A stretch of 64,000 bases of DNA from Chloroflexota bacterium. Lineage in GTDB: Bacteria; Chloroflexota; Limnocylindria; Limnocylindrales; CSP1-4. The position numbers and the translations under genes were made by a program. The DNA is taken from positions 55,873 through 119,872 of the forward strand of contig JAXLXC010000003.1 of assembly GCA_046328155.1 (NCBI GenBank), written 5' to 3'. Below, one piece after another: positions 1-64,000 of the stretch (positions are counted from its first letter, which is position 1; every line of letters begins with the position of its first letter). The notes under the pieces were generated by a model. That model saw only the letters and a list, made by a program, of their open reading frames with translations, was not told where the DNA came from and searched no databases.

Positions 1-795
1 CTCGCAGCCAGCCGGCTCGCACCCGGTCGACCACGGAGGCAACATGCCCGTGCGGGATGTGCAGCAGGATGTCGCCGTCCCGGTTGAGGCCGCCGGTGGC
101 GTCCGATTCGACCTCGCAGGCGACCCACGACTCGCCGTCCCAGGCCTCCCACGCCAATGGCGGGTCGTCCGGGTCGACGCCCACGCCCTCGATTCGGCAC
201 GCGAAGCGGAGCAGCACCACGTTCGAGGGCGCTGGCTCGGTGAGCCCGACCAGCAGCATGTCGCCCACCTTGGGCACCGTGTCGAAGCAGAAGAAGCCCG
301 TGCCCAGGGCCAGCTGGTCGCTGTGGTCGCGCACCTGGTTGCGGGCGATGCTCGACGCCAGTCGCTCCAGGGCGACCGTGACGATGGGCAGCTCCGCGGT
401 GGTGCCGAACACGAGCGACGGGTCGCTCTGGGTGCGCACCGTGCCCACCTGGGTGCCCACCGGGATGCGCACCGTCTCGGGCTGGGGCGCCGAGAGCCAG
501 AAGGTGAGCGGCACGCGCGCGGCGGTGGGCGGGAAGAGCCGCACCCCGATGAGCTCCAGGAACCGGATGTAGTCGCGCTCGGGGACGCGGTTGATCCGAT
601 ACAGCAGCTGGTCCGTGATGTAGGCGAACGCCTCCACCAGCGTCACGCCCGGATCGGAGACGTTGTGGTCGGTCCACTCGGGGATCCGGCGCTGGATGAG
701 GCGCTTGGCGTCATCCACCAGGTCCTGGAACCGGCGGTCGTCGAGGGTGGGTGCCGGGAGGCTCATCGTGCGGGCTCCTCGGGGATGACATAGAA
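1..795 (-). CDS. Baseplate J-like protein (Afp11/gp6-like), partial; the 3' end runs off the window
   Basis: Minus-strand reading from the ATG at 795 gives MSLPAPTLDDRRFQDLVDDAKRLIQRRIPEWTDHNVSDPGVTLVEAFAY..., a characteristic baseplate-J N-terminus. It overlaps the gp25 stop (ATGA). There is no stop codon in the window, which is why the ORF track omits it. Confidence 0.8.
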
Positions 796-1167
796 CGGGA
801 ACACGAGGTTGCGCGGGTCGTTGGTGCGGACGGGCCGGTACTGGATGTCGATGAGCAGGACGCCGTGGTCGGCGGCCTCGAAGCCGATGTCCACGTCGAG
901 GACCTCGATTCGGGGCTCCCAGCGCAGGAGCGCCACCCGCACCTCGTGGGCGATACGGCCCGCCGTGGTGGCGTCGGGCGAGGCGAACACCAGGTCGTGG
1001 ATTCCGCAGCCGAACTCGGGGCGCATGGGGCGCTCGCCCGGTGCCGTGCCCACGATGAGCCGGATCGCCTCGTCCAGCTCCTGGGTCCCGTCGACGAGGG
1101 CGATGCCACCCGTGGGGCTGGTGCGGATGGGGAAGGGCCAGCCAGCACCGATCAGCTCGGACGCCAT
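763..1167 (-). CDS. gp25-like baseplate wedge protein (GPW_gp25 / Afp9-like)
   Basis: 134 aa with the conserved ...ELDEAIRLIVGTAPGERPMRPEFGCGIHDLVF... gp25 lysozyme-like fold signature. It sits between the PAAR and baseplate-J genes. Confidence 0.85.
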   Translation of the reverse strand: MASELIGAGWPFPIRTSPTGGIALVDGTQELDEAIRLIVGTAPGERPMRPEFGCGIHDLVFASPDATTAGRIAHEVRVALLRWEPRIEVLDVDIGFEAADHGVLLIDIQYRPVRTNDPRNLVFPFYVIPEEPAR

Positions 1168-1170
1168 CGG

Positions 1171-1554
1171 CTAGCCCACCAGCACCGTGGCACCGCTGGG
1201 CACGAGCGTGCCGGGCGTGAGGCAGCAGGTGGCGGCGGCCGTGGCGCTCGCGGCCGGCTGGCCGCCGAACGTCACGGTGGGGCTGCCGCTCGTGACGCGC
1301 CCCACCTGCATCGGTGGCGCGAGATACGGGTCGGAGGCGTGCAGGCCGACATGCGGCGGCGTGTTGAGACCCGACGCGCCCAGCACCGCGGCGGCCTTGC
1401 CCTCGATGAGCACCGTCGCGCACAGCCCCTGCAGCAGGGGCGCCGAGAAGGGCATCGGCGGGCCTGGGGTGGGGTTGCCGGCGGGCGTGGGGACCTGATG
1501 GATGGCGCACACGCCCTGGACCCGATCCCCCATGACGATGGCTGGCGCACCCAT
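1171..1554 (-). CDS. PAAR-domain spike-tip protein (Afp10-like)
   Basis: 127 aa. The N-terminus MGAPAIVMGDRVQGVCAIH and the PGPPMPF...VLIEGKAAAVLG pattern are typical of PAAR proteins. It lies directly downstream of the VgrG-like gene. Confidence 0.8.
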   Translation of the reverse strand: MGAPAIVMGDRVQGVCAIHQVPTPAGNPTPGPPMPFSAPLLQGLCATVLIEGKAAAVLGASGLNTPPHVGLHASDPYLAPPMQVGRVTSGSPTVTFGGQPAASATAAATCCLTPGTLVPSGATVLVG

Positions 1555-1564
1555 CCCGCGGCCC

Positions 1565-3292
1565 TCAGTTCAGCTGGATGAGGGCGCCGTCCACGTCGAC
1601 CGTGCCGGAGCTCTCGATGGTGATACCGGCGCTCCCCTTGAGCGTCAGCTGGCGCTGTGCCTCGATGCTGATCGAGGCCTGCCCCCTGATCTCCACGTCC
1701 TGGGTCGCCTCGATGACGACCTTGCCGTCCGCGTAGACGTGGATCTGCGAACCCGTCTGCTTGAGTGCGATCCGCAGCTTGTCGTCGCCCGTGATGATCG
1801 AGACGCCCTCCTGGCCATCGCCGTCGAAGAACACCAGCCGTTGGTTCCGGCGCGACACGATCCCCTGACGCCGGTTGTGGCCGTTGTCGAACAAGTCGTC
1901 GCCGAGCGGCGGCTTGTCGATGCCGTTCCAGACGCCGCCCAGGACGTACGGGCGGCGCACGTCGCCGAGCTCGAAGCCAACGAGCACCTCGTCGTTGACG
2001 TCGGGCAGGAAGACCAGGCCGGCCGCCCTGGCCGCGCCCGGCGACACCACGCGCACCCAGTCCGTCTCGTAGGTCTCCGACAGGCTGGGGAACCTGAGCT
2101 TGACCCGACCCATCCGCTCCGGGTCCTCCACATCCGTCACGAGACCCACCATGAGCCCGCTGCCGATCCCCCCGGCGGCCTGCGTGGCGGTCGGGCCGCC
2201 GCCACCCACGAGCCCCAGCAGCGAGCGGTCCTGCCGGCCGCTGACCGAGAACTCGGTGCGATAGCCGTCACGGTCGAACACGTGTCGGGTCGTGGTCGCC
2301 AGATACCGGCCCTGGAAGTCGTCGCCAACGACCGACACCGAGAACGGCGTGCCCGCTCGCAGCGTCGGGTTGCCACGCACCACGCCGTTGGCCTCCGCGA
2401 ACGACGAGCCCATGCGCTCCGCGAGCGCCAGCGCCGCCGCGTCCACGGCCGACTGGGTGGCGACGGGGTCGCGGTTCGAGACGAGCCGCGCGTCCGCGAA
2501 CGTGCCGGCCAGCTGCACCGGGTCGGTCGACAGCTGCGCGCTCCCGGTCGCCGCGGGCGCCGTCGCCATCATCACCTGCTTGCGGATCGGGTCCCACGCC
2601 CGGACCTCGACCTCCTTGACCTGCTCGGCGCTGGTGATGCGGGGGCGGAACTCGAGCAGCTCCTGGCCCATCACCAGCTGCAGCGGGTCCTGCGACTCGA
2701 AGTCGCCCTCGCCGGGTGCGCCGCTGGCAGGGGAGGGCTTGCGGAACTCGAAGCGGCCGTCGGCGAACGCCACCTCGTAGCCGATCTCCCGGGCGCGCCC
2801 CTGGAGGAACTCCCAGTCCGAGATGTTGGCCTGGGACACGTGCTCGTGGGTCGTGGCCGACTCGTCGATGGCGCCCACCTCCACGCCCGCCCGCTTCGCC
2901 ACCGCGCGTGCGATGTCCGAGTCGGTGGCATTGCGCCAGGTCTCGGTGTGACGCCCCCGATGGAACCGATGCGACGGGTCGTAGCCCCGCACGATGGCCC
3001 GCCCGCCGAGCGCGTCGTACTCCCCCTCGATGGCCGTCACCTCGCCCGTGATGAGCGGCGTGGTGGCCTGCTCGCCCAGCGCGGAGCCGGTGATGACCAC
3101 CCGCGAGCCGATGCGCACGCCCGCCTGGGTCAGGACCGTCCGGTCGATGTCCCGGAAGGTCAACAGGAACATGTCCGGCAGGTGGAGGTGGTCGTCCACC
3201 AGCACCGACTCGAGCGCCGGCTCGAGCTCCGGCGACAGCGCAGCCCCATCGATGGTCACGAGCGCCTGGAGGGAGTGGTCGCCGTCGGGCAT
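1565..3292 (-). CDS. VgrG/Afp8-like central spike protein (phage late-control D + gp5 OB-fold family)
   Basis: 575 aa. The N-terminus ...SLQALVTIDGAALSPELEPALESVLVDDHLHLPDMFLLTF is typical of the family. The C-terminal beta-helix-like region is G/V-rich. Confidence 0.85.
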   Translation of the reverse strand: MPDGDHSLQALVTIDGAALSPELEPALESVLVDDHLHLPDMFLLTFRDIDRTVLTQAGVRIGSRVVITGSALGEQATTPLITGEVTAIEGEYDALGGRAIVRGYDPSHRFHRGRHTETWRNATDSDIARAVAKRAGVEVGAIDESATTHEHVSQANISDWEFLQGRAREIGYEVAFADGRFEFRKPSPASGAPGEGDFESQDPLQLVMGQELLEFRPRITSAEQVKEVEVRAWDPIRKQVMMATAPAATGSAQLSTDPVQLAGTFADARLVSNRDPVATQSAVDAAALALAERMGSSFAEANGVVRGNPTLRAGTPFSVSVVGDDFQGRYLATTTRHVFDRDGYRTEFSVSGRQDRSLLGLVGGGGPTATQAAGGIGSGLMVGLVTDVEDPERMGRVKLRFPSLSETYETDWVRVVSPGAARAAGLVFLPDVNDEVLVGFELGDVRRPYVLGGVWNGIDKPPLGDDLFDNGHNRRQGIVSRRNQRLVFFDGDGQEGVSIITGDDKLRIALKQTGSQIHVYADGKVVIEATQDVEIRGQASISIEAQRQLTLKGSAGITIESSGTVDVDGALIQLN

Positions 3293-3294
3293 CG

Positions 3295-3984
3295 TCAGGC
3301 CAGCCGCGTGGCTTCGGTGAGGGTGGGGATGAGCACATGGCTGCCCACCTGCAGACGCATCGGGTCATCGATGGCGTTGAACGTGGCCAGGGCGCGCCAC
3401 AGGGTGGGGTCGCCGTACTCGGCGAAGGCGATGCTCGCCAGGGAGTCGCCCTCCGCCAGGATGTGACGTCGCCGGCCCTCCCGGCTTCCCGAGGTCGGGT
3501 TCTGGCCCTTGGGGTCGGTGGGCACCTCCTCGAGCGTGACGTTGGCGGAGGCCCGGAGGGGGTCGCCCGAGGGGTCGAACAGGGTGTACTTGGCGGTCAC
3601 GGACTTGAGATAGCCCCGGAAGTCGGCGAGCGCCTTGTTGCGGCCCCAGTCGAGGGTCAGGATTGGCGGCTCGGGCTTCTTCTGCTGCACCGACGCGGCC
3701 GTGGGCTTGGTCCAGTCGAGGAGCGTGGCCACGTCGTCGCCCACCGAGCTCCCCTCCTCGAAGCCGTCGAAGAAGATCTCCATCTGGACGGACTGCGGGT
3801 TGGTGCCACCGAACTGGGGCTTGGTCGCCGACTTGGCACCGGTGGTCTGGGGCCGGTTCCACGTGGCGCCCTTGGTGACGGTGTACTCCGCAGGGTTGTA
3901 CAGGAACCGCAGCTCCGTGCGGCTGGGCGAGCCAGCCACCACCCGGAGCGTCGCCTTGGCCAGCCCGGCCGCACCGCCCGCCAT
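3295..3984 (-). CDS. LysM-domain protein (Afp7-like tube initiator/baseplate hub)
   Basis: The C-terminal LysM reads HILAEGDSLASIAFAEYGDPTLWRALATFNAIDDPMRLQVGSHVLIP. I place the start at an internal ATG (3984) lying 4 nt after the upstream tube-gene stop. The 5' extension to 4332 in the ORF track is Arg/Ser-rich and overlaps the tube gene, so I treat it as spurious. Confidence 0.75.
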   Translation of the reverse strand: MAGGAAGLAKATLRVVAGSPSRTELRFLYNPAEYTVTKGATWNRPQTTGAKSATKPQFGGTNPQSVQMEIFFDGFEEGSSVGDDVATLLDWTKPTAASVQQKKPEPPILTLDWGRNKALADFRGYLKSVTAKYTLFDPSGDPLRASANVTLEEVPTDPKGQNPTSGSREGRRRHILAEGDSLASIAFAEYGDPTLWRALATFNAIDDPMRLQVGSHVLIPTLTEATRLA

Positions 3985-3988
3985 CCCG

Positions 3989-4417
3989 TCAGCCCGCCGT
4001 GAAGCCGTTGTGGGCGAGCTCGAGGGTCTCGTTGGCCACCTCGCGCCCGTTGACGTCGAGCGTGGGCCCGGACCAGCGGACCGGGAACACGTCCACCACG
4101 TTCCACCGGGTGACCGTGACGCCCTCGGTGTCCAGCACCCGGATCTCCGCCGTGTGCCCTGCGGCTGGCCCCTTCGCGCTGGAGATCCACGCCGCCACCT
4201 GCGCCGAGAGGGGGTTGAGCGTTCGGGTGAGCTTGATGGTGGAGTACTTGGTGCGCCCGGGGAGCCGATGGACGAACTCGTTGAGGCCGCCCTCCTTGTA
4301 CTCGAAGATCTCCCACTCGACCGCCAGCCCATCGCACTTGGTCCAGAAGCCGAGGTTCTGGGAGTCGATGGTCACGAGGAAGCGCAGTGCCAGCCCGGGC
4401 TCGGGGAAGGAGGACAT
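3989..4417 (-). CDS. Tail tube protein (Phage_T4_gp19 family; Afp5-like)
   Basis: 142 aa: MSSFPEPGLALRFLVTIDSQNLGFWTKCDGLAVEWEIFEYKEGG..., the classic tube-protein motif. Its start overlaps the upstream gene's stop (ATGA). Confidence 0.8.
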   Translation of the reverse strand: MSSFPEPGLALRFLVTIDSQNLGFWTKCDGLAVEWEIFEYKEGGLNEFVHRLPGRTKYSTIKLTRTLNPLSAQVAAWISSAKGPAAGHTAEIRVLDTEGVTVTRWNVVDVFPVRWSGPTLDVNGREVANETLELAHNGFTAG

Positions 4418-6255
4418 CAGCGCACGTCCGCGAGGGTGCCGGCACGCTCGCGAGCCACCAGGAGCTCGCTGGACAGGCTGCGACGAAGCCGCGGGTAGAG
4501 GCGACGGACCATCTCGTCAAGGTCGCGGTCCGCGATGGTCGTGGCGCCACCGGCCGGGCTCGCGGGCTGCGCCGTCGTGGCGGTCGGGCCCGCGGAGGCG
4601 GTCGGCGGCGCGCTGGTGTCCTCGCTCGGGGTGGGGTCATCCGGCGCCGCCGGCAGGGCATCCGTCGATGCGCGCTGCGCGACCACGCTGCTGGCGCGCT
4701 GCGCCACCGCGAGGGCGGGTGCGTCGGTCGCGACGGACGGACGGGCACCCGGCCGGCGCGGGTCGTTGGCTGAGGCAACGACCGACGTCGCCGAGCGAGC
4801 CACCCGGAGGTCGCCCGCCGCGCCCATCGATGCGTCCCTGCCATCGGCCGACCCGCGCGCCGCGACCGCTGTCGTGAGGCGCGTCACGCCACCCGCCGGC
4901 GAGTCGAGCCACCCGGCGGCGCCGTCGGCCACGGCCCGGGCGACCGGGATGGTGCCGAGGCGCTGCGCCGCGCCCGGTCGCGAGGTGCCCCGCTCCGCCG
5001 CGCCGCCTGCCGTGGCGCGCTGCATCGTGGGACGTCTCGCCGGCCCGGGGGCTGCCTGCCCGGCGTCCGTCGATGGGCTGGCCGGGGCGCGCCCCGGAAG
5101 CGTGGGTCGCAGCGGGGCACTGGGCCCGATCGCCTCGACGCCCACGAGCGGTGCCATGACACCCAGGCTCGATGGGGGTGGCTGGTCGGGGGCCACCCCG
5201 TCGTCGTCCGGGCGCGAGGCGGCGACGACCCTGGCCAGCACGAGTCCGCCGGGGATGCCCGGCGCCGGTGCCGGCGGTCGGCTCCCGACCAGCGGCTCCT
5301 CCTCGATGGTCGCTGCCAGCCCGCCGGTGAGGGGTGTCTCGGGTGTCGCCGGGTGGGCCTGTGGTGCGTGGGCTGCGGGATGCCGCTGCAGCGTGCCCGC
5401 GGGCGGCGCGGTCGGCGCCGGCCGCGCTGGCAGGGCCAGGTCCACGGACGGACTGCCGGGGCTCAGGGTCGACCGCTCGACCGGGGGGCCCAGACGGACC
5501 CGGGAGCCACCGGGCGTGCGGAGGATGGTGCGCGTCGGCGCGCCAGCCGGCGTACCCGGCACCGCCGGAGCGCCCTGCGCCTCCCGAGCACGCGTCTCCC
5601 CTGCCGTGCCCGGGATGCGACGTGCGCTGGGATCCGCCGCCGCGGCCGTGCCCCGAGACGGCGCGAGCGACAGGCCCGCGGCGAGCGCCGGGTCCGGGGT
5701 GCGCGCGACGGTCAGGGGGCCGGGCCGCGGCGTGGGCGCGGCGACCACCGACGCCTGCCGCGGCTCGAGCGGCGGCAGGAGGTCGTGGGCCGGCGCCGGC
5801 GCGGCCGAGTCGCCATCGCTGATGGGCACGGCCGCCGACGGCGCGAGGCCCGACGGGACGGGCCCGCCGTCGGACATCCCGCCGCCCTCGGTCATGCGCT
5901 GGGCGGGGGCCGTCGGGCGGCGAGAGCGGAGCGGCAGGTCGACGCGCGAGCCAGGGGCCGCGGTCGTCGGAGCGAGCGTCGGCCTGGCGAGGCCCGAGAC
6001 CAACCCCGCCGGCCCATCGACCGTCCGCGCATGCCCCAGTGGGGCGAGGATGGGCGTTGGCAGCTGGCGGCCCGCGACCTCGTCGGGGAACCGCTGGATC
6101 CGGATGCCCGGGTCGCCTGCGAACGTGGGCAGCAGCGTCCCTGCCACGCGCCAGTCGTGCCTGACGGGCGCCTCGACGCGCTGCACGACCCCGACCGCCG
6201 CGGGCGCGGCGGCACCGTCCGACGGCTGTCGGCGGAAGGGCCAGGGCAGACGCAT
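4417..6255 (-). CDS. Pro/Ala-rich low-complexity protein in the tape-measure position; putative tail-length determinant (Afp14-like?)
   Basis: 612-aa ORF in the same orientation as the operon. It is extremely Pro/Ala/Thr-rich but ends in a non-repetitive motif, DLDEMVRRLYPRLRRSLSSELLVARERAGTLADVR. The alternative frames over this span are Arg-rich and look like antisense/GC artefacts. The exact start is uncertain. Confidence 0.4.
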   Translation of the reverse strand: MRLPWPFRRQPSDGAAAPAAVGVVQRVEAPVRHDWRVAGTLLPTFAGDPGIRIQRFPDEVAGRQLPTPILAPLGHARTVDGPAGLVSGLARPTLAPTTAAPGSRVDLPLRSRRPTAPAQRMTEGGGMSDGGPVPSGLAPSAAVPISDGDSAAPAPAHDLLPPLEPRQASVVAAPTPRPGPLTVARTPDPALAAGLSLAPSRGTAAAADPSARRIPGTAGETRAREAQGAPAVPGTPAGAPTRTILRTPGGSRVRLGPPVERSTLSPGSPSVDLALPARPAPTAPPAGTLQRHPAAHAPQAHPATPETPLTGGLAATIEEEPLVGSRPPAPAPGIPGGLVLARVVAASRPDDDGVAPDQPPPSSLGVMAPLVGVEAIGPSAPLRPTLPGRAPASPSTDAGQAAPGPARRPTMQRATAGGAAERGTSRPGAAQRLGTIPVARAVADGAAGWLDSPAGGVTRLTTAVAARGSADGRDASMGAAGDLRVARSATSVVASANDPRRPGARPSVATDAPALAVAQRASSVVAQRASTDALPAAPDDPTPSEDTSAPPTASAGPTATTAQPASPAGGATTIADRDLDEMVRRLYPRLRRSLSSELLVARERAGTLADVR

Positions 6256-6261
6256 CGTGCG

Positions 6262-6420
6262 CTACTCCTCCTCGGTCAGGCGGCGGTTGATGGTGGAGAT
6301 CTCGGCGGCGAAGCGGTGCCGGTCGGCGTGCTCCAGGTCCATGATCTCGTCCATCGACCAATGGAAGTGGTAGGCCACGTACGCCACCTCCTCGAAGAGG
6401 CGGTCGGCGGCGTACGTCAC
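6262..6420 (-). CDS. Small hypothetical protein in the eCIS operon (about 52 aa)
   Basis: A GTG start overlaps the upstream stop (GTGA). The product reads VTYAADRLFEEVAYVAYHFHWSMDEIMDLEHADRHRFAAEISTINRRLTEEE. There is no recognisable domain and support is positional only. Confidence 0.3.
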   Translation of the reverse strand: MTYAADRLFEEVAYVAYHFHWSMDEIMDLEHADRHRFAAEISTINRRLTEEE

Positions 6421-6848
6421 GATCCCCCCAGGCCGTCGGCCCCCAGGTCGATCGTGAAGTCGTGCTGGCATGCCGGGCAGCTGACCGCGACCTGGCTGGT
6501 GCCCTCCTGGTTGACCCTCCGGTAGAGGTCCTGCAGGAACGCGAGGTCGCTCGCGAACATGCCCTCCACGATGCCGGGATGGACCTCCGGGAGCGACCCC
6601 AGCCGCGTGACGACACGCGACAGGAGCAGCACCGTGAGGTACGCCTCGTTCTCGCGGACGCGCGGGTCCCGCTGGGGGATGATCTCGTCACGGGCAGTGG
6701 CGAGCCGCATCGTCCCCTCGCGGTGGACGCCGCCGTTGGCGTCCACGTAGCCGCGGGGCAGGACGAACGCGAACTCGGTCCGGAGGCCGGTCCCGGCACC
6801 CCGCGCGGGGGCGCCCACGGCCTGGGTGGGCGACGGCGCCAGGCTCAT
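6417..6848 (-). CDS. Hypothetical eCIS-associated protein (143 aa)
   Basis: It lies between the tube and putative tape-measure genes in operon orientation, the position that tail-assembly chaperones occupy in phages. It has a C-terminal SCPACQHD half zinc-finger and non-repetitive composition. Confidence 0.45.
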   Translation of the reverse strand: MSLAPSPTQAVGAPARGAGTGLRTEFAFVLPRGYVDANGGVHREGTMRLATARDEIIPQRDPRVRENEAYLTVLLLSRVVTRLGSLPEVHPGIVEGMFASDLAFLQDLYRRVNQEGTSQVAVSCPACQHDFTIDLGADGLGGS

Positions 6849-6857
6849 CGCGTCGCC

Positions 6858-7313
6858 CTAGACCCGCTCGAACGCCTCGCACACGAGCGAGGCCTCCTCC
6901 ATCAGCACCTCGTTGGCGCCGGCCTTGAGGGTGCCCGTGGAGATCTTGGAGATCCACGCGTTGGTGAAGTTGTAGCGCGCGACCTCCGAGCCGTCGTAGC
7001 TCTTGAGGATCACCGAGCCGTTCTTGCGCGACTCGCTGAGCTTGCCCTCGAGCACCGCCTGGTGCCAGTCCCAGAGGGCCTTGGACGAGCTCTTGGCGCG
7101 CTTGAGGGTGATGGTCGGGGGCTTGACCGCCCCCGGCGCCTTGTGGATGACGAGCTTGCCGTCCGGCGTGTTCTCCTTGAGCTCGACCACGTCGACCTCG
7201 GATGCCAGACCGCTCACCTCGGCGAACTGGGCGATCTCGATGGAATCGATCTCGATGGCGAACAGGTAGGACGCCAGCGCGTCCGTGGGCAGGTTGGGGA
7301 GTCCGCTGGCCAT
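6858..7313 (-). CDS. Inner tail tube protein (Afp1-like, Phage_T4_gp19 family)
   Basis: 151 aa: ...ASYLFAIEIDSIEIAQFAEVSGLASEVDVVELKENTPDGK..., a tube-protein signature. It lies immediately downstream of the sheath gene. Confidence 0.85.
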   Translation of the reverse strand: MASGLPNLPTDALASYLFAIEIDSIEIAQFAEVSGLASEVDVVELKENTPDGKLVIHKAPGAVKPPTITLKRAKSSSKALWDWHQAVLEGKLSESRKNGSVILKSYDGSEVARYNFTNAWISKISTGTLKAGANEVLMEEASLVCEAFERV

Positions 7314-7332
7314 GGGTCGTTGCCTCTCCTCA

Positions 7333-8856
7333 CTATTCGCTCAGGGACGCCCCACCCGAGAACTGCGCGATGCGGAACACCACGAACTCGGCGGGCTTGA
7401 CGGGCGCGATGCCGACCTCGACCACGAGCTGGCCGGCGTCGACCACCTCCGGTGGGTTGGTCTCCGCGTCGCATTTCACATAGAACGCCTCGCCGGGCGT
7501 GGCACCGAACAGCGCGCCATCGCGCCAGGTGCGCACCAGGAAGGCGTTGAGGGTGCGCTTGACGCGCTGCCACAGGTTGAGGTCGTTGGGCTCGAAGACC
7601 ACCCACTGGGTGCCCTCGAGGATCGACTCCTCGACGTAGTTGAACAGGCGCCGCACGTTGAGGTAGCGCCACGCCGGGTCGCTCGAGAGCGTCCGCGCGC
7701 CCCAGATCCGGATGCCGCGTCCCGGGAACGAGCGGATGCAGTTGATGCCGTCGGGGTTGAGCTGGTCGTGCTCGCCCTTGGTGATGACGAGCTCCAGGCC
7801 GAGCGCGCCGCGGATGACCTCGTTGGCGGGGGCCTTGTGGACCCCGCGCGTGTCGTCGTTGCGCGCCCAGACGCCTGCCACGTGGCCGGACGGGGGGATG
7901 TACTGCCCCTTGCCCGACAGGGGATCGAGCACCTTCACCCATGGCCAATACATCGCAGCGTACTTGGAGTCGTAGCCGACCTTGTCGACCCGCCACTCCT
8001 TGACCTGCTGCGCGTTGAGGCCAGGCGGGGCATCGATGATGGCGACGCGGTCGCCCATCAGCTCGCAGTGGCCGATCATGGCCGACTGCACGGCCTGGAC
8101 GCCCTCGAGGTCGATGATCCCCTTCTGGTAGAGGCTCATGAGGTCGGGGACGGCCAGCATGGTCACCTCGTCGACGGCCTCCAGGCCACCGAAGCCGGTC
8201 CGGTCTGCGGGGTCGCCCACGTAGTCGTCGGGGGTCAGCCGCATGGGCTTGGCGTTCTCCGCCCCGGCCAGCGAGACGCGGCCACGCGCCGGTGCGCGCT
8301 CGACGGCGCTGCCGCCCAGCTCCTCGATCGCGATGAGCTTGGACTGCTCCTTGACGATGGTGACGACGTGCTCCTTGCCACGCTTGGTGGAGACGTTGTC
8401 GTAGACCTCCTCCGGCCGACCGGGTGCGCGGACGGTGAGCTTGAACGTCTCCTCCGCGGGCGTGGTCGCCTCCGACACCTCGACCGAGATCTGGTTGCCG
8501 GCCGGCCCTGCCTCCAGGGCGCTGATCCGGTAGCCGCTGAGCTTGCCGTCCTTCTGGGTGGGGATCTCGGCGCGCGCGGTCGCGGCGGGCGCGTCGCCGC
8601 CGATCCGCACCACGTAGCAGGCGCCCCCGCCGTTGAGGAAGAAGCCGTACACCGCATGCGCCAGATACGTGCCCTCGGTGAAGTCGCCGAACGCGGTCAC
8701 GTACTGGCTCCAGTTGGTGATGAGCGTGGGGGCGTTCGTCGGCCCGCGCGCGGCGAGCCCCACGAACGCAGCCACGGCCGTGCCGACGCCCTCGATGGGG
8801 CGCGACCCAGCCTCGACCTCCTCCACGTAGACGCCGGGCGACAGATATGTCGGCAT
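7333..8856 (-). CDS. Contractile sheath protein (Afp2/3/4-like)
   Basis: 507 aa. The start MPTYLSPGVYVEEVEAGSRPIEGVGTAVAAF is the canonical sheath N-terminus, preceded by GGAGG 7 nt upstream of the ATG at 8856. The ORF-track extension to 10245 is Arg/Gly garbage that reads through the divergent promoter. Confidence 0.9.
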   Translation of the reverse strand: MPTYLSPGVYVEEVEAGSRPIEGVGTAVAAFVGLAARGPTNAPTLITNWSQYVTAFGDFTEGTYLAHAVYGFFLNGGGACYVVRIGGDAPAATARAEIPTQKDGKLSGYRISALEAGPAGNQISVEVSEATTPAEETFKLTVRAPGRPEEVYDNVSTKRGKEHVVTIVKEQSKLIAIEELGGSAVERAPARGRVSLAGAENAKPMRLTPDDYVGDPADRTGFGGLEAVDEVTMLAVPDLMSLYQKGIIDLEGVQAVQSAMIGHCELMGDRVAIIDAPPGLNAQQVKEWRVDKVGYDSKYAAMYWPWVKVLDPLSGKGQYIPPSGHVAGVWARNDDTRGVHKAPANEVIRGALGLELVITKGEHDQLNPDGINCIRSFPGRGIRIWGARTLSSDPAWRYLNVRRLFNYVEESILEGTQWVVFEPNDLNLWQRVKRTLNAFLVRTWRDGALFGATPGEAFYVKCDAETNPPEVVDAGQLVVEVGIAPVKPAEFVVFRIAQFSGGASLSE

Positions 8857-9069
8857 GAGTGCCTCCGGTGATCGGAACGGACGCGCCGGAGGCTCGCAGC
8901 GGCAGCCACGACCCGGAAGTGCCCGCCGGTCCGCGGTCGGGGCAGCCGAGGATGCCCCGAGGGGCGATCGCCCGGCTGTCGATGCCTCATCGGGCGATCG
9001 CGAGTGCCCGGTCGGCCGCACCCGGGCGGGGCCCGCCGCCGGTCCCGGGAGGCGATGCTCCCCCGCGCG
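8857..9069. promoter_or_regulatory. Divergent intergenic control region between the sheath operon (-) and the cap/ATPase genes (+). It contains two copies of GGGCGATCGC (8962-8971 and 8992-9001); the first is part of a perfect 12-bp palindrome GGGCGATCGCCC.
   Basis: The two genes are transcribed outward from this 213-bp gap. The repeats were read directly from the sequence. Confidence 0.4.
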
Positions 9070-9903
9070 ATGATCCATGACGTCGACGAGTCGCTGCGCA
9101 CCCTGGTCAAGCGGGACGCCCTTGAGGGTTCGCGCGTGGACCTCGCGTTCGATGCCCCCACCCGCGAGTGGGCGGCGCGCCAGAACAGCCCCATCGTCTC
9201 GCTCTACCTCTACGACATCCGCGAGGACGTGTCGCGCCGCGAGGTGGCCTGGGAGACCCAGCGCGGGCCGGACCGGATGCCCACCCAGCACGCCCAGCCG
9301 CCTCGCCGCTACCGCCTGAGTTACCTCATCACGGCGTGGACCCAGCGCCCGGAGGACGAGCATCGGCTGCTGTCGTCGATGCTCGCCTGCTTCCTGCGCC
9401 ATCCCGTCCTGCCCACCGACGTGCTGGTGGGCGACCTGACCGGGACCTCGCTGCCGGTGCTCACCACCATCGCGCTGCCGCCGCCCCAGGACCGCTCCAT
9501 CGCGGACGTGTGGTCGGCGCTCGGCGGCGAGCTCAAGCCCTCGCTCGACCTGGTGGTGACGGCACCCCTGGATGCGTCCGTGCGCATCCCCGCTGCCGCC
9601 CCGGTGCTCGAGTCGCCACGGATCCGGGTGGTCCGGCCCGATGGCACGGGCGACGAGGTGGCGGTCGCAGGTCCGGGTGGTGGCGGGGCCGCACGCCGGC
9701 CCCTCGCACCCGACGACGAGGCCGACCAGGAGGAGACGGTGGAGCCGGGTGCCGTGGGCGTCGCGCGGCTGGGCCAGCCCGGGCCCCAACCGGCGCCTAC
9801 GGGTGGTCGCAAGCGCGCGGCGGCGGGCGCCCCGCAGGAGCCGCCGTCCACGGCCAGGCTCCCGGGCCGTCGGCTGATCATCCGGGGCGTGCGTCGCCCG
9901 TGA
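9070..9903 (+). CDS. DUF4255 (Pvc16_N) protein; eCIS tail terminator/cap, Afp16-like
   Basis: Starts MIHDVDESLRTLVKRDALEGSRVDLAFDAPTREWAARQNSPIVSLYLYDIRED, the hallmark DUF4255 N-terminus. Its stop overlaps the ATPase GTG start (GTGA). Confidence 0.8.
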   Translation: MIHDVDESLRTLVKRDALEGSRVDLAFDAPTREWAARQNSPIVSLYLYDIREDVSRREVAWETQRGPDRMPTQHAQPPRRYRLSYLITAWTQRPEDEHRLLSSMLACFLRHPVLPTDVLVGDLTGTSLPVLTTIALPPPQDRSIADVWSALGGELKPSLDLVVTAPLDASVRIPAAAPVLESPRIRVVRPDGTGDEVAVAGPGGGGAARRPLAPDDEADQEETVEPGAVGVARLGQPGPQPAPTGGRKRAAAGAPQEPPSTARLPGRRLIIRGVRRP

Positions 9904-12004
9904 CCGTCGCCGCCGGTCGCCCGGCCGACGAGGCGGCCGAGGTCGCGGGGCACGCCGACGCCTCGCTGGCCTACCTCGGGGCGCGTCTGGCCCTCCTCGA
10001 GGCGCGCGTGCGGTCGGCCGTCGAGCGGCGCCGCGCCACCGACCCCGACCCCGACGACCGGTTCCGGGGCCTCTACATCCCCGAGACCATGGTCGACCAG
10101 CTGCTGGCGGGCGCCCGCCCGCTCCTGCCCGACGGGCCGGACCACGCGTCGCTCGAGGCGCTCGACGGGTCCGCCGAGGTCGCGGAGGCCCAGGGCGCGA
10201 CCATCGGGCTGCGGCGGCTGGCCCGCGGCTTCGACCTCGCGCCACTGGACCTGGAACTCCTGCTGGTGGCGCTCGCGCCGGACCTCGAGCCGCGGTTCGA
10301 GCGGCTGTACGCGTATCTCCAGGACGACGTGTCGCGGCGGCGGGCGGGCATCGGCCTCGCGCTCGAGCTGGCGACCGGGATTCCGGGCCTCAGCCCGGCC
10401 CGGGCACGGCTGGGCCCGTCGTCGCCCCTGGTCGCGAGCGGCCTGCTGCTGGCGGACGAGCCCGAGCGCCCGTTCCTCACCCGGTCGCTGCGGGTGCCCG
10501 ATCGCGTCACGGCGCACCTCCTGGGCGACGACACGCCCGACCCACGCGTGGCGCTGCTGGCGATGGAGCCTGTGCCCCTGGCCCAGCCCGAGGGGGCGCT
10601 CGTGGCCCGTGCGATCGCCGCGGGCGTCCCGCTGGTGCATGTCCGGGAGCGACCGGGGACCGCCGGGGTCGCGATGGTGGCGGCAGCCCTGGGTGCCGTC
10701 CACCGAGGCGTGCTGACCCTCGACCTCGCCCGGCTGGGGCCGCTCGACGACGCGGGCGAGGTCGCGGCCGCCGCCGCCCGCGAGTGCCGGCTGCTGGGCG
10801 CCACGCTCATGGCCGGCCCGGTCGATGCGCTCGCCGAGCGCGGCGCAGCCGCCGTCCGCGCGTTCGCCGAGGCGCCCTGCCAGGTCGTGCTGGTGGGCGC
10901 CCGCACCTGGGATCCCGCATGGTCGCGACATGTGCCGGTGCTGGTGGACGCGCCGGCCCCTCGATCGAGGACCGCGCCGCGGCGTGGCAGGGGGCGCTGG
11001 ACGGGTGTGACGGGTCCGCCGACCCGGGCACGGTCACCGTCCAGTTCCTGTTGGGACCCGAGCAGATCGCGCGCGCCGCTCGCTCGGCGCGCCAGCAGGC
11101 GGACGCCGAGGACCGCCCGCTGCTGCCCGAGGACCTGCGCGCGGGTGCCCGCGCCCAGAACGCCGCGGGGCTCGAGCGTCTGGCCCGACGGGTGCGCCCG
11201 GCCGTGGGCTGGGACGACCTCGTGCTGCCCTCCGAGGTCGTGACGCAGCTCCAGGAGCTTGCGTCCCGCGCCCGGTACCGGGACGTCGTGCTCGACCGGT
11301 GGGGCATGGGTCGCGGATCATCCACCAAGGGACGTGGCATGACTGCCCTGTTCGCGGGGGACTCGGGCACCGGCAAGACCATGTCCGCCGAGGTGATGGC
11401 CGGGGACCTCGGGCTCGACCTCTACGTCATCGACCTCTCGACGGTCATCGACAAGTACGTGGGCGAGACCGAGAAGCACCTCGACCGGATCTTCACCGAG
11501 GCCGACCGGGTCAACGGGGTGCTCCTGTTCGACGAGGCGGACGCCGTGTTCGGCAAGCGCTCCGATGTCAAGGACTCCCACGATCGCTATGCGAACGTCG
11601 AGGTCGCGTACCTGCTCCAGCGCATGGAGCTGTTCGACGGCGTGGCCATCCTGACCACGAACCTGCGCGCCAACCTCGACGAGGCGTTCACCCGACGTCT
11701 CGACGGGGTGGTGGACTTCCCGGTCCCAGACGAGGACGACCGACTGCGTCTCTGGGAGCGCCACCTGCCGGTGGGCGTGCCGCGGGCCGACGACGTGGAC
11801 CTGGGGTTCCTCGCGCGCAGCTTCCGGCTCTCCGGGGGCAACGTTCGCAACGTCTGCCTCGCCGCCGCGTTCCTGGCCGCCGCGGACGGTCGGCCGATGC
11901 GCATGGCGGACCTCATCCACGGCACCGCCCGCGAGTATCAGAAGCTGGGCCGCCTGTTCGTGGAGGCCGAGTTCGGGCCTTGGCATCACCTCGTGCGGGG
12001 CTGA
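9900..12004 (+). CDS. eCIS AAA+ ATPase (Afp15-like), interrupted by a -1 frameshift at the C4 run 10957-10960 as sequenced
   Basis: The N-terminal 350 aa are in frame 0 (VTVAAGRPADEAAEV...VLVDAPAP). The Walker-A/AAA module is in the +2 frame (...PSIEDRAAAWQGAL...LFAGDSGTGKTMSAEVMAGDLGLDLYVIDLS...LLFDEADAVFGKR...). One extra C would join them into ...APAPSIEDRAAAW... Confidence 0.75.
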
Positions 12005-12185
12005 CGCGACATCCGTCGCATGGCGGATGCGCCGGGCGACCGATGGATCGGAGCGACGCCGACGGTCAACATGACGCGGACGGGTCCCCGGCGGCGCGAC
12101 ATCCACGAGCGTGGACAGCAGGAGCCCCCGGGGATCCGATGCCTTCCGGCGCCAGCCCGGCATCCATGGCCGGTTCGGCCCGTGC

Positions 12186-13745
12186 ATGGCATGCTCCGGA
12201 CCGGTGCCACCGACCACCGCCTCCCTGCCGCTCCGGGTCGCGACCCTGCTCGTCCTGGCCGCGCTGCTCGTGCCCGCGTCGCTGGCGCCTGCGCTGCTCG
12301 CGCCATCTCCCGTGCATGGCCAGGACCCCGCGACGCCGCCGACCATCGAGGTCTCCGGGTCGCCCCTGCTGCGCGACGAACCCGGCCGAGGGGTCCTGAT
12401 TCGCGTGACGCTCCGCGAGCCGGCCCACCTCCGACTGCTGGTCACCGACTTCGACGGCCAGGTGGTGCGCGAGCTGTACGACGGCGACCGAGGCGTCGGC
12501 GACCTGGGGCGTCGCTGGCGGGGTCGGGACGCGGACGGCCGTCTGGTCGCGGTGGGGGCCTATCGGGTGAGGGCCATCGCGTCCACCGCGGCCGTCCCGA
12601 CGGGCGTCGCGTCGGACGCGTGGGTCACGGTCGCCGACCACGCCGCGTACCCGGCGGACCCGGGCGCCATCACGGGGGTCGTCGACCCGGGTCACGGCGG
12701 CCCGTTCGATGGCGCGGTCGCACGCGATGGCACGCGCGAGGCCGACCTCAACCTGGACATCGGGCTGCGGCTCGCGCGGATGCTCGAGGGCGCCGGCGTG
12801 CACGTCGTGCTCACGCGGGATTCCGACCGACAGGTCGACCAGCCACCGATCGACCGGATCCCCGATGGCATCCTGGATGTGACCGACGACCTGGCCGCGC
12901 GCGCGGACCTCGCCAACGCCGTCCGGGCCGACCTGTTCATCGCCATCCACAACAACACCGCGGTCGACCGCACCACGGGCGGGCCATCCACCTACTACTC
13001 CGACGAGCGCACCTTCAGCGCCCGGTCGCGACATCTGGCGCGGATCATCCAGGCTCACATGGTGGCTGCCCTCGACGCGGTCGGGAGCGGCGCGTGGGCG
13101 CCCTACGACCACGGCGTCCTGGCGTATCCCTACTACGTCCTGCGCGACTACGACCCGCCCCGTCTGCTCCGTCCCAGCCAGATGCCCGCGGTCCTCTCGG
13201 AGGGGCTGTTCCTGTCCAACCCCCGCGAGCTGCGGATGCTCCAGCGCCCCCGCGTGCGGCAGGCCATGGCCGTCGCGTACTACGAGTCCGTGGTGGAGTA
13301 CCTCGCCACGCGCGGCAGCCACGTGGGATACGCGCTCCTGCGTGCCCCCACGACGGTCGAGGCGGGGTCGCCCGTCGAGCTGGAGCTGGAGGTCCGCGAC
13401 CAGGGCACCACCACGCTGCGGGGCTGGCACCTGGCCGTGGGCGCCCAGGTGGACGGGTCGACCGCGCTGGGACGCGCCCGTCCGGGTGGCACGCTGGGAG
13501 AGCGCCGCATCCCGACGCGCCGGCCGGGCCAGCGACGCACCCTCCGGGTCACCGCGACGGCGCCGGTGGAGCCGGGCCGCTGGGTGCTCCTGGTCGACGC
13601 GCGTGGCCCCACGGGTGGCCGCGCCTCGGAGGCCGGCAGCCCCATGCTCCAGGTGCCCATCGAGGTCACCGCGCCGGCGTCCGCGGATTCGTCCGTGGTC
13701 CCAGCTTCGCCCACCCCCGGGTCATCGGTGGCGCCAACGCCATAG
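12186..13745 (+). CDS. Secreted N-acetylmuramoyl-L-alanine amidase (Amidase_3) with an N-terminal Ig-like domain
   Basis: Signal-peptide-like N-terminus (MACSG...RVATLLVLAALLVPASLAPALLAPSPVHG). Amidase_3 motifs DPGHGGPFDGAV, DLNLDIGLRLARMLEGAGVHVVLTRDSD and ADLFIAIHNNT. An alternative start at 12111 is possible. Confidence 0.8.
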   Translation: MACSGPVPPTTASLPLRVATLLVLAALLVPASLAPALLAPSPVHGQDPATPPTIEVSGSPLLRDEPGRGVLIRVTLREPAHLRLLVTDFDGQVVRELYDGDRGVGDLGRRWRGRDADGRLVAVGAYRVRAIASTAAVPTGVASDAWVTVADHAAYPADPGAITGVVDPGHGGPFDGAVARDGTREADLNLDIGLRLARMLEGAGVHVVLTRDSDRQVDQPPIDRIPDGILDVTDDLAARADLANAVRADLFIAIHNNTAVDRTTGGPSTYYSDERTFSARSRHLARIIQAHMVAALDAVGSGAWAPYDHGVLAYPYYVLRDYDPPRLLRPSQMPAVLSEGLFLSNPRELRMLQRPRVRQAMAVAYYESVVEYLATRGSHVGYALLRAPTTVEAGSPVELELEVRDQGTTTLRGWHLAVGAQVDGSTALGRARPGGTLGERRIPTRRPGQRRTLRVTATAPVEPGRWVLLVDARGPTGGRASEAGSPMLQVPIEVTAPASADSSVVPASPTPGSSVAPTP

Positions 13746-13757
13746 CTCGGCCGGCGG

Positions 13758-14516
13758 TCAGCGGTTCGTGGCGTCGCGCCACGCCTCCTGTGCGGCCGGC
13801 CACCACCGGGCGATGACCACGTCGTCGCCATACCACGGGCTCCCGACCACGCCGTGGAGCGCGTCGTGGAGCGTGAGGTGCCGGGCGCCGGGCAGGTGGG
13901 CGAGCGAGAGCGAGACGATGCCATCGCCACCCGACGCGAGCGTGGGACCCGTGATGCGTCGGAAGAACGCGTGCTGCGCCCGGGCGATCGGGCCTCGGCG
14001 ACGCGAGGGCGGCCCGGTCGCCGGTCGGACCGCCTCGGACCCGACCGTGAGATAGGCGGTCCCGGGCGCGTCGTGGGCACCTGGCGCGTGACGTGCGAGG
14101 TGGGCGGCCAGCCGCACCCCCTCGTGGGTGCCCCGCAGCGGGGCGAGGTGGAGGTCGTGCGGCGACCCAAGCGTCACGAGACAGCCGACCCGGTCGGCCA
14201 TGCCGCCCACATGGCCCCGATACGGCGCCTCGGACATGGCGAGTCGGGCCAGCAGCCCACCACCCGAGTGGCCCACGACCATGATCGGACGGCCCGCGGC
14301 CCGCCGATGCGTCCCCTCGATGGCCAGGGCGACCTTCCGCTGGAGCGCCCCGAAGCCGCGGACCCCGGCGAGACCCCAATCGAGGGCATGGACCGGCGCG
14401 ATGTCCACGCCCGCCGCCCCGCGATGGAGCAGCCGCCGGCGCATCCGTCGATAGGCCACCGGGGGCGCCAGCAGGCCACCCACGATGAGCACCCACGGTC
14501 GGTCGCGGTCGGTCGC
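13758..14516 (-). CDS. Alpha/beta-fold hydrolase (lipase/esterase-like, GHSGG nucleophile elbow)
   Basis: ...PWVLIVGGLLAPPVAYRRM...RPIMVVGHSGGGLLARLAM... The start could also be at 14546. Confidence 0.65.
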   Translation of the reverse strand, partial: ATDRDRPWVLIVGGLLAPPVAYRRMRRRLLHRGAAGVDIAPVHALDWGLAGVRGFGALQRKVALAIEGTHRRAAGRPIMVVGHSGGGLLARLAMSEAPYRGHVGGMADRVGCLVTLGSPHDLHLAPLRGTHEGVRLAAHLARHAPGAHDAPGTAYLTVGSEAVRPATGPPSRRRGPIARAQHAFFRRITGPTLASGGDGIVSLSLAHLPGARHLTLHDALHGVVGSPWYGDDVVIARWWPAAQEAWRDATNR

Positions 14517-14588
14517 CATCTGGTCCACGGACGCAGGATGCCCCAACCAGCCGGAGGGGCCCTCGCCGGGCGCGTGCGCCCGGCGACG

Positions 14589-15512
14589 TCAGTCGGCGGA
14601 GTCGTCCCCCACCACGGGCACGGCTCCCTCGCGGCGTGGGGTCTGCTCCTCGGCCGCGCGGCGCTTGCGCTCCTCCTCGTCGATCTCGCGCTGCTCGATG
14701 GCCACGTCCATGACGGTGCCCTGCCTGATGCCGTGGCCGGTCCGCGCGTCATACGCCCTGCTCTTGGTGGCCAGGGACGCCTTGGCGCCCGCGAACAGCC
14801 GCTGCCCGGTGGCCACGGGCTTGCCCAGCATCCTGGCCGCCTGACCATCGAACAGCTGATGGACCAGGTCGATGTGGCCCTGCTCGTGCGCCCGCAGCGC
14901 CGCGTACCAGCGGGACCACTCCGCGCGGGCCTTGGGGAGCATCGTGCTGGGTGGCGCCCAGGACGGCATCTGCAGCTCGATGGCGACGCTGATGGTGACC
15001 GAGTCGATGATGCCGTCCGTCTGATGGAAGTCGAGGCTTGGCGCCCAGCTCACCTGGCCGGCCTCGGGCCGGCCGCCGATGGCAGCCGCGACGTCCGCGA
15101 GGGTGGATGCCACCACCTCGTAGCCCGATTCCGCGACAGGGCCCACGCTCTCGGTCGCGGCAGCCGCGTCGCCGCCCGAGAGCTGCGGGACCTCGTCGGT
15201 GGGCGTCCCCAGGTCGATGTCCTCGATGTCACGGCTGACGGTGACGTCGGTGATGCCCGTGGACGCGGCTCCCCGGCCGACACCCAGCCCTGTCGCGTGG
15301 CCGCGGCCGCCCAGCAGGCTCCCGAGCGCGGCGTTGCCAGCGTCCGCCTGGAGGCCTCCGATGGCACGCACGCGGCTGGCGGCGTCCGCCGCGTCGAGGT
15401 CGCGTGCCAGGTCGGCCGGCGGGAGCCCGAGGCGGCCCGTGGCCCCCTCGATGCGCTCGGCATCGACCGCCTGCCGCTGGGCGCCGCGTCGATGCGCTCG
15501 CTGTCGGGTCAT
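14589..15512 (-). CDS. DUF922-like putative Zn-metallopeptidase (HEQGH motif)
   Basis: The C-terminal ...LPKARAEWSRWYAALRAHEQGHIDLVHQ... matches the DUF922 / predicted secreted Zn-protease HExxH pattern. ATG at 15512; the ORF-track extension to 15902 overlaps the divergent DUF4157 gene and reads as garbage. Confidence 0.55.
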   Translation of the reverse strand: MTRQRAHRRGAQRQAVDAERIEGATGRLGLPPADLARDLDAADAASRVRAIGGLQADAGNAALGSLLGGRGHATGLGVGRGAASTGITDVTVSRDIEDIDLGTPTDEVPQLSGGDAAAATESVGPVAESGYEVVASTLADVAAAIGGRPEAGQVSWAPSLDFHQTDGIIDSVTISVAIELQMPSWAPPSTMLPKARAEWSRWYAALRAHEQGHIDLVHQLFDGQAARMLGKPVATGQRLFAGAKASLATKSRAYDARTGHGIRQGTVMDVAIEQREIDEEERKRRAAEEQTPRREGAVPVVGDDSAD

Positions 15513-15734
15513 GCTCGCCCGATGGTCGCCCCAGCCCCACGCCGGAGGCACGTCCGGCTGGTCGCACGAACGGGCGCCCTGGACCGCCCGAAGGGTCGTC
15601 CCGGTCGGCCCGGACGGGCACCCGTCGCTTCCCGTGCCGACGCGCCGCCGGGCCTTGGTGCCAGTCGCGACCGGGCGCAGGCTCCAGGCCAGCGGGTGGC
15701 AGCGGCCTGGCCAGGCGACCCGTCCACTTCGGGA

Positions 15735-16535
15735 GTGACGAGCGTGGGCAACGAACTGGACCTCGAGCTCGCCGGTGGCGTGCGGACGGCGCTGCCGGGA
15801 CATGCCACCGAGGCGTCCACGGCGGGTCATGGCCCGATGCTCGCCGCGCGCGCAGTCGCCGAGGGCCGCCCGTCCGCCCTGGACGCCGCCTCCATCGCCC
15901 ACCTCCAGGCCGTGGCTGGGAATGGCGGTGTCGCGCGGCTACTCGAGGACGATGCGCCCGACCAGGTGCGCTCGGCGCTCTCGCGCTCCGGCGAGACGCT
16001 CGACCCAGCGGTCGCCGCCGACATGTCGGCGCGGCTGGGCGCGGACCTCTCGGACGTGCGGATCCACCGAGACGCCACGGCGTCCGAATCGGCACGGGCG
16101 GTCAACGCCAACGCCTACACGGTCGGCTCCGACATCGTGTTCCAGTCCGGCCAGTACGACCCGGCGAGCCCGGCCGGCCAGCGGACCCTCGCCCACGAGC
16201 TGACCCACGTGGTCCAGCAGCGCGCCGGTGCCGTCGACGGCACCGAGGTCGGCGACGGGCTGGCGCTCAGCCATCCGTCCGACCGCTTCGAGCGCGAGGC
16301 CTCGAGCACGGCCGACCGGCTGATGGCGGGAGCCAGCCCAGCGGCGACGCCCGCGCCCGTGACCGCGGCCCGCCACGCCGATGCCCACGAGGACGGCACG
16401 GCGCAGCGGGGCATCGCCATCGAGAACGTCGCCGACGACGAGGAACAGCCCGAGGAGGAGGAGCAGACGGGCGCCGGGCTCATCGGCCAGCGCGACACCG
16501 ACGAGCCCGAGGAGGAGGAGCAGACCGCCGGGTGA
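15735..16535 (+). CDS. DUF4157-domain protein (HExxH; eCIS-associated toxin N-terminal-domain family) with a poly-acidic C-terminal tail
   Basis: Starts at a GTG (15735) preceded by GGGAG. Canonical DUF4157 core: DLSDVRIHRDATASESARAVNANAYTVGSDIVFQSGQYDPASPAGQRTLAHELTHVVQQ. The C-terminus carries ...EEQPEEEEQT...DEPEEEEQTAG. The 5' part of the 893-aa track ORF is antisense to the neighbouring genes and spurious. Confidence 0.75.
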   Translation: MTSVGNELDLELAGGVRTALPGHATEASTAGHGPMLAARAVAEGRPSALDAASIAHLQAVAGNGGVARLLEDDAPDQVRSALSRSGETLDPAVAADMSARLGADLSDVRIHRDATASESARAVNANAYTVGSDIVFQSGQYDPASPAGQRTLAHELTHVVQQRAGAVDGTEVGDGLALSHPSDRFEREASSTADRLMAGASPAATPAPVTAARHADAHEDGTAQRGIAIENVADDEEQPEEEEQTGAGLIGQRDTDEPEEEEQTAG

Positions 16536-16575
16536 CCTGGCGGTCGCCCATCGCGGGCGGCCCTCGACCGCCGTG

Positions 16576-17238
16576 CTAGATCAGCCCCTGCTTGATGGCG
16601 TACGCGACGGCGTGGGTCCGGTTGCGCAGCTCCAGACGGCTCGTGATGTCGTGGACGATGTTCTTGACCGTCCGCTCGGAGTAGAACAGCTCCCGACCCA
16701 CCTCGGCCGTGTCCATGCCGTCGGCGAGCAGTCGCAGCACCCGGACCTCGCGCTCCGACAGACCCCGGAACGTCAGCCCGCGGGGCGCCAGCACCTGTCG
16801 CTGGAGGCGACCGACCTGGTCGAGCAGCCGACCCAGCAGGTCCGGGGGCAGCGTCCCCTCGCCGGCCGCCACGGAGCGGATCATCGAGCGCAGGTTGCCG
16901 GACGTGGCATCGCCACGCCGCAGCACGCCGCTCACCCCGGCCTCGACCGCGGCCAGCAGCCCTTGGTCGTCGAGACGCGCCACGAGCAGCCCGACGCGCT
17001 CCACCCCCTGGCGCCGCAGGGCGCGGATGCGTCGCGTGGCCTCCTCGTCGACCTCGTCGGCGACCACGAGCGCGACCGCGGCCCCACCCGGCTGCGCCTC
17101 CTCGACGACGCGGACGCCGGGCGCGGCGCGCAGCTGCGTCACCGTGCCCGCCCGGGATACCGGGTCGGCGGCCGAGACCGCGACCTCGATGGTGTCCAGA
17201 TGGCGTGCCTCGGCTGGATGATCCTGCACCAGGTACAT
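16576..17238 (-). CDS. LuxR/NarL-family response regulator (C-terminal HTH)
   Basis: C-terminal LuxR HTH (...LSEREVRVLRLLADGMDTAEVGRELFYSERTVKNIVHDITSRLELRNRTHAVAYAI). ATG at 17238 with GGAGG upstream. No adjacent kinase. Confidence 0.75.
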   Translation of the reverse strand: MYLVQDHPAEARHLDTIEVAVSAADPVSRAGTVTQLRAAPGVRVVEEAQPGGAAVALVVADEVDEEATRRIRALRRQGVERVGLLVARLDDQGLLAAVEAGVSGVLRRGDATSGNLRSMIRSVAAGEGTLPPDLLGRLLDQVGRLQRQVLAPRGLTFRGLSEREVRVLRLLADGMDTAEVGRELFYSERTVKNIVHDITSRLELRNRTHAVAYAIKQGLI

Positions 17239-17359
17239 GACACCTCCTCGTCCTGTGGCGTCAGCGGGTCGCTGCCCGTTCGGGTCGACCTGCGACCTGC
17301 CGGGCCTCCCGGGGATGCTGGCCCCGGGGTGCCCCGAAGGCTGCCCCCGCGGACTTGCC

Positions 17360-17381
17360 GCCGACTGAACGCCGACTGAAC
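17360..17381. repeat. Perfect tandem direct repeat, 2 x GCCGACTGAAC (11-mer), in the divergent promoter region between the LuxR regulator and the membrane-protein operon
   Basis: Read directly: ...cttgcc GCCGACTGAAC GCCGACTGAAC gg... Confidence 0.5.
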
Positions 17382-17493
17382 GGACCACCGCCCCCACGGG
17401 TGCGCACGACCTGGGGCGACGAGCTGCCGATCGCCCGCCCGATCGCCCCGATGGGTAGTCGGCGCGCGACGGCTGCGCCTAGACTCCCGGGCC

Positions 17494-18705
17494 ATGGGAG
17501 CGATCGCCGTCCTGGGTACCCGATCGATCGCCGTGGCGCCGGGCGCGCAGGCGAGCGTCGAGATCAAGGTCCGCAACAACGGCACCGTCGTGGACCAGTT
17601 CTCGATCCAGGTGCTGGGCGATGCCGCGCCGTGGTCCGCGTCCGAGCCGCCGGTCGTCTCGCTGTTCCCGGGAGCCGAGCAGACCGCGCGGGTCACCTTC
17701 AAGCCGCCACGCTCGCCCAGCGTCCCCGCGGGCCCAATGCCCTTCGGGGTGCGCGTCGCCTCCCAGGAGGATCCGGCGGGGTCGGTGGTCGAGGAGGGCC
17801 AGCTCCAGGTCGGTGCCTACAGCGAGACGAGCGCGGAGCTGGCACCCCGGACCTCTCGGGGCCGGACGAGCGCGACCCACGACCTTGCCATCGACAACCG
17901 TGGCAACACCATCCTCAACGCATCGGTCACGGGTCTCGACCCGGACCGGACGCTGGCGTATGACATCAAGCCGCCGGCGCTCGTCATCGACCCGGGAGCC
18001 GCCGCGTTCACCAAGGTCGCGGTCAGGCCTCGCCGTCGGTTCTGGCGTGGGCAGCCCAAGACCCACGCCTTCCAGGTCCAGCTGGACGGCGGTCCGGCAC
18101 CCGTGCTGGTGGGCGGGTCGATGCTCCAGGAGCCGCTGCTGCCGCCCTGGCTGCTGAAGGCCCTGGCGCTGCTGCTCGCCGCGCTCGTGGCGCTCGCGCT
18201 CATCTGGGTCCTGTTCCTCCAGCCCGCCATCCGGTCCACCGCCCAGGAGAGCGCCGAGGAGGTCCTGGCCGGCGTGGGCATCACCCCCAACCCCAACCCC
18301 AACGGCAACGGGGATGGCAACGGGGACGGCCAACCCTCGCCCACGCCCACCACCCCCGGCCAGAGCACCTCGCCCACCACGCCCACGCCCACGCCGGGAC
18401 CCGCGGGCGTCCAGACGCCGACGGATGGCCGCCTCGTGGCCGGCGGGACCCCCGCGGCGCCGAGCGACGACCGGACGCTATACGTGACGGACCTGGTGTT
18501 CTCGAACCCGAACGGGACCAGTGGCACCGTGCGGCTGCGCCGGTCGGGCGATGACCTGTTCGTGCTCAACCTGGACAACTTCCGGGACCTGGACTTCCAC
18601 TTCGTGACGCCCATCGCCGTGGGGTCCGACCAGAGCCTGCGACTGGTCTGCGAGGGCGTGTGCGACGGCCCGCCCGCGGTGTACTTCTCGGGGTACCAGC
18701 GCTAG
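17494..18705 (+). CDS. Bitopic membrane protein: N-terminal cytoplasmic beta-rich domains, one TM helix, Pro/Thr/Gly linker, about 100-aa C-terminal extracytoplasmic domain
   Basis: No signal peptide (MGAIAVLGTRSIAVAPGAQASVEIKVRNNGTVVDQFSIQVLG...). Single hydrophobic helix WLLKALALLLAALVALALIWVLFL. Linker NPNPNGNGDGNGDGQPSPTPTTPGQSTSPTTPTPTP. C-terminal domain with two Cys (LRLVCEGVCDG). Confidence 0.6.
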   Translation: MGAIAVLGTRSIAVAPGAQASVEIKVRNNGTVVDQFSIQVLGDAAPWSASEPPVVSLFPGAEQTARVTFKPPRSPSVPAGPMPFGVRVASQEDPAGSVVEEGQLQVGAYSETSAELAPRTSRGRTSATHDLAIDNRGNTILNASVTGLDPDRTLAYDIKPPALVIDPGAAAFTKVAVRPRRRFWRGQPKTHAFQVQLDGGPAPVLVGGSMLQEPLLPPWLLKALALLLAALVALALIWVLFLQPAIRSTAQESAEEVLAGVGITPNPNPNGNGDGNGDGQPSPTPTTPGQSTSPTTPTPTPGPAGVQTPTDGRLVAGGTPAAPSDDRTLYVTDLVFSNPNGTSGTVRLRRSGDDLFVLNLDNFRDLDFHFVTPIAVGSDQSLRLVCEGVCDGPPAVYFSGYQR

Positions 18706-18707
18706 CC

Positions 18708-20708
18708 ATGGCCAGGCGGCTGGTCGCCGCCGCCCTCGGCGCCCTGCTGCTGCTGTCGGGCGTGCTGCCGACCCCGGACCCGCTGCCGCCCGCCTCCGCC
18801 CCCGTGGCGGCCGCCAGCTCCGGGATGCCCATCGTGTCGGTCGACCCGTCGTGCCTGCCGGCGAGCAGCGACCCGGCCGTCCCCGAGACGAGGGACGTCG
18901 AGGTGGAGGGGCACGGGTTCGAGCCCGGCAGCCAGGTGCCGATCAGGCTGTACGCATCGGAGGGTCAGCCGGTCGCGTTCGCCGACGCGGACGCGCTGGG
19001 CACGTTCCGCGCCACGATCCCGGTGCCGCTGCCCGCCGAGGCCGCCGGGGTCGTGGTCCTGGCCGGCGACGTCGGGGGCACCGCTGCCCAGGCGTACCTG
19101 CAGGTGCCGTGCCTGCCCACGCTCCAGGTCGACCCCACCTGCGCGGACCCCGGCCAGACGTTCGATGTGACGTTCACCGCGACCAACTTCCAGCCCGACA
19201 CCCAGATCCGGGTGGGTCTGGTCGGGCCGCCCGATGGCGACATCATCTCGGACCCGCTGACCACCGACGGCGACGGTCGGCTGGAGTACGCATTTCGAGG
19301 CATGGGACCGCTGCCCGAGGGGACCTACTACGCTGCCGCGGTCCAGGGGGTCGGCGGGGGCCAGACCATGCCGCGTGCGGCCGTCCGCAACCCGTGGGTC
19401 GCGGCGGCACCGTTCGAGGCCCCCTGCCCGGCGCGCCCGACCCTGACGCTCGACCCTGACTGCGGTCGTACCGGGTCACCCCAGGACCGGTATGCCGTGA
19501 CGGTCCGTGGCACGGGCTTCGAGCCGGGCGAGGCCACCATCACCTGGGACACCGGTGGCTCGCAGGAGACGTTCCTGGCCCAGGTGGGCACGGACGGCAC
19601 GTTCGAGGCGCCCATCGACCCGTGGCGGCGAGGTCGGATGCGGATCCGGGTGCGCGCGGCGCAGCGCTTCCTCCAGCTGTCCGAGGTGTCCGGCGTCGCC
19701 GCCTACTCGCCCGATTGGCGACCCAGACGCGCCGTGGCGACCTCGTTCACGGTCCCCTGCGCGCCGACCGTCCTCACCCTGGACCCCGACTGCGACCGCC
19801 CGGCCCTGCGCGGCGAGGCCGAGCGTCGGATGACCCTGGCGGTGCGTGGATCGGGCATCCGGATGTCGTCCGTCGCGAGCAGGGCGCCCACCACGGAGCT
19901 GGTGTTCGACGCCGATGGCGCAGCCGCGGACGTGCTGGAGCCAGAGCGGTTCCCTGTCGAGGTGGGCGCGGACGGGACCCTGTCGGCGACCATCACGCCG
20001 CTCGCGCGGCCCATGGGCGAGTACCGCGTCGCCCTGGTCGTCGATGGCCAGCCGCTCGCGCAGGCGACGTTCCGGGTGCCCTGCGAGCAGGCGCAGCCGA
20101 ACCTGCGCCCGCTGCTGCCCGACTGCCTGCCGCTCGCACCTGGCCAACCGGCCGTCGCGGAGCTCCGCGTGCGAGGCCGACGCTTCTACCCTGGGCCTGT
20201 GGAGGTGCTGTTCGGCGAGCAGGGCGCGCGGGACGCCACGACGGGGACCGTGGCGGACGACGGCACCTTCGACGTGACGCTGCCGGTGACGGGCCGCGAG
20301 CCTGGCACCTACCAGGCACAGGGTCGTCAGCGCGACACGCGCGGCACGGTGGTGGCGCGCGCGTTCCGCGACCTCGAGGTGCCCTGCGTGGACCCGGTCA
20401 TCGCGGTCAGCCCGGCGAGTGGGCCGACGGGGTACGCGACCATGGTCAGCGGCACCGGGTTCCCGCTGGACACGGTCATCACCCTCACGTGGGACCGAGG
20501 CCTCACCGCCGCTCGCCCGATCGTGGTCACCACGGATGCCACGGGGGCCTTCCGGGTGGGGGCCTACATCCTGCCCAACGACATCGAAGGGTCGCGCACG
20601 CTCACCGCCGGCACGCCCCAGGACGCCCAGGCCTTCCCGGGCGTGAGCGCCCGCTATCTGGTGGTGCCGGGGTCCGGCCAGCCGCCGGGGAGCGTCGACC
20701 GTCGCTGA
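18708..20708 (+). CDS. Secreted protein with six tandem Ig-like (IPT/TIG-like) repeats delimited by conserved Cys pairs
   Basis: Signal peptide MARRLVAAALGALLLLSGVLPTPDPLPPASA. Repeats are each headed by ...VPC...(L/V)DP.C... (VDPSCLP / VDPTCADPG / LDPDCGRTG / LDPDCDRPA / LLPDCLPLA / VPCVDPVIAV) followed by ...GTGFEPG-like strands. Its start is 3 nt after the upstream stop. Confidence 0.6.
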   Translation: MARRLVAAALGALLLLSGVLPTPDPLPPASAPVAAASSGMPIVSVDPSCLPASSDPAVPETRDVEVEGHGFEPGSQVPIRLYASEGQPVAFADADALGTFRATIPVPLPAEAAGVVVLAGDVGGTAAQAYLQVPCLPTLQVDPTCADPGQTFDVTFTATNFQPDTQIRVGLVGPPDGDIISDPLTTDGDGRLEYAFRGMGPLPEGTYYAAAVQGVGGGQTMPRAAVRNPWVAAAPFEAPCPARPTLTLDPDCGRTGSPQDRYAVTVRGTGFEPGEATITWDTGGSQETFLAQVGTDGTFEAPIDPWRRGRMRIRVRAAQRFLQLSEVSGVAAYSPDWRPRRAVATSFTVPCAPTVLTLDPDCDRPALRGEAERRMTLAVRGSGIRMSSVASRAPTTELVFDADGAAADVLEPERFPVEVGADGTLSATITPLARPMGEYRVALVVDGQPLAQATFRVPCEQAQPNLRPLLPDCLPLAPGQPAVAELRVRGRRFYPGPVEVLFGEQGARDATTGTVADDGTFDVTLPVTGREPGTYQAQGRQRDTRGTVVARAFRDLEVPCVDPVIAVSPASGPTGYATMVSGTGFPLDTVITLTWDRGLTAARPIVVTTDATGAFRVGAYILPNDIEGSRTLTAGTPQDAQAFPGVSARYLVVPGSGQPPGSVDRR

Positions 20709-20735
20709 CCCGTGCGCCGCACCCGGGCGGGCGCC

Positions 20736-21986
20736 TCACTGCTGGATGTCGATGACCAGCTCCACGACGCTCCCGTCGTCGGGGTCGTCGGTGACCCAGG
20801 CGGGTGCCTGGAGCGAGTAGCAGGTGTCGCCCCGGACGCCCAGCGCGAGCCATTGGCGACCCTCGTCGTCCGTGCCCGCGGTCACGGCCCGGACCTTCGG
20901 CAGGGCGACCTCCTGGTCCACCGCCAGGGTGGCGCGGATCCCATCCGACAGGGTCAGCACGACCGCGGTCCGGCCGACCGACGGTGCCCTGAACCCGAGC
21001 TGCTCCTCGACCTCCGAGACCGGGAGCACCTGGACCACGGCGCGGGTGCCCTTCCCATCCAGCCCCCTGCGACGGCTCAGTTCGAGATACACGTGATCGA
21101 AGCCCGGTCGGGTGCCCCACCTGACCCGGTCGATGTTCCAACCCCGCCCCAGCGGGTCCTCGAGCGCGACCGCCTCCCCGTCGCACAGGTACGTGCCGGC
21201 GGGCGGGGGCGTGGGAAGGTCGCCGGCAAGGCCGGTGGCGATCGGGGTCGCCGTCACGGTGGGGGTCCGCGTCGGTCGCGGGGTGACCCTGGGCGTCGGT
21301 CCCGCGGTGGCCTCGGCCGTGGGCGTGTCGGCCCCCCTCGGCGTGGCGGTGGGTCGCGCGGTGGGCTCCCCCGTGCGCCGCCCCGTGGGCGCGGACGTCG
21401 CGGCGGGCGTCCCCGACGCACGGGCGGTCCGAGGCGTGCTGGTGGGCGACGGTCCGCCCAGCGCACCGCCGAACACGATGGCGGCACCCACCACCGCGGC
21501 GATGGCGATGAGCCCGATGCCCGCGACCACGAACCGCCGCCCGCCACGGCCCGAGGCGGCCGTGGCCACGGGGCGCGGCGTGCCGGCGACGGTCCCGACC
21601 GCGGGGTCCAGCTCGTTGCCGCAGCGCTGGCAGAAGGTGCGCCCCGATGGGTTGGCCAACCCGCAGAAGCGGCATGTGACGCCACCCATCACGGGTGGCG
21701 CGATCATCTGGGGCGGACCCTGCGGCTCGGGTGGCGGGGCAGGGGCGAGGTAGGAGCCGCTCCATCCGCTCGTGACGGGTGGGCTGGCCGGCGTCGCCCC
21801 GGTCCCGGCCGCTCGCGCGTCCCGGGCCGGGACGGGCGCGGCGGGGGTGTCGCCGGATGCCGGCCCGACGGGCGCAGCGGCGTCGCCGGAAGCGGACCAG
21901 CCGAGATAGCGCCCGCACTGGCCGCAGAACTCATCCCCGGCCTCGTTCTGGAAGCCGCATGCCGGACACGCGATTCGATCGCCCAC
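20736..21986 (-). CDS. Membrane protein: N-terminal double zinc ribbon (2 x CxxC..CxxC), one TM, Pro/Thr-rich linker, conserved C-terminal domain
   Basis: MGDRIACPACGFQNEAGDEFCGQCGRYLGW...TCRFCGLANPSGRTFCQRCGNEL. TM segment FVVAGIGLIAIAAVVGAAIVF. C-terminal ...YLCDGEAVALEDPLGRGWNIDRVRWGTRPGFDHVYLEL...VVELVIDIQQ. Confidence 0.6.
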   Translation of the reverse strand: MGDRIACPACGFQNEAGDEFCGQCGRYLGWSASGDAAAPVGPASGDTPAAPVPARDARAAGTGATPASPPVTSGWSGSYLAPAPPPEPQGPPQMIAPPVMGGVTCRFCGLANPSGRTFCQRCGNELDPAVGTVAGTPRPVATAASGRGGRRFVVAGIGLIAIAAVVGAAIVFGGALGGPSPTSTPRTARASGTPAATSAPTGRRTGEPTARPTATPRGADTPTAEATAGPTPRVTPRPTRTPTVTATPIATGLAGDLPTPPPAGTYLCDGEAVALEDPLGRGWNIDRVRWGTRPGFDHVYLELSRRRGLDGKGTRAVVQVLPVSEVEEQLGFRAPSVGRTAVVLTLSDGIRATLAVDQEVALPKVRAVTAGTDDEGRQWLALGVRGDTCYSLQAPAWVTDDPDDGSVVELVIDIQQ

Positions 21987-22052
21987 GACGTGCTGCTCCC
22001 GTGCGACGTGACCCTTCGCAGTCTAGCCCGCCGCACCGCGAGGGCCGGGCCC

Positions 22053-23048
22053 TCAGCGCTGGATGTCGACGACGAGCTTGGCCGTGGTGGTGTCGTCGCC
22101 GCCGTTGCGCCAGTCGTTCGCGACGAGCCGGGCGCATCCGTCACCCGCGATGCCCAGGACCGCATGGACCACGCCGTCGTCGTCGGTGCGTGCGGCGACG
22201 CTGGCGAGCGCCGTGAGGCCTGGCCGTTCGGCGATGTCGGTGCGCAGCGCGATGGGGCCGTCGAACGTGATGACCAAGGCGCGGTCCCCAGCCGGCATGG
22301 TCACGTCGTATCGCGAGGCGGCGCGAGCCGGACGCAGGAACTCCATGCCCACGATCGTGCCCGTGCGCGTCGACCCTTGGAGGCGGGCGAGGTCGAAGGT
22401 CAGGCGGTCATAGCCGTCCCGCTGGCCCCAGCGGGCTCCCGTCACGCGCCAGCGGCCGCCCAGGGGATCCTGGATGGCGTCGTCGTCGCAGGTCCATGAG
22501 GTCCGGGTCGACAGGGGCGTGGTGGTCGGCTCGTCCGATGGCTCGTCGGGGCCGGGCGTCGCCTCGGCGCCTGGATCCTCGGTCGCGCCGGCTGGGTCCT
22601 GGGTCGGCTCCGCGACCGGGTCGTCCGTGGCGACCGGATCGGGGGCCCGGCTGGGTGCCCCGGTCGGCTCGGCGGTCGCCGCCGGTTCGCCGCTCGCCGC
22701 GATGCCCCCGGACGCGGGCGACGTGGCGCCCTGCCCGGCGGTCGTGGGCGCGGATTCGAAGCCCCGGAACACGAGGAACCCCGCGATGCCCGCGATGACC
22801 ACGATCGCCACGAGGCTGATGACCGCGGCGATCCCGGCGCCGCGCTCGGAGGGCAGGTCCGCGCGCCGCGTGGTGGTGCCCCGGACCGGGTCGCGGGGCG
22901 CGCCGAGCGGCAGGCCACAGCTCCGGCAGAAGCGTGCGGTGACCTCGTTGCGCAGGTGGCACACGGGACAGACGACGAACGGGGGCACCTGGGTGGCGGC
23001 ACCAGCCGCCGCCGTCCCCTTCCGACCGGGAACCCTCATCGAGGGCAT
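22053..23048 (-). CDS. Paralogous zinc-ribbon/TM protein with the same C-terminal domain
   Basis: ...VCPVCHLRNEVTARFCRSCGLPLG...; TM IAAVISLVAIVVIAGIAGFLVF; C-terminal ...WTCDDDAIQDPLGGRWRVTGARWGQRDGYDRLTFDLARL...AKLVVDIQR, which aligns with the C-terminus of the 20736-21986 protein. Confidence 0.6.
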   Translation of the reverse strand: MPSMRVPGRKGTAAAGAATQVPPFVVCPVCHLRNEVTARFCRSCGLPLGAPRDPVRGTTTRRADLPSERGAGIAAVISLVAIVVIAGIAGFLVFRGFESAPTTAGQGATSPASGGIAASGEPAATAEPTGAPSRAPDPVATDDPVAEPTQDPAGATEDPGAEATPGPDEPSDEPTTTPLSTRTSWTCDDDAIQDPLGGRWRVTGARWGQRDGYDRLTFDLARLQGSTRTGTIVGMEFLRPARAASRYDVTMPAGDRALVITFDGPIALRTDIAERPGLTALASVAARTDDDGVVHAVLGIAGDGCARLVANDWRNGGDDTTTAKLVVDIQR

Positions 23049-23127
23049 GGTGCCACAGGCACGCGCCGGGGCCCGATGAAGAAGAGGTTGGTTCCCGTTG
23101 ACGGAGCCATGCGCGTGGCGTCGACGC

Positions 23128-24123
23128 TCAGGCCTCCGCCAGCGCCGGGATGACGTCCCGGCCGTATGCCTCCAGCTGGGCCTCCTCGTCCCCGTTCATG
23201 AGGTAGATGTTGAACTGGTCCACGCCCGCGTCGCGGAGCTCGCGGAGCTTGGCGACGTGCTCGGCCGGCTCGCCCAGGACACAGAAGCGATCGACCACCT
23301 CGTCCGTCACGAAGCCGGCGTTGTCGGAGCCCACCTCGGCATGGTGCAGGTAGTCGTAGCCCTGGCGGTCGCGGATGTAGCCCGTGAGCGAGTCGGGGAG
23401 CTCCTCCCGCGGGTACTTGTTGACCAGGTCGACCACGTGGTTGCCCACGAGTGCGGGGAACCAGCGCACGCGCTCCCGGCCCACCTCGCGGGGTGCCACA
23501 TGCGCCGGTGCGGCGGCCTGGATCCGGATGCTCGCGGGGTCCCGTCCCGCCGCCGCCGCGGCCTCCCGCATCATGCCCGCCATCCAGCGGATGAGGTCAG
23601 GGTCGGCGAGCTGCAGGATCAGACCGTCAGCGATCCGACCCGTCATCGAGAGGGCCATCGGCCCATAGCCCGCGACCCACACGGGCAGCCGCCAGGCTCC
23701 GGTCCACGGCAGGCTGACCTCGGTGCCCTCCCACACCCGCGCGCGACCCTCCACGAGGTCACGGATGAGCTCGATGGCCTCCTCCAGGGTGCGCATGGTG
23801 GTGGGTGGCTTGCCGAGCACCCGCCGCGCGCTGTCGCCGCGACCGATGCCTAGGTCCATGCGCCCGTCCGAGATCTCGTCGAGCGTGGCGAGGACGCTCG
23901 CGGTGACCGTCGGCTCGCGCGTGGCCGGGTTCGTGACGCAGGTCCCCAGCCGCATCCGCGTGGTCGCGAGGGCCATCATCGTGAGGAGGGGGTAGACCTC
24001 CTTCCACAGCACGTGGGAGTCGAACAGCCAGCCATAGCCGAACCCGGCCTCCTCCGCCTGACGTGCGAGGGCGACGGTGCGCGTGACGGTGTGGTCGGGC
24101 TTGAGGGTGAAGCCGAAGTCCAT
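23128..24123 (-). CDS. LLM-class (luciferase-like) F420-dependent oxidoreductase
   Basis: 331 aa from the ATG at 24123: MDFGFTLKPDHTVTRTVALARQAEEAGFGYGWLFDSHVLWKEVYPLL...; the 5' extension in the track is spurious. Confidence 0.8.
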   Translation of the reverse strand: MDFGFTLKPDHTVTRTVALARQAEEAGFGYGWLFDSHVLWKEVYPLLTMMALATTRMRLGTCVTNPATREPTVTASVLATLDEISDGRMDLGIGRGDSARRVLGKPPTTMRTLEEAIELIRDLVEGRARVWEGTEVSLPWTGAWRLPVWVAGYGPMALSMTGRIADGLILQLADPDLIRWMAGMMREAAAAAGRDPASIRIQAAAPAHVAPREVGRERVRWFPALVGNHVVDLVNKYPREELPDSLTGYIRDRQGYDYLHHAEVGSDNAGFVTDEVVDRFCVLGEPAEHVAKLRELRDAGVDQFNIYLMNGDEEAQLEAYGRDVIPALAEA

Positions 24124-24258
24124 GGCCGCGCAGGGTACACCGTGCGACGGGCCGACCTCGCCCAGGGATGCCCGCGCGGCGACCGCGCGCGCCGTTGACC
24201 CGAGCCACGACAATGCACACGAGGACCGGCCTGCCATGGCCGGGTCGGGAGAGGGAGG

Positions 24259-24951
24259 TTGGCGGTGTCGTCTGTCGATGTCCGCAGGTGGGCGGCGGAG
24301 TTGGTCGGGACGTTCTTCTTCCTGTTCGTCGCGTTCATGGGCGTGACGTCCACGCTCGCGTTCTCGAGCGGCGACTCGAAGGCCGTGCCGGAACTGGTCA
24401 TCATCGCCTTGGGCTTCGGCCTCGGCCTGTTCGCGGCCATCCACATCGCTGGGTCGGTGTCCGGTGGCCACTACAACCCCGCCGTGACCATCGCGGCGCT
24501 CGCGGATGGCCGCATCGACGTGGTCAACGCGGTGTTCTACATCATCGCGCAGGTGGTGGGCTCCGTCGGCGCGGCGCTCGTCGTGGGCGCGGTCTTCGAC
24601 CAGGAGGCCGTCAAGACCCTCATCAACGCCCCGAACGCCGCGCACGGAATCAGCGACATCGATGCGCTGGTCCTGGAGATCATCTTCACGGCCATCTTCA
24701 TCGGCGTCATCCTGACCGTGACCCGTCTGGCGGCGGAGCGCGCGGCGCTGGCCATCGGCCTGACGCTGGCGGTCATCCACATGGCCCTGGTGCCGTTCAC
24801 GGGCACGTCCGTCAACCCGGCCCGGTCGCTGGGGCCCGCCATCATCGGCGGCGACCTGACCTCGATCTGGATCTTCCTGGTCGGCCCCATCGTGGGCGGC
24901 CTCATCGGCTGGGCGGTGTACCGCCTGCTGATCCCCGCGACGGACGCCTGA
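24259..24951 (+). CDS. MIP-family aquaporin/aquaglyceroporin
   Basis: Two NPA boxes (SGGHYNPAVT and GTSVNPARS) and six TM segments. TTG start with GAGGGAGG upstream. Confidence 0.85.
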   Translation: MAVSSVDVRRWAAELVGTFFFLFVAFMGVTSTLAFSSGDSKAVPELVIIALGFGLGLFAAIHIAGSVSGGHYNPAVTIAALADGRIDVVNAVFYIIAQVVGSVGAALVVGAVFDQEAVKTLINAPNAAHGISDIDALVLEIIFTAIFIGVILTVTRLAAERAALAIGLTLAVIHMALVPFTGTSVNPARSLGPAIIGGDLTSIWIFLVGPIVGGLIGWAVYRLLIPATDA

Positions 24952-25035
24952 CCCGACCCCCGCGGGCCCGGCCGAGGGCAGCGGCCCTCGAGCCTCGCCG
25001 GATGTCGCCGGGCGGGCATCGGCCCGCCCGCGCGC

Positions 25036-25884
25036 TCAGGGGGCGACGAGCTCGTCGTACATGTCGGGGCGGCGGTCCCGGTAGAACTGCCAGGTCTGGC
25101 GGACCTGCTCGATCATCGAGAGGTCCATGTCCCGCACCAGGAGCTCCTCCTGGTGCGCATCCCCGACTGCACCGATGAACTGGCCGCGCGGGTCCACGAA
25201 GTAGCTCTGGCCATAGAAGTCGTCGTCGCCCAGGGGCTCGATGCCCACCCGGTTGATGGTGCCCACGAAGTAGCCGTTGGCGACGGCGTGCGAGGGCTGC
25301 TCGATCCGCCAGAGGTACTCCGAGAGGCCCCGTGACGTGGCGCTGGGGATGAACACCATCTCGGCGCCGTTGAGGCCGAGCGCCCGCGCGCCCTCGGGGA
25401 AGTGGCGGTCGTAGCAGATGTACACGCCCACCTTGCCGACCGCGGTCTGGAACACGGGGTAGCCGAGGTTGCCGGGCCGGAAGTAGTACTTCTCCCAGAA
25501 CCCCTTCACCTGGGGGATGTGGGTCTTGCGGTACTTGCCGAGGTACGTGCCGTCGGCGTCGATGACCGCGGCGGTGTTGTAGTAGATGCCCGACGCCGTG
25601 CCGTCCTCCTCGTACATCGGGGCGATGACGACCATGCCCGTCTGCTTGGCGAGGTCCTGCATCCGCTTCGTGGTCGGCCCATCGGGGATGAGCTCGGTGT
25701 AGGAGAAGTACTCGGGGTCCTGCACCTGGCAGAAGTACGGCCCGTAGAACAGCTCCTGGAACAGGATGACCTGGGCGCCCTGCTTGGCGGCCTCGTGGGC
25801 GTACTGCTCGTGCTTCTGGATCATCGATTCCTTGTCGCCCGTCCAGGTGGCCTGGACCAAGGCTCCGCGAACGACCCGGGACAT
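25036..25884 (-). CDS. Carbon-nitrogen hydrolase (nitrilase superfamily; beta-ureidopropionase / N-carbamoyl-amine amidase-like)
   Basis: ...VILFQELFYGPYFC...GKYRKTHIP...VGVYICYDRHFPE...AEMVFIPSAT..., showing the catalytic E-K-C pattern. Confidence 0.8.
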   Translation of the reverse strand: MSRVVRGALVQATWTGDKESMIQKHEQYAHEAAKQGAQVILFQELFYGPYFCQVQDPEYFSYTELIPDGPTTKRMQDLAKQTGMVVIAPMYEEDGTASGIYYNTAAVIDADGTYLGKYRKTHIPQVKGFWEKYYFRPGNLGYPVFQTAVGKVGVYICYDRHFPEGARALGLNGAEMVFIPSATSRGLSEYLWRIEQPSHAVANGYFVGTINRVGIEPLGDDDFYGQSYFVDPRGQFIGAVGDAHQEELLVRDMDLSMIEQVRQTWQFYRDRRPDMYDELVAP

Positions 25885-26034
25885 GTCCGCTCCTCCGATC
25901 TCGACGGCATCGCCTGCGCCGCGCGCGTCAGGGCTCCTCGTGGGGTGGCAGGGTACACCGGGCCCCGGGAACGGTGACGGCGCCCGATGCTCCGGGCGCC
26001 GTCAGGGCAGCGAGGGCTGGTGTGGTGGCCGAGG

Positions 26035-26703
26035 TCAGGCCTTGACCCGGTAGCTCAGCCAGGAGCCGAGGCCCGCGATGACGCCGCCGGCCCACCAGGC
26101 GAGCACGGACAGCCAGTCGAGGAAGCCGAAGCCGCGGAAGCCGGTGCGCAGCACGTTGAGGAAGCTGTAGGCGGCACCCAGCAGCAGCACCGCACCGAGC
26201 AGCACCAGGATGACCTTGTACCAGGTGCCGAAGCCCTCGGTCTGGGTGCGCTCGAGGCCGATGACCAGGAGCAGCGCCGCCGCGGTCAGCACCGACAGCT
26301 CGCTCGGACGCACCGAGTCGAACAGGAACCCGAACACCAGATACGACAGGCCGAGGACCAGCAGGGCACCGCCGCCCAGCAGCAGCTCCGGCCCGCTCAG
26401 GCGCTCCTTGAGCGTGGTCGCCACGCCGCTGATGGCGGCCGAGATCTGGGCGCCGGGGGGCGTCCCGTCGGGCGCGGTCGCCGGCGGTGGCGCGGGTGCC
26501 TCCGACGCCATGGGCGTCGCCGGCGGGGTGGGCGGCACGGGTGGCGTGGGCGCGACGGGCGGCGTCGGCGCGGCGGGGGGCGGCGCGGGGGCTGCCGGCG
26601 GGATGGCTGGCGTCGCAGCCGCGTCGGCCGGGGGTTCGCCCGGTGCGGCGCCGGACGCTGCACGCGACCGGGTGGTCTTCCGCGGTTCGGTCATCGATCT
26701 CAC
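26035..26703 (-). CDS. Membrane protein with a Pro/Ala-rich N-terminus and 4 predicted TM helices
   Basis: Hydrophobic segments (LLLGGGALLVLGLSYLVFGFLF, LTAAALLLVIGL, VILVLLGAVLLLGAAYSFL, WWAGGVIAGLGSWL). No known domain recognised. Confidence 0.45.
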   Translation of the reverse strand: MRSMTEPRKTTRSRAASGAAPGEPPADAAATPAIPPAAPAPPPAAPTPPVAPTPPVPPTPPATPMASEAPAPPPATAPDGTPPGAQISAAISGVATTLKERLSGPELLLGGGALLVLGLSYLVFGFLFDSVRPSELSVLTAAALLLVIGLERTQTEGFGTWYKVILVLLGAVLLLGAAYSFLNVLRTGFRGFGFLDWLSVLAWWAGGVIAGLGSWLSYRVKA

Positions 26704-27220
26704 CTCCGGCAGTGGATGTCACACGGCGGGGCGCCGGTCCCTCCCCGGCTGCGTTCGATCCGACCCTATCACGCGCCGCAAGGCGGTCCACCGGCCCCAC
26801 CGTACCCCGACGGGCGCCGCACGTTGGTGCTGGGTCGCGCGGCAGGGATGCAGCCGGTCCGGGGCCGAGCGGTGGCGTGTGGTCGGGTGGTCATGGGACC
26901 ACCGGATGGTCGCACGATGGGTCCCCGGTAGGATGCGGACGACGAGGCACGCGCCTATCGTTGCGTGCAGGCGCCGGGTCATCCAGGCAGGCGGATGGGA
27001 CGGCGCTACGGACTCATCCCATATGGTCCGGCCCGGAGGCCGGTTTCTCATCTTCCGGAGAAGCGGCCGGGGTATCCCGGCCGCCGGGCGAGAATCCTCA
27101 TGGACGGGGCGCCGATGGCGCCCCGTTCGTGCGTCCCGGGGCCCTGATGCGCCAGCCATCCGGCGAGGCCCGCGCGACCATGCGACACTCCCGGGCACGG
27201 ATACCCCGGAGGAGGTTGGG

Positions 27221-28558
27221 ATGGCCATCGACCGCGTGGCGACGGGTCTGACGCAGGACGAGATCGTGGCACTCAGCAAGCGCCACTCGCTGTACGAATG
27301 GTCGGCGCAGAGTGCCGTGGACCCCATCCCGGTGGCGCGCGCCGAGGGCGTCTACTTCTACTCGCCGGACGGCACCCGCTACCTCGACTTCAACAGCCAG
27401 CTGATGTCCGTGAACATCGGCCACGGCGACCGTCGAGTGATCGAGGCCATCAGCGCGCAGCTGGGGACGCTCGCGTACGCCAACCCGTTCATGGCCACCG
27501 AGCCACGCGCGCGGCTGGGCCAGAAGCTGGCGCAGATCACGCCCGGCGACATCGACGTGTTCTTCTTCACCAACGGCGGCGCCGAGGCCAACGAGAACGC
27601 CATCCAGCTCGCCCGTCAGTTCACGGGGCGCCACAAGATCCTGACCCGATATCGCTCCTATCACGGGGCCACGGGCCAGGCCATCGTGGCCACCGGCGAC
27701 CCCCGGCGTTGGGCGGCCGAGACGGGCGTCTCGGGTCACGTCCGGTTCCCGGACTTCCATCGCTGGGGCAAGCGCGACCCCGAGCCGGTCGAGGAGAGCC
27801 TCGCCGCGCTCGAGGAGGTCATCATGTTCGAGGGCCCGCAGACCATCGCGGGCATCCTCGTCGAGACCGTCGTGGGCACCAACGGCATCCTCATCCCTTC
27901 CGACGGCTACATGCAGGGGCTGCGCGCCATCTGCGACCGCCATGGGATCCTGCTCATCGCGGACGAGGTGATGGCGGGCTTCGGTCGGACCGGGCGCTGG
28001 TTCGCCGTCGACCACTGGGACGTGGTCCCCGACCTCATCACCATGGCCAAGGGCCTGACCGCGTCGTATGTCCCGCTGGGCGCCGTGGGCATGCGCCGGT
28101 CCATCGCGGACGCGTTCGCGGACCGCCCGTTCTATGGCGGCCTCACCTACAACTCCCATCCCGTGGGGTGCGCCGCCGCGCTCGCGACCATCGCGGTGTA
28201 CGAGGACGACGGGCTCATCGAACGCGCCGCGCGCATGGGCGAGGTGCTGCGGGGCCACCATGCCGCGCTGTACCAGAAGCACCCCAGCCTGGGCGCCGGG
28301 CGGAGCATCGGGCTGTTCGGGATCCTCGAGCTGGTGCGCGACCGCACGACCTACGAGCCGCTGGCGCCGTACAACGGCGCCTCGGACGAGACCAAGGCGG
28401 TCGGGAAGTACCTGCGCGACCATGGCCTGTACACGTTCGTGCGCTGGAACACGATCATGACCAACCCGCCGCTCACCATCACCGAGGACGAGCTGGCCGA
28501 GGGCTTCGCGATCATCGATGCGGCCCTCGACATCGCCGACCAGGGCGTCCGCGCCTGA
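27221..28558 (+). CDS. Class-III (omega) pyridoxal-phosphate aminotransferase
   Basis: 445 aa from the ATG at 27221 (GGAGGAGG RBS). ...FFTNGGAEANENAIQLAR...LLIADEVMAGFGRTGRWFAVDHWDVVPDLITMAKGLTASYVPLGA... (PLP lysine motif). Confidence 0.85.
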   Translation: MAIDRVATGLTQDEIVALSKRHSLYEWSAQSAVDPIPVARAEGVYFYSPDGTRYLDFNSQLMSVNIGHGDRRVIEAISAQLGTLAYANPFMATEPRARLGQKLAQITPGDIDVFFFTNGGAEANENAIQLARQFTGRHKILTRYRSYHGATGQAIVATGDPRRWAAETGVSGHVRFPDFHRWGKRDPEPVEESLAALEEVIMFEGPQTIAGILVETVVGTNGILIPSDGYMQGLRAICDRHGILLIADEVMAGFGRTGRWFAVDHWDVVPDLITMAKGLTASYVPLGAVGMRRSIADAFADRPFYGGLTYNSHPVGCAAALATIAVYEDDGLIERAARMGEVLRGHHAALYQKHPSLGAGRSIGLFGILELVRDRTTYEPLAPYNGASDETKAVGKYLRDHGLYTFVRWNTIMTNPPLTITEDELAEGFAIIDAALDIADQGVRA

Positions 28559-29477
28559 CCGGGGCCTGTCTGGGGGACGCGGCGTGAGCGAGGGACGCTC
28601 CGCGGCCAGGGGCGTGCTGCGCACGATCCTCCTGATGGCTGGCTTCCTGGCCGTCGTGATGGTCGTCTGGGAGGCGTTCAAGTGGCTGTTCGGCGACCCA
28701 TGGCGGCTCGATGACATCCTGGGCACCGGCGTCAGCTACTACCACCGGCCGCCATTCGACTTGCTCCAGGCCAACGACATCCAGCTGCCCCATGTCTGGT
28801 CCATCGTGGGCGCCCTGCTCGAGCCGGTGCAGCGCAACCAGGATCAGACGCTGCTCGGGTTCCTGGTGTCCGCGGCCGCCTACACCTTGGGCGAGGCGCT
28901 CATCGGGTTCGCCATCGGGGCGCTCATCGGGATCACCCTGGCCGCGATCTTCGTGCACTCGCTGTTCGCGGAGCGCGCGTTCATGCCCTACGTCATCGCC
29001 AGCCAGACCATCCCCATCGTGGCGCTCGCGCCCATCATCGTGGTGGGCTTCGGGCGTGGGCTCACGTCCGTGGTCATCATCGCCACGTACCTCACGTTCT
29101 TCCCGGTGACCATCTCCCAGATGCGCGGCCTGCGCTCGCCCGACCCCCGCTCGCTGGAGCTGATGCGCTCCTACGCGGCGAGCCGCTGGCAGGTGCTGTG
29201 GAAGGTGCGCATGCCCGCCTCGTTGCCGTACCTGTTCACGGCGCTCAAGGTGGCCGCCGCGGCCGCCATCGTGGGTGCCATCATCGGCGAGGGCCCGGGT
29301 GGCGTGAAGGACGGCCTGGGGCGCGCCATCGTCAACTTCAACCAGCAGTACATCACCGGGCCGGAGAAGCTGTGGGCCACCATCCTCATCGCCTCGCTCA
29401 CCGGGATCCTGTTCTTCCTGTGCGTGCGGATCGCGGAGGCCATCACGCTGCGTCGGCGGGGGTCCGCCCATGTCTGA
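28518..29477 (+). CDS. ABC transporter permease (NitT/TauT family)
   Basis: Binding-protein-dependent inner-membrane component signature ...TISQMRGLRSPDPRSLELMRSYAASRWQVLWKVRMPASLPYLFTALKVAAAAAIVGAIIGE.. The start may be the GTG at 28584. Confidence 0.75.
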   Translation: MRPSTSPTRASAPDRGLSGGRGVSEGRSAARGVLRTILLMAGFLAVVMVVWEAFKWLFGDPWRLDDILGTGVSYYHRPPFDLLQANDIQLPHVWSIVGALLEPVQRNQDQTLLGFLVSAAAYTLGEALIGFAIGALIGITLAAIFVHSLFAERAFMPYVIASQTIPIVALAPIIVVGFGRGLTSVVIIATYLTFFPVTISQMRGLRSPDPRSLELMRSYAASRWQVLWKVRMPASLPYLFTALKVAAAAAIVGAIIGEGPGGVKDGLGRAIVNFNQQYITGPEKLWATILIASLTGILFFLCVRIAEAITLRRRGSAHV

Positions 29478-30339
29478 GCCGATGACCGGGTCACCGTCCG
29501 CACCGGTCGCAGCCCAGCCCGGGCCGTCGGTCCGGCTGGCCGGCGTCCACAAGTCGTTCCCGGTCAAGGGCGGCTCGGTGACGGTCGCGCTCGAGGACAT
29601 CTCGCTGGGCATCGCGAAGGGCGAGTTCGTGTCGCTCATCGGGCCGTCCGGCTGCGGCAAATCGACGCTGCTGCGGATCGTGGGCGACCTCATCGAGCCC
29701 ACGGCGGGGGCGGTGGAGGTCAACGGCAAGCCCGCCCACCAGGCGCGTCTCGACCGTGACTACGGGATGGTGTTCCAGGCGCCGGTGCTGTTCGACTGGC
29801 GCACCGTGGAGGCCAACGTGCGGCTGCCGCTGGAGCTGATGGGCGGCGCCACGGGCCAGGACCGGGACCGCCGGGTGCGCGAGATGCTCGACCTGGTGGG
29901 TCTCGCGGACTTCGCGCGCCACCATCCCCACCAGCTCTCGGGGGGGATGCAGCAGCGCGCCGCCATCGCGAGGGCGCTGGTGTTCGAGCCGGCGCTGCTG
30001 CTCATGGACGAGCCCTTCGGGGCGCTCGACGAGATGACCCGCGAGCGGCTCAACGGCGAGGTGCTCAAGGTCTGGGGCCGCACCGGCACGACCGTCATCT
30101 TCGTGACCCACTCGATCCCGGAGGCCGTGTTCCTGTCCACGCGCGTGGTGGTCATGAGCCCGCGCCCGGGTCGGATCAGCGAGGTCATCGACATCGACCT
30201 GCCCCAGCCTCGGACCGAGGAGACCCGCGAGAGCGAGCGCTACTTCGAGCTGGTCACCCAGGTCCGCGAGGCGCTGCGCGCCCAGCACGGTGGCGGCGCG
30301 TCGGCGGCACGCGCGCGAGCCGAGGGTGGCATCGGATGA
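29470..30339 (+). CDS. ABC transporter ATP-binding protein (NitT/TauT family)
   Basis: Walker [13 protein letters not shown], signature LSGGMQQRAAIARAL, Walker B LLLMDEPFGALD. Confidence 0.85.
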   Translation: MSEPMTGSPSAPVAAQPGPSVRLAGVHKSFPVKGGSVTVALEDISLGIAKGEFVSLIGPSGCGKSTLLRIVGDLIEPTAGAVEVNGKPAHQARLDRDYGMVFQAPVLFDWRTVEANVRLPLELMGGATGQDRDRRVREMLDLVGLADFARHHPHQLSGGMQQRAAIARALVFEPALLLMDEPFGALDEMTRERLNGEVLKVWGRTGTTVIFVTHSIPEAVFLSTRVVVMSPRPGRISEVIDIDLPQPRTEETRESERYFELVTQVREALRAQHGGGASAARARAEGGIG

Positions 30340-31154
30340 CGGCGGCGACGCCGGCCCGGGCGGCCACGCCCCGCGCGGCGCCAGGTCGCGAGATCGCGTC
30401 GTCGCTGGGGCGGCTCGTGCCGCCCCTGCTCGTGTTCCTCGTGGCCATCGCCATCTGGGAGGTCGTCACCGCAGGGCCCGGGCGGCGTGTCATCCCGCCC
30501 CCATCGTCCATCCTGGCCGCCATCGCACGGGAGCAGGACCTGCTGCTCAAGTCGGCCATGGCGACCTTCACCGAGGCGCTGGGCGGCCTGGCCATCGGCA
30601 CCATCGCGGGAATCCTCATCGGCTTCGCCACCGCCCGCTGGGCCGTCGCTCGGGACATCCTGGTGCCCCTCGCCATCGGCGCCAGCACCATCCCGCTCAT
30701 CGCCATCGCGCCCATCATCGGCAACTGGTTCGGGGTGCTCAACCCGCTGTCCAAGATGATGATGGCGGCGCTGCTGGTGTTCTTCCCCGTGGTCATCAAC
30801 GTCATCCGGGGCCTCGTGGAGGTGCACCCGTCGCAGCTGGAGCTGATGCGCTCCTATGCCTCGAGCGAGTCGGTCGTGCTGCGCAAGGTCCGGGTGCCCA
30901 ACATGCTGCCGTTCCTGTTCACGGCGCTCAAGGTCGCGGCCACGCTCGCGTTCATCGGCGCCATCGTGGCGGAGTACTTCGGTGGGACGTCCGCGGTCAT
31001 CGGGCGCGTCGTGCTCACGTCGATGAGCTCGGGCAGCTTCGACCTCGCCTGGGCGGGCATCCTCGTGGGTGCGCTGGGCGCCATGGCCGCGTACATCGTG
31101 GTGGTCCTGGTGGAGCGTCTGGTCATCCCGTGGAGCCCCTCGCTCCGTAGCTGA
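30336..31154 (+). CDS. ABC transporter permease (second NitT/TauT-family permease)
   Basis: ...MRSYASSESVVLRKVRVPNMLPFLFTALKVAATLAFIGAIVAEYFGG..., paralogous to the 28518-29477 product. Confidence 0.8.
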   Translation: MTAATPARAATPRAAPGREIASSLGRLVPPLLVFLVAIAIWEVVTAGPGRRVIPPPSSILAAIAREQDLLLKSAMATFTEALGGLAIGTIAGILIGFATARWAVARDILVPLAIGASTIPLIAIAPIIGNWFGVLNPLSKMMMAALLVFFPVVINVIRGLVEVHPSQLELMRSYASSESVVLRKVRVPNMLPFLFTALKVAATLAFIGAIVAEYFGGTSAVIGRVVLTSMSSGSFDLAWAGILVGALGAMAAYIVVVLVERLVIPWSPSLRS

Positions 31155-31303
31155 CCCGCGCGGTCACCGATCTGCCACCCGCAGCGGGGTTCGCGTGGGG
31201 CGCGGGGTGCGGTATCGTGCGCGGCACCGTACCGGAGGGCGCCGGAGGAGCGCCCCGGGAGAGGAGTCCGGGTCCCGGTGCCCGGAGCAGTCGAGGAGTG
31301 CGC

Positions 31304-32396
31304 ATGCGGAGCTCACGCAAGGCCCTGGTCCCCGTCGTGGCGGGTGGCCTGGTGCTCATGTCCGTGGCGGGGGTGGGGGCACAGGACGCCTCGCCGGCCG
31401 CCGAGCTCACCCCGGTGAGCCTCCAGCTCCAGTGGTCGCCACAGGCCCAGTTCGCGGGCTACTTCGCGGCGCGCGACGAGGGCTTCTGGGCCGCCCAGGG
31501 CCTGGACGTGACGATCCTCGATGGCGGCCCGGACGTGGTGCCCCAGGTCGTCGGCTCCGACCCGGCTGGCCCGGAGTTCACCATCAGCTGGGTGCCCAAG
31601 GTCCTCGAGGTCCGCGACAAGGGCCAGTCGGACCTGGTCAACATCGCCCAGATGTTCCAGCGCTCGGGCACGCTGTCGGTCTCATGGGCCGACAACGGCA
31701 TCCTGCCCGGCTGACTTCAAGGGCAAGAAGGTCGGCGTCTGGGACTTCGGCAACGAGTACGAGGTCACCGCGGGCGCCAAGGCCGCAGCGGGCCTGACCG
31801 AGGGCACCGACTACGAGAAGGTCATCCAGCCGTTCGACATGTCGCTCCTGCTCAACAAGGAGATCGACGTCGCCGAGGCGATGATCTACAACGAGTACGC
31901 CCAGGTGCTCGAGGCGACCAACCCCGACACCGGTGAGCTGTATCAGCCCACCGACCTCAACGTCATCAACTACAACGACGTGGGGACCGCGATGCTCCAG
32001 GACGCCATCTTCGCGCGCGAGGCATGGCTCGCCGAGGAGGGCAACGAGGACGTCGCCACCCGGTTCCTGGTGGGCGCGTTCCAGGGCTGGCAGTTCTGCC
32101 GCGACAACCCGGACGCGTGCATCCAGCACACCGTCGACGCCGGCTCCACGCTGGGCGCGGGCCATCAGGCGTGGATGATGAACGAGATCAACCCCCTCAT
32201 CTGGCCCTCCGAGGGTGGCATCGGCTCGATGCCCACCGCCACGTGGGACCAGACGGTCCAGATCGCGACCGACGCGGGCATCATCGCCGCGGCCCCGGCC
32301 GAGGGCGCCTATCGCACGGACCTGGCCGACGCGGCACGGGCCCAGGTCGAGGGCGACGTCAACGGCGCGGACTTCGTCAAGGGTACGTCACGGTGA
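31304..32396 (+). CDS. NMT1/THI5-like ABC substrate-binding protein, frameshifted near 31706-31714 as sequenced
   Basis: Signal peptide + ...LQLQWSPQAQFAGYFAARDEGFWAAQGLDVTILDGG... in one frame ends at ILPG*. It continues as DFKGKKVGVWDFGNEYEV...VINYNDVGTAMLQDAIFAREAW... in another frame (31521-32396 ORF). Confidence 0.7.
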
Positions 32397-32577
32397 CGGC
32401 CGGCGGCGAGTAGCCGTCCCACCTGCGACACCAGCGAGGGGCCGGTCCTGCGAGGGACCGGCCCCTTTCTCGTCCTGCCCGCCTATCATGGGGCCCCGCG
32501 GGGTGCCCGACCGCGTGCCAGCCGAGCAGGGGTCGTTGGGGGGCGACGCCTGGCCACCAGCAGCGGAGGTGTGGCGG

Positions 32578-33369
32578 ATGTCCGAACCGGAGGAAGGCGC
32601 GGTCGCGACCGTCGCGGTCGAGGCGGCTGGGGCCGCGGACGCGGCGGGGGCCGCAGCCACGGCCGGGGCCACGGCTGGCAGCGCACGTCCCCCCATGGGG
32701 CTGCGCTACTGGGAGCGCCGCAAGGACCTGCTGTACTACCAGGTCGTGCGCATCCTGGCCGACGGGCTCTCGGAGGGCGCCCAGTCGGTGCTCGACGTGG
32801 GTTCCCACGGCAGCCCCTACCTCGAGTGGTTCGAGGACCTGCCCATCCGGACCTCGCTGGACCTGGCGGAGGCGTACCGCGCGGAGGGCGTCACGTCCAT
32901 CGTCAGCGACTTCCTGACCTGGCAGCCCGACCGCCGCTACGACCTGGTGCTGTGCCTCCAGGTCCTGGAGCACGTCCCGGACGCGCGCGCGTTCGCGCGC
33001 AAGCTGCTCGCGTCGGGGCGCATCGTCATCATCTCGGTGCCCTACCGCTGGCGCCCCGGCAAGAGCAAGAACCACGTCCAGGACCCGGTGACGATGGGCA
33101 AGATCGTGGGCTGGTTCGGGCGCAGGCCCAACTACGCGCACCTGGTGGCGGAGCCGGCGATGGGCACCGGGCGGATCGTGTGCGTGTTCGAGGAGGACCA
33201 CGCGGCCCTGGTCGTCGCTCGCGGTGCGGGCCGGCAAGCGCGGGTTCATGCCGCCAAGGGGATCCCGCCCTACGGCCAGCAGCCGCTGACCATCCGGCAG
33301 AGCGCGAAGGCGCTCGTGGTCGCGGTCCGTCGTCGCATCCGCGCCACGTGGCGGCGCCTGCGTCGCTAG
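32578..33369 (+). CDS. Class-I SAM-dependent methyltransferase
   Basis: ATG at 32578 with GGAGG upstream. ...[17 protein letters not shown]...[23 protein letters not shown]... Confidence 0.7.
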
Positions 33370-34047
33370 GGCCCCGCGACGGGCGACGAGGCGTGACGCC
33401 TACGCGCCGCCGTGCCGAACTGCCGGTCCCGGCGTCGCCCAGGCCGGGCATGATGTAGCCGCGCTCGTTGAGCTGGCGGTCGAGCGCCGCGCAGTGGATG
33501 TCCACGTCCGGGTGGGCCGCCGTCACCACGCGCACCCCCTCGGGCGCCGCGATGAGGTTGATGAGCTTGATTCGCACGGCGCCCCACTGCTTGAGCACCT
33601 CGATGGCCGCCGTGGCGGACCCACCGGTCGCCAGCATGGGGTCGAGGATGAGGCACAGGTCGACCGTCGCCTGGTCGGGCAGCTTGTTGTAGTACTCCAC
33701 GGGTCGCAGCGTGCGCTCGTCCCGGAACAGGCCCAGGTGCCACACCTGCGCCGTGGGCATCAGCTCCAGCATGGCGTCGACCATGCCCAGGCCGCCCGCA
33801 GGATGGGCACCAGGCCGATCCGGTCGGCCAGCCGGCGGCCCTCGGTCTCCTCCAGGGGCGTCCGAACCGTGACCGGGGCGAGCCGCGCATCGGCGAGCGC
33901 CTCGTAGCCCACGAGCCAGCTGATCTCGCGCACCAGCTCCCGGAACTTCTTGTGCTCGGTCGTCACGTCGCGCAGCAGCGCCAGCTTGTGGAGGACCGCG
34001 GGATGGTCCGAGACATGGAGCGTGGGATGGTCGGGATGCGTCGGCAC
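33369..34047 (-). CDS. upp: Uracil phosphoribosyltransferase, interrupted by two 1-nt G-run deletions as sequenced
   Basis: N-terminal [50 protein letters not shown]...VPILRA in one frame. It continues [39 protein letters not shown]...[12 protein letters not shown]...GLGDAG in another. The expected C-terminus GDAGDRQFGT is restored if GGG is GGGG near 33425. Confidence 0.75.
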
Positions 34048-34103
34048 GGCCGAATGGTATCGCCGGCGACCGCGCCGCGTCGCCTGCGCGGTACCATCGC
34101 GGC

Positions 34104-35241
34104 GTGCCCAGACCTGCAGGCGTCGCGGCCGCGCGCGCCACCCGACGGAGCTCCTCCGCGGTCCCGCGCTACCCGCGTGCGGCTGCCCCGCCGGTGCTCG
34201 TCGAGGTGCGCCGCGGGGGCATCGTGGAGAGTCGCCACCGAGGCCACGTGGTCCAGGTCAGCGCGCAGGGCGACATCGAGCGCGCCATCGGCAATCCACC
34301 GTCGAGGTCACGCTCCGGTCGGCGGTCAAGCCGTTCGCGCTGGTGGCGCTCATCCAGATCCGGGGCCGCCGACGAGCCGTCTGTCGCCCAGGAGCTGGCG
34401 GTGATGGCCGCGTCCCCGGCGAGGACCGCCACGTGCGGACGCTGCAAGGCGTGTTCCGGCGCGCCGGCGTGAGCCAGTCGCTGCTGCGCTGCGGCGCGGC
34501 CATGCCCAGCGACCGGCGGACGGCCGCACGTCTGGCGCGCGATGGCGAGGAGGCCGGCCCGATCCGGCACCAGTGCTCGGGCTTCCACGCGGCGAGCATC
34601 CTGGTGTCGCGGGTCGCCGACTGGTCGCTGGAGGACTACGACCGACCCGAGCATCCCAGCCAGGTGGCGGTCCGGGCCGCTGTGGCGACGGCATTCGGGG
34701 TCACGCCGCGGGCGCTCCGCACGGCGACCGACGACTGCGGCCTGCAGACCTACCTGTTCCCGCTGGTCGACGTGGCGCGTGCCTTCGCGCTGCTCGCCGA
34801 CCCAGCCGGGTCGACCGGGCCGGACGATGGGCGAGCCGCGCTGGTGGCGCCGCTGACGCGTGTCGGGACGCGATGCTCGGGGCACCCGACATGGTGGGCG
34901 GCACCGATGGCGTGCTGGACACGCTGCTGATGCAGACGCTCGCCGGCCGCGCCGTGTCCAAGGGCGGCGCCGAGGGCCTCCGGGGCGTGGGGCTGCTGCC
35001 CGCCGCACGGGGCACGGGCAAGCCCGCGGCCGGCGTCGCGGTGCGCATCGACGACGGCGACCTCGGCGCGCGCCAGCACGCAGTCACCCTGGAGGCGCTC
35101 GACCAGCTGGGAGTGCTCGACGACCGGGCGAGGCGCCTGCTGGCGCTCCACCACCGTCCCGTCGTGCGGTCACCCGGCGGCGACCTGATCGCGGAGGTCG
35201 TGCCGGAGTTCGGACTGGCGCCGATATCGGAGCTGGGATAG
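34104..35241 (+). CDS. Asparaginase_II-family protein, fragmented by at least 4 frameshifts as sequenced
   Basis: Segments in alternating frames: [36 protein letters not shown] / [17 protein letters not shown] / [19 protein letters not shown] / [32 protein letters not shown]...[16 protein letters not shown]...[18 protein letters not shown]...[23 protein letters not shown] / ...[21 protein letters not shown]...[13 protein letters not shown]...[10 protein letters not shown]... Boundaries are approximate. Confidence 0.55.
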
Positions 35242-35251
35242 CGTTCCGTCG

Positions 35252-36043
35252 GTGAACGGCATGCGACAGCCCCCCGACCCGTACCGGGAGCTGGGCGTGC
35301 CCCGGGGCGCCACGGACGACCAGATCAAGGCGGCCCATCGCCGGTTGGCGAAGCGGTACCACCCCGATGCCTCCTCGGGCGAGCGAGAGCGGTTCCTCGC
35401 CATCCAGGAGGCCTACCTGCTGCTGGCCGACCCGCTGCGACGGCGGGAGTGGGATGCACGTCACGCACCGGGGCCCGTGCGGGCACCGACCGGACCCACC
35501 CACGGCGCCCCCATGGCGCGGTCGCGCCGCGGCGCCACCCCGACCCGATGTCACGAGCACGACCGCACGCGCCTCTCGGGGCACCACGCGCGGCGGCGCG
35601 CAGGCTGGCCGGCCCTCTGCACCGCCACCGCGCGAGCCGGGGACCCAGTCGTACACGTGGTCGGCGGCGGGGGTGCCATGGTGGGAGGACTTCCAGCCCA
35701 AGGCGGGCCCGGACATGGCCGACCCGGCGGGCCTACGAGCCCGGCACGCCCATCGGCGCGTCGGGGCGGCCCCGGTGGCGAGGGTCGCCATGACGCCGAC
35801 CCATACGGCAGGTCCAACGGCACGGCCTGGTCCAGTGCCGCGCGCCCGCTTCCTCCGCCAGGGGGACGCGGACCTGCCCGGGGCGGCCAGTTCCGATGCC
35901 GGGGCACCCAGGTGGTGACCGGCGCCGAGGCCCGCCGCGTCGCCGACGAGGAGCTCCGACGCGCCCAGGCCCCCGCCACACCCTCACCGCCCCTGCCGCA
36001 GTCGGGGCTCCTCGCGCGGCTTCGGAGGCTCCTGGGCGGCTGA
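35252..36043 (+). CDS. J-domain (DnaJ-like) protein with a low-complexity C-terminal region
   Basis: N-terminal J domain DPYRELGVPRGATDDQIKAAHRRLAKRYHPDASSGERERFLAIQEAYLLLADPLRRREWD with an HPD motif. The downstream part is Gly/Pro/Arg-rich and may include undetected frameshifts; an alternative frame reads ...YTWSAAGVPWWEDFQPKAG... Confidence 0.55.
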   Translation: MNGMRQPPDPYRELGVPRGATDDQIKAAHRRLAKRYHPDASSGERERFLAIQEAYLLLADPLRRREWDARHAPGPVRAPTGPTHGAPMARSRRGATPTRCHEHDRTRLSGHHARRRAGWPALCTATARAGDPVVHVVGGGGAMVGGLPAQGGPGHGRPGGPTSPARPSARRGGPGGEGRHDADPYGRSNGTAWSSAARPLPPPGGRGPARGGQFRCRGTQVVTGAEARRVADEELRRAQAPATPSPPLPQSGLLARLRRLLGG

Positions 36044-37587
<1,544 letters not shown>

Positions 37588-37654
37588 CGATCCGCCTGAC
37601 AGGTGTCCGTCCCATGCTCCGCGGCACGCAACCACCGCAAGGAGGTCGGCTGAC

Positions 37655-38104
37655 ATGGTGACGCTCTCGCATGCCCAGTTCCAGCAGTGGCTGGACCGCT
37701 ATGTCGCGGCTTGGAAGAGCTACGACCCACAGGCGATCGGGGACCTGTTCTCGGACGGCGCCTGGTACCGCTACCACCCCGAGGACGAACCGGTGACGGG
37801 TCGGTCGGCCATCGTCGCCGACTGGCTGGACGGCCCGGACGAGCCGGGCACCTATGACGGGCGGTACGAGCCACTGGCCATCGACCCCACCAACGGCCAT
37901 CACGTCGCACGTGGCTGGACGCGCTACTTCACCACCGCTGGCGACCTGCGCGACGAGTACTGGAACGTGTATCTCGTGACCTTCGATGACGAGGGCCTGG
38001 CGAGCTCGTTCACCGAGTGGTGGATCCAGGACCGCGAGTTCGCGCACATGGCCAGCGTGGCGGCCGTCGACCGGGCGCTCGCCAAAGCTGGTGGCGCCGC
38101 CTGA
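37655..38104 (+). CDS. NTF2-like / SnoaL-like domain protein
   Basis: ATG at 37655 with AAGGAGG upstream. MVTLSHAQFQQWLDRYVAAWKSYDPQAIGDLFSDGAWYRYHPEDEPVTGRSAIVADWL... Confidence 0.65.
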   Translation: MVTLSHAQFQQWLDRYVAAWKSYDPQAIGDLFSDGAWYRYHPEDEPVTGRSAIVADWLDGPDEPGTYDGRYEPLAIDPTNGHHVARGWTRYFTTAGDLRDEYWNVYLVTFDDEGLASSFTEWWIQDREFAHMASVAAVDRALAKAGGAA

Positions 38105-38129
38105 CACCACCACGCCGTGATGGGTGCCG

Positions 38130-39120
38130 TCACGGCGCGTCCCGAATCGACGGTCGCGCGGTCGGTTCGAGGTCGTCGAGCCCCTCGAAGGCGACGTCGG
38201 CGACGCCCGCGAATCGCCGCTGCATCACCCTGATCGCATCGGGATTGCTGTCGGCGAGCAGGAACCTGCGCCCGAGTTCGTTGGCGGCCACGCCTGTCGT
38301 GCCACTCCCAGCGAAGAAGTCCGCGTTGACCACCCGGTGGCGATGCCCTGGACGATCGCCTCCAGGACGCCCAGTGGCTTCTGGTTCGGGTACCCCGTCC
38401 TCTCACGACCGTTGGTGGGCACGATGGGTGTGCCACCAGGTGTCGATTGTAGCTTCCCGGTGGCCTTCTCAGGCCCGACCAGCCCCGGGGCCATGTAGGG
38501 AATGCGTTCCACGGCCTCGACGTCGATAGTAGCCGCTGGGGTCCTTGGCATACATGAGGATGTCATGCTTGGTCGGCCAGCGCCGTCTCCGTCCTCGCGC
38601 CATAGTCGTATGCCCAGATGATCTCGTTCACGAAGCCAGTCCCGCCCAAAGATGTCATCGAGCAGGATCACACCGGTAGTGGACTTGCGATAGATACATG
38701 GAAATACAGCAGGCCCGCATTCGAGAGGACTCGCCGGAATTCGCGAAGGCGAGGCTCCAGGAACGCCAGGTAGTCGTCGAAGGTGTCCTGGTACCTCGTG
38801 GTTCCCACCTTCACGCTCGTGTACCTGCGCCCCTGGTAGCCGACTCGAGTCCCGTCGGGATCGTGGGTGGTCCTGAGTCGAGTCATCGTCTGATACCCGC
38901 CAGTGTTGAACGGTGGGTCGACATAGATCAAGTCGACAGACTCCGCATCCAGGAGTCGCACGGCATCGAGGTTGTCGCCAAGGACGACACGGTTGGCCGT
39001 CACGCAGGGACCCTCGCGGCGGTCGGCGCGACTTGGACGCCCTGCCCACCTGCCTCGTGCGTCGTCAACGGTTCGCCTGGCACGCAGTCGGCTGATCCGT
39101 TGGGCGGGCGGCGTGGTGGC
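38130..39120 (-). CDS. N4/N6 DNA methyltransferase (DNA methylase N-4/N-6 domain), orphan, in a low-GC islet; fragmented by at least 2 frameshifts as sequenced
   Basis: Three consecutive minus-strand frames give ...NRVVLGDNLDAVRLLDAESVDLIYVDPPFNTGG... (DPPF catalytic motif), then ...ILLDDIFGRDWLR...VERIPYMAPGLVGPEKA...NQKPLGVLEAIVQG..., then ...DFFAGSGTTGVAANELGRRFLLADSNPDAIRVMQRRFAG (AdoMet motif). Local GC is about 58-60 % against about 71 % for the flanks. Confidence 0.65.
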
Positions 39121-39263
39121 CATGTGACCGACCGGTCCCGGCCTCCGCCATGTCCATGCACCCAAGGCTAGCATCCGGCCTCCGTCCGGGAGGGAGGGCC
39201 AGCCCTCGCCCCTGTCGCGAGGCTTCGAACAGCGCGTTAACAGTCGATGCGTAGCATTGCCCT

Positions 39264-39974
39264 GTGAATGGCATGAGCGTCCTCCTGGTGGATGACGAGC
39301 CGATCATCCGCGAGACCGTCGCCGAGGCATTGGAGGCGGACGGCCTGCGCGTGGTCACCGCGGCCGACGGCCGGGAGGCGCTCGAGCGCATCCGTGCCGA
39401 CCAGCCCGATCTGGTCCTGCTCGACCTGATGCTGCCCGGGCTCTCGGGCATGGAGGTCTGCCGGATCGTGCGTCGCGAGTCGAGCGTGCCCATCATCATG
39501 CTGACGGCCCGCGACTCGGAGCTGGACAAGGTCCTGGGCCTCGAGCTGGGTGCCGACGACTACGTGACCAAGCCGTTCTCGCTGCGCGAGCTGCAGGCAC
39601 GGGTCCGTGCCCAGCTGCGACGCCAGACCGTCACGGGCGCAGGGGACGTGCCGACCGACCGACTGGCGGACATCCGGCTCGGTCCGGTGACCGTGGACCT
39701 CGCGGGGCATCGGCTGCTCCGGGACGGCCGAGCCATGCCCGTCAAGCCCAAGGCGTTCGAGCTGCTGGCCTTCCTGCTGCGTCACCCTGGGCAGGTGTTC
39801 ACCCGCGACCAGCTGCTGGAGCGGGTGTGGGGCTACGACTACGCGGGCGAGACCCGAACCGTGGACGTCCACGTCCACTGGCTGCGGGGCCGAATCGAGC
39901 CCGACCCAGCCGAGCCCACGTTCCTCCAGACCGTGCGTGGCGTGGGCTACGTGCTGCGCCTCGACGAGGCCTGA
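39264..39974 (+). CDS. OmpR/PhoB-family response regulator (RegX3/PhoP-like)
   Basis: Receiver domain (VLLVDDEP...LVLLDLMLPGLSGMEVCR...IIMLTARDSELDKVLGLELGADDYVTKPFS) plus a winged-helix C-terminus (...TRTVDVHVHWLRGRIEPDPAEPTFLQTVRGVGYVLR). Confidence 0.85.
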   Translation: MNGMSVLLVDDEPIIRETVAEALEADGLRVVTAADGREALERIRADQPDLVLLDLMLPGLSGMEVCRIVRRESSVPIIMLTARDSELDKVLGLELGADDYVTKPFSLRELQARVRAQLRRQTVTGAGDVPTDRLADIRLGPVTVDLAGHRLLRDGRAMPVKPKAFELLAFLLRHPGQVFTRDQLLERVWGYDYAGETRTVDVHVHWLRGRIEPDPAEPTFLQTVRGVGYVLRLDEA

Positions 39975-40004
39975 TCCCACCCGTCGGGCGGCGAGCCCCG
40001 GGGG

Positions 40005-40943
40005 TCAGTGGTTGCGCAGGCCGGAGGTGTCGACGACCTCGAAGTCCGAGCCGTGGATGCCATGGAGCGAGTGGAGCTGGTCGTCGTCCCAGTGGCGGTC
40101 CGGCGCGCCGGTGACGTACCACGGCGAGCCGTTGTCGGCGAGGATCATGCCGTAGGTCTGGAGCGCCTTGAGGATGACCCGGGCCTGCTTGGGGTAGCCA
40201 CTGATGTCCACCGACCGCTTGAGGCGCACCCGCAGCCCCATGGGCGGCAGGTCGATCGATGACGAGTCGCCCGCCTGGTGGCGAGCCGGGTAGATGTAGC
40301 TGGTCCGGGTGGTGGGCGCCGTGAAGCGCAGCGCATGGCGGATGACGCCCGCGCTGACCTCGTCGTAGCGCACGAGGCCCGGCAGGATGGGCAGGCCGGC
40401 CGCGTCGGCACTGGTCCAGCCCGAGGGTCGCAGGTGGTTGGAGTCGAGGTCCCAGACCGCGCCCGAGCCGGCACGCCATCGCCCGCCCGACTTGCGGGCG
40501 TCGAACAGCTCGTAGAGCTTGCAGCTGCTCTTGTCGAGCATGAGGATGTGGCGGTCGCTGCCGGCCTCGCGCTTGACGTCCGTGGGGATGGGGTACCCGA
40601 CCCGATCCGACTCGCCCGGCCAGCGGAAGGTGACGCTGCTCCGGCGGGTCGACTTCGAGACGACGTTGTACGGGATGCCGTACCCGCTGTACGAGCCGAA
40701 GTCCGGATGCAGGTACCGGTCGAGCCCGATGCTCGCCGCGAGGACGTCCGAGTCCGCCCGGACCGGCAGCGTATCGACCCGCTGGTTCCAGACGTTCCCG
40801 GCGGGGAACACCCGGCAGCTGGGGGCGCCGGGGACCCGGACCGCGGCTGCCGCAGACGGTGCGCCACCCACGAGCACCAGGCTCGAGACGAGCGCCAGCA
40901 CCGTCAGCGACCGGGGCAGCGGGATGGGGCGGGTGCGGGCCAT
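40005..40943 (-). CDS. Secreted hypothetical protein
   Basis: ATG at 40943. Signal peptide MARTRPIPLPRSLTVLALVSSLVLVGGAPSAAAAV, then a non-repetitive 280-aa domain. No family recognised. Confidence 0.55.
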   Translation of the reverse strand: MARTRPIPLPRSLTVLALVSSLVLVGGAPSAAAAVRVPGAPSCRVFPAGNVWNQRVDTLPVRADSDVLAASIGLDRYLHPDFGSYSGYGIPYNVVSKSTRRSSVTFRWPGESDRVGYPIPTDVKREAGSDRHILMLDKSSCKLYELFDARKSGGRWRAGSGAVWDLDSNHLRPSGWTSADAAGLPILPGLVRYDEVSAGVIRHALRFTAPTTRTSYIYPARHQAGDSSSIDLPPMGLRVRLKRSVDISGYPKQARVILKALQTYGMILADNGSPWYVTGAPDRHWDDDQLHSLHGIHGSDFEVVDTSGLRNH

Positions 40944-41041
40944 GGGCGCATGGTCGACCAGCGGCCCGCGGTGGCGCGATGCCACGTCCGTCCCATCGCA
41001 CCCCCGTACCGTGGCACCGGCCGGGGTGGGGAGCGGTGGCG

Positions 41042-41662
41042 TCAGGTCGCCTTGTGGTACATCCGCTCGAGGACCTCGGCCGCGTCCTCCGCGGCGTCGA
41101 TGGCCTCCTCGAGGTAGTGGTAGATGTCGCGCCACTTGATCACGTCGAGTGCGTCGATGCCACCCCGGAAGAGGCCGGCGATGGCTGCCCGGGAACGTCC
41201 GTCGGCGCGGTTCTCGAGCTCGTGGACCTCCTTGAGCGGTGCCTCGAGGTCCTTCATGGCGTCGAGCCTGCGGAACGCCTCCAGCAGCCGCTCGGCCTGG
41301 TCGTGGAGGATCTGGGCGAGCTCCTTGGCCTCGGGCGTGGGCGTCGTCACGTCGTATAGCACGAACGTCTCCGCGATCTCCTGGACGCGGTCCACCACGT
41401 CATCGACGCGCGACACGAGCTCGTGGATGTCCTCGCGGTCGAACGGCGTGATGAACGCGCGCTCGAGTCGCTCGATGAGGTCGTCGCTGATGACGTCGCC
41501 CTGGTGCTCGAGGTCGCGGATGCGCTGGACGCGCGCGTCGAGGTCGTCGTAGCGCGTGGTCAGCTCGAGCAGCTCGGTGGTGGCGGCGCGCAGGTTCTCA
41601 CCGTCGGCGATGAACAGCTCGCCGAACCGCTCGTCTCGGGGCATCAGTCGAAGTGGGGACAT
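41042..41662 (-). CDS. DUF47-family protein (Pit accessory / PhoU-like phosphate transport regulator)
   Basis: 206 aa: MSPLRLMPRDERFGELFIADGENLRAATTELLELTTRYDD...DVIKWRDIYHYLEEAIDAAEDAAEVLERMYHK. It lies immediately downstream of pit. The 5' extension in the track is spurious. Confidence 0.75.
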   Translation of the reverse strand: MSPLRLMPRDERFGELFIADGENLRAATTELLELTTRYDDLDARVQRIRDLEHQGDVISDDLIERLERAFITPFDREDIHELVSRVDDVVDRVQEIAETFVLYDVTTPTPEAKELAQILHDQAERLLEAFRRLDAMKDLEAPLKEVHELENRADGRSRAAIAGLFRGGIDALDVIKWRDIYHYLEEAIDAAEDAAEVLERMYHKAT

Positions 41663-41678
41663 GGGTGGCTCCTGTGTG

Positions 41679-42725
41679 CTAGGCCAGGCTGAGGGTGTCG
41701 ATGACGAGCCACGCCAGCGCGGCGATGATGCCGGCCGCCGGGATGGTGAGGACCCACGCCACGAGGATGCTGCGGGCGACGCCCCAGCGCACGGCACGCA
41801 CGCCCTGGCTGGTGCCGACGCCCATGATGGCGCTGGAGATGACGTGGGTCGTGGAGACCGGCATGCCCAGATGGGCGGTCCCCAGCAGCACGCTGGCGGC
41901 CGTCGTCTCGGCCGCGAAGCCGTGGACCGGCTCGAGCTCCACGACCCGCTGGCCCATGGTGCGCATGATCCGCCAGCCACCCACGGCGGTGCCCAACGAG
42001 AGGGCCGTGGCGGACACGATGATCACCCACGTGGGGACCGCGATGGAGCCGATGGCGCCCGCGGAGAACAGGGCGAGGGTGATGATGCCCATCGTCTTCT
42101 GGGCATCGTTCGAGCCATGGGCGAAGGCCATGTAGCCCGCCGACAGCACCTGGAGCCGCCGGAACAGGTGCGCCATGGGCTTGCGCGCCGTGTTCCGGAA
42201 CAGCCACGCGATCACGACCATCAGGACCAGCGCGCCGACGAAGCCGATGATGGGCGAGGTGACCATGGGGATGAGCACCTTGTCCACGATGCCCTGGACC
42301 TTGAGGGCGCCGGTGCCCGCCGCGATGATGGTGGCGCCCAGGAGGCCGCCGATGAGCGAGTGGGACGACGAGCTGGGCAGCGACCACCACCAGGTCAGGA
42401 GGTTCCAGGCGATGGCGCCGATGAGCGCCGCGGCGACGATGGCCTGGGTGGTGGTCTGCTCGTCCACCAGACCCGCGCCGATGGTCGTGGCGACCGCGGT
42501 GCCCGCGAACGCGCCGATGAAGTTGAACGCGGCGGCCATGCCCACCGCCACCTGGGGCCGCAGGGCACGCGTCGCGACGGACGTGGCGATGGCGTTGGCG
42601 GTGTCATGGAAGCCGTTGATGTAGTCGAACAGGACCGCCAGCAGGACGACCACGAGCAAGCCGATGGTGAACGACTCGGGCACCGTCGGTCGTCCGCCTC
42701 CTGCTCGCGTGGGTGTGCCGGGCAT
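41679..42725 (-). CDS. pit: Low-affinity inorganic phosphate transporter (PHO4/PiT family)
   Basis: ...LLAVLFDYINGFHDTANAIATSV... and ...MAFAHGSNDAQKTMGIITLAL... duplicated PiT signatures, with multiple TM helices. Confidence 0.85.
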   Translation of the reverse strand: MPGTPTRAGGGRPTVPESFTIGLLVVVLLAVLFDYINGFHDTANAIATSVATRALRPQVAVGMAAAFNFIGAFAGTAVATTIGAGLVDEQTTTQAIVAAALIGAIAWNLLTWWWSLPSSSSHSLIGGLLGATIIAAGTGALKVQGIVDKVLIPMVTSPIIGFVGALVLMVVIAWLFRNTARKPMAHLFRRLQVLSAGYMAFAHGSNDAQKTMGIITLALFSAGAIGSIAVPTWVIIVSATALSLGTAVGGWRIMRTMGQRVVELEPVHGFAAETTAASVLLGTAHLGMPVSTTHVISSAIMGVGTSQGVRAVRWGVARSILVAWVLTIPAAGIIAALAWLVIDTLSLA

Positions 42726-42920
42726 CTGCCGGCGCTCGCATCCGGGACTGACGGTAGCGCTTCCGCCTGATGGTCACATGAGAGCGACGTGCGAGGCGGC
42801 TCCGATCGGGCGTCGCGGGATGACACGCGGCCGGCTGGCGCCGCTCGCGGGGGCGCGCGGCGGCAGGACGCGGGTCGCTGCGGGGTGCCGCGCCGTGGCC
42901 GGGGGCTATCCTCGACCGTG

Positions 42921-43958
42921 ATGGATGCCAGCGTCGAGGACCTGTCCCGGCTCGTCGACCAGGCGGGCATCGCGCTGCTGCACGTGGGGCCCGACCTGCT
43001 CGTCACGCGTGCCAATGACGCGGCCCACCAGCTCCTGGGCAAGCGCGGCGGAGCCCTGGAGGGGCGCTCCGTCATGGAGGCCTTCGTCGACCACCGCGTG
43101 GAGGAGGCGATCGTGCGCGGGTCGGCGCCGGACGCCGGCGCGCTGGAGATGGAGGGACCGGGCGGCCGCCGCCTGCTCGTCCGGGTCCGGCCGGACCGCG
43201 CCCGTGCCGCCGCGCGATGGGTCCTGGTCGAGGACGTCACCGAGCTGCGGCGGCTCCAGCGCATCCGGACCGAGTTCATCGACAACCTGTCGCACGAGCT
43301 ACGCACGCCGCTCACCTCGGTCCGGCTGCTGACGGAACGGCTCATCGACGAGCTCGCCGCGGCCGACGTGCCCGACCGGGTCCGCGATCGAGTGGCCAGC
43401 ATCGACGTGGAGACCGGTCATCTGGTCCAGATGGTCAACGAGCTGCTCGACCTGTCACGAATCGAGCAGGGGACCACCACCCTCCACCTGGACGACGTGC
43501 CGGCCCTCGAGCTGCTGGAGGCGACCATGGCCCGGGTGCGGACCTTCGCCGACCGCTCCGGGGTCACGATGGCCATCCGCACGCCGTCCGCCCCGGTGCC
43601 CCCCGTGCGCGGGGACCGCGAGCGGCTGGGCCAGCTGCTGCTCAACCTGTTCCACAACGCCGTCAAGTTCTCCCTCCCGGGCGGCACGGTGACGGCCGGA
43701 GCCGAGGCGACCGGCGACCAGGTCGTCCTCAGCGTCGAGGACCAAGGCATCGGCATCGCGCGCGCCGACCAGGCACGAATCTTCGAGCGCTTCTACAAGA
43801 CCGACCGGTCCCGCGGCCGGAGCCAGGGGGGCACGGGTCTGGGGCTCGCCATCGCGCGCCACATCGCCGAGGCGCACGGCGGCTCGATCGGCGTGGAGAG
43901 CGAGGAGGGACGTGGCTCGACGTTTCGGGTCCGCCTGCCCATGGCAGGACCGGGCTAG
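42921..43958 (+). CDS. Cytoplasmic PAS-containing sensor histidine kinase (SenX3/PhoR-like)
   Basis: ATG at 42921. H-box [16 protein letters not shown]; N/G boxes ...[12 protein letters not shown]...[23 protein letters not shown]...[19 protein letters not shown]. No TM segment. Confidence 0.8.
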
Positions 43959-44461
43959 GCGTCGCCGACGTCGGAAGGCAGGACCTCCGGGGGTACCAGC
44001 CATCGCAGCTCGCCGCAGCCGCGCTCCAGCGGCAGCTCCACCGCGATGGTCGCGAGGGCCCCCTTGCGCATGACCTGGCCGCGGGCGCCGATGAGCACCG
44101 ACAGGAGCGTCGAGAGGTCGGGGTCGTGGCCCACGACCATGGGCTCGCGGACCCCCGCGTCGCGCAGCACCTCGTCGAGGCACGACAGCCCGCACCCCTC
44201 CGCGAGGCGCGCGTCCACCACGGGCTCGAGCCCCAGCGCCTCGCCCACGATGGCCGCGGTCTGGGCCGCACGGACCTTGGGGCTGGTCACGATGCGGTCC
44301 GGGCGCACCCCGGCCGCGGCGAGGAACGCGCCGAGGCGCTCCGCCTGGCCCCGACCCTTGCGGCTGAGGGGGCGGGCCGCATCGGGCCCATCCCACCGCT
44401 CCGGGTCGCCCGCGTGCGCATGCCGCAGCAGGTGGATGACCTCGGGCGCGTGGGTCGTCAT
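43955..44461 (-). CDS. SixA-type phosphohistidine phosphatase (histidine phosphatase superfamily)
   Basis: N-terminal LLRHAHAG (RHG catalytic motif) ... VVGHDPDLS. Confidence 0.7.
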   Translation of the reverse strand: MTTHAPEVIHLLRHAHAGDPERWDGPDAARPLSRKGRGQAERLGAFLAAAGVRPDRIVTSPKVRAAQTAAIVGEALGLEPVVDARLAEGCGLSCLDEVLRDAGVREPMVVGHDPDLSTLLSVLIGARGQVMRKGALATIAVELPLERGCGELRWLVPPEVLPSDVGDA

Positions 44462-44502
44462 GCGTCGATCATGCCACGCCCGGACGCCGCGGCCGCGCCC
44501 GG

Positions 44503-45333
44503 CTAGGGGTTGAGGTCCTCGGTCTCGCCGGTGGCCAGGAACACCACGTCCTCGGCGACGTTGGTCACCCGGTCCCCGATGCGCTCCAGATAGTGCGCCG
44601 CGAACAGGACCCGCGCCCCCCGGTCGACGTTGGCGGGGTCGGCGCGCATCAGCTCCAGCATGTCCGCGAACGTGGCGTGATAGAGATCGTCCACCTCGTC
44701 GTCGCGTGCGGCGACCTGCCGCGCGAGCGCCTCGTCCTGGTCCACCAGGGCCCGCAGGACCTCCTTGGTCAGGCTGGACGTGAGCCGGCCCATCGCCGCG
44801 AGCCGCCCGTTGGCCTCGCCGTCGGGGTAGGGCGCCAGCTTGCGCGCCTGCTTGGCGACCGACGACGCATGGTCGCCCATCCGCTCCAGGTCATAGGCCA
44901 CGTGGTCGAGCGCGAGCAGGAAGCGCAGGTCTCGCGCGACGGGCTGCTGGGTGGCGATGGTCCGTGCGACCAGGGTGGTGATGAGCCGCTGGGCCTCGTT
45001 GAGTCGGCCGTCGCCCATGATCACCTGGAGCGCGAGGTCGGCATCGTGCTGCTCGAGCGCCTGGATGGCCAGCTGGATCTGGTCCGCGACCAGGCTGCCC
45101 AGGCGGAGCACGTTGTCCTTGATCTCGCGCTCCTCGCGGTCGAGCGGGTCGCGGGGCGCGGGCCGAGGCATGGGCGCCGGGGTCTCGGGGGCGTCGGCGG
45201 CCACGGGCGCCTGGGCGGGACTGTTGGGATCCGCTCGGACGGCGGCGACCTCCGCCGAGGCCGGCAGCGTGTCGGGGGTCGGTTCCTGCATCTCGGTCAT
45301 GCTGCGATCCTCATCCGAAGCGGCCCGAGACAT
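44503..45333 (-). CDS. phoU: Phosphate signalling complex protein PhoU
   Basis: Two PhoU repeats (...[20 protein letters not shown]... and ...[21 protein letters not shown]...). It lies directly downstream of pstB. Confidence 0.85.
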
Positions 45334-46126
45334 AGTCCTCGGTCAGCTTGCTGGTTGGGTTGGTGAAGACATCGCTGGTCGCGCCGGCCTCCACCAGATA
45401 GCCGGCACGATCGTCGCCCATGGTCAGGAAGACCGTCTCGTCGCTGGCCCGGGCAGCCTGCTGCATGTTGTGGGTCACGATGATGATGGTGTATCGCTCG
45501 CGCAGCTCCAGCATCAGCTCCTCGATGAGCAGCGTGGAGCGCGGGTCGAGCGCCGAGCACGGCTCGTCCATGAGGATGACCTCCGGCTCGGTCGCGATGG
45601 CGCGTGCGATGCACAGCCGCTGCTGCTGCCCACCCGAGAGCGCCATGCCCGATTGCCTGAGCTTGTCCTTGACGTCGTCCCACAGCGAGGCGCGACGCAG
45701 GCTCTGCTCCACCACGTCGTCCATGTTGCCCTTGACGCCGTTGACGCGAGGCCCGAACGCGACGTTGTCGTAGATCGACTTGGGGAACGGGTTGGGCTTC
45801 TGGAACACCATGCCGATGCGACGTCGGACCTCCACGGGGTCCACGCCCTCGCCGTACAGGTCCTCGCCGTGGTACAGCATGCGGCCCTCCGCCCGTGCGC
45901 CGGGCACCAGGTCGTTCATCCGGTTGATGCCCCGCAGCAGCGTCGACTTGCCGCATCCGGACGGACCGATGAGCGCGCTGATGGCGTGCGTGCGGAAGGC
46001 ATACGAGATGTCCCGCACGGCGCGGAACGAGCCGTAGTACAGGCTGACGCCCTCCAGGCGGATGACGGTCGCGGGGCCGGAGTCCGTGGCCGGCGTTGCT
46101 GTGGGGGTGGCGGTGTCGACCATCAC
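45311..46126 (-). CDS. pstB: Phosphate ABC transporter ATP-binding protein
   Basis: Walker [13 protein letters not shown], signature [16 protein letters not shown], Walker [12 protein letters not shown]; typical PstB length. Confidence 0.9.
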
Positions 46127-47058
46127 CAGCTCCTTGCGTAGCGGTTGCGGAGGTAGATCGCCGCACCGTTCGCGGCGAAGGTGATGACCAGCAGCACGAT
46201 CATGCCCGCGGCGGCCAGTTGTCGGAACTCATCCGCTGGGAGCGTGGTCCAGCGGTACACCACCATGGGCAATGCCGTGTAGGGGCCGAGCAGTTGGCCG
46301 ATGAGGTCCGCGTTGCCGCTGGAGAACGAGCCCAGGACGGCGCCCGCCAGGATGAGCGGCGCGGTCTCGCCCAGGGCCCGCGATAGGGCGAGCACGATTC
46401 CCGTGAGCACGCCCGGGAACGCGGCCGGCAGCACCAGCCCCCAGGTGACCTGGCGGCGCGACGCCCCGACGCCATAGCCTGCCTCCCGGATGCTGAGGGG
46501 CACCGCTCGCAGTGCCTCGGCCGCGGTGATGATGACGATGGGCAGCACGAGCATCGCGACCGTCAGACCGCCCGCGATGACGTTGCGCCCGTTGCCGATG
46601 CCCAGCGCCTTGAAGACGCCCACGAACACCGCGAGACCCAGCAGCCCATACACGATCGAGGGCACGCCCGCCAGGTTGCGGATGTTGATGTCGATGAGAC
46701 GCGTCAGGCGGGAGCTCGGGGCGTACTCCTCGAGGTACACGGCCGTGGCGACGCCCAGCGGGAAGGCGACCGCGACCACGATGATGCCGATCCAGACCGT
46801 CCCCCAGAGCGCCTGGCTCACGCCCGCCTTGGCGGGGTCCGATGACAGCGGGGAGGTCAGGAAGTCGAGGCCCCGCTCGGCCAGCACCGGGAGGCCGCGA
46901 TTGAGGATGTCCACGAGCAGGAGCAGCAGGGCGAGGAAGGTCACGAGCAGGCTGAACGCCAGCAGCGCGAGGAACAGCACGCTGGGCCAGTGCGGCCCGC
47001 TCCGCCGGAGGCTGCGGTGCACGCCGCCGGCGGTGACCGTGGTGGCCTGGGTGGTCAT
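46123..47058 (-). CDS. pstA: Phosphate ABC transporter permease PstA
   Basis: Permease with the EAA-type motif region ...[15 protein letters not shown]...; second permease of the pst operon. Confidence 0.85.
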
Positions 47059-47067
47059 CTCGGCCCC

Positions 47068-47991
47068 CTAGTACCGCTGCCGGGTGCGTCGCACGAACGC
47101 GTCGCCGACCACGTTGAGACCCAGCGTCATGCCGAACAGCAGCAGCCCCAGGAAGAACAGGCTGAGGTAGGCAGCCTGGCCGCCCTGCACCTGGTCGGAG
47201 CCCGTGGCGAGCGAGGCGATGGCGCCGGTGATGGTCTGCCCCGGGCTGAGCGGGTCGATGGTGCGCAGCGACCCGCCCGTGCCACCGGCGGCGAGCGCCA
47301 CGATCATGGTCTCGCCGATGGCCCGCGAGACGCCGATGATGAGCGCCGCCACGATCCCCGAGACGGCCGCAGGTACCACCACCCGCAGGCTCGTCGTGAC
47401 GCGGCGGGCCCCCAGGCCGTACGACGCCTCGCGCAGGCTCCGGGGCACCGCTCGCAGCGCGTCCTCGGAGATGGACGCGATGAGCGGGATGATGAGGATG
47501 CCCACGCCGATGCCCGCCGCGAGCATGTTGAACACCGGCGCGCCCGTGAACAGGCGCTGGACCAGCTGCGGGTTGATGAACGTGAGCGTGAAGAAGCCCA
47601 GGACCACGCTGGGGATGCTCGCCAGGACCTCGAGGATCGGCTTGACCACGCCGCGGACCCTGGGTGACGCGTACTCCGAGAGCAGGATCGCCACGAGCAG
47701 CCCGATGGGTCCCGCGATGAGCATCGCGATGACCGTGATGACCACCGAGCCCAGGAACACCGTGGCGATGTCGAACATGCCGCGCCGCGGGAACCAGCCG
47801 ATGGCGAGGAGGTCCGACAGGTCGATCTTGCTCAGGAACTCGAGCGCCTCGAACACGAGGGCCAGCACGATGAACAGGCTGACGCCGATCGAGACCAGGG
47901 CGGCAAGCGCCAGACCCCGTGACACCAGACGCTCCGTGCGCTGGCGCCCTGGGTCCCCTGCGAGGAGCGGTGCGGCCGTGGGTGTGGTCAT
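47068..47991 (-). CDS. pstC: Phosphate ABC transporter permease PstC
   Basis: First permease of the pst operon (...VAALIIGVSRAIGETMIVALAAGG...). Confidence 0.85.
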   Translation of the reverse strand: MTTPTAAPLLAGDPGRQRTERLVSRGLALAALVSIGVSLFIVLALVFEALEFLSKIDLSDLLAIGWFPRRGMFDIATVFLGSVVITVIAMLIAGPIGLLVAILLSEYASPRVRGVVKPILEVLASIPSVVLGFFTLTFINPQLVQRLFTGAPVFNMLAAGIGVGILIIPLIASISEDALRAVPRSLREASYGLGARRVTTSLRVVVPAAVSGIVAALIIGVSRAIGETMIVALAAGGTGGSLRTIDPLSPGQTITGAIASLATGSDQVQGGQAAYLSLFFLGLLLFGMTLGLNVVGDAFVRRTRQRY

Positions 47992-48095
47992 GCGCGTCCT
48001 TGGGTGGTCAGCCCAGCGCTCGCGCAGAGCGCCAGACGGGGTGATACCGGGCGCCGGGAGTGGCGCCCGGTATCGGTGAGGGGAGGGGTGTCAGG

Positions 48096-49121
48096 TCAGC
48101 GGTTGGCCCACGTGTCGGCGGTGGCCTGGGTCTCGTCGGCCGAGAGGCCGACATAGGGGACCGTCTGGAGCACCGACTCGATGACGCCGGGGGTCAGGTA
48201 GTAGTCCACGAAGCCGGCCAGCTCGGGCTTCTCCGCGGCCTTGGCCGTGTTGACGTAGATGAACAGGGGCCGGGAGATCGGGTAGCTGCCATCGGAGATG
48301 GTGTCGTAGGTGGGCTCGATGCAGCCAGACCCACCGTCCACCTGGAGCGGCTTGATCCGGTCGAGGTTCTCCTCCACGAACGCATAGCCCACCCAGCCCA
48401 GGGTCGTGGCGTTGTCGGCGGTCCCGGCGACGCCCTCGACGATGGTCAGGTCGTTGGCCGAGGCCTGGTAGTCGGGGCGGGCCACGGCGTCCTGGCCGCG
48501 CGCCTCGGCGATCGGCGCGATGACCTTCTCGACGAAGAAGTCGTAGGTGCCCGACTCCTCGCCGGGGGCGGTGACCGTGAGGGGCGCGTCTGGGAGGGTG
48601 GTGGTCGAGCCGAGCTCGGTGGCCAGCGCCTGGGCGTCGGACCACTTCGCGAAGCCGGTCGATTCGGGGCCCACGAGGGCGTACAGGTCGTTGAAGCTGA
48701 GGCAGGTCAGCTGGTCGTCGGCGGCCGAGGTGATGACCGAGAGGCCGTCGAGGGCAACCTTGAGCTCGACGTACTCGACGCCGTTCTGGGCGCACACGTC
48801 CGCCTCGCCCTCGGCCTTGATGGTGCGGGAGGCATCGGCGACGTCGATCTCGCCCGCGCAGAACAGCGCGAAGCCGTCGCCGGTGCCGGGGCCATCCACG
48901 GTGATGGCCACGCCCGGGGAGCCGGCGTTGAACAGCTCCTGCACCGCGGTGCTGATGGGCTGCACCGTCGACGAGCCCGAGATGGCGATCGAGCCGCTGA
49001 GGCCGGCTGGGGCGGCGGGGGCCGCGGCCGGCGACTGGGCCAGCGCGCTGCCGCCGCCCGCGAGCGACGCGACGAGGATGAGCGACCCTGCGATGAGGGG
49101 GCGCTTCGATGTCTGGGGCAT
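48096..49121 (-). CDS. pstS: Phosphate-binding protein PstS
   Basis: ATG at 49121 with GGAGG upstream. Lipoprotein-like signal MPQTSKRPLIAGSLILVASLAGGGSALA, then a PBP fold (...ISGSSTVQPISTAV...). Confidence 0.85.
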   Translation of the reverse strand: MPQTSKRPLIAGSLILVASLAGGGSALAQSPAAAPAAPAGLSGSIAISGSSTVQPISTAVQELFNAGSPGVAITVDGPGTGDGFALFCAGEIDVADASRTIKAEGEADVCAQNGVEYVELKVALDGLSVITSAADDQLTCLSFNDLYALVGPESTGFAKWSDAQALATELGSTTTLPDAPLTVTAPGEESGTYDFFVEKVIAPIAEARGQDAVARPDYQASANDLTIVEGVAGTADNATTLGWVGYAFVEENLDRIKPLQVDGGSGCIEPTYDTISDGSYPISRPLFIYVNTAKAAEKPELAGFVDYYLTPGVIESVLQTVPYVGLSADETQATADTWANR

Positions 49122-49196
49122 GCTGTGGGTGTCCTCCACCTGTGGGCCGGCGTCACGCGCCGGGGCGCACTCCCTGTGCATCGCCACCCTCGTCGT

Positions 49197-49240
49197 GCGC
49201 CATGAACGCCCGGTTGCCGTGGCGTGAACGGCGCGTTAAC
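49197..49240 (-). promoter_or_regulatory. Four tandem 11-nt PHO-box-like direct repeats upstream of pstS (read on minus strand: GTTAACGCGCC GTTCACGCCAC GGCAACCGGGC GTTCATGGCGC)
   Basis: The repeat units resemble GTTCACC-type PhoP/RegX3 boxes and lie about 75-120 nt upstream of the pstS ATG. They were read directly from the sequence. Confidence 0.45.
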
Positions 49241-49393
49241 GCATCCCCCGCCCGTGGGCATGGCCTCGGCGTCCGACCGGACCGCTCGATGCGTCAATCA
49301 CATCGCGCGACCGACCTGCGACAATCCTCATGCCGTACGCCGAGACGAGCCGCCGCCGTCGTCGGCGCAGGGACTGTGGGAGCACCGAGAGCC

Positions 49394-49828
49394 ATGGCCA
49401 AGGAGAAGCACAAGGACGCGCGGGAGCGCGCCGCGAACCGACTCGAGGGCCGGCCCAAGGCGCTGCGCCGAGAGCTGTCCGACCTGGGCACCGAACTCGA
49501 GCGTGCCCGCGAGCGGCGTGACCGCGCCCAGGCGCGCGTCGAGGCGCTCGAGGCGATCGCCGAGCAGCTGACGGTTGCGCTCGCGGCGGCCGAGGCGGCC
49601 CGGGACCGGCGCGAGGCGGAGCGGGCGCAGGGTGCCGGCGATGGCGAGGACGGCGAGCCCGAGGCGGTCGCGTCCGAGGTCCAGCCCCCGGAGGCAGACC
49701 ACCGTGGAGCCACGAAGGGCGCCAAGCGGTCGCCTGCCGATGCCTCCGAGGCGGAGCCGACGCCCGGGATCGATGCGGACACGCCATCCGCGCGCCCTCG
49801 AAAGCGGAAGGCCCGCCCGACCGCCTGA
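49394..49828 (+). CDS. Hypothetical coiled-coil protein with a basic C-terminal tail
   Basis: MAKEKHKDARERAANRLEGRPKALRRELSDLGTELERARERRDRAQARVEALEAIAEQL...ARPRKRKARPTA. Divergent from pstS; no domain recognised. Confidence 0.4.
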   Translation: MAKEKHKDARERAANRLEGRPKALRRELSDLGTELERARERRDRAQARVEALEAIAEQLTVALAAAEAARDRREAERAQGAGDGEDGEPEAVASEVQPPEADHRGATKGAKRSPADASEAEPTPGIDADTPSARPRKRKARPTA

Positions 49829-49855
49829 GGGCCGCCAGGGGTCCCTCGGCCCGGC

Positions 49856-51541
49856 TCAGGGGGCGGCGATCACCCCTGCCAGCATGCGCCGCGTGGTGGG
49901 CGCCGTGATGGGTCGCCAGCGCGTGGACAGGCTGCGCCGGTACGCCGCCACGACGGCCTCCCGGCTCGCCAGATACCCGACGACGGCTGCCCGCGAGGCG
50001 GCCGACAGGCGTGGGCCCTGGGTCATCAGGTGCTCGCGTGCCAGGTGGGCGGCGAGGTCGGCGTCGTTCAGGACGCCCAGATGGTCCTGGAGGGCCGTGA
50101 CCCGGGCGATGAGGTCACCCGCCGCGGCCGGCAGCACCTCGCGGAACGACTCCAGGGTGTAGCGCAGCCGCTTGGCATCGATGCGCACCGCGTGGAGCGC
50201 CGGGATGTCGGCCCAGCCCAGGATCGCCTCGTGGGCGCGCAGATGCTCGTAGGCCGCCCAGATCCGCCCGCCCGCGGTGTGTCGCACCTGCACGGGGCTT
50301 CCGGGCGGCAGCACCTGCTCGGCCACGTCGGGGCCCTCCGTGAACTCCAGGTAGTCGCTCACGAAGTCCTGGTATCGCCGGGAGTCCAGCAGGTCGAGGA
50401 GGTCGCGCCGTGCGTCCTCGCGTCGTCCGACCAGCTCCTCGACCAGGGGTCGCAGCGCCGTGCCTGGTTCGCCCTCCCCGGCGGCTCGCACCACGCGCGC
50501 CGCCTCGGCGGACCCCGCCCATGTCCGGAGCGCCTCGAGCTGGACGTCGAGGTCGCGCACGGTGCCCAGGGCTGCCGCGACCATGCGCAGCTCCCGGACG
50601 TATCGCCGCTGGACCTTGGGTCGGTAGGCGCCGTCGAACACGCGCCAGACCGACCGCATCCGACGGGTCGCCACGCGCATCCGATGGAGCTCCTCGATGT
50701 CGGCGCCCTCCCGGGTGCCCTCCTCGGCGGCGAGCATCCGCGCGAGGTGCATCCGAAGCACCTTGCGGCCCGCCTCCGCGAGCGTGTCGTCCGCGACCAC
50801 GCCGGGTGTCTTGGGAACGCGTGGCAGGCGTCGGCGTCGTTCCTCGGCGCGCTCCCGATCGACCAGGGCGCGGGCCTGTGCCTCCTTGGAGCGTCCGGCG
50901 GGCGTCACCAGCCCGGTCGCCGTGAGGGCTCGGGCGATGCCCGACAGCAGGTCGAGCGAGCCACCCGTGGATTCGACCTCCAGCTCGGCGAAGGCCCCCA
51001 CGACGCTCCGGCCGGCGATGACGCGCACCTCGTCGAGGGACAGCTGGGCGGCGCCCTCGGGGCCGCTCACGTCACGGACCTCGCGCACCTGGCGGACGGT
51101 GAACAGGCCTCGCAGCCGCGCCGCGCCGCGCAGCTCGTCGATGAGCTCCCGCGCGGGCGACGACGGCCAGGTGCCTGGGTCCAGTCGGCTGCTCGCGGGT
51201 GCCTCGAGCTCGATTCGCCGGTGGACGGCCTCGTCGGCATCCCCGGTGGCTGGGACCTCCTCCGCACCCTCCAGCTCGTCCGGGGAGAGCGACTTGACGG
51301 TCACCAGGTGCCGACCGCCCACGCGTCGGAGCCGAGCACCGAAGCCATGGTGCCGAAGGGCCTCGCGCGCCGTGTCGAAGTAGCGGTCCTCGACCGCCTT
51401 GGTGCGCGCCGGCCCCAGCTCGGCCTGGGGCAGCGCCTCGGCCCAGCCCGTGTCCAGCCACGCCCGAAGCGCGGCGACATCCGGGACGCGGTACTTGAGC
51501 TCGACCTCGTGCGGCACCGCGGATACCGGGATGTCGGTCAC
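49856..51541 (-). CDS. CYTH + CHAD domain protein (triphosphate-tunnel metalloenzyme fused to a polyphosphate-associated CHAD domain)
   Basis: The N-terminus ...HEVELKYRV... is the CYTH EXEXK motif. The C-terminal half has a CHAD-like helical region (...EELHRMRVATRRMRSVWRVF...LRDLDVQLEAL...). The start is uncertain (GTG near 51541). It lies downstream of ppk. Confidence 0.75.
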   Translation of the reverse strand: MTDIPVSAVPHEVELKYRVPDVAALRAWLDTGWAEALPQAELGPARTKAVEDRYFDTAREALRHHGFGARLRRVGGRHLVTVKSLSPDELEGAEEVPATGDADEAVHRRIELEAPASSRLDPGTWPSSPARELIDELRGAARLRGLFTVRQVREVRDVSGPEGAAQLSLDEVRVIAGRSVVGAFAELEVESTGGSLDLLSGIARALTATGLVTPAGRSKEAQARALVDRERAEERRRRLPRVPKTPGVVADDTLAEAGRKVLRMHLARMLAAEEGTREGADIEELHRMRVATRRMRSVWRVFDGAYRPKVQRRYVRELRMVAAALGTVRDLDVQLEALRTWAGSAEAARVVRAAGEGEPGTALRPLVEELVGRREDARRDLLDLLDSRRYQDFVSDYLEFTEGPDVAEQVLPPGSPVQVRHTAGGRIWAAYEHLRAHEAILGWADIPALHAVRIDAKRLRYTLESFREVLPAAAGDLIARVTALQDHLGVLNDADLAAHLAREHLMTQGPRLSAASRAAVVGYLASREAVVAAYRRSLSTRWRPITAPTTRRMLAGVIAAP

Positions 51542-51552
51542 GGGCCCGGGGC

Positions 51553-53652
51553 TCAGGGTGCTGGGTACTGGTCGGCGCGGGCCGCCGCCAGGCCCGCCAG
51601 CACCTGGAACGTGTCGAGCGCCGACGGCGTCTCGACCAGCGACTCCACGCGTCGCCATTCGCCATCCGCATCGAGGCTCCACGCACGCCGGTCGTCACGC
51701 AGCATCACCTGCAGGATGGTCCGCAGCCGATCCTGGAGCGCCGGCTCGTCGACGGGCACCAGTGCCTCCACCCGCCGGTCGAGGTTGCGCTCCATCATGT
51801 CCGCCGAGCCGATGAGGAATCGCTCCCGCTCCCCGGCGCCGAAGCACAGGATCCGCGAGTGCTCGAGGAAGCGGCCGATGATCGAGCGCACCGAGATGGT
51901 CTGGCTGACGCCGGCCTTGCCGGGGACCAGCGAGCACATGCCCCGGATGATGAGGTCGACGGGCACGCCGGCCTGGCTCGCCCCATAGAGCGCGTCGATG
52001 ATTCCCGGGTCGACGATGGAGTTGACCTTCATCACGATCCGGCCGTCCCCATGCTCCCGATGCCGCTCGACCTCCCCGGCGATGAGCTGCAGGATTCCGC
52101 TGCGCAGGCTCACGGGCGCCACCAGCAGCCGCCGATACGCATCCTTGCGCGCCACCCCCGTGAGCACGTTGAACAGGTCCGTGACGTCCGCGGTCAGCGT
52201 GGAGTCGTCGGTGAGCAGGCCCAGGTCCGTGTAGACGCGGGCGGTCTTGGGGTTGTAGTTGCCGGTCCCGATGTGCGCGTAGGTGCGCAGCCCGCGTCCC
52301 TCGCGGCGCACCACGAGCGCGGCCTTGCAATGGGTCTTGAGCCCCGGCAGGCCGTATGCGACGTGCGCTCCCACGCGCTCCAGGGCGCGTGCCCAGACGA
52401 TGTTGGCGCGCTCGTCGAAGCGGGCCTTGAGCTCCACCATCACCACGACCTGCTTGCCGTCCTCGGCCGCGTCGATGAGCGCGCGGACGATGGGCGAGTC
52501 GCCGCTGGTGCGGTACAGCGTCATCTTGATGGACAGCACGTCCGGGTCCTCGGCCGCCTGCTCGATGAACCGCTGGACCGAGCCTGCGAACGACTCGTAC
52601 GGGTGATGGACCAGCAGGTCCCCGGCCCGGATCGCGGCGAACACGTCGGGCTGGTCGGTGTTGACGGGCACCAGGCGCGGCGGCTGCACGGGGTGGAACG
52701 GCTCGGCCTGGAGATGGGGCACGTCCAGGTCGGCGATGGCCACGAGCGCCGACAGGTCGAGCGTGCCCGCGATCTCGTAGACGTCGGAGGGCTCCAGGCC
52801 GAGGCCCTTCTGGAGCAGCGAGCGGGTCTGCCACGGCATCGAGCGCTCCACCTCGAGCCGGACCACCTTGCCGAAGCGACGCTTGTTGAGCTCCTCCTCC
52901 ATGGCCAGCAGCAGGTCGTCCGCCTCGTCCTCCTCGACCGAGATGTCGGCGTTGCGGGTGACCCGGAACAGATGGTGGTCGCGGATCTCCATCCCCGGGA
53001 ACAGGGTGTCCAGGTTGGCCGCGATGATCTGCTCCACGAGGATGTAGGTGCGGGTGCCCACCTCCCACAGCCGGGGCAGCAGCGGTGGCACCTTGATCCG
53101 CGCGAAGCGGTCCTCGCCCTCGCTCGGGTCCCGGACGGTCACGGCCAGCGACAGCGACAGGTCGCTGATGTACGGGAACGGGTGCGATGGGTCGACGGCG
53201 AGCGGGGTCAGCACCGGGAAGATCTCGTCGAGGAAGCGCTGCCGCAGCTCCAGCTGCCGCTCGGGGCGCTCCTGGTAGGGGACGATCCGGATGCCCTCCT
53301 CGGCGAGCTGGTCGCGGATCCGCAGCCAGATGCTGGAGTGGACCGACTGGAGCTGGAGCACGCGGTCACGGATCCGCTCGAGCACCTGCGGCGCCGCCAG
53401 CCCGTCGGGCGACGGCCACGAGTGCCCGGCCGCGACCTGCTGCTTGAGCCCGGCGACGCGCACTTGGAAGAACTCGTCCAGGTTGGTCGCGAAGATGGAC
53501 AGGAAGCGGACCCGCTCCAGGAGCGGGTTCCGCTCGTCCTGCGCCTCGAACAGGACGCGAGCGTTGAACTCGAGCCACGAGAGCTCGCGGTTGATGTACG
53601 GGGAGCGGCTGACCGTCCGACCGGCCCGTCGGCGGGGGGGGCGACTGATCAT
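51553..53652 (-). CDS. ppk: Polyphosphate kinase 1
   Basis: 699 aa from the ATG at 53652: MISRPPRRRAGRTVSRSPYINRELSWLEFNARVLFEAQDERNPLLERVRFLSIFATNLDEFFQVRVAGLK..., the canonical PPK1 sequence. Confidence 0.9.
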   Translation of the reverse strand: MISRPPRRRAGRTVSRSPYINRELSWLEFNARVLFEAQDERNPLLERVRFLSIFATNLDEFFQVRVAGLKQQVAAGHSWPSPDGLAAPQVLERIRDRVLQLQSVHSSIWLRIRDQLAEEGIRIVPYQERPERQLELRQRFLDEIFPVLTPLAVDPSHPFPYISDLSLSLAVTVRDPSEGEDRFARIKVPPLLPRLWEVGTRTYILVEQIIAANLDTLFPGMEIRDHHLFRVTRNADISVEEDEADDLLLAMEEELNKRRFGKVVRLEVERSMPWQTRSLLQKGLGLEPSDVYEIAGTLDLSALVAIADLDVPHLQAEPFHPVQPPRLVPVNTDQPDVFAAIRAGDLLVHHPYESFAGSVQRFIEQAAEDPDVLSIKMTLYRTSGDSPIVRALIDAAEDGKQVVVMVELKARFDERANIVWARALERVGAHVAYGLPGLKTHCKAALVVRREGRGLRTYAHIGTGNYNPKTARVYTDLGLLTDDSTLTADVTDLFNVLTGVARKDAYRRLLVAPVSLRSGILQLIAGEVERHREHGDGRIVMKVNSIVDPGIIDALYGASQAGVPVDLIIRGMCSLVPGKAGVSQTISVRSIIGRFLEHSRILCFGAGERERFLIGSADMMERNLDRRVEALVPVDEPALQDRLRTILQVMLRDDRRAWSLDADGEWRRVESLVETPSALDTFQVLAGLAAARADQYPAP

Positions 53653-53728
53653 GGTGGCCACGGGGGTTGTGCTCTCGCTCAGGACCGCGGGGTCACGCGG
53701 AGGGTGCCAGAGACTAGCATGCGTCCGC

Positions 53729-54153
53729 TCACGGGCGACCGTGGCCGGCATGGGGCTGGGCTGCGCGACGCGCGACATCCTCGGGGCAGGGACAGGCCTC
53801 CCGCAGGAGGCCGAAGGTGTAGTACCCGGTGTGATGGCCGTCCGCCCACGTGGGCGCCAACGCATACTGGCCCACCAGGGCGAGGTCGGTGAGCGTCACC
53901 TGCGCCTCCGTGAGCGTGGGGTTCGAGTCGAGCCAGCCGGGTTGCCCCGCCTCGCCTCGGCAGAACGCGCACGGGCACATCCAGCGCAGCTGCTCGAAGC
54001 CATAGCTGGTGCGGTGCCCGTCGGCCCACTCGATGTCCAGGGTGCGGCCCGCGCGGTCCGCATGGATGCGGCCGGGTCGCTGGTACTCGCCGCCCGTGAC
54101 ATAGCTGCTCACGCGCCGATTCTGGCATCTCCGGGGCCAAGGCCGGGTGACGC
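53729..54153 (-). CDS. DUF971-family protein
   Basis: GTG start. ...TLDIEWADGHRTSYGFEQLRWMCPCAFCRGE...YALAPTWADGHHTGYYTFGLLREACPC... (duplicated W.DGH / CPC motif). Upstream of ppk in the same orientation. Confidence 0.6.
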
Positions 54154-54227
54154 CTCCGCCCGTACACTTGCATCGATGGGTCGACGAGTCGCGCCCGGCG
54201 AGCGCCGACCGCGCACCGAGGACTTCC

Positions 54228-56333
54228 ATGAGTCGTGCTCCGCGCCCGGATGACCTGCACCAGCTGCGCGTCCCGCTCGATGCGATGCCGTCGCCCGACG
54301 GTCGTCGCATCTGCCTCACGGTCAAGGAGGCTGCTCCCGACCGGGACGGCCATCGCACCTCGCTGTGGCTGGTGCCCACCGATGGCTCCGCCGCCGAGCG
54401 CCGCCTGACGCTGGGGGCGCGACGCGACGCCTCGCCCCGCTGGAGCCCCGACGGCTCGACGATCGCGTTCCTCAGCGACCGCGGCGCGGTGCTCGCCAAG
54501 GGCGGGGCGAGCGACCAGCCGACCGTGCCGCAGTCGGCAGCGCAGGAGGGTCATGGCGAGGTCCAGGTCTGGCTGCTGCCCACCGACGGGGGCGAGGCGC
54601 GCCAGCTGACGCGCCTGCCCGAGGACGTCCAGGACATCGCATGGTCGCCCGACGGCTCGCAGCTGTGCCTGGTCAGCGCCGCCGTCGACGAGCGACGGCC
54701 CCGGCCGGACGCTGCGGCACCCCGACGGGATGCCCGGATCGTGGACCGCCTGATGTACCAGCTGAACGGGCAGGGCTTCATCGGCGACCGCGCCCAGAAC
54801 CTGTGGCTCGTGCGTGTCGCCGACGGCGCGCTCCGACGGCTCACGTCCGGGGCGTCCCACGACCGCCAGCCCGCGTGGAGCCCCGACGGGACGAGCGTCG
54901 CGTTCGTCTCGGACCGCCATGCCAACCCCGACCTGTCGTGGCGATCGGACGTCTACGTGGTGCCCGCCGAGGGGGGCCGCGTGCGTCGCGTGACCGGCGG
55001 GCGAGGCGAGCGCGTGTTCGACGAGCCCACGTGGTCCCCTGACGGCCGCGAGATCGCGGCCACGGGTCATCGCTACCGACGCGCCAACGCCTCGTCGACG
55101 GGCGTGTGGGTGTTCGACGCCGCCACCGAGACCGAGGGGACCGAGCTGGTGGGCGACGACCTGCTGGACGCAGGGGCGGGCATGAACTCGGACCTCTCGG
55201 GGATCCCGGCGCCGGCAGTCGCGTGGGGGCCGGACGGTGCATGGCTCCTGTTCGGCGCACCGGTCGAGGGTTCCTACGAGCTGTGGCGAGCCCATCGGGA
55301 CGGCACGCCCGCCGAGCGACTGACGCACGGCCAGCACGTCATCGGCCGGCCCGAGGCGGTGACGACCGATGCCGGGCTGCGCGTCGCGGTCATCGTCGGC
55401 GACGCGGTGACCCCCTGGGAGGTGGGCGTGCTCGACGTGCCCCCGCCGACGCGGCGCCGCGGGCGGGGCGGGACGCCGGTCGTGCGGACGCTCACCGGGC
55501 TGATGGCCGCCTGGGCCGACATCGACCTCGTGACGCCGGTCGCCCGCTGGCACGAGACCGATGGGCGGCGAATCCAGGGCTGGCTGCTGGAGGCGCCCCG
55601 CCGCGATGGCCGTCCGGCACCCCTGGTGGTCGAGATCCACGGCGGACCGGCGACGCTCTACGGCTGGGCCCTCATGTGGGAATGGCAGTGTCTGGTGGCG
55701 GCTGGCATCAGCGTCTATGCCTGCAACCCGCGGGGATCGCAGGGCTACGGCGAGGAGCTGTGCTACGCCAACATGGGCGACTGGGGCGACGGACCCATGG
55801 CCGACGTGATGGCCGGCGTGGACGCCCTCGTCGCCGACGGGCTGGCCGACCCCGAGCGACTGGGCGTCACCGGTGGCTCGTACGGCGGCTACCTGACGGC
55901 CTGGATCGTGGGCCACACCCAGCGGTTTGCGGCCGCCGTCAGCTGCCGGGGCGTGTACGACCTGACGTCGCAGATGCTGAGCGGTGACATCGGCGGGCCC
56001 ACCTTCGGGCGATACGAGTTCGGGGTCCATCCCTGGGAGGACCCCGACCTGTACCGACGCCACAGCCCGCTGAGCTATGCGGACCAGATGCGCACGCCGC
56101 TGCTCATCCAGCATGCCGAGAACGACCTGCGCTGCCCCATCACGCAGGCCGAGGAGCTGTTCTCGACCCTCCGCTCGATGCGCCGGCCCGTCAGGCTCAT
56201 GCGGACCCCCGGGGAGTCCCACGAGCTGACCCGCTCGGGCACGCCATACCGTCGGGTGGAGAACCTGGAGCGGATCCGCGACTGGTTCGTCCATTACCTG
56301 GTCGAGGGCAAGCGGGGGCTCCCGCCGGCGTGA
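54228..56333 (+). CDS. S9-family serine peptidase (prolyl oligopeptidase/acylaminoacyl-peptidase-like; beta-propeller + alpha/beta hydrolase)
   Basis: WSPDG-type propeller repeats (RWSPDGSTIAF, AWSPDGSQL, AWSPDGTSVAF, TWSPDGREIA). C-terminal catalytic domain with the GGSYGGY nucleophile elbow. Confidence 0.8.
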   Translation: MSRAPRPDDLHQLRVPLDAMPSPDGRRICLTVKEAAPDRDGHRTSLWLVPTDGSAAERRLTLGARRDASPRWSPDGSTIAFLSDRGAVLAKGGASDQPTVPQSAAQEGHGEVQVWLLPTDGGEARQLTRLPEDVQDIAWSPDGSQLCLVSAAVDERRPRPDAAAPRRDARIVDRLMYQLNGQGFIGDRAQNLWLVRVADGALRRLTSGASHDRQPAWSPDGTSVAFVSDRHANPDLSWRSDVYVVPAEGGRVRRVTGGRGERVFDEPTWSPDGREIAATGHRYRRANASSTGVWVFDAATETEGTELVGDDLLDAGAGMNSDLSGIPAPAVAWGPDGAWLLFGAPVEGSYELWRAHRDGTPAERLTHGQHVIGRPEAVTTDAGLRVAVIVGDAVTPWEVGVLDVPPPTRRRGRGGTPVVRTLTGLMAAWADIDLVTPVARWHETDGRRIQGWLLEAPRRDGRPAPLVVEIHGGPATLYGWALMWEWQCLVAAGISVYACNPRGSQGYGEELCYANMGDWGDGPMADVMAGVDALVADGLADPERLGVTGGSYGGYLTAWIVGHTQRFAAAVSCRGVYDLTSQMLSGDIGGPTFGRYEFGVHPWEDPDLYRRHSPLSYADQMRTPLLIQHAENDLRCPITQAEELFSTLRSMRRPVRLMRTPGESHELTRSGTPYRRVENLERIRDWFVHYLVEGKRGLPPA

Positions 56334-57310
56334 GCGCGCCCGCCGCCGCCATCGACATCGGGTCCAACAGCGTCCATCTCCTGGTCGCCCGACCAGGGGC
56401 CGATGGCGCGCCCGCGACCCTGCTCGACGTCAGCCACCAGGCTGGCGTGGGGCTGCATGTCGATGCCACGGGCGAGCTGGGATCGATGCTGCGCTGGAGC
56501 GTCGTCACGACGCTCGTCGACTACGTCGCGCAGGCGCGCGCGGCGGGCGCCATGGACGTCGTCATCGTGGGCACGGAGGCGATGCGCCGGGCCGGCGACG
56601 CGACCCTGCTCGCCGAGGAGCTGAAGGACGAGACGGGTCTGACGGCCACCGTCCTCGACAGGGTCACGGAGGGCCTCCTGACCATGCTCGGCGTGACGGG
56701 CGGCCGGATCCCCGGGTCCCTCGCCGTCGTGGACATCGGCGGGGGCTCGACCCAGGTGACGGTGGCCCACCCGGATGGCCCGCCGGTGGTCGGCCTCCTG
56801 CCGGCGGGCTCGGCGCGGCTCGCGGCACGCCATGTCCACAGCGACCCCATCATCGACGAGGAGGTCGCCTCGCTCCGGCTCGCCGCGCGCGAGCTCGTGG
56901 CGGGCCTGGACGTGCCGTACGTCGAGCGGGCGATCGTGGCCGGCGGCTCGGGCACCAACGTGCCGCGCCTGCTGGGTCGTGAGCGCACGACCCCCGTGGA
57001 CCGCGCGACCATTCGCGATTCGCTGACGCTGCTGCGCGAGCACCCGGCCGCCGACCTCGCGGAGCGCACGGGCCTCACGCCCCGGCGCGTGGCCCAGCTC
57101 GCGGCGGGGCTGGCCATCGGCGAGGCCCTCCTCGACCACCTGGGCCTCGACGTCGCGGAGGTCTCGGACGCAAGCCTTCGCGACGGGCTGCTGATCGCCA
57201 CGTGGGACGCGGGCGCCGACTGGCTGCGCGCGTTGCCAGGCATCATCGCCAGCCGTTCCAGCCGCGACGCGGCCGACCGCGCCGCCGATGCGCGCGACGG
57301 GGCATCATGA
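56330..57310 (+). CDS. Ppx/GppA-family phosphatase (exopolyphosphatase / pppGpp phosphohydrolase)
   Basis: GTG start overlapping the upstream stop. IDIGSNSVHLLVA...VVDIGGGSTQV actin-like ATPase motifs. Confidence 0.75.
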   Translation: MSAPAAAIDIGSNSVHLLVARPGADGAPATLLDVSHQAGVGLHVDATGELGSMLRWSVVTTLVDYVAQARAAGAMDVVIVGTEAMRRAGDATLLAEELKDETGLTATVLDRVTEGLLTMLGVTGGRIPGSLAVVDIGGGSTQVTVAHPDGPPVVGLLPAGSARLAARHVHSDPIIDEEVASLRLAARELVAGLDVPYVERAIVAGGSGTNVPRLLGRERTTPVDRATIRDSLTLLREHPAADLAERTGLTPRRVAQLAAGLAIGEALLDHLGLDVAEVSDASLRDGLLIATWDAGADWLRALPGIIASRSSRDAADRAADARDGAS

Positions 57311-58301
57311 GCGTCTCATCGGACCATCATCGCCCGGGGCGGGCGTCTCAGGGGACATGGTGGACCTGCCGTTGCCCGCGACATCCGATCGGCTGACCAG
57401 GGGCCTCGCGCCCTGGCACCGGCACATCCGGCTGCTCCTGGCCATCGCGGGCGTGGCGGCCCTCGTGGGCTTCGTGGTCGCGGTCGTGGTGTCTGGCCCG
57501 GCGTCCCGGCCCTTCGCGCTCGATGGCTTCGGCTTCGACACCCGCTCCTATTGGGGGCTCCGCTCGCCCATCTATCCGGGACCCGGGACCGACGACGGCT
57601 ACGGCTTCTATCGCTACTCGCCCGTGTTCCTGCCCCTGATGGCGATGTTCGCCTACCTCCCGTGGCCCGTCTTCGCAGCGTCGTGGATCGTCATCCAGGC
57701 GGCAGCGTTCGTGTGGCTGGCGGGGGACCATCGCTGGCAGGCGCTCGCGTTCGTGCCCGTGCTGTTCGAGCTGTACCTGGGCAACATCCACCTGCTCCTC
57801 GCGGTGGCCGTGGTGTTGGGGTTCCGATGGCCCGCGACGTGGACGTTCGTGCTGCTCACCAAGATCACGCCCGGCGTTGGGCTGCTGTGGTTCGCAGTCC
57901 GTCGCGAGTGGCGCTCGCTCGGCATCGCCGTGGGCGCGACGCTTGCCGTCACGATCGTGGGCGTGCTCGTGGCGCCCCACGCGTGGACCGACTGGTACCA
58001 ATCGCTGCGCGTGACCGGGCCCGCGACGGGCACCAACCAGGTTGCCCTGCCCCTCCCCGTGCGACTCCTCGCGGGGGCGCTGCTGGTCGTCTGGGGCGCT
58101 CGGACCAACCGGCGCTGGACCGTTGTCGTGGCCGCGACGCTGGGTCTGCCCACGCTGTGGTTCCACGGGCTCGCGATGCTCATGGGCGTCGTGGCGCTCC
58201 ACAACGGCCAGCCCGAGCGCACGGCGCGGATCGTCGAGCGGATGCGCGAGCGTCTGGGGGCCGCCTACGGGAGCGCCCGGACCGGTGCCTTCGGCAGCTG
58301 A
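57288..58301 (+). CDS. Polytopic membrane protein (DUF2029 / GT87-like glycosyltransferase family)
   Basis: Eight or more hydrophobic segments, with W/Y-rich periplasmic loops (YRYSPVFLPLMAMFAYLPWPVFAASWIVIQAAAFVWLAG...). The start is probably the internal ATG at 57357 (MVDLPLP...). Confidence 0.55.
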   Translation: MRATGHHERLIGPSSPGAGVSGDMVDLPLPATSDRLTRGLAPWHRHIRLLLAIAGVAALVGFVVAVVVSGPASRPFALDGFGFDTRSYWGLRSPIYPGPGTDDGYGFYRYSPVFLPLMAMFAYLPWPVFAASWIVIQAAAFVWLAGDHRWQALAFVPVLFELYLGNIHLLLAVAVVLGFRWPATWTFVLLTKITPGVGLLWFAVRREWRSLGIAVGATLAVTIVGVLVAPHAWTDWYQSLRVTGPATGTNQVALPLPVRLLAGALLVVWGARTNRRWTVVVAATLGLPTLWFHGLAMLMGVVALHNGQPERTARIVERMRERLGAAYGSARTGAFGS

Positions 58302-58341
58302 GTCGCTCGGCCGGGTGGCCGCGGCGCGCTAGGATGCATGC

Positions 58342-59325
58342 GTGAGCCGGGTCCTCGACGCAGCCAGCCCAGACCATGCGGCCGACGCCGCTGCGCTGGT
58401 TCGTGCGTGGATCGGTCGGGATGGCTCGCCCCGCTCGCTGCTCGACCGGATCGGGGGCGTGGACCAGGTGGGCGTCGTGGAGCGCGTGGGCGCGCTGCGC
58501 ACCCGCTCCATCAAGAAGGCGTCCAAGGTGTGGGCCCTGGAGATGGCCGTCCGGATGATGGACCTCACGACGCTCGAGGGGAAGGACACCCCGGGCAAGG
58601 TCCGAGGGCTGTGCGCCAAGGCCATCCGTCCCGACCCGGCCGACCCATCGATCCCGTCGGTGGCGGCGGTGTGCGTCTATCCCGCGCTGGTGGCGGGTGC
58701 CAGGGCCGCGCTGGCGGGGACGGGCATCCACGTGGCGAGCGTCGCCACGGGCTTCCCGTCGGGCCAGACCTTCACCGACATCAAGCTCGCCGAGGCCCGA
58801 GCGGCCGTCGCGGCGGGCGCCGACGAGGTGGACATGGTCATCGACCGCGGCGCGTTCCTGGCGGGCGACTTCGCCACCGTGTTCGACGAGATCGTGGCCG
58901 TCAAGGCGGCCAGCGGGCCCGCGCACCTCAAGGTCATCCTCGAGACGGGCGAGCTGGAGACGTTCGACAACGTGCGGCGCGCGAGCATCCTGGCCATGGC
59001 CGCCGGCGCGGACTTCATCAAGACCTCCACCGGCAAGGTCAGCCCCGCGGCGACGCTCCCCGTGACGCTCGTGATGCTGGAGGCCATCCGGGACTTCCAT
59101 CGTCGGACCGGCCGCATCGTGGGCATGAAGCCGGCGGGCGGCATCCGGACGGCCAAGGAGGCCATCCAGTATCTGGTGGTGCTGTACGAGACGCTCGGTC
59201 CCCGGTGGATGACGTCGGACCTGTTCCGCTTCGGTGCCTCGAGCCTGCTCAACGACGTCATCCAGCAGCTGCACAAGGAGCGCACGGGCCGCTACGACGG
59301 CCCCGACTACGTGACCCTCGACTGA
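58342..59325 (+). CDS. deoC: Deoxyribose-phosphate aldolase (long actinobacterial form)
   Basis: ...MDLTTLEGKDTPGKVRGLCAKA...VAAVCVYPALV...LKVILETGEL...ADFIKTSTGKVSPAATL..., the DeoC active-site lysine context. Confidence 0.85.
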   Translation: MSRVLDAASPDHAADAAALVRAWIGRDGSPRSLLDRIGGVDQVGVVERVGALRTRSIKKASKVWALEMAVRMMDLTTLEGKDTPGKVRGLCAKAIRPDPADPSIPSVAAVCVYPALVAGARAALAGTGIHVASVATGFPSGQTFTDIKLAEARAAVAAGADEVDMVIDRGAFLAGDFATVFDEIVAVKAASGPAHLKVILETGELETFDNVRRASILAMAAGADFIKTSTGKVSPAATLPVTLVMLEAIRDFHRRTGRIVGMKPAGGIRTAKEAIQYLVVLYETLGPRWMTSDLFRFGASSLLNDVIQQLHKERTGRYDGPDYVTLD

Positions 59326-59331
59326 CGCCGG

Positions 59332-59808
59332 TCAGCCGCGCGCGGCGAGCTCGTCGCGCACCGTGCGCACTGCCCCGTCGACGAGGTCCACGTGGGGGAT
59401 GCCCCCAACCTCGTCCAGCTCGAACCACGCGGCGGTCTCCGTCGACCCGTCGACCTCGAGCACCAGCTCGCCGGGCTCCGCCGTCACGCGATACAGGATG
59501 GCGATCCAATGGAGGGGCCCCGGGCGGCTGGCCGGCTTCTCGATGAGTCCCGACCAGACCATCACCACGCGCTCCCGGGTCCCGGCCAGCCCGGTCTCCT
59601 CGCGGAGCTCCCGCAGGACCGCGTCATCGGGGTGCTCGCCGTGGTCGACGCCACCACCCGGCAGGGTCCACCTGCCCGCGGCGGGGTAGCCCGGTGCGAT
59701 GCGACACAGCAGGATGCGGCTCGATTCGTCGGTCACGATGGCATACGCTCCCACCCTGATCCATGGGGCTGCCGGCGGGTCGGTCGGGGAGATGCTCACG
59801 GCTCGCAA
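59332..59808 (-). CDS. NUDIX hydrolase
   Basis: Nudix box GGGVDHGEHPDDAVLRELREETG. Confidence 0.8.
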   Translation of the reverse strand: MRAVSISPTDPPAAPWIRVGAYAIVTDESSRILLCRIAPGYPAAGRWTLPGGGVDHGEHPDDAVLRELREETGLAGTRERVVMVWSGLIEKPASRPGPLHWIAILYRVTAEPGELVLEVDGSTETAAWFELDEVGGIPHVDLVDGAVRTVRDELAARG

Positions 59809-59821
59809 GCGTATCGGCTCG

Positions 59822-59851
59822 TTGACACCCGTGCGGCGCCCTGCCTATGCT
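59822..59851 (+). promoter_or_regulatory. Sigma-70-like promoter candidate for the pot operon: TTGACA (59822-59827), 18-nt spacer, TATGCT (59846-59851)
   Basis: Read directly from the sequence, in the 160-nt gap between the divergent NUDIX and potA genes. Confidence 0.4.
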
Positions 59852-59970
59852 CGACAAGTCATCAGTCATCAGACGACTTCCGGAGTGGAGGCAGCCACCA
59901 GCATGCAGTCGGGGGTATCCCGCCAGGTGACCCGTCTCGAGGGACGGCCGGGTGTCGGCCGCCGTGCCGG

Positions 59971-61128
59971 GTGAGCGGGTCGGGGAGTGCCACGACCTCC
60001 GCGAGCCGTGCGGGCGTGGTGGAGGTCGTGGACCTGCGCAAGAGCTTCGGCGCCGTCGACGCGCTCGCCGGCGTCTCGTTCCGTCTGGAGCCGGGCACCT
60101 TCTATGCGCTCCTGGGGCCGTCGGGCTGTGGCAAGACCACGCTGCTGCGGCTCCTGGCGGGGTTCGAGCACCCCACCAGCGGCAGCATCCTCATCGGCGA
60201 CGCGGATGTCGCGCAGGTGCCGCCCTATCGTCGGCCCGTCAACACGGTGTTCCAGCACTACGCGCTGTTCCCGCACATGGACGTGGCTCGGAACGTGGGC
60301 TACGGCCTGCGCCAGCAGCGGCCCGGCCCCGACAAGCAGGAGCAGCAGCGTCGCATCGACGAGGCGCTGGGCCTGGTCCGGCTCACCGGGTTCGGCCACC
60401 GGCGGTCATGGGAGCTGTCGGGTGGCCAGCAGCAGCGCGTGGCGCTCGCCCGGGCGATCATCAACCGACCCACGGTGCTGCTGCTGGACGAGCCCCTGGG
60501 CGCGCTCGACCTCAAGCTCCGACGCGAGATGCAGGTCGAGCTCAAGCAGCTCCAGGAGCAGCTGGGCATCACGTTCATCTTCGTGACTCACGACCAGGAC
60601 GAGGCGCTCTCCATGGCCGACCGGGTGGCCGTGATGCGTGAGGGGCGGATCCTCCAGGACGGGCCGCCGGCCCACATCTACGACCGCCCCGTGGACCCCT
60701 GGGTGGCCAGCTTCATCGGCCACATGAACTTCCTGCCGGGGACCGTCGAGGATGCCGCCGGTCCGGGTGCGGTGCGGCTGGAGCGTGGCCCCGTGCTCCG
60801 AGGCGAGCTGCCCGACGAGCCCATCGGGGTTGGCGAGCGCGCCCTCCTTGCCGTGCGCCCGGAGCGGATCTGGCTGGCGCACGCGGGTCGCAACGGCTCG
60901 GGGCCCGACCACCCGGGCAACCGGTTCGGCGGTCGCCTGGTGCGCACCGTGTTCATGGGCGACAAGGTGGAGCACGTCGTGGACGCGCCCCAGCTGGGCA
61001 CGCTCGTCATCTCGGCACCCAACGTGGAGGTCCCCGGGGGCAACGCCCCCGTCATGGGAGAGGAGGTCGTGGTCGGCTGGACGGATGACGCCGCACGGAT
61101 CATCAGGGAACGATCGCCGGGGGCCTGA
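59971..61128 (+). CDS. potA: Spermidine/putrescine ABC transporter ATP-binding protein
   Basis: GTG start. Walker A GPSGCGKTTLLR, signature [15 protein letters not shown], Walker B LLLDEPLGALD, plus a C-terminal TOBE/MOP-like domain. Confidence 0.85.
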   Translation: MSGSGSATTSASRAGVVEVVDLRKSFGAVDALAGVSFRLEPGTFYALLGPSGCGKTTLLRLLAGFEHPTSGSILIGDADVAQVPPYRRPVNTVFQHYALFPHMDVARNVGYGLRQQRPGPDKQEQQRRIDEALGLVRLTGFGHRRSWELSGGQQQRVALARAIINRPTVLLLDEPLGALDLKLRREMQVELKQLQEQLGITFIFVTHDQDEALSMADRVAVMREGRILQDGPPAHIYDRPVDPWVASFIGHMNFLPGTVEDAAGPGAVRLERGPVLRGELPDEPIGVGERALLAVRPERIWLAHAGRNGSGPDHPGNRFGGRLVRTVFMGDKVEHVVDAPQLGTLVISAPNVEVPGGNAPVMGEEVVVGWTDDAARIIRERSPGA

Positions 61129-61158
61129 GGCCGCCCGCGCACGGAGGAGGTTGGATCG

Positions 61159-62289
61159 ATGCGACCAGAGCACGACATGATGCGGAGGCTGCTCCGGGCG
61201 CGCATGGACCGGCGACGGTTCCTCGCGGCCTCGGGAGCGACGATGGGCGCGCTGGCCATGGGTGCGACGCGCGTGGCGCGGGCGCAGTCCCCGGCCGCGG
61301 TGGACCTGGGTGACACGCTCAACCTGGCGACCTGGCCCAACTACCACAGCCCGGACACGCTCCAGGCGTTCACCGATGCGACGGGCGTGGCCGTCAACAT
61401 GACGACCTATGGCTCCACCGAGGAGATGGAGGCCAAGATCCGCGCGGGCAACAGCGGCATCGACGTGGTGGTACCCAGCCAGTACGCCATCCAGGCGTGG
61501 ACCGCCGATGGCCTGCTGGCGGCGCTCGACTACAGCCAGCTGCCCAACGTGGACCTGTCCACCTGGGATCCCCTGTTCGTGAACCAGGGCTTCGACCCGG
61601 GCAACCAGTACACCATCCCCAAGAACTGGGGCACCACGGGAATCGCCTTCTGGAGCGACCAGGTCGACCCGGCGCCTGCCAGCTGGGCGGACTTCTTCCG
61701 GATGGCCGGCGAGGACGCCTACGCCCAGCGGTTCCAGATCGTGGACCACCAGATCTCGTCGATGGGCTCGGCCGCCGTGGGCATGGGCTACTCCCTCAAC
61801 ACCGTGGACGAGACCGAGCTCAACGCGGTCGCGGACATGCTCATCGCGCTCAAGCCCAAGCTGTATGCCATCAGCAGCGACGTCCAGCCGCCGCTGCGCA
61901 ACCAGGACACGCTCGCCACCATCGCGTGGACGGGCGACGGCGTCACGGTGGTCCGGGACAACCCCGACGCCGCGAAGTACATCGTTGCCAGCGACGGCGG
62001 CGAGCTGTGGGTGGACTCATGGTCCATCGCCGCGGACGCACCCCACAAGGCCGCCGCATATGCGTACCTCGACTTCATCCTCCAGCCCGAGAACAGCGCC
62101 ATCGACACCGAGTTCATCCTGTTCCCGCACGCCAACCCGGCCGTCAAGGAGCTGCTCTCCCCGGAGGTCGCCGACAACCCGGTGATCTACCCGCCCACGG
62201 ATCAGCTGCAGAAGCTCACGTTCGCGACCTCCGAGGCCTACAACAGCGCACTGCGCCAGGAGACCTGGGCACGCATCAAGCAGTCCTGA
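61159..62289 (+). CDS. potD: Spermidine/putrescine ABC substrate-binding protein (Tat signal)
   Basis: Twin-arginine leader RRRFLAASGATMGALAMGA, then a PotD/PotF-like PBP domain. Confidence 0.85.
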   Translation: MRPEHDMMRRLLRARMDRRRFLAASGATMGALAMGATRVARAQSPAAVDLGDTLNLATWPNYHSPDTLQAFTDATGVAVNMTTYGSTEEMEAKIRAGNSGIDVVVPSQYAIQAWTADGLLAALDYSQLPNVDLSTWDPLFVNQGFDPGNQYTIPKNWGTTGIAFWSDQVDPAPASWADFFRMAGEDAYAQRFQIVDHQISSMGSAAVGMGYSLNTVDETELNAVADMLIALKPKLYAISSDVQPPLRNQDTLATIAWTGDGVTVVRDNPDAAKYIVASDGGELWVDSWSIAADAPHKAAAYAYLDFILQPENSAIDTEFILFPHANPAVKELLSPEVADNPVIYPPTDQLQKLTFATSEAYNSALRQETWARIKQS

Positions 62290-62333
62290 GCCCGAACGGG
62301 TCGGCAGGGACGGTGGCGGGCGGGGCCTAGGTC

Positions 62334-63179
62334 GTGCGCGAGCGCGCCCGGGCGTTGCTGCTGCTGCCCGCGGGGCTGTGGTACGCCCTGTTCCTCGTCG
62401 GCCCGCTCGTGGTCCTGTTCGTGTTCTCGTTCGGCGTGCGGGCGCCCAACGGCGGCTACGTGCCGGGCTTCACGCTCGACCAGTACGCCCAGATCGGCAC
62501 CCGTGTCACGCCGCTCGTCAACACGGTGTGGTACGCGACCATGGGCACCGTCGCGTGCCTCCTGGTCGCGTACCCGCTCGCCTACTACCTCGCCACCCGC
62601 GCGGGCGACCGCAAGTTCCTGCTGCTCGCGCTGGTGGTGATCCCGCTCTGGACCAGCTTCCTCATCCGGACCTACGCCTGGATGTTCATCCTGGGCAGCA
62701 ACGGCCTGCCCAAGGTCTGGGACGCGCTGGGCCTCGGGCGGCTGGTGCTCCTCAACACGCCCTTCGCGATCGTGCTGGGCATCGTCTACAACTACCTGCC
62801 GCTGATGATCCTGCCCCTGTTCGTGAGTCTCGACCGGCTCGACCGGTCGCTGCTGGAGGGGTCGCGGGACCTGGGCGCGGGGCCGTTCGCCACGTTCCGT
62901 CAGATCACCCTGCCGCTGTCGCTGCCGGGCATCGTCAGCGGCTGCCTGCTGGTGTTCATCCCGGCCATGGGGGAGTACCTCATCCCGGTGCTCCTGGGCG
63001 GCGGCAAGACCTACTTCCTGGGCAACGCGCTCGCCGACCTGTTCCTCCAGTCGCGCAACTGGCCGTTCGGGTCCGCCCTGGGCACGGCGTTCGTGGCCAT
63101 GATGCTGGTGGTCGTGGCGCTCTACGCGGTGCTCACCGCCCGACTCTCGCGCCACCGCCCGGACGCGACGCTGCTGTGA
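62334..63179 (+). CDS. potB: Spermidine/putrescine ABC permease PotB
   Basis: Permease with ...LEGSRDLGAGPFATFRQITLPLSLPGIVSG... (EAA loop). Confidence 0.85.
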   Translation: MRERARALLLLPAGLWYALFLVGPLVVLFVFSFGVRAPNGGYVPGFTLDQYAQIGTRVTPLVNTVWYATMGTVACLLVAYPLAYYLATRAGDRKFLLLALVVIPLWTSFLIRTYAWMFILGSNGLPKVWDALGLGRLVLLNTPFAIVLGIVYNYLPLMILPLFVSLDRLDRSLLEGSRDLGAGPFATFRQITLPLSLPGIVSGCLLVFIPAMGEYLIPVLLGGGKTYFLGNALADLFLQSRNWPFGSALGTAFVAMMLVVVALYAVLTARLSRHRPDATLL

Positions 63180-64000
63180 CGCTCCAGCGCTGGATCGACC
63201 GCGGGCTGCGCTGGTGGACGCTGGGCGTCTACGTGTTCCTGTTCCTGCCCATCGCGGTGGTCATCGTGTTCAGCTTCAACGAGGGCCGCCACGTGGCCCA
63301 GATCACGGGCTTCTCGCTGCGCTGGTACGAGGAGGCCTGGACCGACCAGTTCGTGGTCCGCGCGCTGCGCACCAGCCTCACGATCGCCTTCACGTCAGCG
63401 CTCATCGCGACCGTCATCGGGACCCTCTCCGCGATCGCCATGAACGGCGCCCGGCCAGCCGTCCGCTTCACGTTCGAGATCCTGGTCTACATCGCCATCA
63501 TCGTGCCGGGCATCGTCATCGGCATCTCGACGCTCATCTTCGCGGTCACCGCGTTCGACCTGGTCAACCCCATCATCGCGAGCCTCATCCCCGGCGACCC
63601 GCCCCAGCTGACCCTGGGCCTGGGCACGGTCATCGCGGCGCATGCGATGTTCACGTCGGCGATCGTCAACGTGCTGGTGCGGACGCGCATGGCGGGCATG
63701 GACCGGACGCTCATCGAGGCCTCGTCGGACCTGTATGCCTCACCCTGGCGCACCTTCCGCCAGGTGACCATCCCGCAGTTGCGACCGGCCATCATCGCGG
63801 GCTTCCTGCTCGCCTTCACGTTCAGCTTCGACGACTTCATCGTGGCGTTCTTCACCACCGGTCAGGACCAGACGCTGCCCATCTTCCTGTTCTCGTCCAT
63901 CCGCAAGGGCGTCACACCCGTGGTCAACGCGATCGCCACCGTGCTGCTCACGGTGACCATCAGCTCGCTCGTGGTGGCGTGGCTGGTGGCCGGTCGGCGA
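63176..64000 (+). CDS. potC: Spermidine/putrescine ABC permease PotC, partial; the 3' end runs off the window
   Basis: GTG at 63176 overlapping the potB stop. ...LIEASSDLYASPWRTFRQVTIPQLRPAIIAG... There is no stop within the window, so it is absent from the ORF track. Confidence 0.8.
   Translation, partial: MTLQRWIDRGLRWWTLGVYVFLFLPIAVVIVFSFNEGRHVAQITGFSLRWYEEAWTDQFVVRALRTSLTIAFTSALIATVIGTLSAIAMNGARPAVRFTFEILVYIAIIVPGIVIGISTLIFAVTAFDLVNPIIASLIPGDPPQLTLGLGTVIAAHAMFTSAIVNVLVRTRMAGMDRTLIEASSDLYASPWRTFRQVTIPQLRPAIIAGFLLAFTFSFDDFIVAFFTTGQDQTLPIFLFSSIRKGVTPVVNAIATVLLTVTISSLVVAWLVAGRR

Follow-up and report, generated by a model that had tools for sequence, protein, structure and literature searches.

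A probable class IId contractile injection system on a Limnocylindria-like Chloroflexota chromosome

Contractile injection systems (CIS) of class IId, the Streptomyces type also referred to as CIS-Sc or SLP, are cytoplasmic in Streptomyces (PMC10066040) and likewise in Roseiflexus and Deinococcota, and the Chloroflexota particles of this class have been imaged within cells (PMC12998442). We analysed a stretch of 64,000 nucleotides (the window) and consider it probable, as a joint reading, that positions 1 to about 23,000 encode most of a class IId CIS on a Limnocylindria-like Chloroflexota chromosome, the particle of which most likely resides in the cytoplasm and docks to the membrane of its own cell. 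The assignment to class IId is made because the structural proteins all match the S. coelicolor CIS structures best; the closest solved structures of every one of them are S. coelicolor or S. venezuelae CIS entries (9GTP/9GTR/9GTS, 8BKY), in agreement with the link to actinobacterial cytoplasmic CIS drawn in an earlier sequence-only reading. The host itself is a Chloroflexota bacterium and not an actinobacterium. The Ppk1 encoded in the window is 83–90% identical to its best matches, and those of the best 120 that carry a name are all Chloroflexi/Chloroflexota (one Limnocylindrales, one Anaerolineae); the named best matches of a conserved 143-aa protein of the locus are Chloroflexi/Limnocylindrales.

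The minus-strand sheath operon

The structural genes are arranged in one minus-strand operon (2..8856) that is delimited by the GC3 frame plot, and the GC3 coding signal is strong across the whole locus (Table 1). Both the single operon and the core modules proposed from the sequence alone (baseplate J, gp25, PAAR, VgrG, LysM hub, two tubes, sheath, cap and ATPase) are borne out, the latter by profile and solved-structure searches, and the genes for the 143-aa protein and DUF6760 had been overlooked. The same gene order recurs in 24 genome loci from Chloroflexota to Streptomyces; identity to a Chloroflexota locus (L001) reaches 91% for the sheath and 88% for VgrG, and to a Streptomyces locus (L023) 59% for the sheath and 57% for J. 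Eleven structural genes and the cap gene are intact, each aligning with its ortholog in L001 over the full length and in one segment. The sheath matches the Streptomyces CIS sheaths over its full length (8bky/9gtp 4.8e-207, 8bl4 7e-204), whereas the match to Afp/Pvc sheaths is confined to the C-terminal part (200 aa). Of the CIS tube models, CIS1_fam fits the inner tube protein better and NCBIfam CIS5_fam the second tube protein.

Table 1 Features of the CIS locus and the linked block
Feature	Position	Strand	Evidence
Baseplate J-like (Cis11), N-terminal 254 codons	2..766	-	TIGR02243 'baseplate assembly protein' 6.3e-52, above cutoff
gp25-like baseplate wedge (Cis9)	763..1167	-	PF04965 2.7e-24; 9gtp_V 2.9e-50
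PAAR spike tip (Cis10)	1171..1554	-	PF05488 5.8e-7, 30.1 bits (cutoff 27); PHROG 281
VgrG-like spike (Cis8)	1565..3292	-	Phage_base_V 2e-24; PDB 9gtr_q 2.7e-108
LysM/CIS_tube baseplate hub (Cis7)	3295..3984	-	PF19266 7.1e-29, LysM weak; 9gtp_P 2.6e-40
Second gp19-type tube protein (tube initiator/adaptor, Cis5/Cis1b)	3989..4417	-	PF06841 1.8e-30; 9gtp_a 7e-35
Pro/Ala-rich protein, 612 aa, tape-measure position	4417..6255	-	One long ORF, no family match
DUF6760 small protein, 52 aa	6262..6420	-	PF20546 2.2e-16
Conserved 143-aa protein	6417..6848	-	PHROG 508 'tail assembly chaperone' 4.5e-6
Inner tube protein (Cis1a)	6858..7313	-	PF06841 2.8e-31; 8bl4_v/9gtp 2.3e-19
Contractile sheath (Cis2), 507 aa	7333..8856	-	Phage_sheath_1 2.5e-24; sheath_1C 8e-21
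Divergent intergenic region, sheath/cap genes	8857..9069	.	Frame plot
Pvc16_N/DUF4255 tail terminator cap (Cis16)	9070..9903	+	PF14065 6.1e-44
AAA+ ATPase (Cis15/Afp15 type)	9900..12004	+	PF22977 6.2e-26 (9900..10961); PF00004 2.5e-22 (10949..12004)
Secreted N-acetylmuramoyl-L-alanine amidase, FlgD Ig-like domain	12204..13745	+	Amidase_3 7.4e-38; FlgD_ig 4.5e-7
PGAP1-like alpha/beta hydrolase	13758..14546	-	PF07819 3.4e-6; syntenic in L026, L027, L003
DUF922 (Zn-peptidase-like) protein, candidate cargo/effector	14589..15551	-	PF06037 2.8e-17
Small eCIS_core (DUF4157) protein	15735..16535	+	PF13699 5.1e-32
LuxR/GerE-family regulator	16576..17238	-	GerE 6.2e-14
Ig-TM membrane protein	17494..18705	+	Weak Cep192_D3/CARDB matches
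Secreted Ig-repeat (Big_6/TIG) protein	18708..20708	+	Signal-like N-terminus; syntenic in L026, 47% identity
Two paralogous Zn-ribbon/TM/AMIN-like proteins	20736..21986 and 22053..23048	-	DZR, DUF7577, AMIN-like matches; TM

The locus had been called complete, which does not hold. Baseplate J is truncated at base 1 of the window, leaving 254 of about 649 aa (the length of the orthologs in L001, L003, L009 and L019); the fragment matches residues 1–253 of the 652-aa chain 9gtp_1K (Cis11 of 9GTP) at 3.2e-89, and its start codon, the ATG at 766, shares bases with the stop of gp25 (ATGA). In relatives the J gene is followed by Tail_P2_I and then by a Zn-ribbon/TM/CTD gene that is conserved as far as the locus of Streptomyces and agrees with what has been published on Sco4242/CisA (PMC10020575, PMC12237407), and none of the relatives examined has a fibre gene behind its baseplate genes. 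The genes for the P2_I wedge and a CisA-like membrane adaptor are expected beyond base 1 and, because the operon end falls outside the window, it is from the relatives that we infer their presence and the lack of a fibre gene. The earlier advice to seek Afp12/13-like genes in the 'upstream 20 kb' pointed in the wrong direction, since they are expected downstream of baseplate J, beyond base 1.

The Pro/Ala-rich protein in the tape-measure position, correctly anticipated, finds no match in Pfam, NCBIfam or PHROG profiles. All relatives with its C-terminal motif have one ORF of variable length (511–1225 aa) at the same position, with a combined proline and alanine content mostly of 30–44% (0.26 in L067); the exception at this position is L098, where the content is 0.14 and the motif absent. 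Conservation resides in the last ~40 residues (..LDELARRLYDRLRxRLRxELLxDRERAGxxxDLR). The 143-aa protein is probably an analogue of tail assembly chaperones; it has no Pfam or PDB match and belongs to a family of more than 8000 database clusters, none with a name. DUF6760 is 52–96% identical (39% in L093) among the related loci spanning the position, and its gene lies in the -1 frame relative to the preceding 143-aa gene, with a GTGA start/stop overlap. Three codons ahead of its stop the 143-aa gene carries an in-register G GGG GGA heptamer, and a -1 frameshift possibly joins the chaperone-like gene to DUF6760.

Cap, ATPase and the linked block

In the intergenic region between the sheath and cap genes no sigma-70-like or terminator-like site and no Rfam family was found. 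The cap gene has an alternative ATG at 9055, and the alignment of its product with 9gts_0A (7.4e-58) starts at query residue 6. The divergence of the plus-strand cap and ATPase genes (9055/9070..9903 and to 12004) stands as first described; the ATPase, however, is split by a one-nucleotide frameshift. Its frame, encoding a winged-helix N-domain and one AAA domain, is broken at ~10,945–10,950 (between ..VDAPAP and SIEDRAAAW..) into 9900..~10949 and ~10949..12004. DNA alignment with L001, L003 and L018 locates a one-base gap in the window; the ATPase is an unbroken ORF in all relatives, with a length of 697–744 codons in these three loci and L019. A genuine frameshift may leave the locus without function, a decaying remnant whose particles are no longer properly assembled or loaded. 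Besides the gap itself, several further genes of the window are fragmented, namely those for asparaginase II and UPRTase, a methylase stub and the glutamyl-tRNA synthetase gene, whose HIGH and KMSKS fall into different frames. Because of these very genes, however, the frameshift may be an assembly error: a break in glutamyl-tRNA synthetase points to an error in the sequence rather than to biology, and the other fragmented genes are concentrated in 33.7–38.3 kb, as expected of locally poor assembly. Given also the intact structural and cap genes and the strong coding signal, we regard decay as unlikely.

The ATPase and sheath genes share a strand in 31 related loci, among which are the three named actinobacteria (L013, L022 Actinophytocola and L023 Streptomyces); 12 loci, Chloroflexota or Dormibacterota MAGs and two metagenome contigs, have them on opposite strands. 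The divergent layout hence belongs to Chloroflexota and Dormibacterota and is not, contrary to the sequence-only reading, the actinobacterial one.

Nor does the system end at 12004; it continues to about 23 kb with genes for an eCIS_core (DUF4157) adaptor, a regulator of the LuxR family, a membrane protein resembling Sco4256 and, as candidate cargo, a DUF922 protein. Of 44 related loci, 35 have an eCIS_core match no more than 6 kb downstream of the ATPase, and the protein encoded here is probably a cargo adaptor akin to Sle2, a small DUF4157 protein that bridges cargo and tube initiator (PMC13277306). The motif LQxxAGN (also given as LQRxAGN) occurs twice in the window, only in this protein (N-terminal LQAVAGNGG) and in the DUF922 protein (LQADAGNAA near the N-terminus, at 15353), and recurs N-terminally in related loci, in eCIS_core proteins as well as in their downstream neighbours; DUF922 homologs adjoin eCIS_core genes in L026, L028, L056, L065 and L070. 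Among the 49 related loci that extend 3 kb or more upstream of the cap gene, 27 have a LuxR homolog, typically adjoining that gene, and 20 a homolog of the Ig-TM protein. The latter comprises an Ig-like N-domain (~213 aa), one TM helix (214–248) and a C-domain (~155 aa), and resembles the Sco4256-58 effectors in architecture and neighbourhood (PMC10066040, PMC10020575). The two Zn-ribbon/TM paralogs (32% identical to each other and syntenic in L026) recall the CisA architecture, but share only Zn-ribbon similarity with the gene in the CisA position (L001:15088-16290). It is uncertain whether the neighbouring amidase, which has a hydrophobic signal-like N-terminal segment, belongs to the CIS; it adjoins the ATPase in L001 too (64% identity) and not in L026 or L027. 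A secreted cell-wall amidase at this place could equally serve lysis-mediated release.

Mode of action and comparison with described systems

Characterised relatives suggest that J, gp25 and P2_I, the last encoded off the window, would form a baseplate around the spike of hub, VgrG and PAAR, that tube and sheath would polymerise aided by the chaperone-like and Pro/Ala-rich proteins, and that the cap would terminate the particle. Cargo may be loaded with the aid of the AAA ATPase and the eCIS_core adaptor, the candidates for it being the LQxxAGN-bearing DUF922 protein and/or the membrane protein that resembles Sco4256. As in Streptomyces and Roseiflexus, the particle would stay in the cytoplasm, dock to the membrane of its own cell and fire under stress. 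A cytoplasmic particle, rather than one released against other cells, appears most likely because the relatives have no tail-fibre gene and a CisA-like Zn-ribbon/TM protein behind their baseplate genes.

A rival reading, in line with the general eCIS model (PMC8213781), is a classical Afp/PVC-like extracellular CIS, whose particles escape when the producer lyses and inject other cells with toxins linked to DUF4157. The linked eCIS_core and DUF922 peptidase-like proteins are consistent with this, as is the peptidoglycan amidase adjoining the ATPase here and in L001; the amidase, however, has a Sec-type signal and is missing beside the ATPase in L026/L027, the fibre position is occupied by the CisA-like membrane protein in the relatives examined, every component is most similar to its counterpart in the cytoplasmic CIS-Sc, and Chloroflexota class IId particles were seen inside cells (PMC12998442). 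We therefore hold an extracellular mode to be improbable.

The evidence supports a CIS that is neither prophage nor type VI secretion system (T6SS), as the sequence-only reading had concluded with regard to prophages. A prophage tail module or R-type tailocin would account for the phage-derived tube, sheath, baseplate and chaperone-like genes, yet it is very hard to sustain: no capsid, portal, terminase, integrase or holin family occurs among the profile matches of the called genes scanned at 12–62 kb or in the flanks of relatives, no tRNA was found, the Pvc16 cap, Afp15-type ATPase and eCIS_core protein are CIS markers, and the locus is conserved across phyla within a fixed chromosomal context. 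A T6SS, previously named as an alternative, shares VgrG, PAAR, gp25 and a contractile sheath with the locus but can be practically dismissed, as the sheath is a single protein and not a TssB/TssC pair, the ATPase (one AAA domain) has no ClpV-type match, no T6SS-specific family appears among the same profile matches or in the relatives' flanks, and the best structural matches are CIS-Sc.

A class IId CIS remains the favoured reading. This class has already been described and the present locus is ordinary for its family; two small details, the putative frameshifted assembly chaperone and the cargo motif common to adaptor and candidate cargo, may be of interest to specialists.

Gene content, boundaries and class of the locus

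The G+C content of the window (68-78%) made raw ORF lists useless; genes were called from third-codon-position G+C and their translations were checked. All genes between 2 and 8856 lie on the minus strand, followed by a divergent cap and ATPase pair (table). The sequence-only reading had recognised a contractile injection system (CIS) here, a view borne out by profile and solved-structure matches, and each of its gene calls is backed by Pfam, NCBIfam and PHROGs. Its description of the locus as complete within 1-12004 does not hold: the baseplate-J-like gene runs off the window at base 1, leaving only 254 of its ~649 codons, and profile searches show that the system continues to the right of 12004. 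The J fragment has no Pfam match because the Baseplate_J domain sits further downstream.

Genes of the locus and of its flank, with supporting family and structure matches
Feature	Coordinates	Strand	Match or remark
J-like baseplate protein (Cis11), N-terminus	2..766	-	TIGR02243 6e-52, above cutoff; 9gtp_1K 3.2e-89; first 254 codons in window
gp25 (Cis9)	763..1167	-	9gtp_V 2.9e-50
PAAR	1171..1554	-	profile search
VgrG (Cis8)	1565..3292	-	9gtr_q 2.7e-108
LysM/CIS_tube hub (Cis7)	3295..3984	-	9gtp_P 2.6e-40
gp19 tube paralog, tube initiator (Cis1b/Cis5)	3989..4417	-	PF06841; 9gtp_a
Pro/Ala-rich 612-aa ORF	4417..6255	-	no Pfam, NCBIfam or PHROG match
52-aa DUF6760 ORF	6262..6420	-	-1 frame relative to 143-aa ORF
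143-aa ORF	6417..6848	-	PHROG 508 'tail assembly chaperone' 4.5e-6
gp19 tube protein (Cis1a)	6858..7313	-	PF06841; 8bl4_v
Sheath (Cis2), single protein	7333..8856	-	8bky_A 4.8e-207, query 1-503 vs chain 1-529
Pvc16_N cap (Cis16), divergent	9055/9070..9903	+	PF14065 6e-44; 9gts_0A 7e-58
AAA ATPase (Cis15), divergent	ends 12004	+	PF22977 and PF00004; frame interrupted once
Secreted N-acetylmuramoyl-L-alanine amidase, FlgD Ig-like domain	12204..13745	+	directly after ATPase
PGAP1-like hydrolase	13758..14546		
DUF922 protein	14589..15551	-	
Small eCIS_core/DUF4157 protein	15735..16535	+	PF13699 5e-32
LuxR/GerE regulator	16576..17238		
Ig-like/TM/C-domain protein	17494..18705		
Secreted Ig-repeat protein	18708..20708		
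Zn-ribbon/TM/AMIN-like paralogs (two)	20736..21986, 22053..23048	-	
F420-type oxidoreductase, aquaporin, nitrilase, aminotransferase, ABC transporters	23-62 kb		flank
PhoU/PitA, PhoR/PhoB-like proteins, PstSCAB	23-62 kb		flank
CHAD, Ppx, S9 peptidase, DeoC; Ppk1	23-62 kb		flank; precomputed Pfam domains for Ppk1

Searches against solved structures place the locus close to the Streptomyces-type system, CIS-Sc. The Streptomyces CIS sheaths 8BKY/9GTP and 8BL4 match the sheath along its entire length, while the Afp and Pvc sheaths align with its last ~200 residues only (1e-43 to 1e-53). CIS-Sc chains from 9GTP/9GTR are the best CIS structures for J, gp25, the LysM hub, VgrG and both tube proteins, and a CIS-Sc chain is the top match overall for all of these except tube1 (concatenate query). 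Because the best structural matches are CIS-Sc, the locus is assigned by homology to class IId, in the sense of Chen et al. 2019 as used in later work (PMC10066040; PMC12237407), and the list of structural parts is established at the level of sequence and homology. Scans of the whole window for tRNAs and Rfam families found none, and neither sigma-70 promoters nor terminators were found in the divergent sheath-cap intergenic region.

In agreement with the earlier view, the locus is read as neither a prophage nor a type VI secretion system (T6SS). No capsid, portal, terminase, integrase or holin family occurs in the scanned genes between 12 and 62 kb or in the flanks of related loci. No T6SS-specific family is among the Pfam and NCBIfam matches of the scanned genes; the sheath is a single protein rather than a two-part TssB/TssC assembly, and neither TssJLM nor ClpV was matched. 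A tailocin would carry a fibre and holin/endolysin genes without cap or ATPase, both of which are present here. The profile-scanned genes between 23 and 62 kb are ordinary chromosomal genes. The same stretch holds a large phosphate-homeostasis neighbourhood (39,264..57,310) comprising a PhoB-like regulator, PhoU_div with PitA, a PhoR-like kinase, a SixA-like phosphatase, PhoU, PstBACS, CYTH-CHAD, Ppk1 and Ppx/GppA.

Related loci were collected by a VgrG scan of one genome per species, which gave 24 loci that tblastn showed to be strictly syntenic, and by a metagenome scan with the C-terminal half of the ATPase, which added 80 (104 in all). The nearest belong to Chloroflexota/Limnocylindrales MAGs, among them L001 (VgrG 88%, sheath 91%), followed by Dormibacterota, Acidimicrobiia, Actinophytocola and Streptomyces. 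The host assignment is mirrored by Ppk1, which is 83-90% identical to its best matches and whose named matches among the best 120 are all Chloroflexi/Chloroflexota (one Limnocylindrales, one Anaerolineae); the best named matches of the 143-aa protein are likewise Chloroflexi/Chloroflexota.

The ATPase frame is broken between its winged-helix N-domain (PF22977) and its AAA domain, which lie in different frames. In the related loci L001, L003, L018 and L019 the gene is one open frame of 697-744 codons, and DNA alignment to relatives locates a single-base gap in the window at GCCGGC-CCCTCG, which may be biological or a sequence error. Each of the other CIS genes forms one full-length segment against its L001 ortholog. 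Elsewhere in the window, fragmented genes cluster at 33,700..38,350. The glutamyl-tRNA synthetase gene changes frame three or more times and has its HIGH and KMSKS motifs in separate frames; two ORFs make up asparaginase II, the UPRTase ORF breaks off after ~95 aa and a DNA methylase is reduced to a 67-aa stub. With several genes fragmented, the sequence must contain indel errors or decay, and this cluster suggests local assembly indels or gene decay. The long-read MAG locus L002 (CAWJKF010000018.1) has frame breaks in the sheath (4713), the ATPase N-domain (2690) and the hub (9773-9797); frameshifts are common in such long-read assemblies and are not to be taken as pseudogenes.

The two ends of the system and its candidate cargo

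What probably lies beyond base 1 is suggested by the relatives, in which J is followed by a Tail_P2_I wedge gene (Cis12; PF09684 5e-15 in L001, 9e-17 in the Streptomyces locus L023) and then by a gene for a ~400-aa protein with N-terminal zinc ribbons, a TM helix and a C-domain of ~150-180 aa. This Zn-ribbon/TM gene is kept as far as Streptomyces: the L001 protein (15088-16290; Zn-ribbons, TM and C-domain) is 28% identical over 250 aa (1e-9) to the product of the gene in the same position in L023. Sco4242/CisA has been described as having a conserved C-domain and, ahead of its TM helix, a Cys-rich region that binds Zn, and as being encoded at the usual fibre position (PMC10020575; PMC12237407), and by its predicted domains the gene of the relatives fits that description. 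No fibre gene follows P2_I in five relatives (L001, L003, L009, L019 and L023), and in L001 the next gene past the CisA-like one encodes a BTAD/AAA regulator on the opposite strand. Nor is there a fibre-like gene among the profile-scanned genes of the window, the operon end of which lies beyond base 1.

To the right of the ATPase the recurrent elements are the small eCIS_core protein, whose gene follows the ATPase at a distance of no more than 6 kb in 35 of 44 related loci, the LuxR regulator (27 of 49) and the Ig/TM protein (20 of 49); the related locus L026 is syntenic with the whole block from the PGAP1-like hydrolase onward. Their recurrence agrees with the literature. DUF4157 is a core marker of CIS, and GerE and BTAD regulators flank eCIS (PMC8213781). 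In S. lividans the small DUF4157 protein Sle2 binds to the cargo Sle1 as well as to the tube initiator (PMC13277306). The Sco4256-58 effectors, of which Chloroflexi also have homologs, consist of a chaperone-like N-domain, one TM helix and a C-domain that varies (PMC10066040; PMC10020575). The window Ig/TM protein, with Ig N-domain, TM helix and C-domain, is likened to the Sco4256 family by its architecture, an analogy that makes it a second cargo candidate.

Two further components were considered and rejected. The amidase adjoins the ATPase in L001, is absent from L026 and its fellow relative L027 and carries a Sec-type signal, and is not regarded as a core part. The two Zn-ribbon/TM proteins at the right-hand end of the block are not taken for CisA orthologs, since only their Zn-ribbons resemble the gene at the CisA position of the relatives. 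These paralogs are 32% identical to each other, have a CisA-like architecture, with zinc ribbon(s) at the N-terminus, a single TM helix and a linker rich in Pro/Thr/Ala that leads to an AMIN-like C-domain, and are syntenic in L026.

The first cargo candidate emerges from a short motif, LQ..[AIVLS]GN.[AG], which occurs exactly twice in the six-frame translation of the 64-kb window and not once in 20 shuffles of it. The two copies lie in neighbouring divergent genes, one in the DUF922 gene (15353, minus strand) and one in the eCIS_core gene (15903, plus strand). Among the 58 copies found in related loci (L013-L088), half (29) stand at the N-terminus of small eCIS_core proteins, two are in DUF922 homologs and the remaining 27 are spread over other ORFs (100-1440 aa), over half of them starting within ~400 nt of an eCIS_core gene. 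From this distribution we infer that the best candidate for cargo is the DUF922 protein, with the eCIS_core protein as its putative adaptor. The N-terminal consensus LQRxAGNxAV may be a cargo/adaptor recognition signal of a kind reported to be undetectable for PVC and Afp. To judge from the 104 related loci, this CIS lineage almost always has an eCIS_core adaptor accompanied by a variable neighbour, and if LQRxAGN is a loading signal it would offer a simple handle with which to find and engineer class IId cargo.

A possible frameshift and the tape-measure position

As in phages, the 143-aa gene comes after the tube gene and before the tape-measure-position ORF. The chaperone-like gene is represented by more than 8000 database clusters; its product matched no PDB sequence and no Pfam family, and the AlphaFold2 model built from a 41-sequence alignment is poor (pLDDT 57, pTM 0.35). 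DUF6760 lies in the -1 frame of this gene in 41 of 43 loci, the two exceptions being indel-ridden long-read MAGs. At the junction (6417-6430) an in-register heptamer stands three codons before the stop of the 143-aa frame. It reads G GGG GGA in the window and in two relatives (L001 and L037), G GGG GGG in L018 and G GGG GAA in most loci; a divergent branch (L056, L063, L070 and L093) has C CCT TTA/C in its place, in loci that elsewhere use TTA 0-1 times per ~1300 codons. In-register X XXY YYZ heptamers occupy 0.18% of codon positions in the other CIS genes, and third-position conservation in the G-run codons is as high as 0.9-1.0. A 12-bp hairpin starts 5 nt past the heptamer (MFE -43.4 kcal/mol, z = -3.6); it is predicted in most loci and not in the Dormibacterota group, and its covariation is only modest, both arms being coding.

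These features make a programmed -1 ribosomal frameshift possible, joining the 143-aa chaperone-like protein to DUF6760. The plain alternative is a GTGA start/stop overlap in which the G-run serves as Shine-Dalgarno sequence and ribosome-binding site and no frameshift takes place. It fits most loci, in which a GTG or ATG start overlaps the stop, but it does not fit the CCCTTTA branch; in five loci DUF6760 has no ATG, GTG or TTG anywhere near the junction. In-frame fusions of the 143-aa protein and DUF6760 were sought among 1.8 billion representatives, and almost all matches are stand-alone ORFs of 48-100 aa. One match, P0258, has the junction exactly as predicted for a -1 slip and could be due to a 1-nt sequencing error; two others, P0325 and P0304, look like frame errors. 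Under the frameshift reading, a long form of the chaperone may be produced by slippage at G GGG GGA/GAA, or at C CCT TTA in the divergent branch, with the hairpin predicted in most lineages. A literature search returned no mention of DUF6760 or of a frameshifted chaperone in CIS.

The arrangement resembles the phage tail-assembly chaperone pairs that arise by -1 frameshifting (lambda G/GT, P2 E/E+E'): in the window a chaperone-like gene stands before the tape-measure position, an ORF of ~50 aa in its -1 frame overlaps its end, and a slippery heptamer lies in register three codons ahead of the stop, with the hairpin 5 nt on. It differs in that the frameshift of the window is predicted only and the G-run could be a Shine-Dalgarno sequence, and in that the commonest CIS heptamer, G GGG GAA, departs from the canonical X XXY YYZ pattern.

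The Pro/Ala-rich ORF that follows has no family match in Pfam, NCBIfam or PHROG; it occupies the tape-measure position, with conserved ends and variable length. Every locus that has the C-terminal motif, a conserved helix of ~40 aa (..LDELARRLYDRLRxRLRxELLxDRERAGxxxDLR), carries it as one ORF, 511-1225 aa long; L098 lacks the motif. Variable length and a conserved C-terminus are as expected of a length-determining or lumen protein, and CIS-Sc has been described as lacking a typical tape measure (PMC10066040; PMC12237407). Known particle lengths of CIS are 268 nm in S. coelicolor, 238 nm in Calidithermus chliarophilus and 365 nm in Deinococcus aquatilis. We tentatively propose that class IId CIS keep a complete phage-style module for tail length and assembly, composed of a -1-frameshifted chaperone and a tape-measure analogue, and that, separately, LQRxAGNxAV is a cargo signal, and we consider this proposal somewhat likelier to fail than to hold. 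If the chaperone-frameshift and tape-measure reading is true, the way in which cytoplasmic CIS assemble and set their particle length can be put to the test.

Layout, mode of action and comparison with known systems

The divergent cap and ATPase had been described as the actinobacterial layout, and the opposite was found. ATPase and sheath share a strand in 31 loci, among them those of the three named actinobacteria, L013, L022 (Actinophytocola) and L023 (Streptomyces). They lie on opposite strands in 12 loci, which come from Chloroflexota/Dormibacterota MAGs and two metagenome contigs. On these comparisons the divergent arrangement is an inversion typical of a non-actinobacterial branch, and the 104 related loci present the cap-ATPase-adaptor-regulator block as an invertible module.

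By extension from CIS-Sc and phage tails, gp25, J and the P2_I wedge encoded outside the window would ring the spike of hub, VgrG and PAAR; polymerisation of tube and sheath would start at the tube initiator, the cap would end the particle and the AAA ATPase would help assembly and loading. Cytoplasmic, membrane-directed firing that kills the producer is known for Streptomyces and Roseiflexus only (PMC10066040; PMC12998442). Cytoplasmic action is extrapolated to the window CIS from the missing fibre gene, the CisA-like gene of the relatives and published class IId imaging (PMC10066040; PMC12998442), and is its most likely mode.

The lineage has already been characterised structurally and functionally and is very common in metagenomes, and so the locus itself changes little; its practical value is comparative, through the 104 related loci, in which the tape-measure-position ORF keeps a conserved C-terminus over its length range of 511-1225 aa. 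If anything here is of interest to specialists, it is the frameshift and tape-measure idea and the cargo motif.

With Afp, PVC and AlgoCIS the locus has in common the tube, the sheath, equivalents of Afp5/7/8/9/10/11, the Afp15 ATPase, the Afp16 cap and the DUF4157 marker. It differs from them in having one sheath gene instead of three, in that no Afp13 fibre gene was found in the window or after P2_I in the relatives and no ORF was matched as an Afp14 tape measure, and in its gene order, with ATPase and cap at the sheath end. Class IId CIS have also been described from Roseiflexus castenholzii, Thermogemmatispora, Calidithermus and Deinococcus, Chloroflexota thus included, as in the window (PMC12998442). 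In that work cryo-ET showed class IId particles inside cells of Roseiflexus-like bacteria and Deinococcota, and the system was proposed to have spread horizontally among Streptomyces, Chloroflexota and Deinococcota (PMC12998442). Those taxa are thermophilic or extremophilic and partly filamentous, whereas the relatives of the window locus are Limnocylindria- and Dormibacterota-type MAGs and metagenome contigs.

The closest counterpart is CIS-Sc/SLP of S. coelicolor, S. venezuelae and S. lividans (8BKY, 8BL4, 9GTP/9GTR/9GTS; PMC10066040; PMC10020575; PMC12237407; PMC13277306), which has the same gene set in the same order: sheath, tube, 143-aa protein, DUF6760, long low-complexity ORF, second tube, LysM hub, VgrG, (PAAR), gp25 and J. 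The likeness extends to the linked cap, WHD-AAA ATPase, small DUF4157 protein and LuxR regulator, to an Ig-TM-CTD protein whose architecture recalls that of Sco4256-58 and, in the relatives, to P2_I and a CisA-like gene without a fibre. PAAR is present in the window locus and in S. venezuelae but absent from S. coelicolor. In contrast to CIS-Sc, the host is a member of the Chloroflexota and not of the Actinomycetota, and the block of cap, ATPase, eCIS_core and LuxR genes, which runs in the same direction as the sheath operon in L013, L022 and L023, is inverted here. The Pro/Ala-rich ORF is about half as long (612 vs ~1100 aa in L023), the candidate cargo is a DUF922 protein rather than Sle1 and the ATPase is frameshifted in this sequence. 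The locus is, with these differences, one more copy of a well-described and very widespread CIS lineage, cut by the window.

Follow-up and report, generated by a model that had tools for sequence, protein, structure and literature searches.

The window, a stretch of 64,000 nucleotides from a Chloroflexota bacterium, contains a divergent gene pair that raises the question of what two short zincin-like proteins, neither of which carries a large toxin domain, contribute to the eCIS encoded next to them. The function of DUF4157 and the recognition of eCIS cargo are gaps that limit the engineering of these particles for protein delivery, and the locus offers a minimal case, in which two short proteins combine the same 22-residue tag with one zincin-like domain each. 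A natural "fused" counterpart of this split module exists in other lineages, and the minimal locus and its fused counterpart together make loading by the tag, binding of the tag by DUF4157 and cleavage of Gln-Arg linkers directly testable. The analysis also ties part of the uncharacterised Pfam family DUF922 to eCIS.

Gene neighborhood of the DUF4157/DUF922 pair

A complete-looking set of eCIS genes lies 3-15 kb to the left of the pair. The structural operon (2..8856, minus strand), delineated from Pfam matches and an ORF map, continues past the left end of the window and comprises, in order, baseplate-J-like, gp25, PAAR, VgrG, CIS_tube/LysM, gp19 tube, probable tape measure, unknown, gp19 tube and sheath genes, with the tube initiator at 3295-3984. 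Pfam matches on the minus strand between 763 and 8856 identify the sheath, both gp19 tubes, CIS_tube/LysM, VgrG, PAAR and gp25; the leftmost ORF (2-766) has no Pfam match and is termed baseplate-J-like from its sequence alone, and the tape measure is assigned by position. The plus strand then carries, both with Pfam matches, the eCIS accessory gene Pvc16_N (9004-9903) and an Afp15-like gene encoding a WHD and an AAA ATPase (9900-12004). The latter is split by a frameshift (at about 10,930-10,960) into two frames in the window and is a single uninterrupted ORF in three related loci (L004, L005 and L010); the split may reflect a defective system or an error in the MAG assembly.

The DUF4157 gene lies 3.7 kb from the end of the AAA gene and 6.9 kb from the sheath gene, and adjoins a GerE/LuxR-type regulator (16576..17238, minus strand; Pfam GerE, E=9e-14) that tblastn synteny places in all related loci; GerE regulators are known neighbors of eCIS (PMC8213781). 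The preliminary description had placed a divergent pair beside an eCIS, an arrangement borne out by the Pfam matches and by the divergent intergenic region of 231 bp (15513..15743) between the DUF4157 and DUF922 genes. Alignment with L004 and L010 shows a conserved block, GCCCrTyGGTGCGACCAsCCGrAC, upstream of the DUF922 gene. A scan of 13.6-17.6 kb, including the divergent spacer, for promoter and terminator consensus sequences returned no sites and no sigma-70 consensus matches, and is uninformative because the DNA is 75% GC.

The stand-alone DUF4157 protein and its acidic tail

The plus-strand gene of the pair (15744..16535) encodes a stand-alone DUF4157 (eCIS_core / PVC-metallopeptidase) protein of 263 aa. 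Its start is most likely the GTG at 15744, with GGGAG 8 nt upstream; the gene had been delimited correctly before except for this start, which had been put at 15735, an in-frame GTG three codons earlier. The product matches PF13699 (DUF4157, renamed eCIS_core) over positions 2-78 of 79 with 110.2 bits (cutoff 22, E=5.6e-32). N-terminal helices with the tag motif come first, then the zincin core and last an acidic repeat tail that is disordered; the AF2 model has pLDDT values of 84-98 for residues 30-195 and of about 50 for the tail (200-263). The active-site helix HELTHVVQ (16194..16217, plus strand), of which HELTH at residues 151-155 had already been recognized, supplies H151, E152, H155 and Q158, and the distal Glu is E183. 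All five residues are invariant in 73 homologues, and the protein fits the HExxHxxQ-E signature of PVC-metallopeptidase (PMC3482391). A Foldseek search of the PDB with the model returned the M48 peptidase BepA as its best match, at a non-significant E=1.5. The protein has 2868 homologues, and among the 120 best-listed of these, 119 are 182-337 aa long and contain PF13699 only; judged by these homologues, it belongs to a stand-alone subtype of about 250 aa within a very large family.

The core is followed by no C-terminal toxin domain, only by a 60-residue disordered acidic repeat tail (16341..16535, plus strand, stop codon included) that contains a duplicated unit, AQR...DDEEQPEEEEQTG / GQRDTDEPEEEEQTAG. 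The duplication, noted earlier in the protein, is also present in the DNA as a 38-nt direct repeat (16436-16473 and 16493-16530; 82% identical, 57 nt apart). That an acidic tail takes the place of a toxin domain was likewise seen correctly, but the tail is not peculiar to this protein: it is a hallmark of the ~250-aa DUF4157 family, whose tails consist of 2-6 tandem "VQGxFVQRxxxEEEEE" units. The motif [VILM]Q[RK] is present at 1.7 copies per tail, versus 0.04 in shuffles, and the hydrophobic-Gln-Arg linker motif is strongly enriched at domain boundaries (56/93 observed, 5 expected). The copies in the linker and tail of the window proteins are degenerate (SR, AQR, GQR), which counts against the best reading of the locus.

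The DUF922 protein and the adjoining hydrolase

The minus-strand gene (14589..15512) occupies most of an ORF, 14589-15902, whose GC3 is of the coding type only as far as about 15400-15550. Translated from the ATG at 15512, the gene yields a protein of 307 aa that is identical to the NCBI-annotated [quoted passage not shown] and matches Pfam DUF922 (PF06037) over profile positions 4-153 of 153 with 64.3 bits (cutoff 27, E=1.7e-17). An actinobacterial origin, which the GC content might suggest, is contradicted by this exact match. A helical N-terminal tag (residues ~30-66) is followed by a Gly-rich linker (68-114), the core (118-290) and a charged C-terminal end, with AF2 pLDDT values above 90 in the core and below 50 in the disordered linker. 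The preliminary description had identified a DUF922-like domain with a HEQGH motif, correctly on both counts, and had treated the protein as secondary; it is the less well known partner, with the same tag as the DUF4157 protein. The HEQGH metal-binding motif lies at residues 209-213 (14874..14888, minus strand). Across 150 cluster representatives, H209, E210, H213 and D255 are conserved in 99% and H260 in 91%, and the third metal ligand is probably D255 (or H260), within a YDxxTGHG motif. Since no solved structure resembles the DUF922 or the DUF4157 model, the zincin fold of DUF922 rests on these motifs. Neither family profile retrieved a PDB entry in a sequence search, and neither protein has a match in NCBIfam, PHROGs or PADLOC, which leaves no phage-family or defense-system reading for either of them. 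By inspection, the N-terminus of the DUF922 protein contains no hydrophobic stretch that could serve as a signal sequence, residues 1-66 forming charged helices; several of its homologues bear the JGI name "predicted secreted Zn-dependent protease".

The DUF922 gene had been described as co-oriented with an alpha/beta hydrolase, and a PGAP1-like gene (13758..14546) is indeed found on the same strand, 42 nt downstream, and is therefore probably co-transcribed with it. The Pfam PGAP1 match is marginal (27.4 bits, cutoff 24.3), and the GHSGG nucleophile elbow is conserved in PGAP1-like orthologues together with GSDG and HGVVG motifs. The hydrolase lacks the tag and is a candidate effector.

An N-terminal tag common to both proteins

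The two N-termini share a helical motif, LQxxAGNxxhxxLL, that had previously gone unseen and that occupies residues 49-70 of both the DUF922 protein (15303..15368, minus strand; RAIGGLQADAGNAALGSLLGGR) and the DUF4157 protein (15888..15953, plus strand; ASIAHLQAVAGNGGVARLLEDD). Searching all six frames of the window with the regular expression LQ..[AVIS]GN yields two matches only, at residue 54 of both proteins, and hhalign, in a profile-profile alignment of the two N-termini, assigns P=3.9e-5 to residues 49-70 of the two proteins, as against 0.4 for a control. Within the tag, 19 homologues of the DUF922 protein show no variation at L54, G59 and N60, and 73 homologues of the DUF4157 protein none at Q55, G59 and N60; LQxxxGN precedes the core in 115 of 120 members of the DUF4157 family. 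In each protein the tag leads into a zincin-like domain whose metal site is intact.

In the related loci, a relaxed tag pattern occurs almost solely at the N-termini of DUF4157 proteins, DUF922 proteins and a tape-measure-like ORF of 1110 aa (L011). Locus L020 was discarded as a clean example of the tag, as its tag ORF and large cargo ORF are in different frames of a frameshift-prone assembly, and L011 was used. In three loci of about 50% GC (L021, L023 and L025), LQQT[HY]GNRYVQRV is common to every accessory cargo gene, and an N-terminal region common to the cargo proteins of one system is also found in L001-L011, L020 and L021-L025. The presence of the same N-terminal tag thus marks both window proteins as likely cargo or cargo-handling parts. 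In the AF2 model of the DUF4157 protein, the tag helix packs onto the protein's own domain (pLDDT 84-88), so that it may be a structural extension rather than a free signal.

Conservation of the pair and domain architectures in other genomes

The pair is syntenic with eCIS in 11 of the 11 related Chloroflexota loci for which context is available (L001-L011). The order [GerE][DUF4157]<>[DUF922]...[AAA][WHD][Pvc16]<>[sheath][tube] is kept in these loci down to a DUF922 identity of 42%, with a PGAP1-like gene after DUF922 in 10 of them and, in L011, a 4-kb cargo gene between the DUF4157 and DUF922 genes. DUF922 relatives with no eCIS genes in 0.5-10 kb of flanking sequence are either domain-only proteins of ~155 aa or have other N-termini, and none among the loci sampled has a DUF4157 partner nearby. 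Co-occurrence and domain searches were among the checks that the preliminary description had proposed for its candidate cargo, processing or packaging module; both domain matches hold by Pfam, the pair was never found away from eCIS among the loci sampled, and the proposal survives each computational test put forward with it. The features of EATs defined by Danov et al. 2024 are also present: the genes lie within ten genes of the eCIS core, with DUF922 and PGAP1 one and two genes, respectively, from DUF4157, and eCIS toxins are characteristically encoded near DUF4157 (PMC11297309).

The 150 best cluster representatives of DUF922 comprise 53 proteins with tag and DUF922, 19 with DUF4157 and DUF922, and 45 with the domain only, so that 72/150 carry a cargo-type N-terminal motif or a fused DUF4157. 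All 14 of the tag-bearing or DUF4157-fused DUF922 loci examined are located in or beside eCIS clusters. Six DUF4157-DUF922 fusions were confirmed by Pfam scan, and in three lower-GC loci the fusion gene directly follows the eCIS WHD-AAA (AAA+) gene. The N-terminal tag, DUF4157 and DUF922 form a single polypeptide in other lineages, so that the window holds a split version of it. In several fusions DUF922 is C-terminal, at the toxin position (e.g. P0257, 365 aa); in long fusions it lies instead between DUF4157 and a long C-terminal region, which is tape-measure-like in P0205 only. An apparent DUF922-PGAP1 fusion (P0226), which would have linked the hydrolase to the pair, was rejected as an assembly or gene-call artefact, its fusion being an out-of-frame Arg/Pro-rich read-through. 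Within the structural block of L021, L023 and L025 there is, in addition, a small eCIS_core gene that lacks the N-terminus.

Possible roles of the pair

Domain identity, conserved catalytic residues, eCIS synteny, the common tag and the fusions argue that the pair is probably an accessory module of a Limnocylindrales-type eCIS of Chloroflexota and serves it either as cargo or in the handling of cargo. The loading and injection of both proteins, their protease activity and their substrates are inferred. The DUF922 protein would be a passenger domain bearing the same tag as the DUF4157 protein, and the tag would recruit both to the assembling particle via the Afp15-like AAA+ loader, via the DUF4157 domain and the tube initiator, or via both. 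The two proteins would next be loaded into the tube lumen, from which contraction of the particle would eject them, and their zincin domains could act on the target or on co-loaded cargo, such as the PGAP1-like hydrolase.

The near-invariance of the catalytic residues in both families would also suit an unlikely alternative, in which the two zincins are maturation or assembly factors that stay in the producer cell and, rather than being injected, process cargo or the precursors of structural proteins, perhaps by trimming at hydrophobic-Gln-Arg linkers, in the manner of a prohead or tail protease. An autoproteolytic "releasing peptidase" function has been predicted for DUF4157 (PMC3482391), and a trimming activity would be consistent with the accumulation of the linker motif at domain boundaries, with the internal position of DUF922 in long fusions and with the small eCIS_core gene in the structural block of three loci. 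Against this alternative, both window proteins bear the tag that is common to all accessory cargo genes of a system; the DUF4157 proteins Cgo1 and Cgo2 are physically within the tube lumen, and DUF922 takes the C-terminal toxin position in fusions such as P0257.

It is decidedly unlikely that the LQxxxGN helix and the hydrophobic-Gln-Arg(+acidic) repeats of linkers and tails together make up a code by which eCIS cargo is recognized and cleaved. Any cargo, whether DUF4157, DUF922 or tape-measure-like, would dock through the helix on the DUF4157 domain or on the AAA+ loader. The DUF4157 and DUF922 zincins would cut at the Gln-Arg linkers on either side of every module, and cargo loaded as a tagged precursor would in this way be freed as separate domains after injection. 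The acidic repeat tail of the small protein might in that case be a pseudosubstrate or a plug filling the lumen. If such a code exists, DUF922 is a second, previously unrecognized "pre-toxin" processing module, present in several phyla.

A division of labor with DUF922 as the toxin and the small DUF4157 protein as a dedicated chaperone, adaptor or inhibitor in trans appears very unlikely. DUF4157 would suppress the activity of the toxin and link the toxin to the spike or to the tube initiator, with no action of its own on the target. There is a precedent in Sle2, which attaches both to the tube initiator and to the N-terminus of Sle1, the neighboring effector, and stabilizes Sle1 (PMC13277306). 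Danov et al. propose a chaperone function for DUF4157, exerted in cis or in trans (PMC11297309), Geller et al. speculate on an immunity-like role (PMC8213781), and the DUF4157-DUF922 fusions in cis constitute a Rosetta-stone link between the two domains. The invariant HExxHxxQ...E signature, on the other hand, argues for catalysis or metal binding beyond mere binding of a partner, and a chaperone role overlaps largely with the accessory-module explanation, from which it differs only in how roles are divided.

Chance proximity of two housekeeping genes, one for a secreted Zn protease and one for a peptidase unrelated to it, would agree with the JGI name of DUF922 homologues and with the many DUF922 relatives that have no eCIS genes nearby, but is barely credible. 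It is largely refuted by eCIS synteny in all 11 related loci and by fusions with an eCIS marker domain inside eCIS clusters. The 115-residue tag and linker found in place of a hydrophobic signal sequence and an eCIS odds ratio of 2614 for DUF4157 (PMC8213781) also speak against it.

Comparison with known systems

The accessory module that we favor can be set against several systems, and the earlier statement that none of its components is characterized is out of date, as work on Sle2, Cgo1/Cgo2 and EAT17 has been published. The PVC-metallopeptidase was described by Zhang et al. 2012 as a pre-toxin domain of polymorphic toxins and a marker of PVC/eCIS-exported proteins, in a survey that does not mention DUF922 (PMC3482391); its architecture of a constant N-terminal peptidase and a variable C-terminal toxin differs from that of the window protein. 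Neither a link between DUF922 and eCIS nor the shared tag motif was found in the literature searched, and the parts of the supplements of Geller et al. that were covered contain no DUF922 or PF06037.

For the hydrolase, the counterpart is EAT17 of Mycetohabitans rhizoxinica, a PGAP1-type hydrolase and validated eCIS toxin (Danov et al. 2024, PMC11297309). The likeness is one of family, with the window match to PGAP1 being marginal, and of gene context: EAT17 and the Chloroflexota PGAP1 genes both adjoin the Pvc16/DUF4255 and AAA genes of an eCIS, and the PGAP1 and AAA genes are immediate neighbors in L005 and L008. A common N-terminus is also borne by the Sco4256-4258 effectors of the Streptomyces coelicolor CIS, which fill the lumen (Casu et al. 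2023, PMC10066040); these are likened to the window proteins by description, and possess a transmembrane segment and ricin-type domains instead of zincins.

In AlgoCIS, the DUF4157 cargo proteins Cgo1 and Cgo2 are located in the tube lumen (Xu et al. 2022, PMC8894135) and consist of an N-terminal domain, DUF4157 and a variable C-terminus, with similar N-termini within the system (PMC8894135; PROCIS preprint, bioRxiv 10.64898/2026.05.27.728243). Loading requires the N-terminal domain and the AAA+ protein Alg15 (10.64898/2026.05.27.728243), the equivalent of the Afp15-like gene of the window. The N-terminal domains of AlgoCIS are described as disordered and as lacking conservation from one system to another, in contrast to the 22-residue helix motif found here, which is common across phyla; the window DUF4157 protein, moreover, ends in its acidic tail, and the second cargo has no DUF4157. 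In AlgoCIS, DUF4157 is dispensable for loading and the toxicity of Cgo1 is independent of HExxH (PMC8894135; PROCIS preprint 10.64898/2026.05.27.728243), which tempers any role proposed for the zincin domains.

The window DUF4157 protein is probably of the same kind as Sle2 of the Streptomyces lividans SLP, a small stand-alone DUF4157 protein of an actinobacterial CIS studied in 2026 (Nagakubo et al., J Bacteriol, PMC13277306), to which it is likened by description and via actinobacterial homologues. Both are small stand-alone DUF4157 proteins beside a CIS of the Gram-positive type, and both adjoin a cargo without DUF4157. Small DUF4157 proteins of actinobacteria, whose genes in L019 and L020 are located between the AAA and sheath genes, share 46-50% identity with the window protein (alignment A2); in L020 (Actinobacteria-like) a large tape-measure-like cargo gene comes next, as Sle1 does after Sle2. 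A small DUF4157 gene flanked by a Sle1-like tape-measure effector and a sheath gene is found in L020, partly in L011 and not in the window, where the neighbor is instead a DUF922 zincin (with the PGAP1 hydrolase) and about 7 kb separate the divergent pair from the sheath gene. Seen against these systems, the locus is a fairly ordinary eCIS accessory module, whose DUF4157 half is of a known kind and to which the link between DUF922 and eCIS is the addition.

Gene organization around the DUF922 and DUF4157 genes

The window has a GC content of 68-78% (2-kb windows) and belongs to a Chloroflexota MAG, as an exact protein match shows; most of the related loci carry the label Limnocylindrales. Genes were mapped by GC3 frame analysis combined with Pfam. 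The eCIS structural operon (2-8856, minus strand) encodes, in order, a baseplate-J-like protein (recognized by sequence only, with no Pfam match), gp25, PAAR, VgrG, CIS_tube/LysM, a first gp19 tube protein, a probable tape measure, an unknown protein, a second gp19 tube protein and the sheath. Pfam matches then identify Pvc16_N, WHD and AAA genes (9004-12004, plus strand), an Amidase_3 protein (12111-13745, plus), a PGAP1-like alpha/beta hydrolase (13758-14546, minus), the DUF922 protein (14589-15512, minus), the DUF4157 protein (15744-16535, plus) and a GerE regulator (16576-17238, minus).

The preliminary description of a divergent HExxH pair, composed of a DUF922-like and an acidic-tailed DUF4157 protein, was right overall, except for the exact start codons. 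Both domain calls are borne out by strong Pfam matches (DUF922, 64.3 bits, E = 1.7e-17; DUF4157, currently named eCIS_core, 110.2 bits, E = 5.6e-32), with HEQGH at residues 209-213 and HELTH at residues 151-155, respectively. The duplication of the acidic tract likewise proved genuine, corresponding to a 38-nt direct repeat in the DNA.

The Afp15-like WHD+AAA ATPase is split into two frames (WHD ORF, 9900-11243; AAA ORF, 10784/10919-12004), with a switch near 10,930-10,960. In three related loci (L004, L005 and L010) it is a single uninterrupted ORF of 690-700 aa, and the split in the window means either that the assembly is wrong at this point or that the cargo loader is disabled. Between the ATPase and PGAP1 genes, the Amidase_3 protein combines an N-acetylmuramoyl-L-alanine amidase domain with a FlgD Ig-like domain and a hydrophobic N-terminus; among related loci it occurs only in the window, L004 and L010, and could be a lysis/release enzyme or a peptidoglycan-targeting effector.

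Conservation of the pair in a Chloroflexota eCIS lineage

Only 39 close homologues of the DUF922 protein were found, all of them PF06037, and genomic context was recovered for 11 Chloroflexota loci. The order [GerE][DUF4157]<>[DUF922]...[AAA][WHD][Pvc16]<>[sheath][tube] is kept in all 11, at DUF922 identities down to 42%, with a PGAP1 gene following the DUF922 gene in 10 of them; in the remaining locus, L011, PGAP1 is absent and a 4-kb cargo gene separates DUF4157 from DUF922. Seven DUF922 relatives at greater distance (Actinobacteria, Acidobacteria and Saccharibacteria) are ~155-aa domain-only proteins or have unrelated N-termini, and no eCIS or DUF4157 genes were found in their 0.5-10 kb flanks. 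The pair therefore counts as a constant component of this eCIS lineage and not as a chance neighbour.

The block at 16576-24237, encoding the GerE regulator, a 403-aa Cep192_D3-like protein, a 682-aa Ig-repeat protein (Big_6/TIG), an AMIN-like protein, a 331-aa protein and an F420-dependent LLM oxidoreductase, likewise keeps its synteny with the eCIS in every related Chloroflexota locus whose flank covers it; its Ig-repeat proteins may have a surface, targeting or anchoring role in the system. The divergent promoter region (15513-15743) contains a conserved block also present in L004 and L010, GCCCrTyGGTGCGACCAsCCGrAC, ~55-85 nt upstream of the DUF922 start, which may act as a promoter or as a site for the GerE regulator.

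DUF922 as a probable passenger domain of eCIS cargo

Searching 1.84 billion cluster representatives with a profile yielded 2115 DUF922 relatives. Among the best 150 of these, 53 have the window-type architecture (an N-terminal tag plus DUF922), 19 carry DUF4157 and DUF922 in one polypeptide, 45 are domain-only and 33 have other N-termini. Six fusions were confirmed by Pfam scan (P0205, P0257, P0300, P0209, P0191, P0274), all with the tag first, then DUF4157 and DUF922, and in some cases a further 200-1000 residues. In loci of ~50% GC (L021/L022, L023/L024 and L025), the fusion gene lies in the eCIS accessory block between the WHD-AAA gene and Pvc16/sheath, directly after the former in L021/L022 and L025, and is adjoined by other DUF4157-X cargo genes, such as DUF4157-lysozyme. 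The window thus holds, in split form, a cargo architecture that recurs elsewhere.

The metal-site residues of DUF922 (H209, E210, H213, D255) are 99% conserved and those of DUF4157 (H151, E152, H155, Q158, E183) are invariant, the latter fitting the published HExxHxxQ-E signature (PMC3482391). Given this conservation, both proteins are probably enzymes, or at least metal-binding. No PDB structure was significantly similar to the AF2 model of either protein.

An N-terminal tag common to the two proteins

The pattern LQ..[AVIS]GN matches just twice in the six frames of the 64-kb window, at residue 54 of each protein of the pair, versus ~0.2 occurrences expected by chance (a rough estimate from residue frequencies). 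Residues 49-70 of both N-termini align in profile-profile comparison (P = 3.9e-5; control against the DUF4157 core, P = 0.4). Invariant positions are L54, G59 and N60 in the DUF922 group, and Q55, G59 and N60 in 73 DUF4157 homologues. AF2 models the tag as a helix. In the DUF4157 protein this helix is confident (pLDDT 84-88) and packs against the domain; in the DUF922 protein it has lower confidence and is followed by a 45-residue disordered linker.

In related loci, matches to a relaxed pattern are almost confined to the N-termini of the DUF4157 and DUF922 proteins and of a 1110-aa ORF of L011. This coiled-coil, tape-measure-like ORF (6063-9395, plus strand, LQR..GN) lies between the DUF4157 and DUF922 genes, and the same family follows a small DUF4157 gene in the Actinobacteria-like locus L020 (10801-14075, plus, frameshifted in the assembly), with an LQRRAGN N-terminus. 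In P0205 a single polypeptide runs from the tag through DUF4157 and DUF922 into the start of this family. In three unrelated ~50% GC loci (L021, L023, L025), all accessory cargo genes begin with ...LQQT[HY]GNRYVQRV.

Small DUF4157 proteins and a Gln-Arg motif

The DUF4157 protein has 2868 homologues; of the 120 best listed, 119 are 182-337 aa long with PF13699 only, and several are actinobacterial (Saccharothrix, Nocardioidaceae, Propionibacterium). The tail is a hallmark of the family, with 2-6 tandem units of the type VQGxFVQRxxxEEEEE and 1.7 [VILM]Q[RK] per tail (0.04 in shuffles). In 56 of 93 representatives, a single copy of this motif, usually followed by acidic/basic residues, precedes the DUF922 core by no more than 35 residues (5.2 expected; maximum of 11 in 500 shuffles). 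The hydrophobic-Gln-Arg motif marks DUF922 and DUF4157 module boundaries across many lineages. Window copies are degenerate (SR, AQR, GQR): the DUF922 linker retains invariant R94 (VTVSRD, residues 90-94; 15231-15245, minus), and the tail spans 16341-16535 (plus).

L021 (14647-15327), L023 (11730-12410) and L025 (13771-14415) also encode, inside the structural block between tube genes, another type of small eCIS_core protein (214-226 aa) that lacks the N-terminal tag, a finding that suggests that stand-alone DUF4157 proteins fall in two functional classes.

Discussion

The best-supported reading, on evidence that is comparative throughout and draws on metagenome assemblies containing frameshifts, is that the pair forms a module of the eCIS that is cargo or handles cargo. 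Proteins with the tag would be brought to the particle, DUF4157 being the Sle2-like core partner and DUF922 the passenger zincin. The domains, residues, synteny, tag and fusions are shown by the data; loading, injection, proteolysis and targets are inferred. By analogy with EAT17 (PMC11297309), the PGAP1-like hydrolase, probably co-transcribed with DUF922, is another candidate effector. Alternatively, the zincins could be producer-side maturation proteases, or the pair a toxin with a trans-acting chaperone or inhibitor; these readings differ mainly in the site of zincin action. Unrelated housekeeping neighbours are effectively excluded.

DUF4157 beside eCIS genes is textbook knowledge (PMC8213781, PMC11297309, PMC3482391), and stand-alone small DUF4157 proteins and cargo adjoining DUF4157 genes have been described (PMC11297309, PMC13277306). 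In the literature searched, no link between DUF922 and CIS was found, papers mentioning DUF922 doing so in other contexts, nor any description of a conserved LQxxxGN helix in the CIS literature. The PROCIS preprint describes loading sequences as "not conserved" between systems and reports that loading needs an N-terminal domain and an AAA+ protein (bioRxiv 10.64898/2026.05.27.728243). The tag and the Gln-Arg linker motif are two by-products worth following up.

The shared tag agrees with experimental knowledge of CIS, in which the cargo of one system has common N-termini, as in Sco4256-58 (PMC10066040) and Cgo1/Cgo2 (PMC8894135). In Streptomyces, small DUF4157 genes flank a sheath-adjacent cargo gene, and Sle2 binds both the tube initiator and the N-terminus of its neighbouring cargo, Sle1 (PMC13277306). 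The small DUF4157 gene of the Actinobacteria-like loci L019 and L020, located between WHD-AAA and sheath, is placed similarly to the Sle2 gene, and the ~1100-aa tagged coiled-coil protein of L011 and L020 resembles the Sle1/Tme class of Streptomyces CIS effectors.

Follow-up and report, generated by a model that had tools for sequence, protein, structure and literature searches.

In a Chloroflexota genome, five consecutive genes (G1 to G5) lie next to an injection system (CIS) locus, which raises the question of whether they all serve it. The window, that is, the whole 64,000-nt stretch of DNA analyzed, comes from a Chloroflexota/Limnocylindria MAG, and an actinomycete host was excluded. GC3-based gene calling and translation recovered the five genes with roughly the architectures described in a first-pass annotation. 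On the observed homologies, folds, synteny, presence/absence pattern, and shared DNA element, we consider the region, with a probability of about 0.7, to be a junction of two units: G1–G3 with their control region (16576–20708) are the regulatory/accessory arm of a Streptomyces-type CIS, and G4/G5 are chromosomal flank.

The adjoining CIS is genuine, and gp25, PAAR, VgrG, two tube genes, sheath, Pvc16, AAA, and a DUF4157 "eCIS core" gene were all identified with Pfam. The structural operon (1–8856, minus strand) consists of a baseplate J fragment (1–760), gp25 (763–1167), PAAR (1171–1554), VgrG (1565–3292), a tube gene (3989–4417), a 612-aa ORF without a Pfam match (4417–6255), a second tube gene (6858–7313), and the sheath gene (7333–8856; start MPTYLSPGVYVEE at 8856). 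Across the divergent sheath/Pvc16 promoter region (8857–9071), Pvc16 (cis16; 9072–9903) and AAA (cis15; 10784–12004) are encoded on the plus strand. They are followed by variable cargo genes encoding Amidase_3 (12111–13745, plus), an alpha/beta hydrolase (13758–14546, minus), DUF922 (14589–15902, minus), and DUF4157 (15939–16535, plus) proteins, and the gene order of the segment 9072–16535 is the same in related loci. The CIS is of the Streptomyces type, class IId-like, and probably cytoplasmic.

We compared 80 genome loci, nearly all from Limnocylindria MAGs, a source in which misassembly or misbinning is possible. A LuxR gene lies beside G2 in 72 of 75 related loci, core CIS genes are found within 10 kb in 48 of 58, and the C-terminal domain of G3 is kept in the gene after G2 in 64 of 67. 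Conservation of the neighborhood, the check suggested by the first-pass annotation, was thus borne out for G1–G3. In four of the loci without a CIS match, an ORF of 2500–2770 aa fills the flank. The confinement of nearly all loci to one class would suit the view that the adjacency is mere inherited gene order without functional meaning. However, LuxR, G2-like, and G3-like genes also occur, in a different order, within plasmid-borne CIS clusters from Streptomyces, Streptantibioticus, and Kitasatospora. On two of these plasmids, pSCAT and that of NBC_01324, a G2-like gene diverges from a co-directional series of LuxR, G3-like, cis16, cis15, and sheath genes. In addition, a promoter element is common to the two phyla, and G1, G2, and G3 are all absent from a CIS-less relative (L169). 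The cross-phylum co-occurrence of G1–G3 with CIS refutes the inherited-order view, which we regard as extremely improbable. Linkage to the CIS, originally suggested for all five genes, is supported for G1–G3 by synteny in diverged Limnocylindria, the trio in CIS clusters of the two actinomycete plasmids, and the shared promoter element, but not for G4/G5.

G1 (16576–17238, minus strand) encodes a NarL/LuxR-type regulator of 220 aa from its conserved start, and the earlier LuxR assignment was confirmed by a GerE HTH match (Pfam, E=9e-14). The open frame extends past the conserved start to 17397. The N-terminal domain is receiver-like: NarL-type NCBIfam models align over residues 71–273, all below cutoff, and Pfam Response_reg was not detected in this domain. 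Against the LuxR protein encoded in the Streptomyces sp. NBC_01426 CIS cluster, G1 shows 46% identity across 204 aa (E=2e-52), and against that of pSCAT 46.6% (E=3e-54). SCO4263, a LuxR-family regulator linked to the CIS cluster of Streptomyces coelicolor, is needed there for transcription of the sheath operon (Hesketh et al. 2007, PMC2000904). SCO4263/SlpR (PMC2000904; Nagakubo et al. 2021, PMC8505568) resembles G1 in family and in its place bordering the CIS cluster, and similar promoter half-sites are present in both phyla. In contrast, TTA/bldA control is absent at G1. The 46% identity refers to the LuxR genes in CIS clusters carried by three actinomycete plasmids. We propose that G1 is a CIS-cluster-specific activator.

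The divergent G1/G2 control region (17239–17493) contains a 28-nt element upstream of G2 (TGCCCC-N6-TGCCCC...GCGGACTTG, 17330–17357), which occurs once in the window. A sequence in a Streptomyces CIS promoter region (L166, 12068–12095) matches it at 25 of 28 positions, with nearly equal distances to the downstream start in this pair of elements (137 nt versus 138 nt); the exact 28-mer arrangement is confined to near relatives of the window. K-mer enrichment was computed for the control region. A tandem 11-bp repeat (GACTGAACG ×2, 17363–17382) has a single occurrence in the window, with none of 100 shuffles reaching two matches, and is kept in related loci. A −10-like TAGACT ends 9 nt ahead of the G2 ATG. 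The sheath/Pvc16 promoter region carries the TGCCC/GGGCA half-site motif (ATGCCCCGAGGGGCG) at ~8953, and in the corresponding regions of related loci TGCCC-N4-GGGCA was present in 20/38 and TGCCC-N6-8-TGCCC in 18/38. The half-site motif, which is also found in actinomycete clusters, is enriched 30- to 100-fold in both promoter regions over a locus background of 0.02–0.05 per kb, a background of mostly coding DNA against which a short and GC-rich TGCCC half-site is scored.

G2 (17494–18705, plus strand) encodes a 403-aa single-pass membrane protein of the Sco4256–4258 family. In an AF2 model (pLDDT 83), residues 1–212 form two N-terminal cytoplasmic beta-sandwich domains of PapD-like/ASH type, followed by a TM helix (218–261), a disordered Pro/Thr linker (262–301), and an extracytoplasmic 95-aa beta-sandwich (308–402) with two conserved Cys, in agreement with the layout first read from the sequence. 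The predicted topology is N-in/C-out, and the Cys pair suggests a disulfide formed outside the cytoplasm. G2 is 40% identical, across the N-domains and TM helix, to a Sco4257/58-type RICIN protein of a Streptomyces CIS cluster (E=4e-61), and its structural matches are the templates that HHpred reports for Sco4256; the link to the published proteins runs via plasmid-borne Streptomyces homologs and published HHpred tables. With these matches and a folded rather than unstructured cytoplasmic part, the earlier likening of G2 to CisA was rejected. Nor are G1 and G2 undescribed, as had been supposed, since SCO4263-type LuxR regulators and Sco4256–58 effectors have been published (PMC2000904, PMC10066040, PMC10020575).

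In S. coelicolor, Sco4256–4258 family proteins are toxic and required for CIS-mediated cell death and a filled tube lumen (PMC10066040). From the empty lumen of a sco4256–58 triple deletion and the toxicity of the proteins to Escherichia coli, the authors read effector behavior (PMC10066040). G2 has in common with Sco4256/Sco4257/Sco4258 (Casu et al. 2023, PMC10066040; Vladimirov et al. 2023, PMC10020575) the N-terminal tandem PapD-like module, a single TM helix at around residues 218–250, and a gene within a class IId-like CIS locus. It differs in its C-terminal domain, a Cys-bridged beta-sandwich instead of a RICIN/pore-forming-lectin domain, in its gene arrangement, divergent from a LuxR gene and followed by a coupled secreted-protein gene, and in its Chloroflexota rather than Streptomyces host. 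Homologs with the same C-terminal domain occur as the last gene of a Kitasatospora CIS cluster and within the pSCAT cluster, and in Streptomyces cadmiisoli a G2-like gene adjoins an orphan PAAR gene, a context typical of effectors. By this homology G2 may act as an effector: its cytoplasmic module would associate with the CIS, its TM helix would be the membrane-active part, and its small disulfide-bridged ectodomain is one of several interchangeable C-terminal modules.

The ATG of G3 (18708–20708, plus strand) lies 3 nt past the G2 stop, and G3 is translationally coupled to G2. By repeat analysis and weak Big_6/TIG Pfam matches, the secreted 666-aa product has a signal peptide and six Ig-like units, of which the first five are Cys-delimited repeats and the last, a C-terminal domain ending PPGSVDRR, lacks Cys. 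The six repeats counted in the first reading are real (97–111 aa each, mutual identity 25–35%), but the DPxC...VPC cysteine pair thought to mark them all is present in five (10 Cys in total) and missing from the sixth. The N-terminal repeats are variable between loci. The C-terminal domain is 41% identical to its counterpart after G2 in distant Limnocylindria and also occurs in PD40 proteins of 1059/1065 aa whose genes, on pSCAT and the plasmid of NBC_01324, separate LuxR from cis16; identity to the pSCAT protein in this domain is 38%, with a common PPGxVDRR terminus. G3 is exported. The most likely docking site of its conserved C-terminal Ig-like domain is the envelope or the ectodomain of G2, and contact with the wall or the surroundings would fall to the variable N-terminus, which consists of Ig repeats in this genome and of a PD40 propeller in other loci.

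G2 and G3 could instead be a resident trans-envelope docking/trigger module and no cargo, with G2 holding or recruiting the CIS through its PapD-like domains and sensing the wall through its ectodomain and G3, so that envelope stress would be coupled to firing. How envelope stress reaches a cytoplasmic CIS is an open question (PMC12237407). With its Cys pair and N-in/C-out topology, G2 looks more like a resident membrane protein than like tube cargo, and for this reason the effector role may be wrong for the whole G2 family. Other C-terminal domains of the family are lectins (RICIN), in Kitasatospora the "fibre" position, next to a gene of CisA architecture, is taken by G2-like genes, the coupling of G3 to G2 is tight, and the actinomycete G3-like gene opens the cis16-cis15-sheath operon. 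The empty lumen and toxicity reported for Sco4256–58, and the S. cadmiisoli PAAR neighbor, argue against a docking role, which we consider possible but unlikely; the accessory-arm reading with a putative effector G2 is retained.

G4 (20736–21986, minus strand; 416 aa) and G5 (22053–23048, minus strand; 331 aa) are indeed paralogs (33% identity over 321 aa, E=3e-30). They are arranged in tandem on the same strand and, contrary to the first-pass annotation, converge only as a pair with G3 and not with each other. Of the double zinc ribbons assigned to both, G4 has two (four CxxC; aa 5–25 and 104–124; Pfam DZR) and G5 only one (two CxxC), and the proteins end in LVIDIQQ (G4) and LVVDIQR (G5). The cytoplasmic ribbons of G4 precede a TM helix (~152–173), a Pro/Thr linker, and an AMIN-fold ectodomain (~268–416). 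In G5, the cytoplasmic segment past the ribbon is strongly conserved and nearly invariant (PLGAPRDPVRGTTTRRADLPS), and is followed by a TM helix (71–95) and an ectodomain that has the AMIN fold and a conserved pair of Cys. Matches to Pfam AMIN-like PF24837 are sub-threshold (19–24 bits, cutoff 27), and the fold is joined to a zinc ribbon and TM anchor, whereas the AMIN domains of AmiC and PilQ (PDB 4bin, 4av2) are joined to an amidase or a secretin.

Full-length G4 orthologs were found in L002 (E=2e-30) and in the CIS-less loci L167 and L169. L167, L168, and L169 retain the order CN hydrolase-luciferase-G5(-G4), and the CIS, G1, G2, and G3 are all absent from the 10 kb covered to either side. 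L169 looks like an empty site, because it contains an M4 peptidase 75% identical to the one beyond the other CIS end in L088. Lack of synteny with CIS loci was what the first-pass annotation had said would undo its proposed linkage, and the neighborhood retained in these three loci does so for G4/G5. These genomes might encode a CIS at another site, with which G4/G5 could then cooperate in trans. These results indicate that G4/G5 belong to a conserved flank (luciferase-like oxidoreductase, CN hydrolase) outside the CIS island. They are tandem paralogs of a housekeeping-type envelope protein whose AMIN-fold ectodomain probably binds peptidoglycan.

CisA (SCO4242; Casu et al. 2025, PMC12237407), a membrane protein on which firing of the S. 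coelicolor CIS depends, resembles G4/G5 in layout: zinc ribbon(s) on the cytoplasmic side, a low-complexity region, a single TM helix, and an extracytoplasmic domain of ~150 aa. However, the C-terminal domain of CisA has a NADase_transloc/F5-8-type-C fold rather than an AMIN fold, and unlike CisA, G4/G5 are not downstream of baseplate genes and are inherited apart from the CIS. The likeness is architectural only. In L088, the closest relative covering the baseplate end, the baseplate genes are followed by a gene of CisA architecture (11201–12340), whose product combines two Zn ribbons, a TM helix, and a NADase_transloc-like C-terminal domain, and another is present in L064 (13340–14476); both fit the CisA architecture better than G4/G5 do. 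The equivalent position in the present genome falls outside the window. Roseiflexus, likewise in Chloroflexota, has a cytoplasmic CIS related to the Streptomyces lineage for which close cisA homologues were not reported (PMC12998442), in contrast to these Limnocylindria loci.

G4/G5 might be extra CisA-like adaptors with a swapped peptidoglycan-binding ectodomain, serving the CIS although inherited with the flank. In distant Limnocylindria, a CisA-architecture gene adjoins G3, and its product aligns with the G4 double ribbon (32%, 155 aa, E=3e-15) and has a NADase_transloc C-terminal domain (Pfam, E=5.6e-15), as HHpred reports for CisA; the nearly invariant G5 segment would suit partner binding. 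Nevertheless, the likeness is limited to a common zinc-ribbon motif, the similarity to the fibre-position CisA-like protein of L088 reaches only E ~1e-4, no AMIN-type homolog was matched in the actinomycete CIS clusters examined, and the presence/absence pattern parts G4/G5 from the CIS. We regard such adaptors as improbable. Still less probable is the original proposal that all five genes form one undescribed recognition, anchoring, or firing-control system with a CisA-like G2 and G4/G5 as anchors. The window and its relatives L001/L008, L006, L007, L070, and L170 do have all five genes contiguous with the CIS, and G4/G5 show the CisA layout. However, G2 belongs to the Sco4256–58 family with a folded cytoplasmic part, the G4/G5 ectodomains are AMIN-like, G4/G5 occupy the same chromosomal place without a nearby CIS, and a separate CisA-architecture gene lies past the baseplate genes; on synteny evidence the proposal is largely refuted.

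G1–G3, by contrast with G4/G5, are a conserved CIS accessory set, partly known from Streptomyces and here found in Chloroflexota. G1 probably binds the TGCCC/GGGCA half-sites that lie upstream of G2 and in the promoter region shared by sheath and cis16, and by this binding it would activate the G2-G3 operon together with the particle genes.

Because the window has a G+C content of ~72%, its genes were called from third-position GC bias. G1, encoding a LuxR regulator, is on the minus strand at 16576-17238; its open frame extends to 17397, and its homologs are 215-220 aa in length. G2, encoding a bitopic membrane protein, is on the plus strand at 17494-18705 and is followed by G3, encoding a secreted repeat protein (18708-20708, plus strand), whose ATG lies 3 nt past the G2 stop. 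G4 (20736-21986) and G5 (22053-23048), each encoding a zinc-ribbon protein with a transmembrane (TM) helix, are both on the minus strand. To the left of these genes is a minus-strand contractile injection system (CIS) with a baseplate-J fragment, gp25, PAAR, VgrG, two tube genes, and a sheath gene. The genes for Pvc16 (cis16) and an AAA ATPase are divergent from the minus-strand CIS genes, and the ATPase gene is followed by a cargo-like run of genes for Amidase_3, an alpha/beta hydrolase, DUF922, and a DUF4157 "eCIS core" protein. To the right of G5 are genes for a luciferase-like oxidoreductase, an aquaporin, and a CN hydrolase. Our analysis indicates that region 16576-23048 is a CIS accessory arm (G1-G3) joined to two unrelated envelope genes (G4 and G5). 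The protein architectures given for the five genes in the first-pass annotation were all recovered, with three corrections needed. G2 was 100% identical to a protein from a metagenome-assembled genome (MAG) labeled "Chloroflexota bacterium," and its other relatives were from Candidatus Limnocylindria/Limnocylindrales; the actinomycete framing of the host was therefore wrong.

Two of the genes inside the CIS locus deserve mention. A 612-aa ORF between the two tube genes (4417-6255, minus strand) has an unusually high second-codon-position GC of 0.70 and gave no Pfam match. The equivalent slot in Kitasatospora is occupied by a 1243-aa DUF4157 protein, and the ORF may be a tape-measure-like or effector gene. 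Directly 3' of the AAA ATPase gene, the Amidase_3 gene (12111-13745, plus strand) codes for an N-acetylmuramoyl-L-alanine amidase that also has a FlgD-type Ig domain; this gene was found only in the nearest relatives of the window.

The conservation of the gene order around G2 was examined in a genome scan for G2 homologs, which gave 80 loci with 42-79% identity; nearly all of the Chloroflexota loci were from MAGs. The LuxR gene adjoined G2 in 72 of the 75 loci with enough flank, and the C-terminal domain of G3 was encoded by the gene after G2 in 64 of 67. Core CIS genes were present within 10 kb upstream of G2 in 48 of 58 loci, or in 52 of 58 when DUF4157 was counted. In four loci without a CIS match, the flank was filled by giant ORFs of 2500-2770 aa. 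These ORFs (L045, L052, L063, and L082, at about 80-8360) take the place that CIS cargo genes have upstream of LuxR in other loci, and possibly encode very large effectors. Furthermore, G2 homologs were found inside the CIS clusters of Kitasatospora, pSCAT of Streptantibioticus cattleyicolor, Streptomyces sp. NBC_01426, and Streptomyces sp. NBC_01324, and G2 was missing from a CIS-less locus (L169). The linkage to the CIS proposed earlier was thus borne out for G1-G3 by the synteny check, including by the actinomycete plasmid clusters. The proposal that all five genes form one operon or system was rejected on their presence/absence pattern across relatives.

The C-terminal GerE/LuxR helix-turn-helix of G1 was identified with Pfam PF00196 (E=9.2e-14, 51 bits against a cutoff of 23.5). 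Residues 71-273 were aligned by NarL, MadR, and UvrY-type NCBIfam models, all far under their cutoffs, and no Pfam Response_reg match was obtained at E<=0.1. These results suggest that the predicted N-terminal receiver is atypical or degenerate. G1 was 46% identical over 204 aa to the LuxR protein of the NBC_01426 CIS cluster (E=2e-52, both 220 aa) and 46.6% identical to that of pSCAT (E=3e-54), and the NBC_01324 plasmid has an annotated LuxR gene at the corresponding position. Judged by sequence, G1 is a LuxR regulator of Streptomyces-type CIS clusters. SCO4263, a cluster-linked LuxR-family regulator, is needed for transcription of the sheath operon in Streptomyces coelicolor (PMC2000904), and SLP particles are missing from an slpR mutant of Streptomyces lividans (PMC8505568). 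In one complete Limnocylindria chromosome, the LuxR gene and G2 are separated by an inserted gene for a 980-aa signaling protein (L064, 6840-9782); by eye, this protein looks to contain a PAS domain and a cyclic-di-GMP (EAL-type) domain.

An AlphaFold2 model of G2 (14 homologs, pLDDT 83) contained two beta-sandwich domains at residues 1-212, a TM helix at 218-261, a disordered Pro/Thr linker, and a C-terminal beta-sandwich at 308-402. G2 shows the N-terminal domain typical of the Sco4256-4258 family, which is PapD-like by HHpred in the family. Its structural templates are those given by HHpred for domain 1 of Sco4256 (aa 2-215) by Vladimirov et al., and the TM helix directly after the domain matches the position published for Sco4256 (219-250; PMC10020575 Supplementary Data 5). 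G2 was 40% identical to a RICIN protein inside the NBC_01426 CIS cluster across both N-terminal domains and the TM helix (E=4e-61). When the N-terminal half of G2 was searched against plasmids by tblastn, 27 records were matched (20 Streptomyces, 1 Kitasatospora, 2 Streptantibioticus, and 4 Deinococcus), with annotations such as "hydrolytic protein," "hydrolase," and "RICIN domain-containing protein." A profile search with the G2 family gave 6034 cluster representatives at E<=1e-3, indicating that the family is large. Through plasmid homologs of like architecture, G2 can be assigned to the Sco4256-4258 family. Sco4256-58 share a common N-terminus and one TM helix, with a C-terminal RICIN domain in Sco4257 and Sco4258 (Casu et al., PMC10066040). 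These proteins are toxic in Escherichia coli and are needed for CIS-mediated death in S. coelicolor, and the tube lumens of the sco4256-58 triple mutant are empty (PMC10066040).

The C-terminal domain of G2 is unlike the RICIN domain of Sco4257/58, yet it recurs in actinomycetes. It is present on pSCAT and in Kitasatospora (43% identity over 79 aa), where the gene is the last of the CIS cluster. No Pfam match was obtained for this domain, and Foldseek of the whole G2 model against the PDB gave PapD/ASH-type matches only, with nothing specific for the C-terminal domain. A G2-like gene encoding this type of C-terminal domain was also observed on a plasmid of Streptomyces cadmiisoli (L085, 20001-21822). 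A lytic transglycosylase gene precedes it, an orphan PAAR gene comes after it, and a CIS cluster ends ~15 kb away.

The first-pass annotation had compared G2 with CisA (Sco4242), a membrane protein needed for CIS firing in S. coelicolor. In the published HHpred analysis of CisA, two zinc ribbons (aa 5-28 and 219-244) precede a TM helix, and the C-terminal domain matches residues 50-198 of NADase_NGA (PMC10020575). This comparison did not hold for G2: it aligned with the Sco4257/58-type RICIN protein, its cytoplasmic part consists of two well-folded beta-sandwiches without a zinc ribbon, and its C-terminal domain gave no Pfam match, NADase_transloc included. Moreover, G2, G4, and G5 are all located at the locus end opposite to the "fibre" position of CisA downstream of the baseplate genes. 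Each of these three proteins was predicted to have a single TM helix but to lack a signal peptide, and a tentative N-in/C-out orientation was read by eye from charge distribution and ectodomain cysteines.

G3 is composed of six units of 97-111 aa with mutual identities of 25-35%. The cysteine pair (DPxC...VPC) described earlier as heading every repeat was present in five of the six units, and the sixth unit is Cys-free; the count of six units of ~100 aa was correct. In distant Limnocylindria, the Cys-delimited Ig repeats are replaced by PD40 propeller repeats in the gene after G2, which retains the C-terminal domain of G3 (41% identity over 96 aa). Similarly, a 1059-aa PD40+DUF11 protein of pSCAT ends in a G3-type C-terminal domain, with the C-terminus ...PPGEVDRR compared with ...PPGSVDRR in G3, and a homolog 58% identical to this protein is encoded on the NBC_01324 plasmid. 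The two PD40-propeller genes, at 19230-22409 on pSCAT (L171, 1059 aa) and at 8854-12051 on the NBC_01324 plasmid (L172, 1065 aa), are both between the LuxR gene and cis16. On both plasmids the G2-like gene is divergent from a run of LuxR, G3-like, cis16, cis15 (AAA ATPase), and sheath genes, with the stop of the G3-like gene overlapping the start of cis16. pSCAT additionally has a DUF4157 gene on the far side of the G2-like gene. No study of a G3-type protein was found in a literature search. The G3-like PD40 genes of the two plasmids may correspond to S. coelicolor SCO4261 or SCO4262, the latter of which is named in the literature searched only as a bldA-dependent hypothetical gene.

We also investigated the intergenic DNA of the locus. 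A 28-nt element, TGCCCCGAAGGCTGCCCCCGCGGACTTG, is present as a single copy in the window at 17330-17357, between G1 and G2, with the layout TGCCCC-N6-TGCCCCCGCGGACYTG. It was identical at 25 of 28 positions to a sequence at 12068-12095 of the CIS cluster on the Streptomyces NBC_01426 plasmid (L166), where it is likewise unique and is located in the sheath/DUF4157 intergenic region. The distance from the end of the element to the downstream start codon was 137 nt in the window and 138 nt in L166. The gene that begins there is G2 in the window and the DUF4157 gene in Streptomyces, where the G2-like RICIN gene comes next in the same orientation.

Half-sites of this type recurred across the loci. 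GGGCA-N6-8-TGCCC was found in 37 of 68 G1-G2 intergenic regions, TGCCC-N4-GGGCA in 20 of 38 sheath-cis16 regions, and TGCCC-N6-8-TGCCC in 18 of 38, compared with a background of 0.02-0.05 per kb that is mostly coding, for half-sites that are short and GC-rich. The same arrangements were found on pSCAT and the NBC_01324 plasmid in the G2-like/LuxR, LuxR/G3-like, and AAA/sheath intergenic regions. We infer that the TGCCC/GGGCA half-sites would be a shared operator, most simply for G1, and the motifs common to both promoter regions are consistent with a possible activation of the sheath operon by G1.

Other motifs were also considered. At 17363-17382, the window carries its only copy of a tandem 11-bp direct repeat, GACTGAACG x2, and repeats of this type were found in many related loci as two to three copies in an 11-bp register, 80-150 nt upstream of G2. 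The repeat was not found in the sheath/cis16 promoter region and was dropped as a link to the sheath promoter, since it occurs only upstream of G2. The GATCGC(C) motif, common to both promoter regions of the window (5 of the 10 window copies), was also dropped because it was not enriched across related loci (3.6-4.8 vs 2.5 per kb). In most loci, the G2 ATG is preceded by a -10-like box (TAGACT/TACACT; about 17479-17484 in the window) whose end is ~9 nt away, and the 7-mer TACACTC was 91-fold enriched. The position of this box suggests that the G2 transcript may be leaderless.

G4 and G5 gave a different picture. They had been described as paralogs with double zinc ribbons, and the paralogy was clear (33% identity over 321 aa, E=3e-30); the double ribbon was found in G4, and G5 has a single one. 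Their ectodomain has an AMIN fold and covered nearly the whole Pfam PF24837 profile, with scores of 19.2 bits (G4) and 24.0 bits (G5) under the gathering score of 27. Judged by its fold, this AMIN-like domain may bind peptidoglycan. Homologs of G5 with 37-50% identity were then placed on longer contigs. Three of these loci hold the luciferase/CN-hydrolase neighborhood: CN hydrolase-luciferase-G5-G4-amidohydrolase in L167, CN hydrolase...luciferase-G5-acetyltransferase in L168, and CN hydrolase-luciferase-G5-G4-(905-aa secreted protein)-BBE oxidase-alpha/beta hydrolase...M4 peptidase in L169. Within 10 kb, none of the three contained sheath, tube, VgrG, gp25, cis16, AAA, DUF4157, G1, G2, or G3. 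G4 and G5 are thus kept in place without a nearby CIS, and by the test set in the first-pass annotation this pattern refutes their functional linkage to it. The full arrangement of the window was present in L170, a locus of similar divergence. A tblastn search of plasmids with G4 gave no match, and a word-indexed protein search with the G4 C-terminal domain gave only four close matches, which were uninformative.

L169, a close relative, looks like an empty site, because its M4 peptidase shares 75% identity with the enzyme encoded past the far end of the CIS in L088, a metagenome locus. The alpha/beta hydrolase and BBE oxidase genes, which elsewhere are inside the CIS cargo region, are retained in CIS-less L169, and the CIS island may therefore be composite. 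In G5, the stretch linking the zinc ribbon to the TM helix includes a cytoplasmic segment, PLGAPRDPVRGTTTRRADLPS, at residues 45-66 (window about 22851-22916). This segment is almost invariant across a family that is elsewhere 35-40% identical and looks like a candidate partner-binding motif.

The largely unstructured cytoplasmic parts of G4 and G5, with two ribbons and one ribbon, respectively, resemble that of CisA. By contrast, their C-terminal domain has the AMIN fold with no NADase_transloc match, and they are not co-inherited with the CIS, unlike G2. G4 and G5 therefore have the CisA layout but fail in three defining features: type of C-terminal domain, gene position, and co-inheritance.

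Genes of CisA architecture were found elsewhere. A metagenome scan with the baseplate-J fragment of the window identified L088 (82% identical), the closest relative covering the baseplate end. At 11201-12340, after the baseplate genes, it carries a 379-aa gene encoding two zinc ribbons, a TM helix, and a CisA-like C-terminal domain. In distant Limnocylindria like L064, a CisA-architecture gene follows the gene in the G3 slot, and the L064 protein matched NADase_transloc (PF25302) above cutoff (E=5.6e-15). The CisA-architecture protein of S. cadmiisoli also matched PF25302 above cutoff (E=2e-12), and that of Kitasatospora, encoded after the baseplate genes and directly before the G2-like gene, was below cutoff (E=5e-5, 23.9 bits vs 27). 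Roseiflexus has been reported to lack close cisA homologs (PMC12998442); in contrast, the gene in L088 implies that Limnocylindria seem to carry CisA-architecture genes. The double ribbon of G4 matched the ribbons of the L064 CisA-architecture protein with E=3e-15, and its likeness to those of the L088 protein was at motif level only (E about 1e-4). The ectodomain fold of G4 differs from the CisA-architecture C-terminal domain.

Cytoplasmic, Streptomyces-type CIS kill their own producer cell under envelope stress. It is conceivable, although we consider it unlikely (roughly one chance in five or slightly less), that LuxR, G2-type, and G3-type proteins are an unrecognized cross-phylum accessory trio of these CIS, with G2 and G3 serving as a trans-envelope sensor or docking site and not as cargo. 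The cytoplasmic PapD-like domains of G2 would capture the particle, the state of the cell wall would be read by the G2 ectodomain together with the variable propeller or Ig repeats of G3, and one regulator with its operator would control both particle and sensor. The published view of Sco4256-58, the G2-type proteins, is that they are CIS cargo or effectors (PMC10066040).

G1 and G2 are new members of already published kinds. What appears to be newly observed in this known system is the G1-G2-G3 trio, together with the conserved C-terminal domain of G3 and the promoter element found in both phyla. Removing the two zinc-ribbon genes from the system saves experimental effort. Actinomycetota and Chloroflexota share a conserved LuxR regulator and a conserved Sco4256-type membrane protein, and the promoter element conserved across the two phyla is a concrete, testable candidate operator for a G1-type regulator. 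The G3-type gene is a third accessory traveler, apparently unstudied, that combines a constant C-terminal domain with a variable repeat region and, in actinomycetes, is the first gene of the cis16-cis15-sheath operon. If G2 and G3 do form a sensor, they would supply the missing link from envelope stress to firing.
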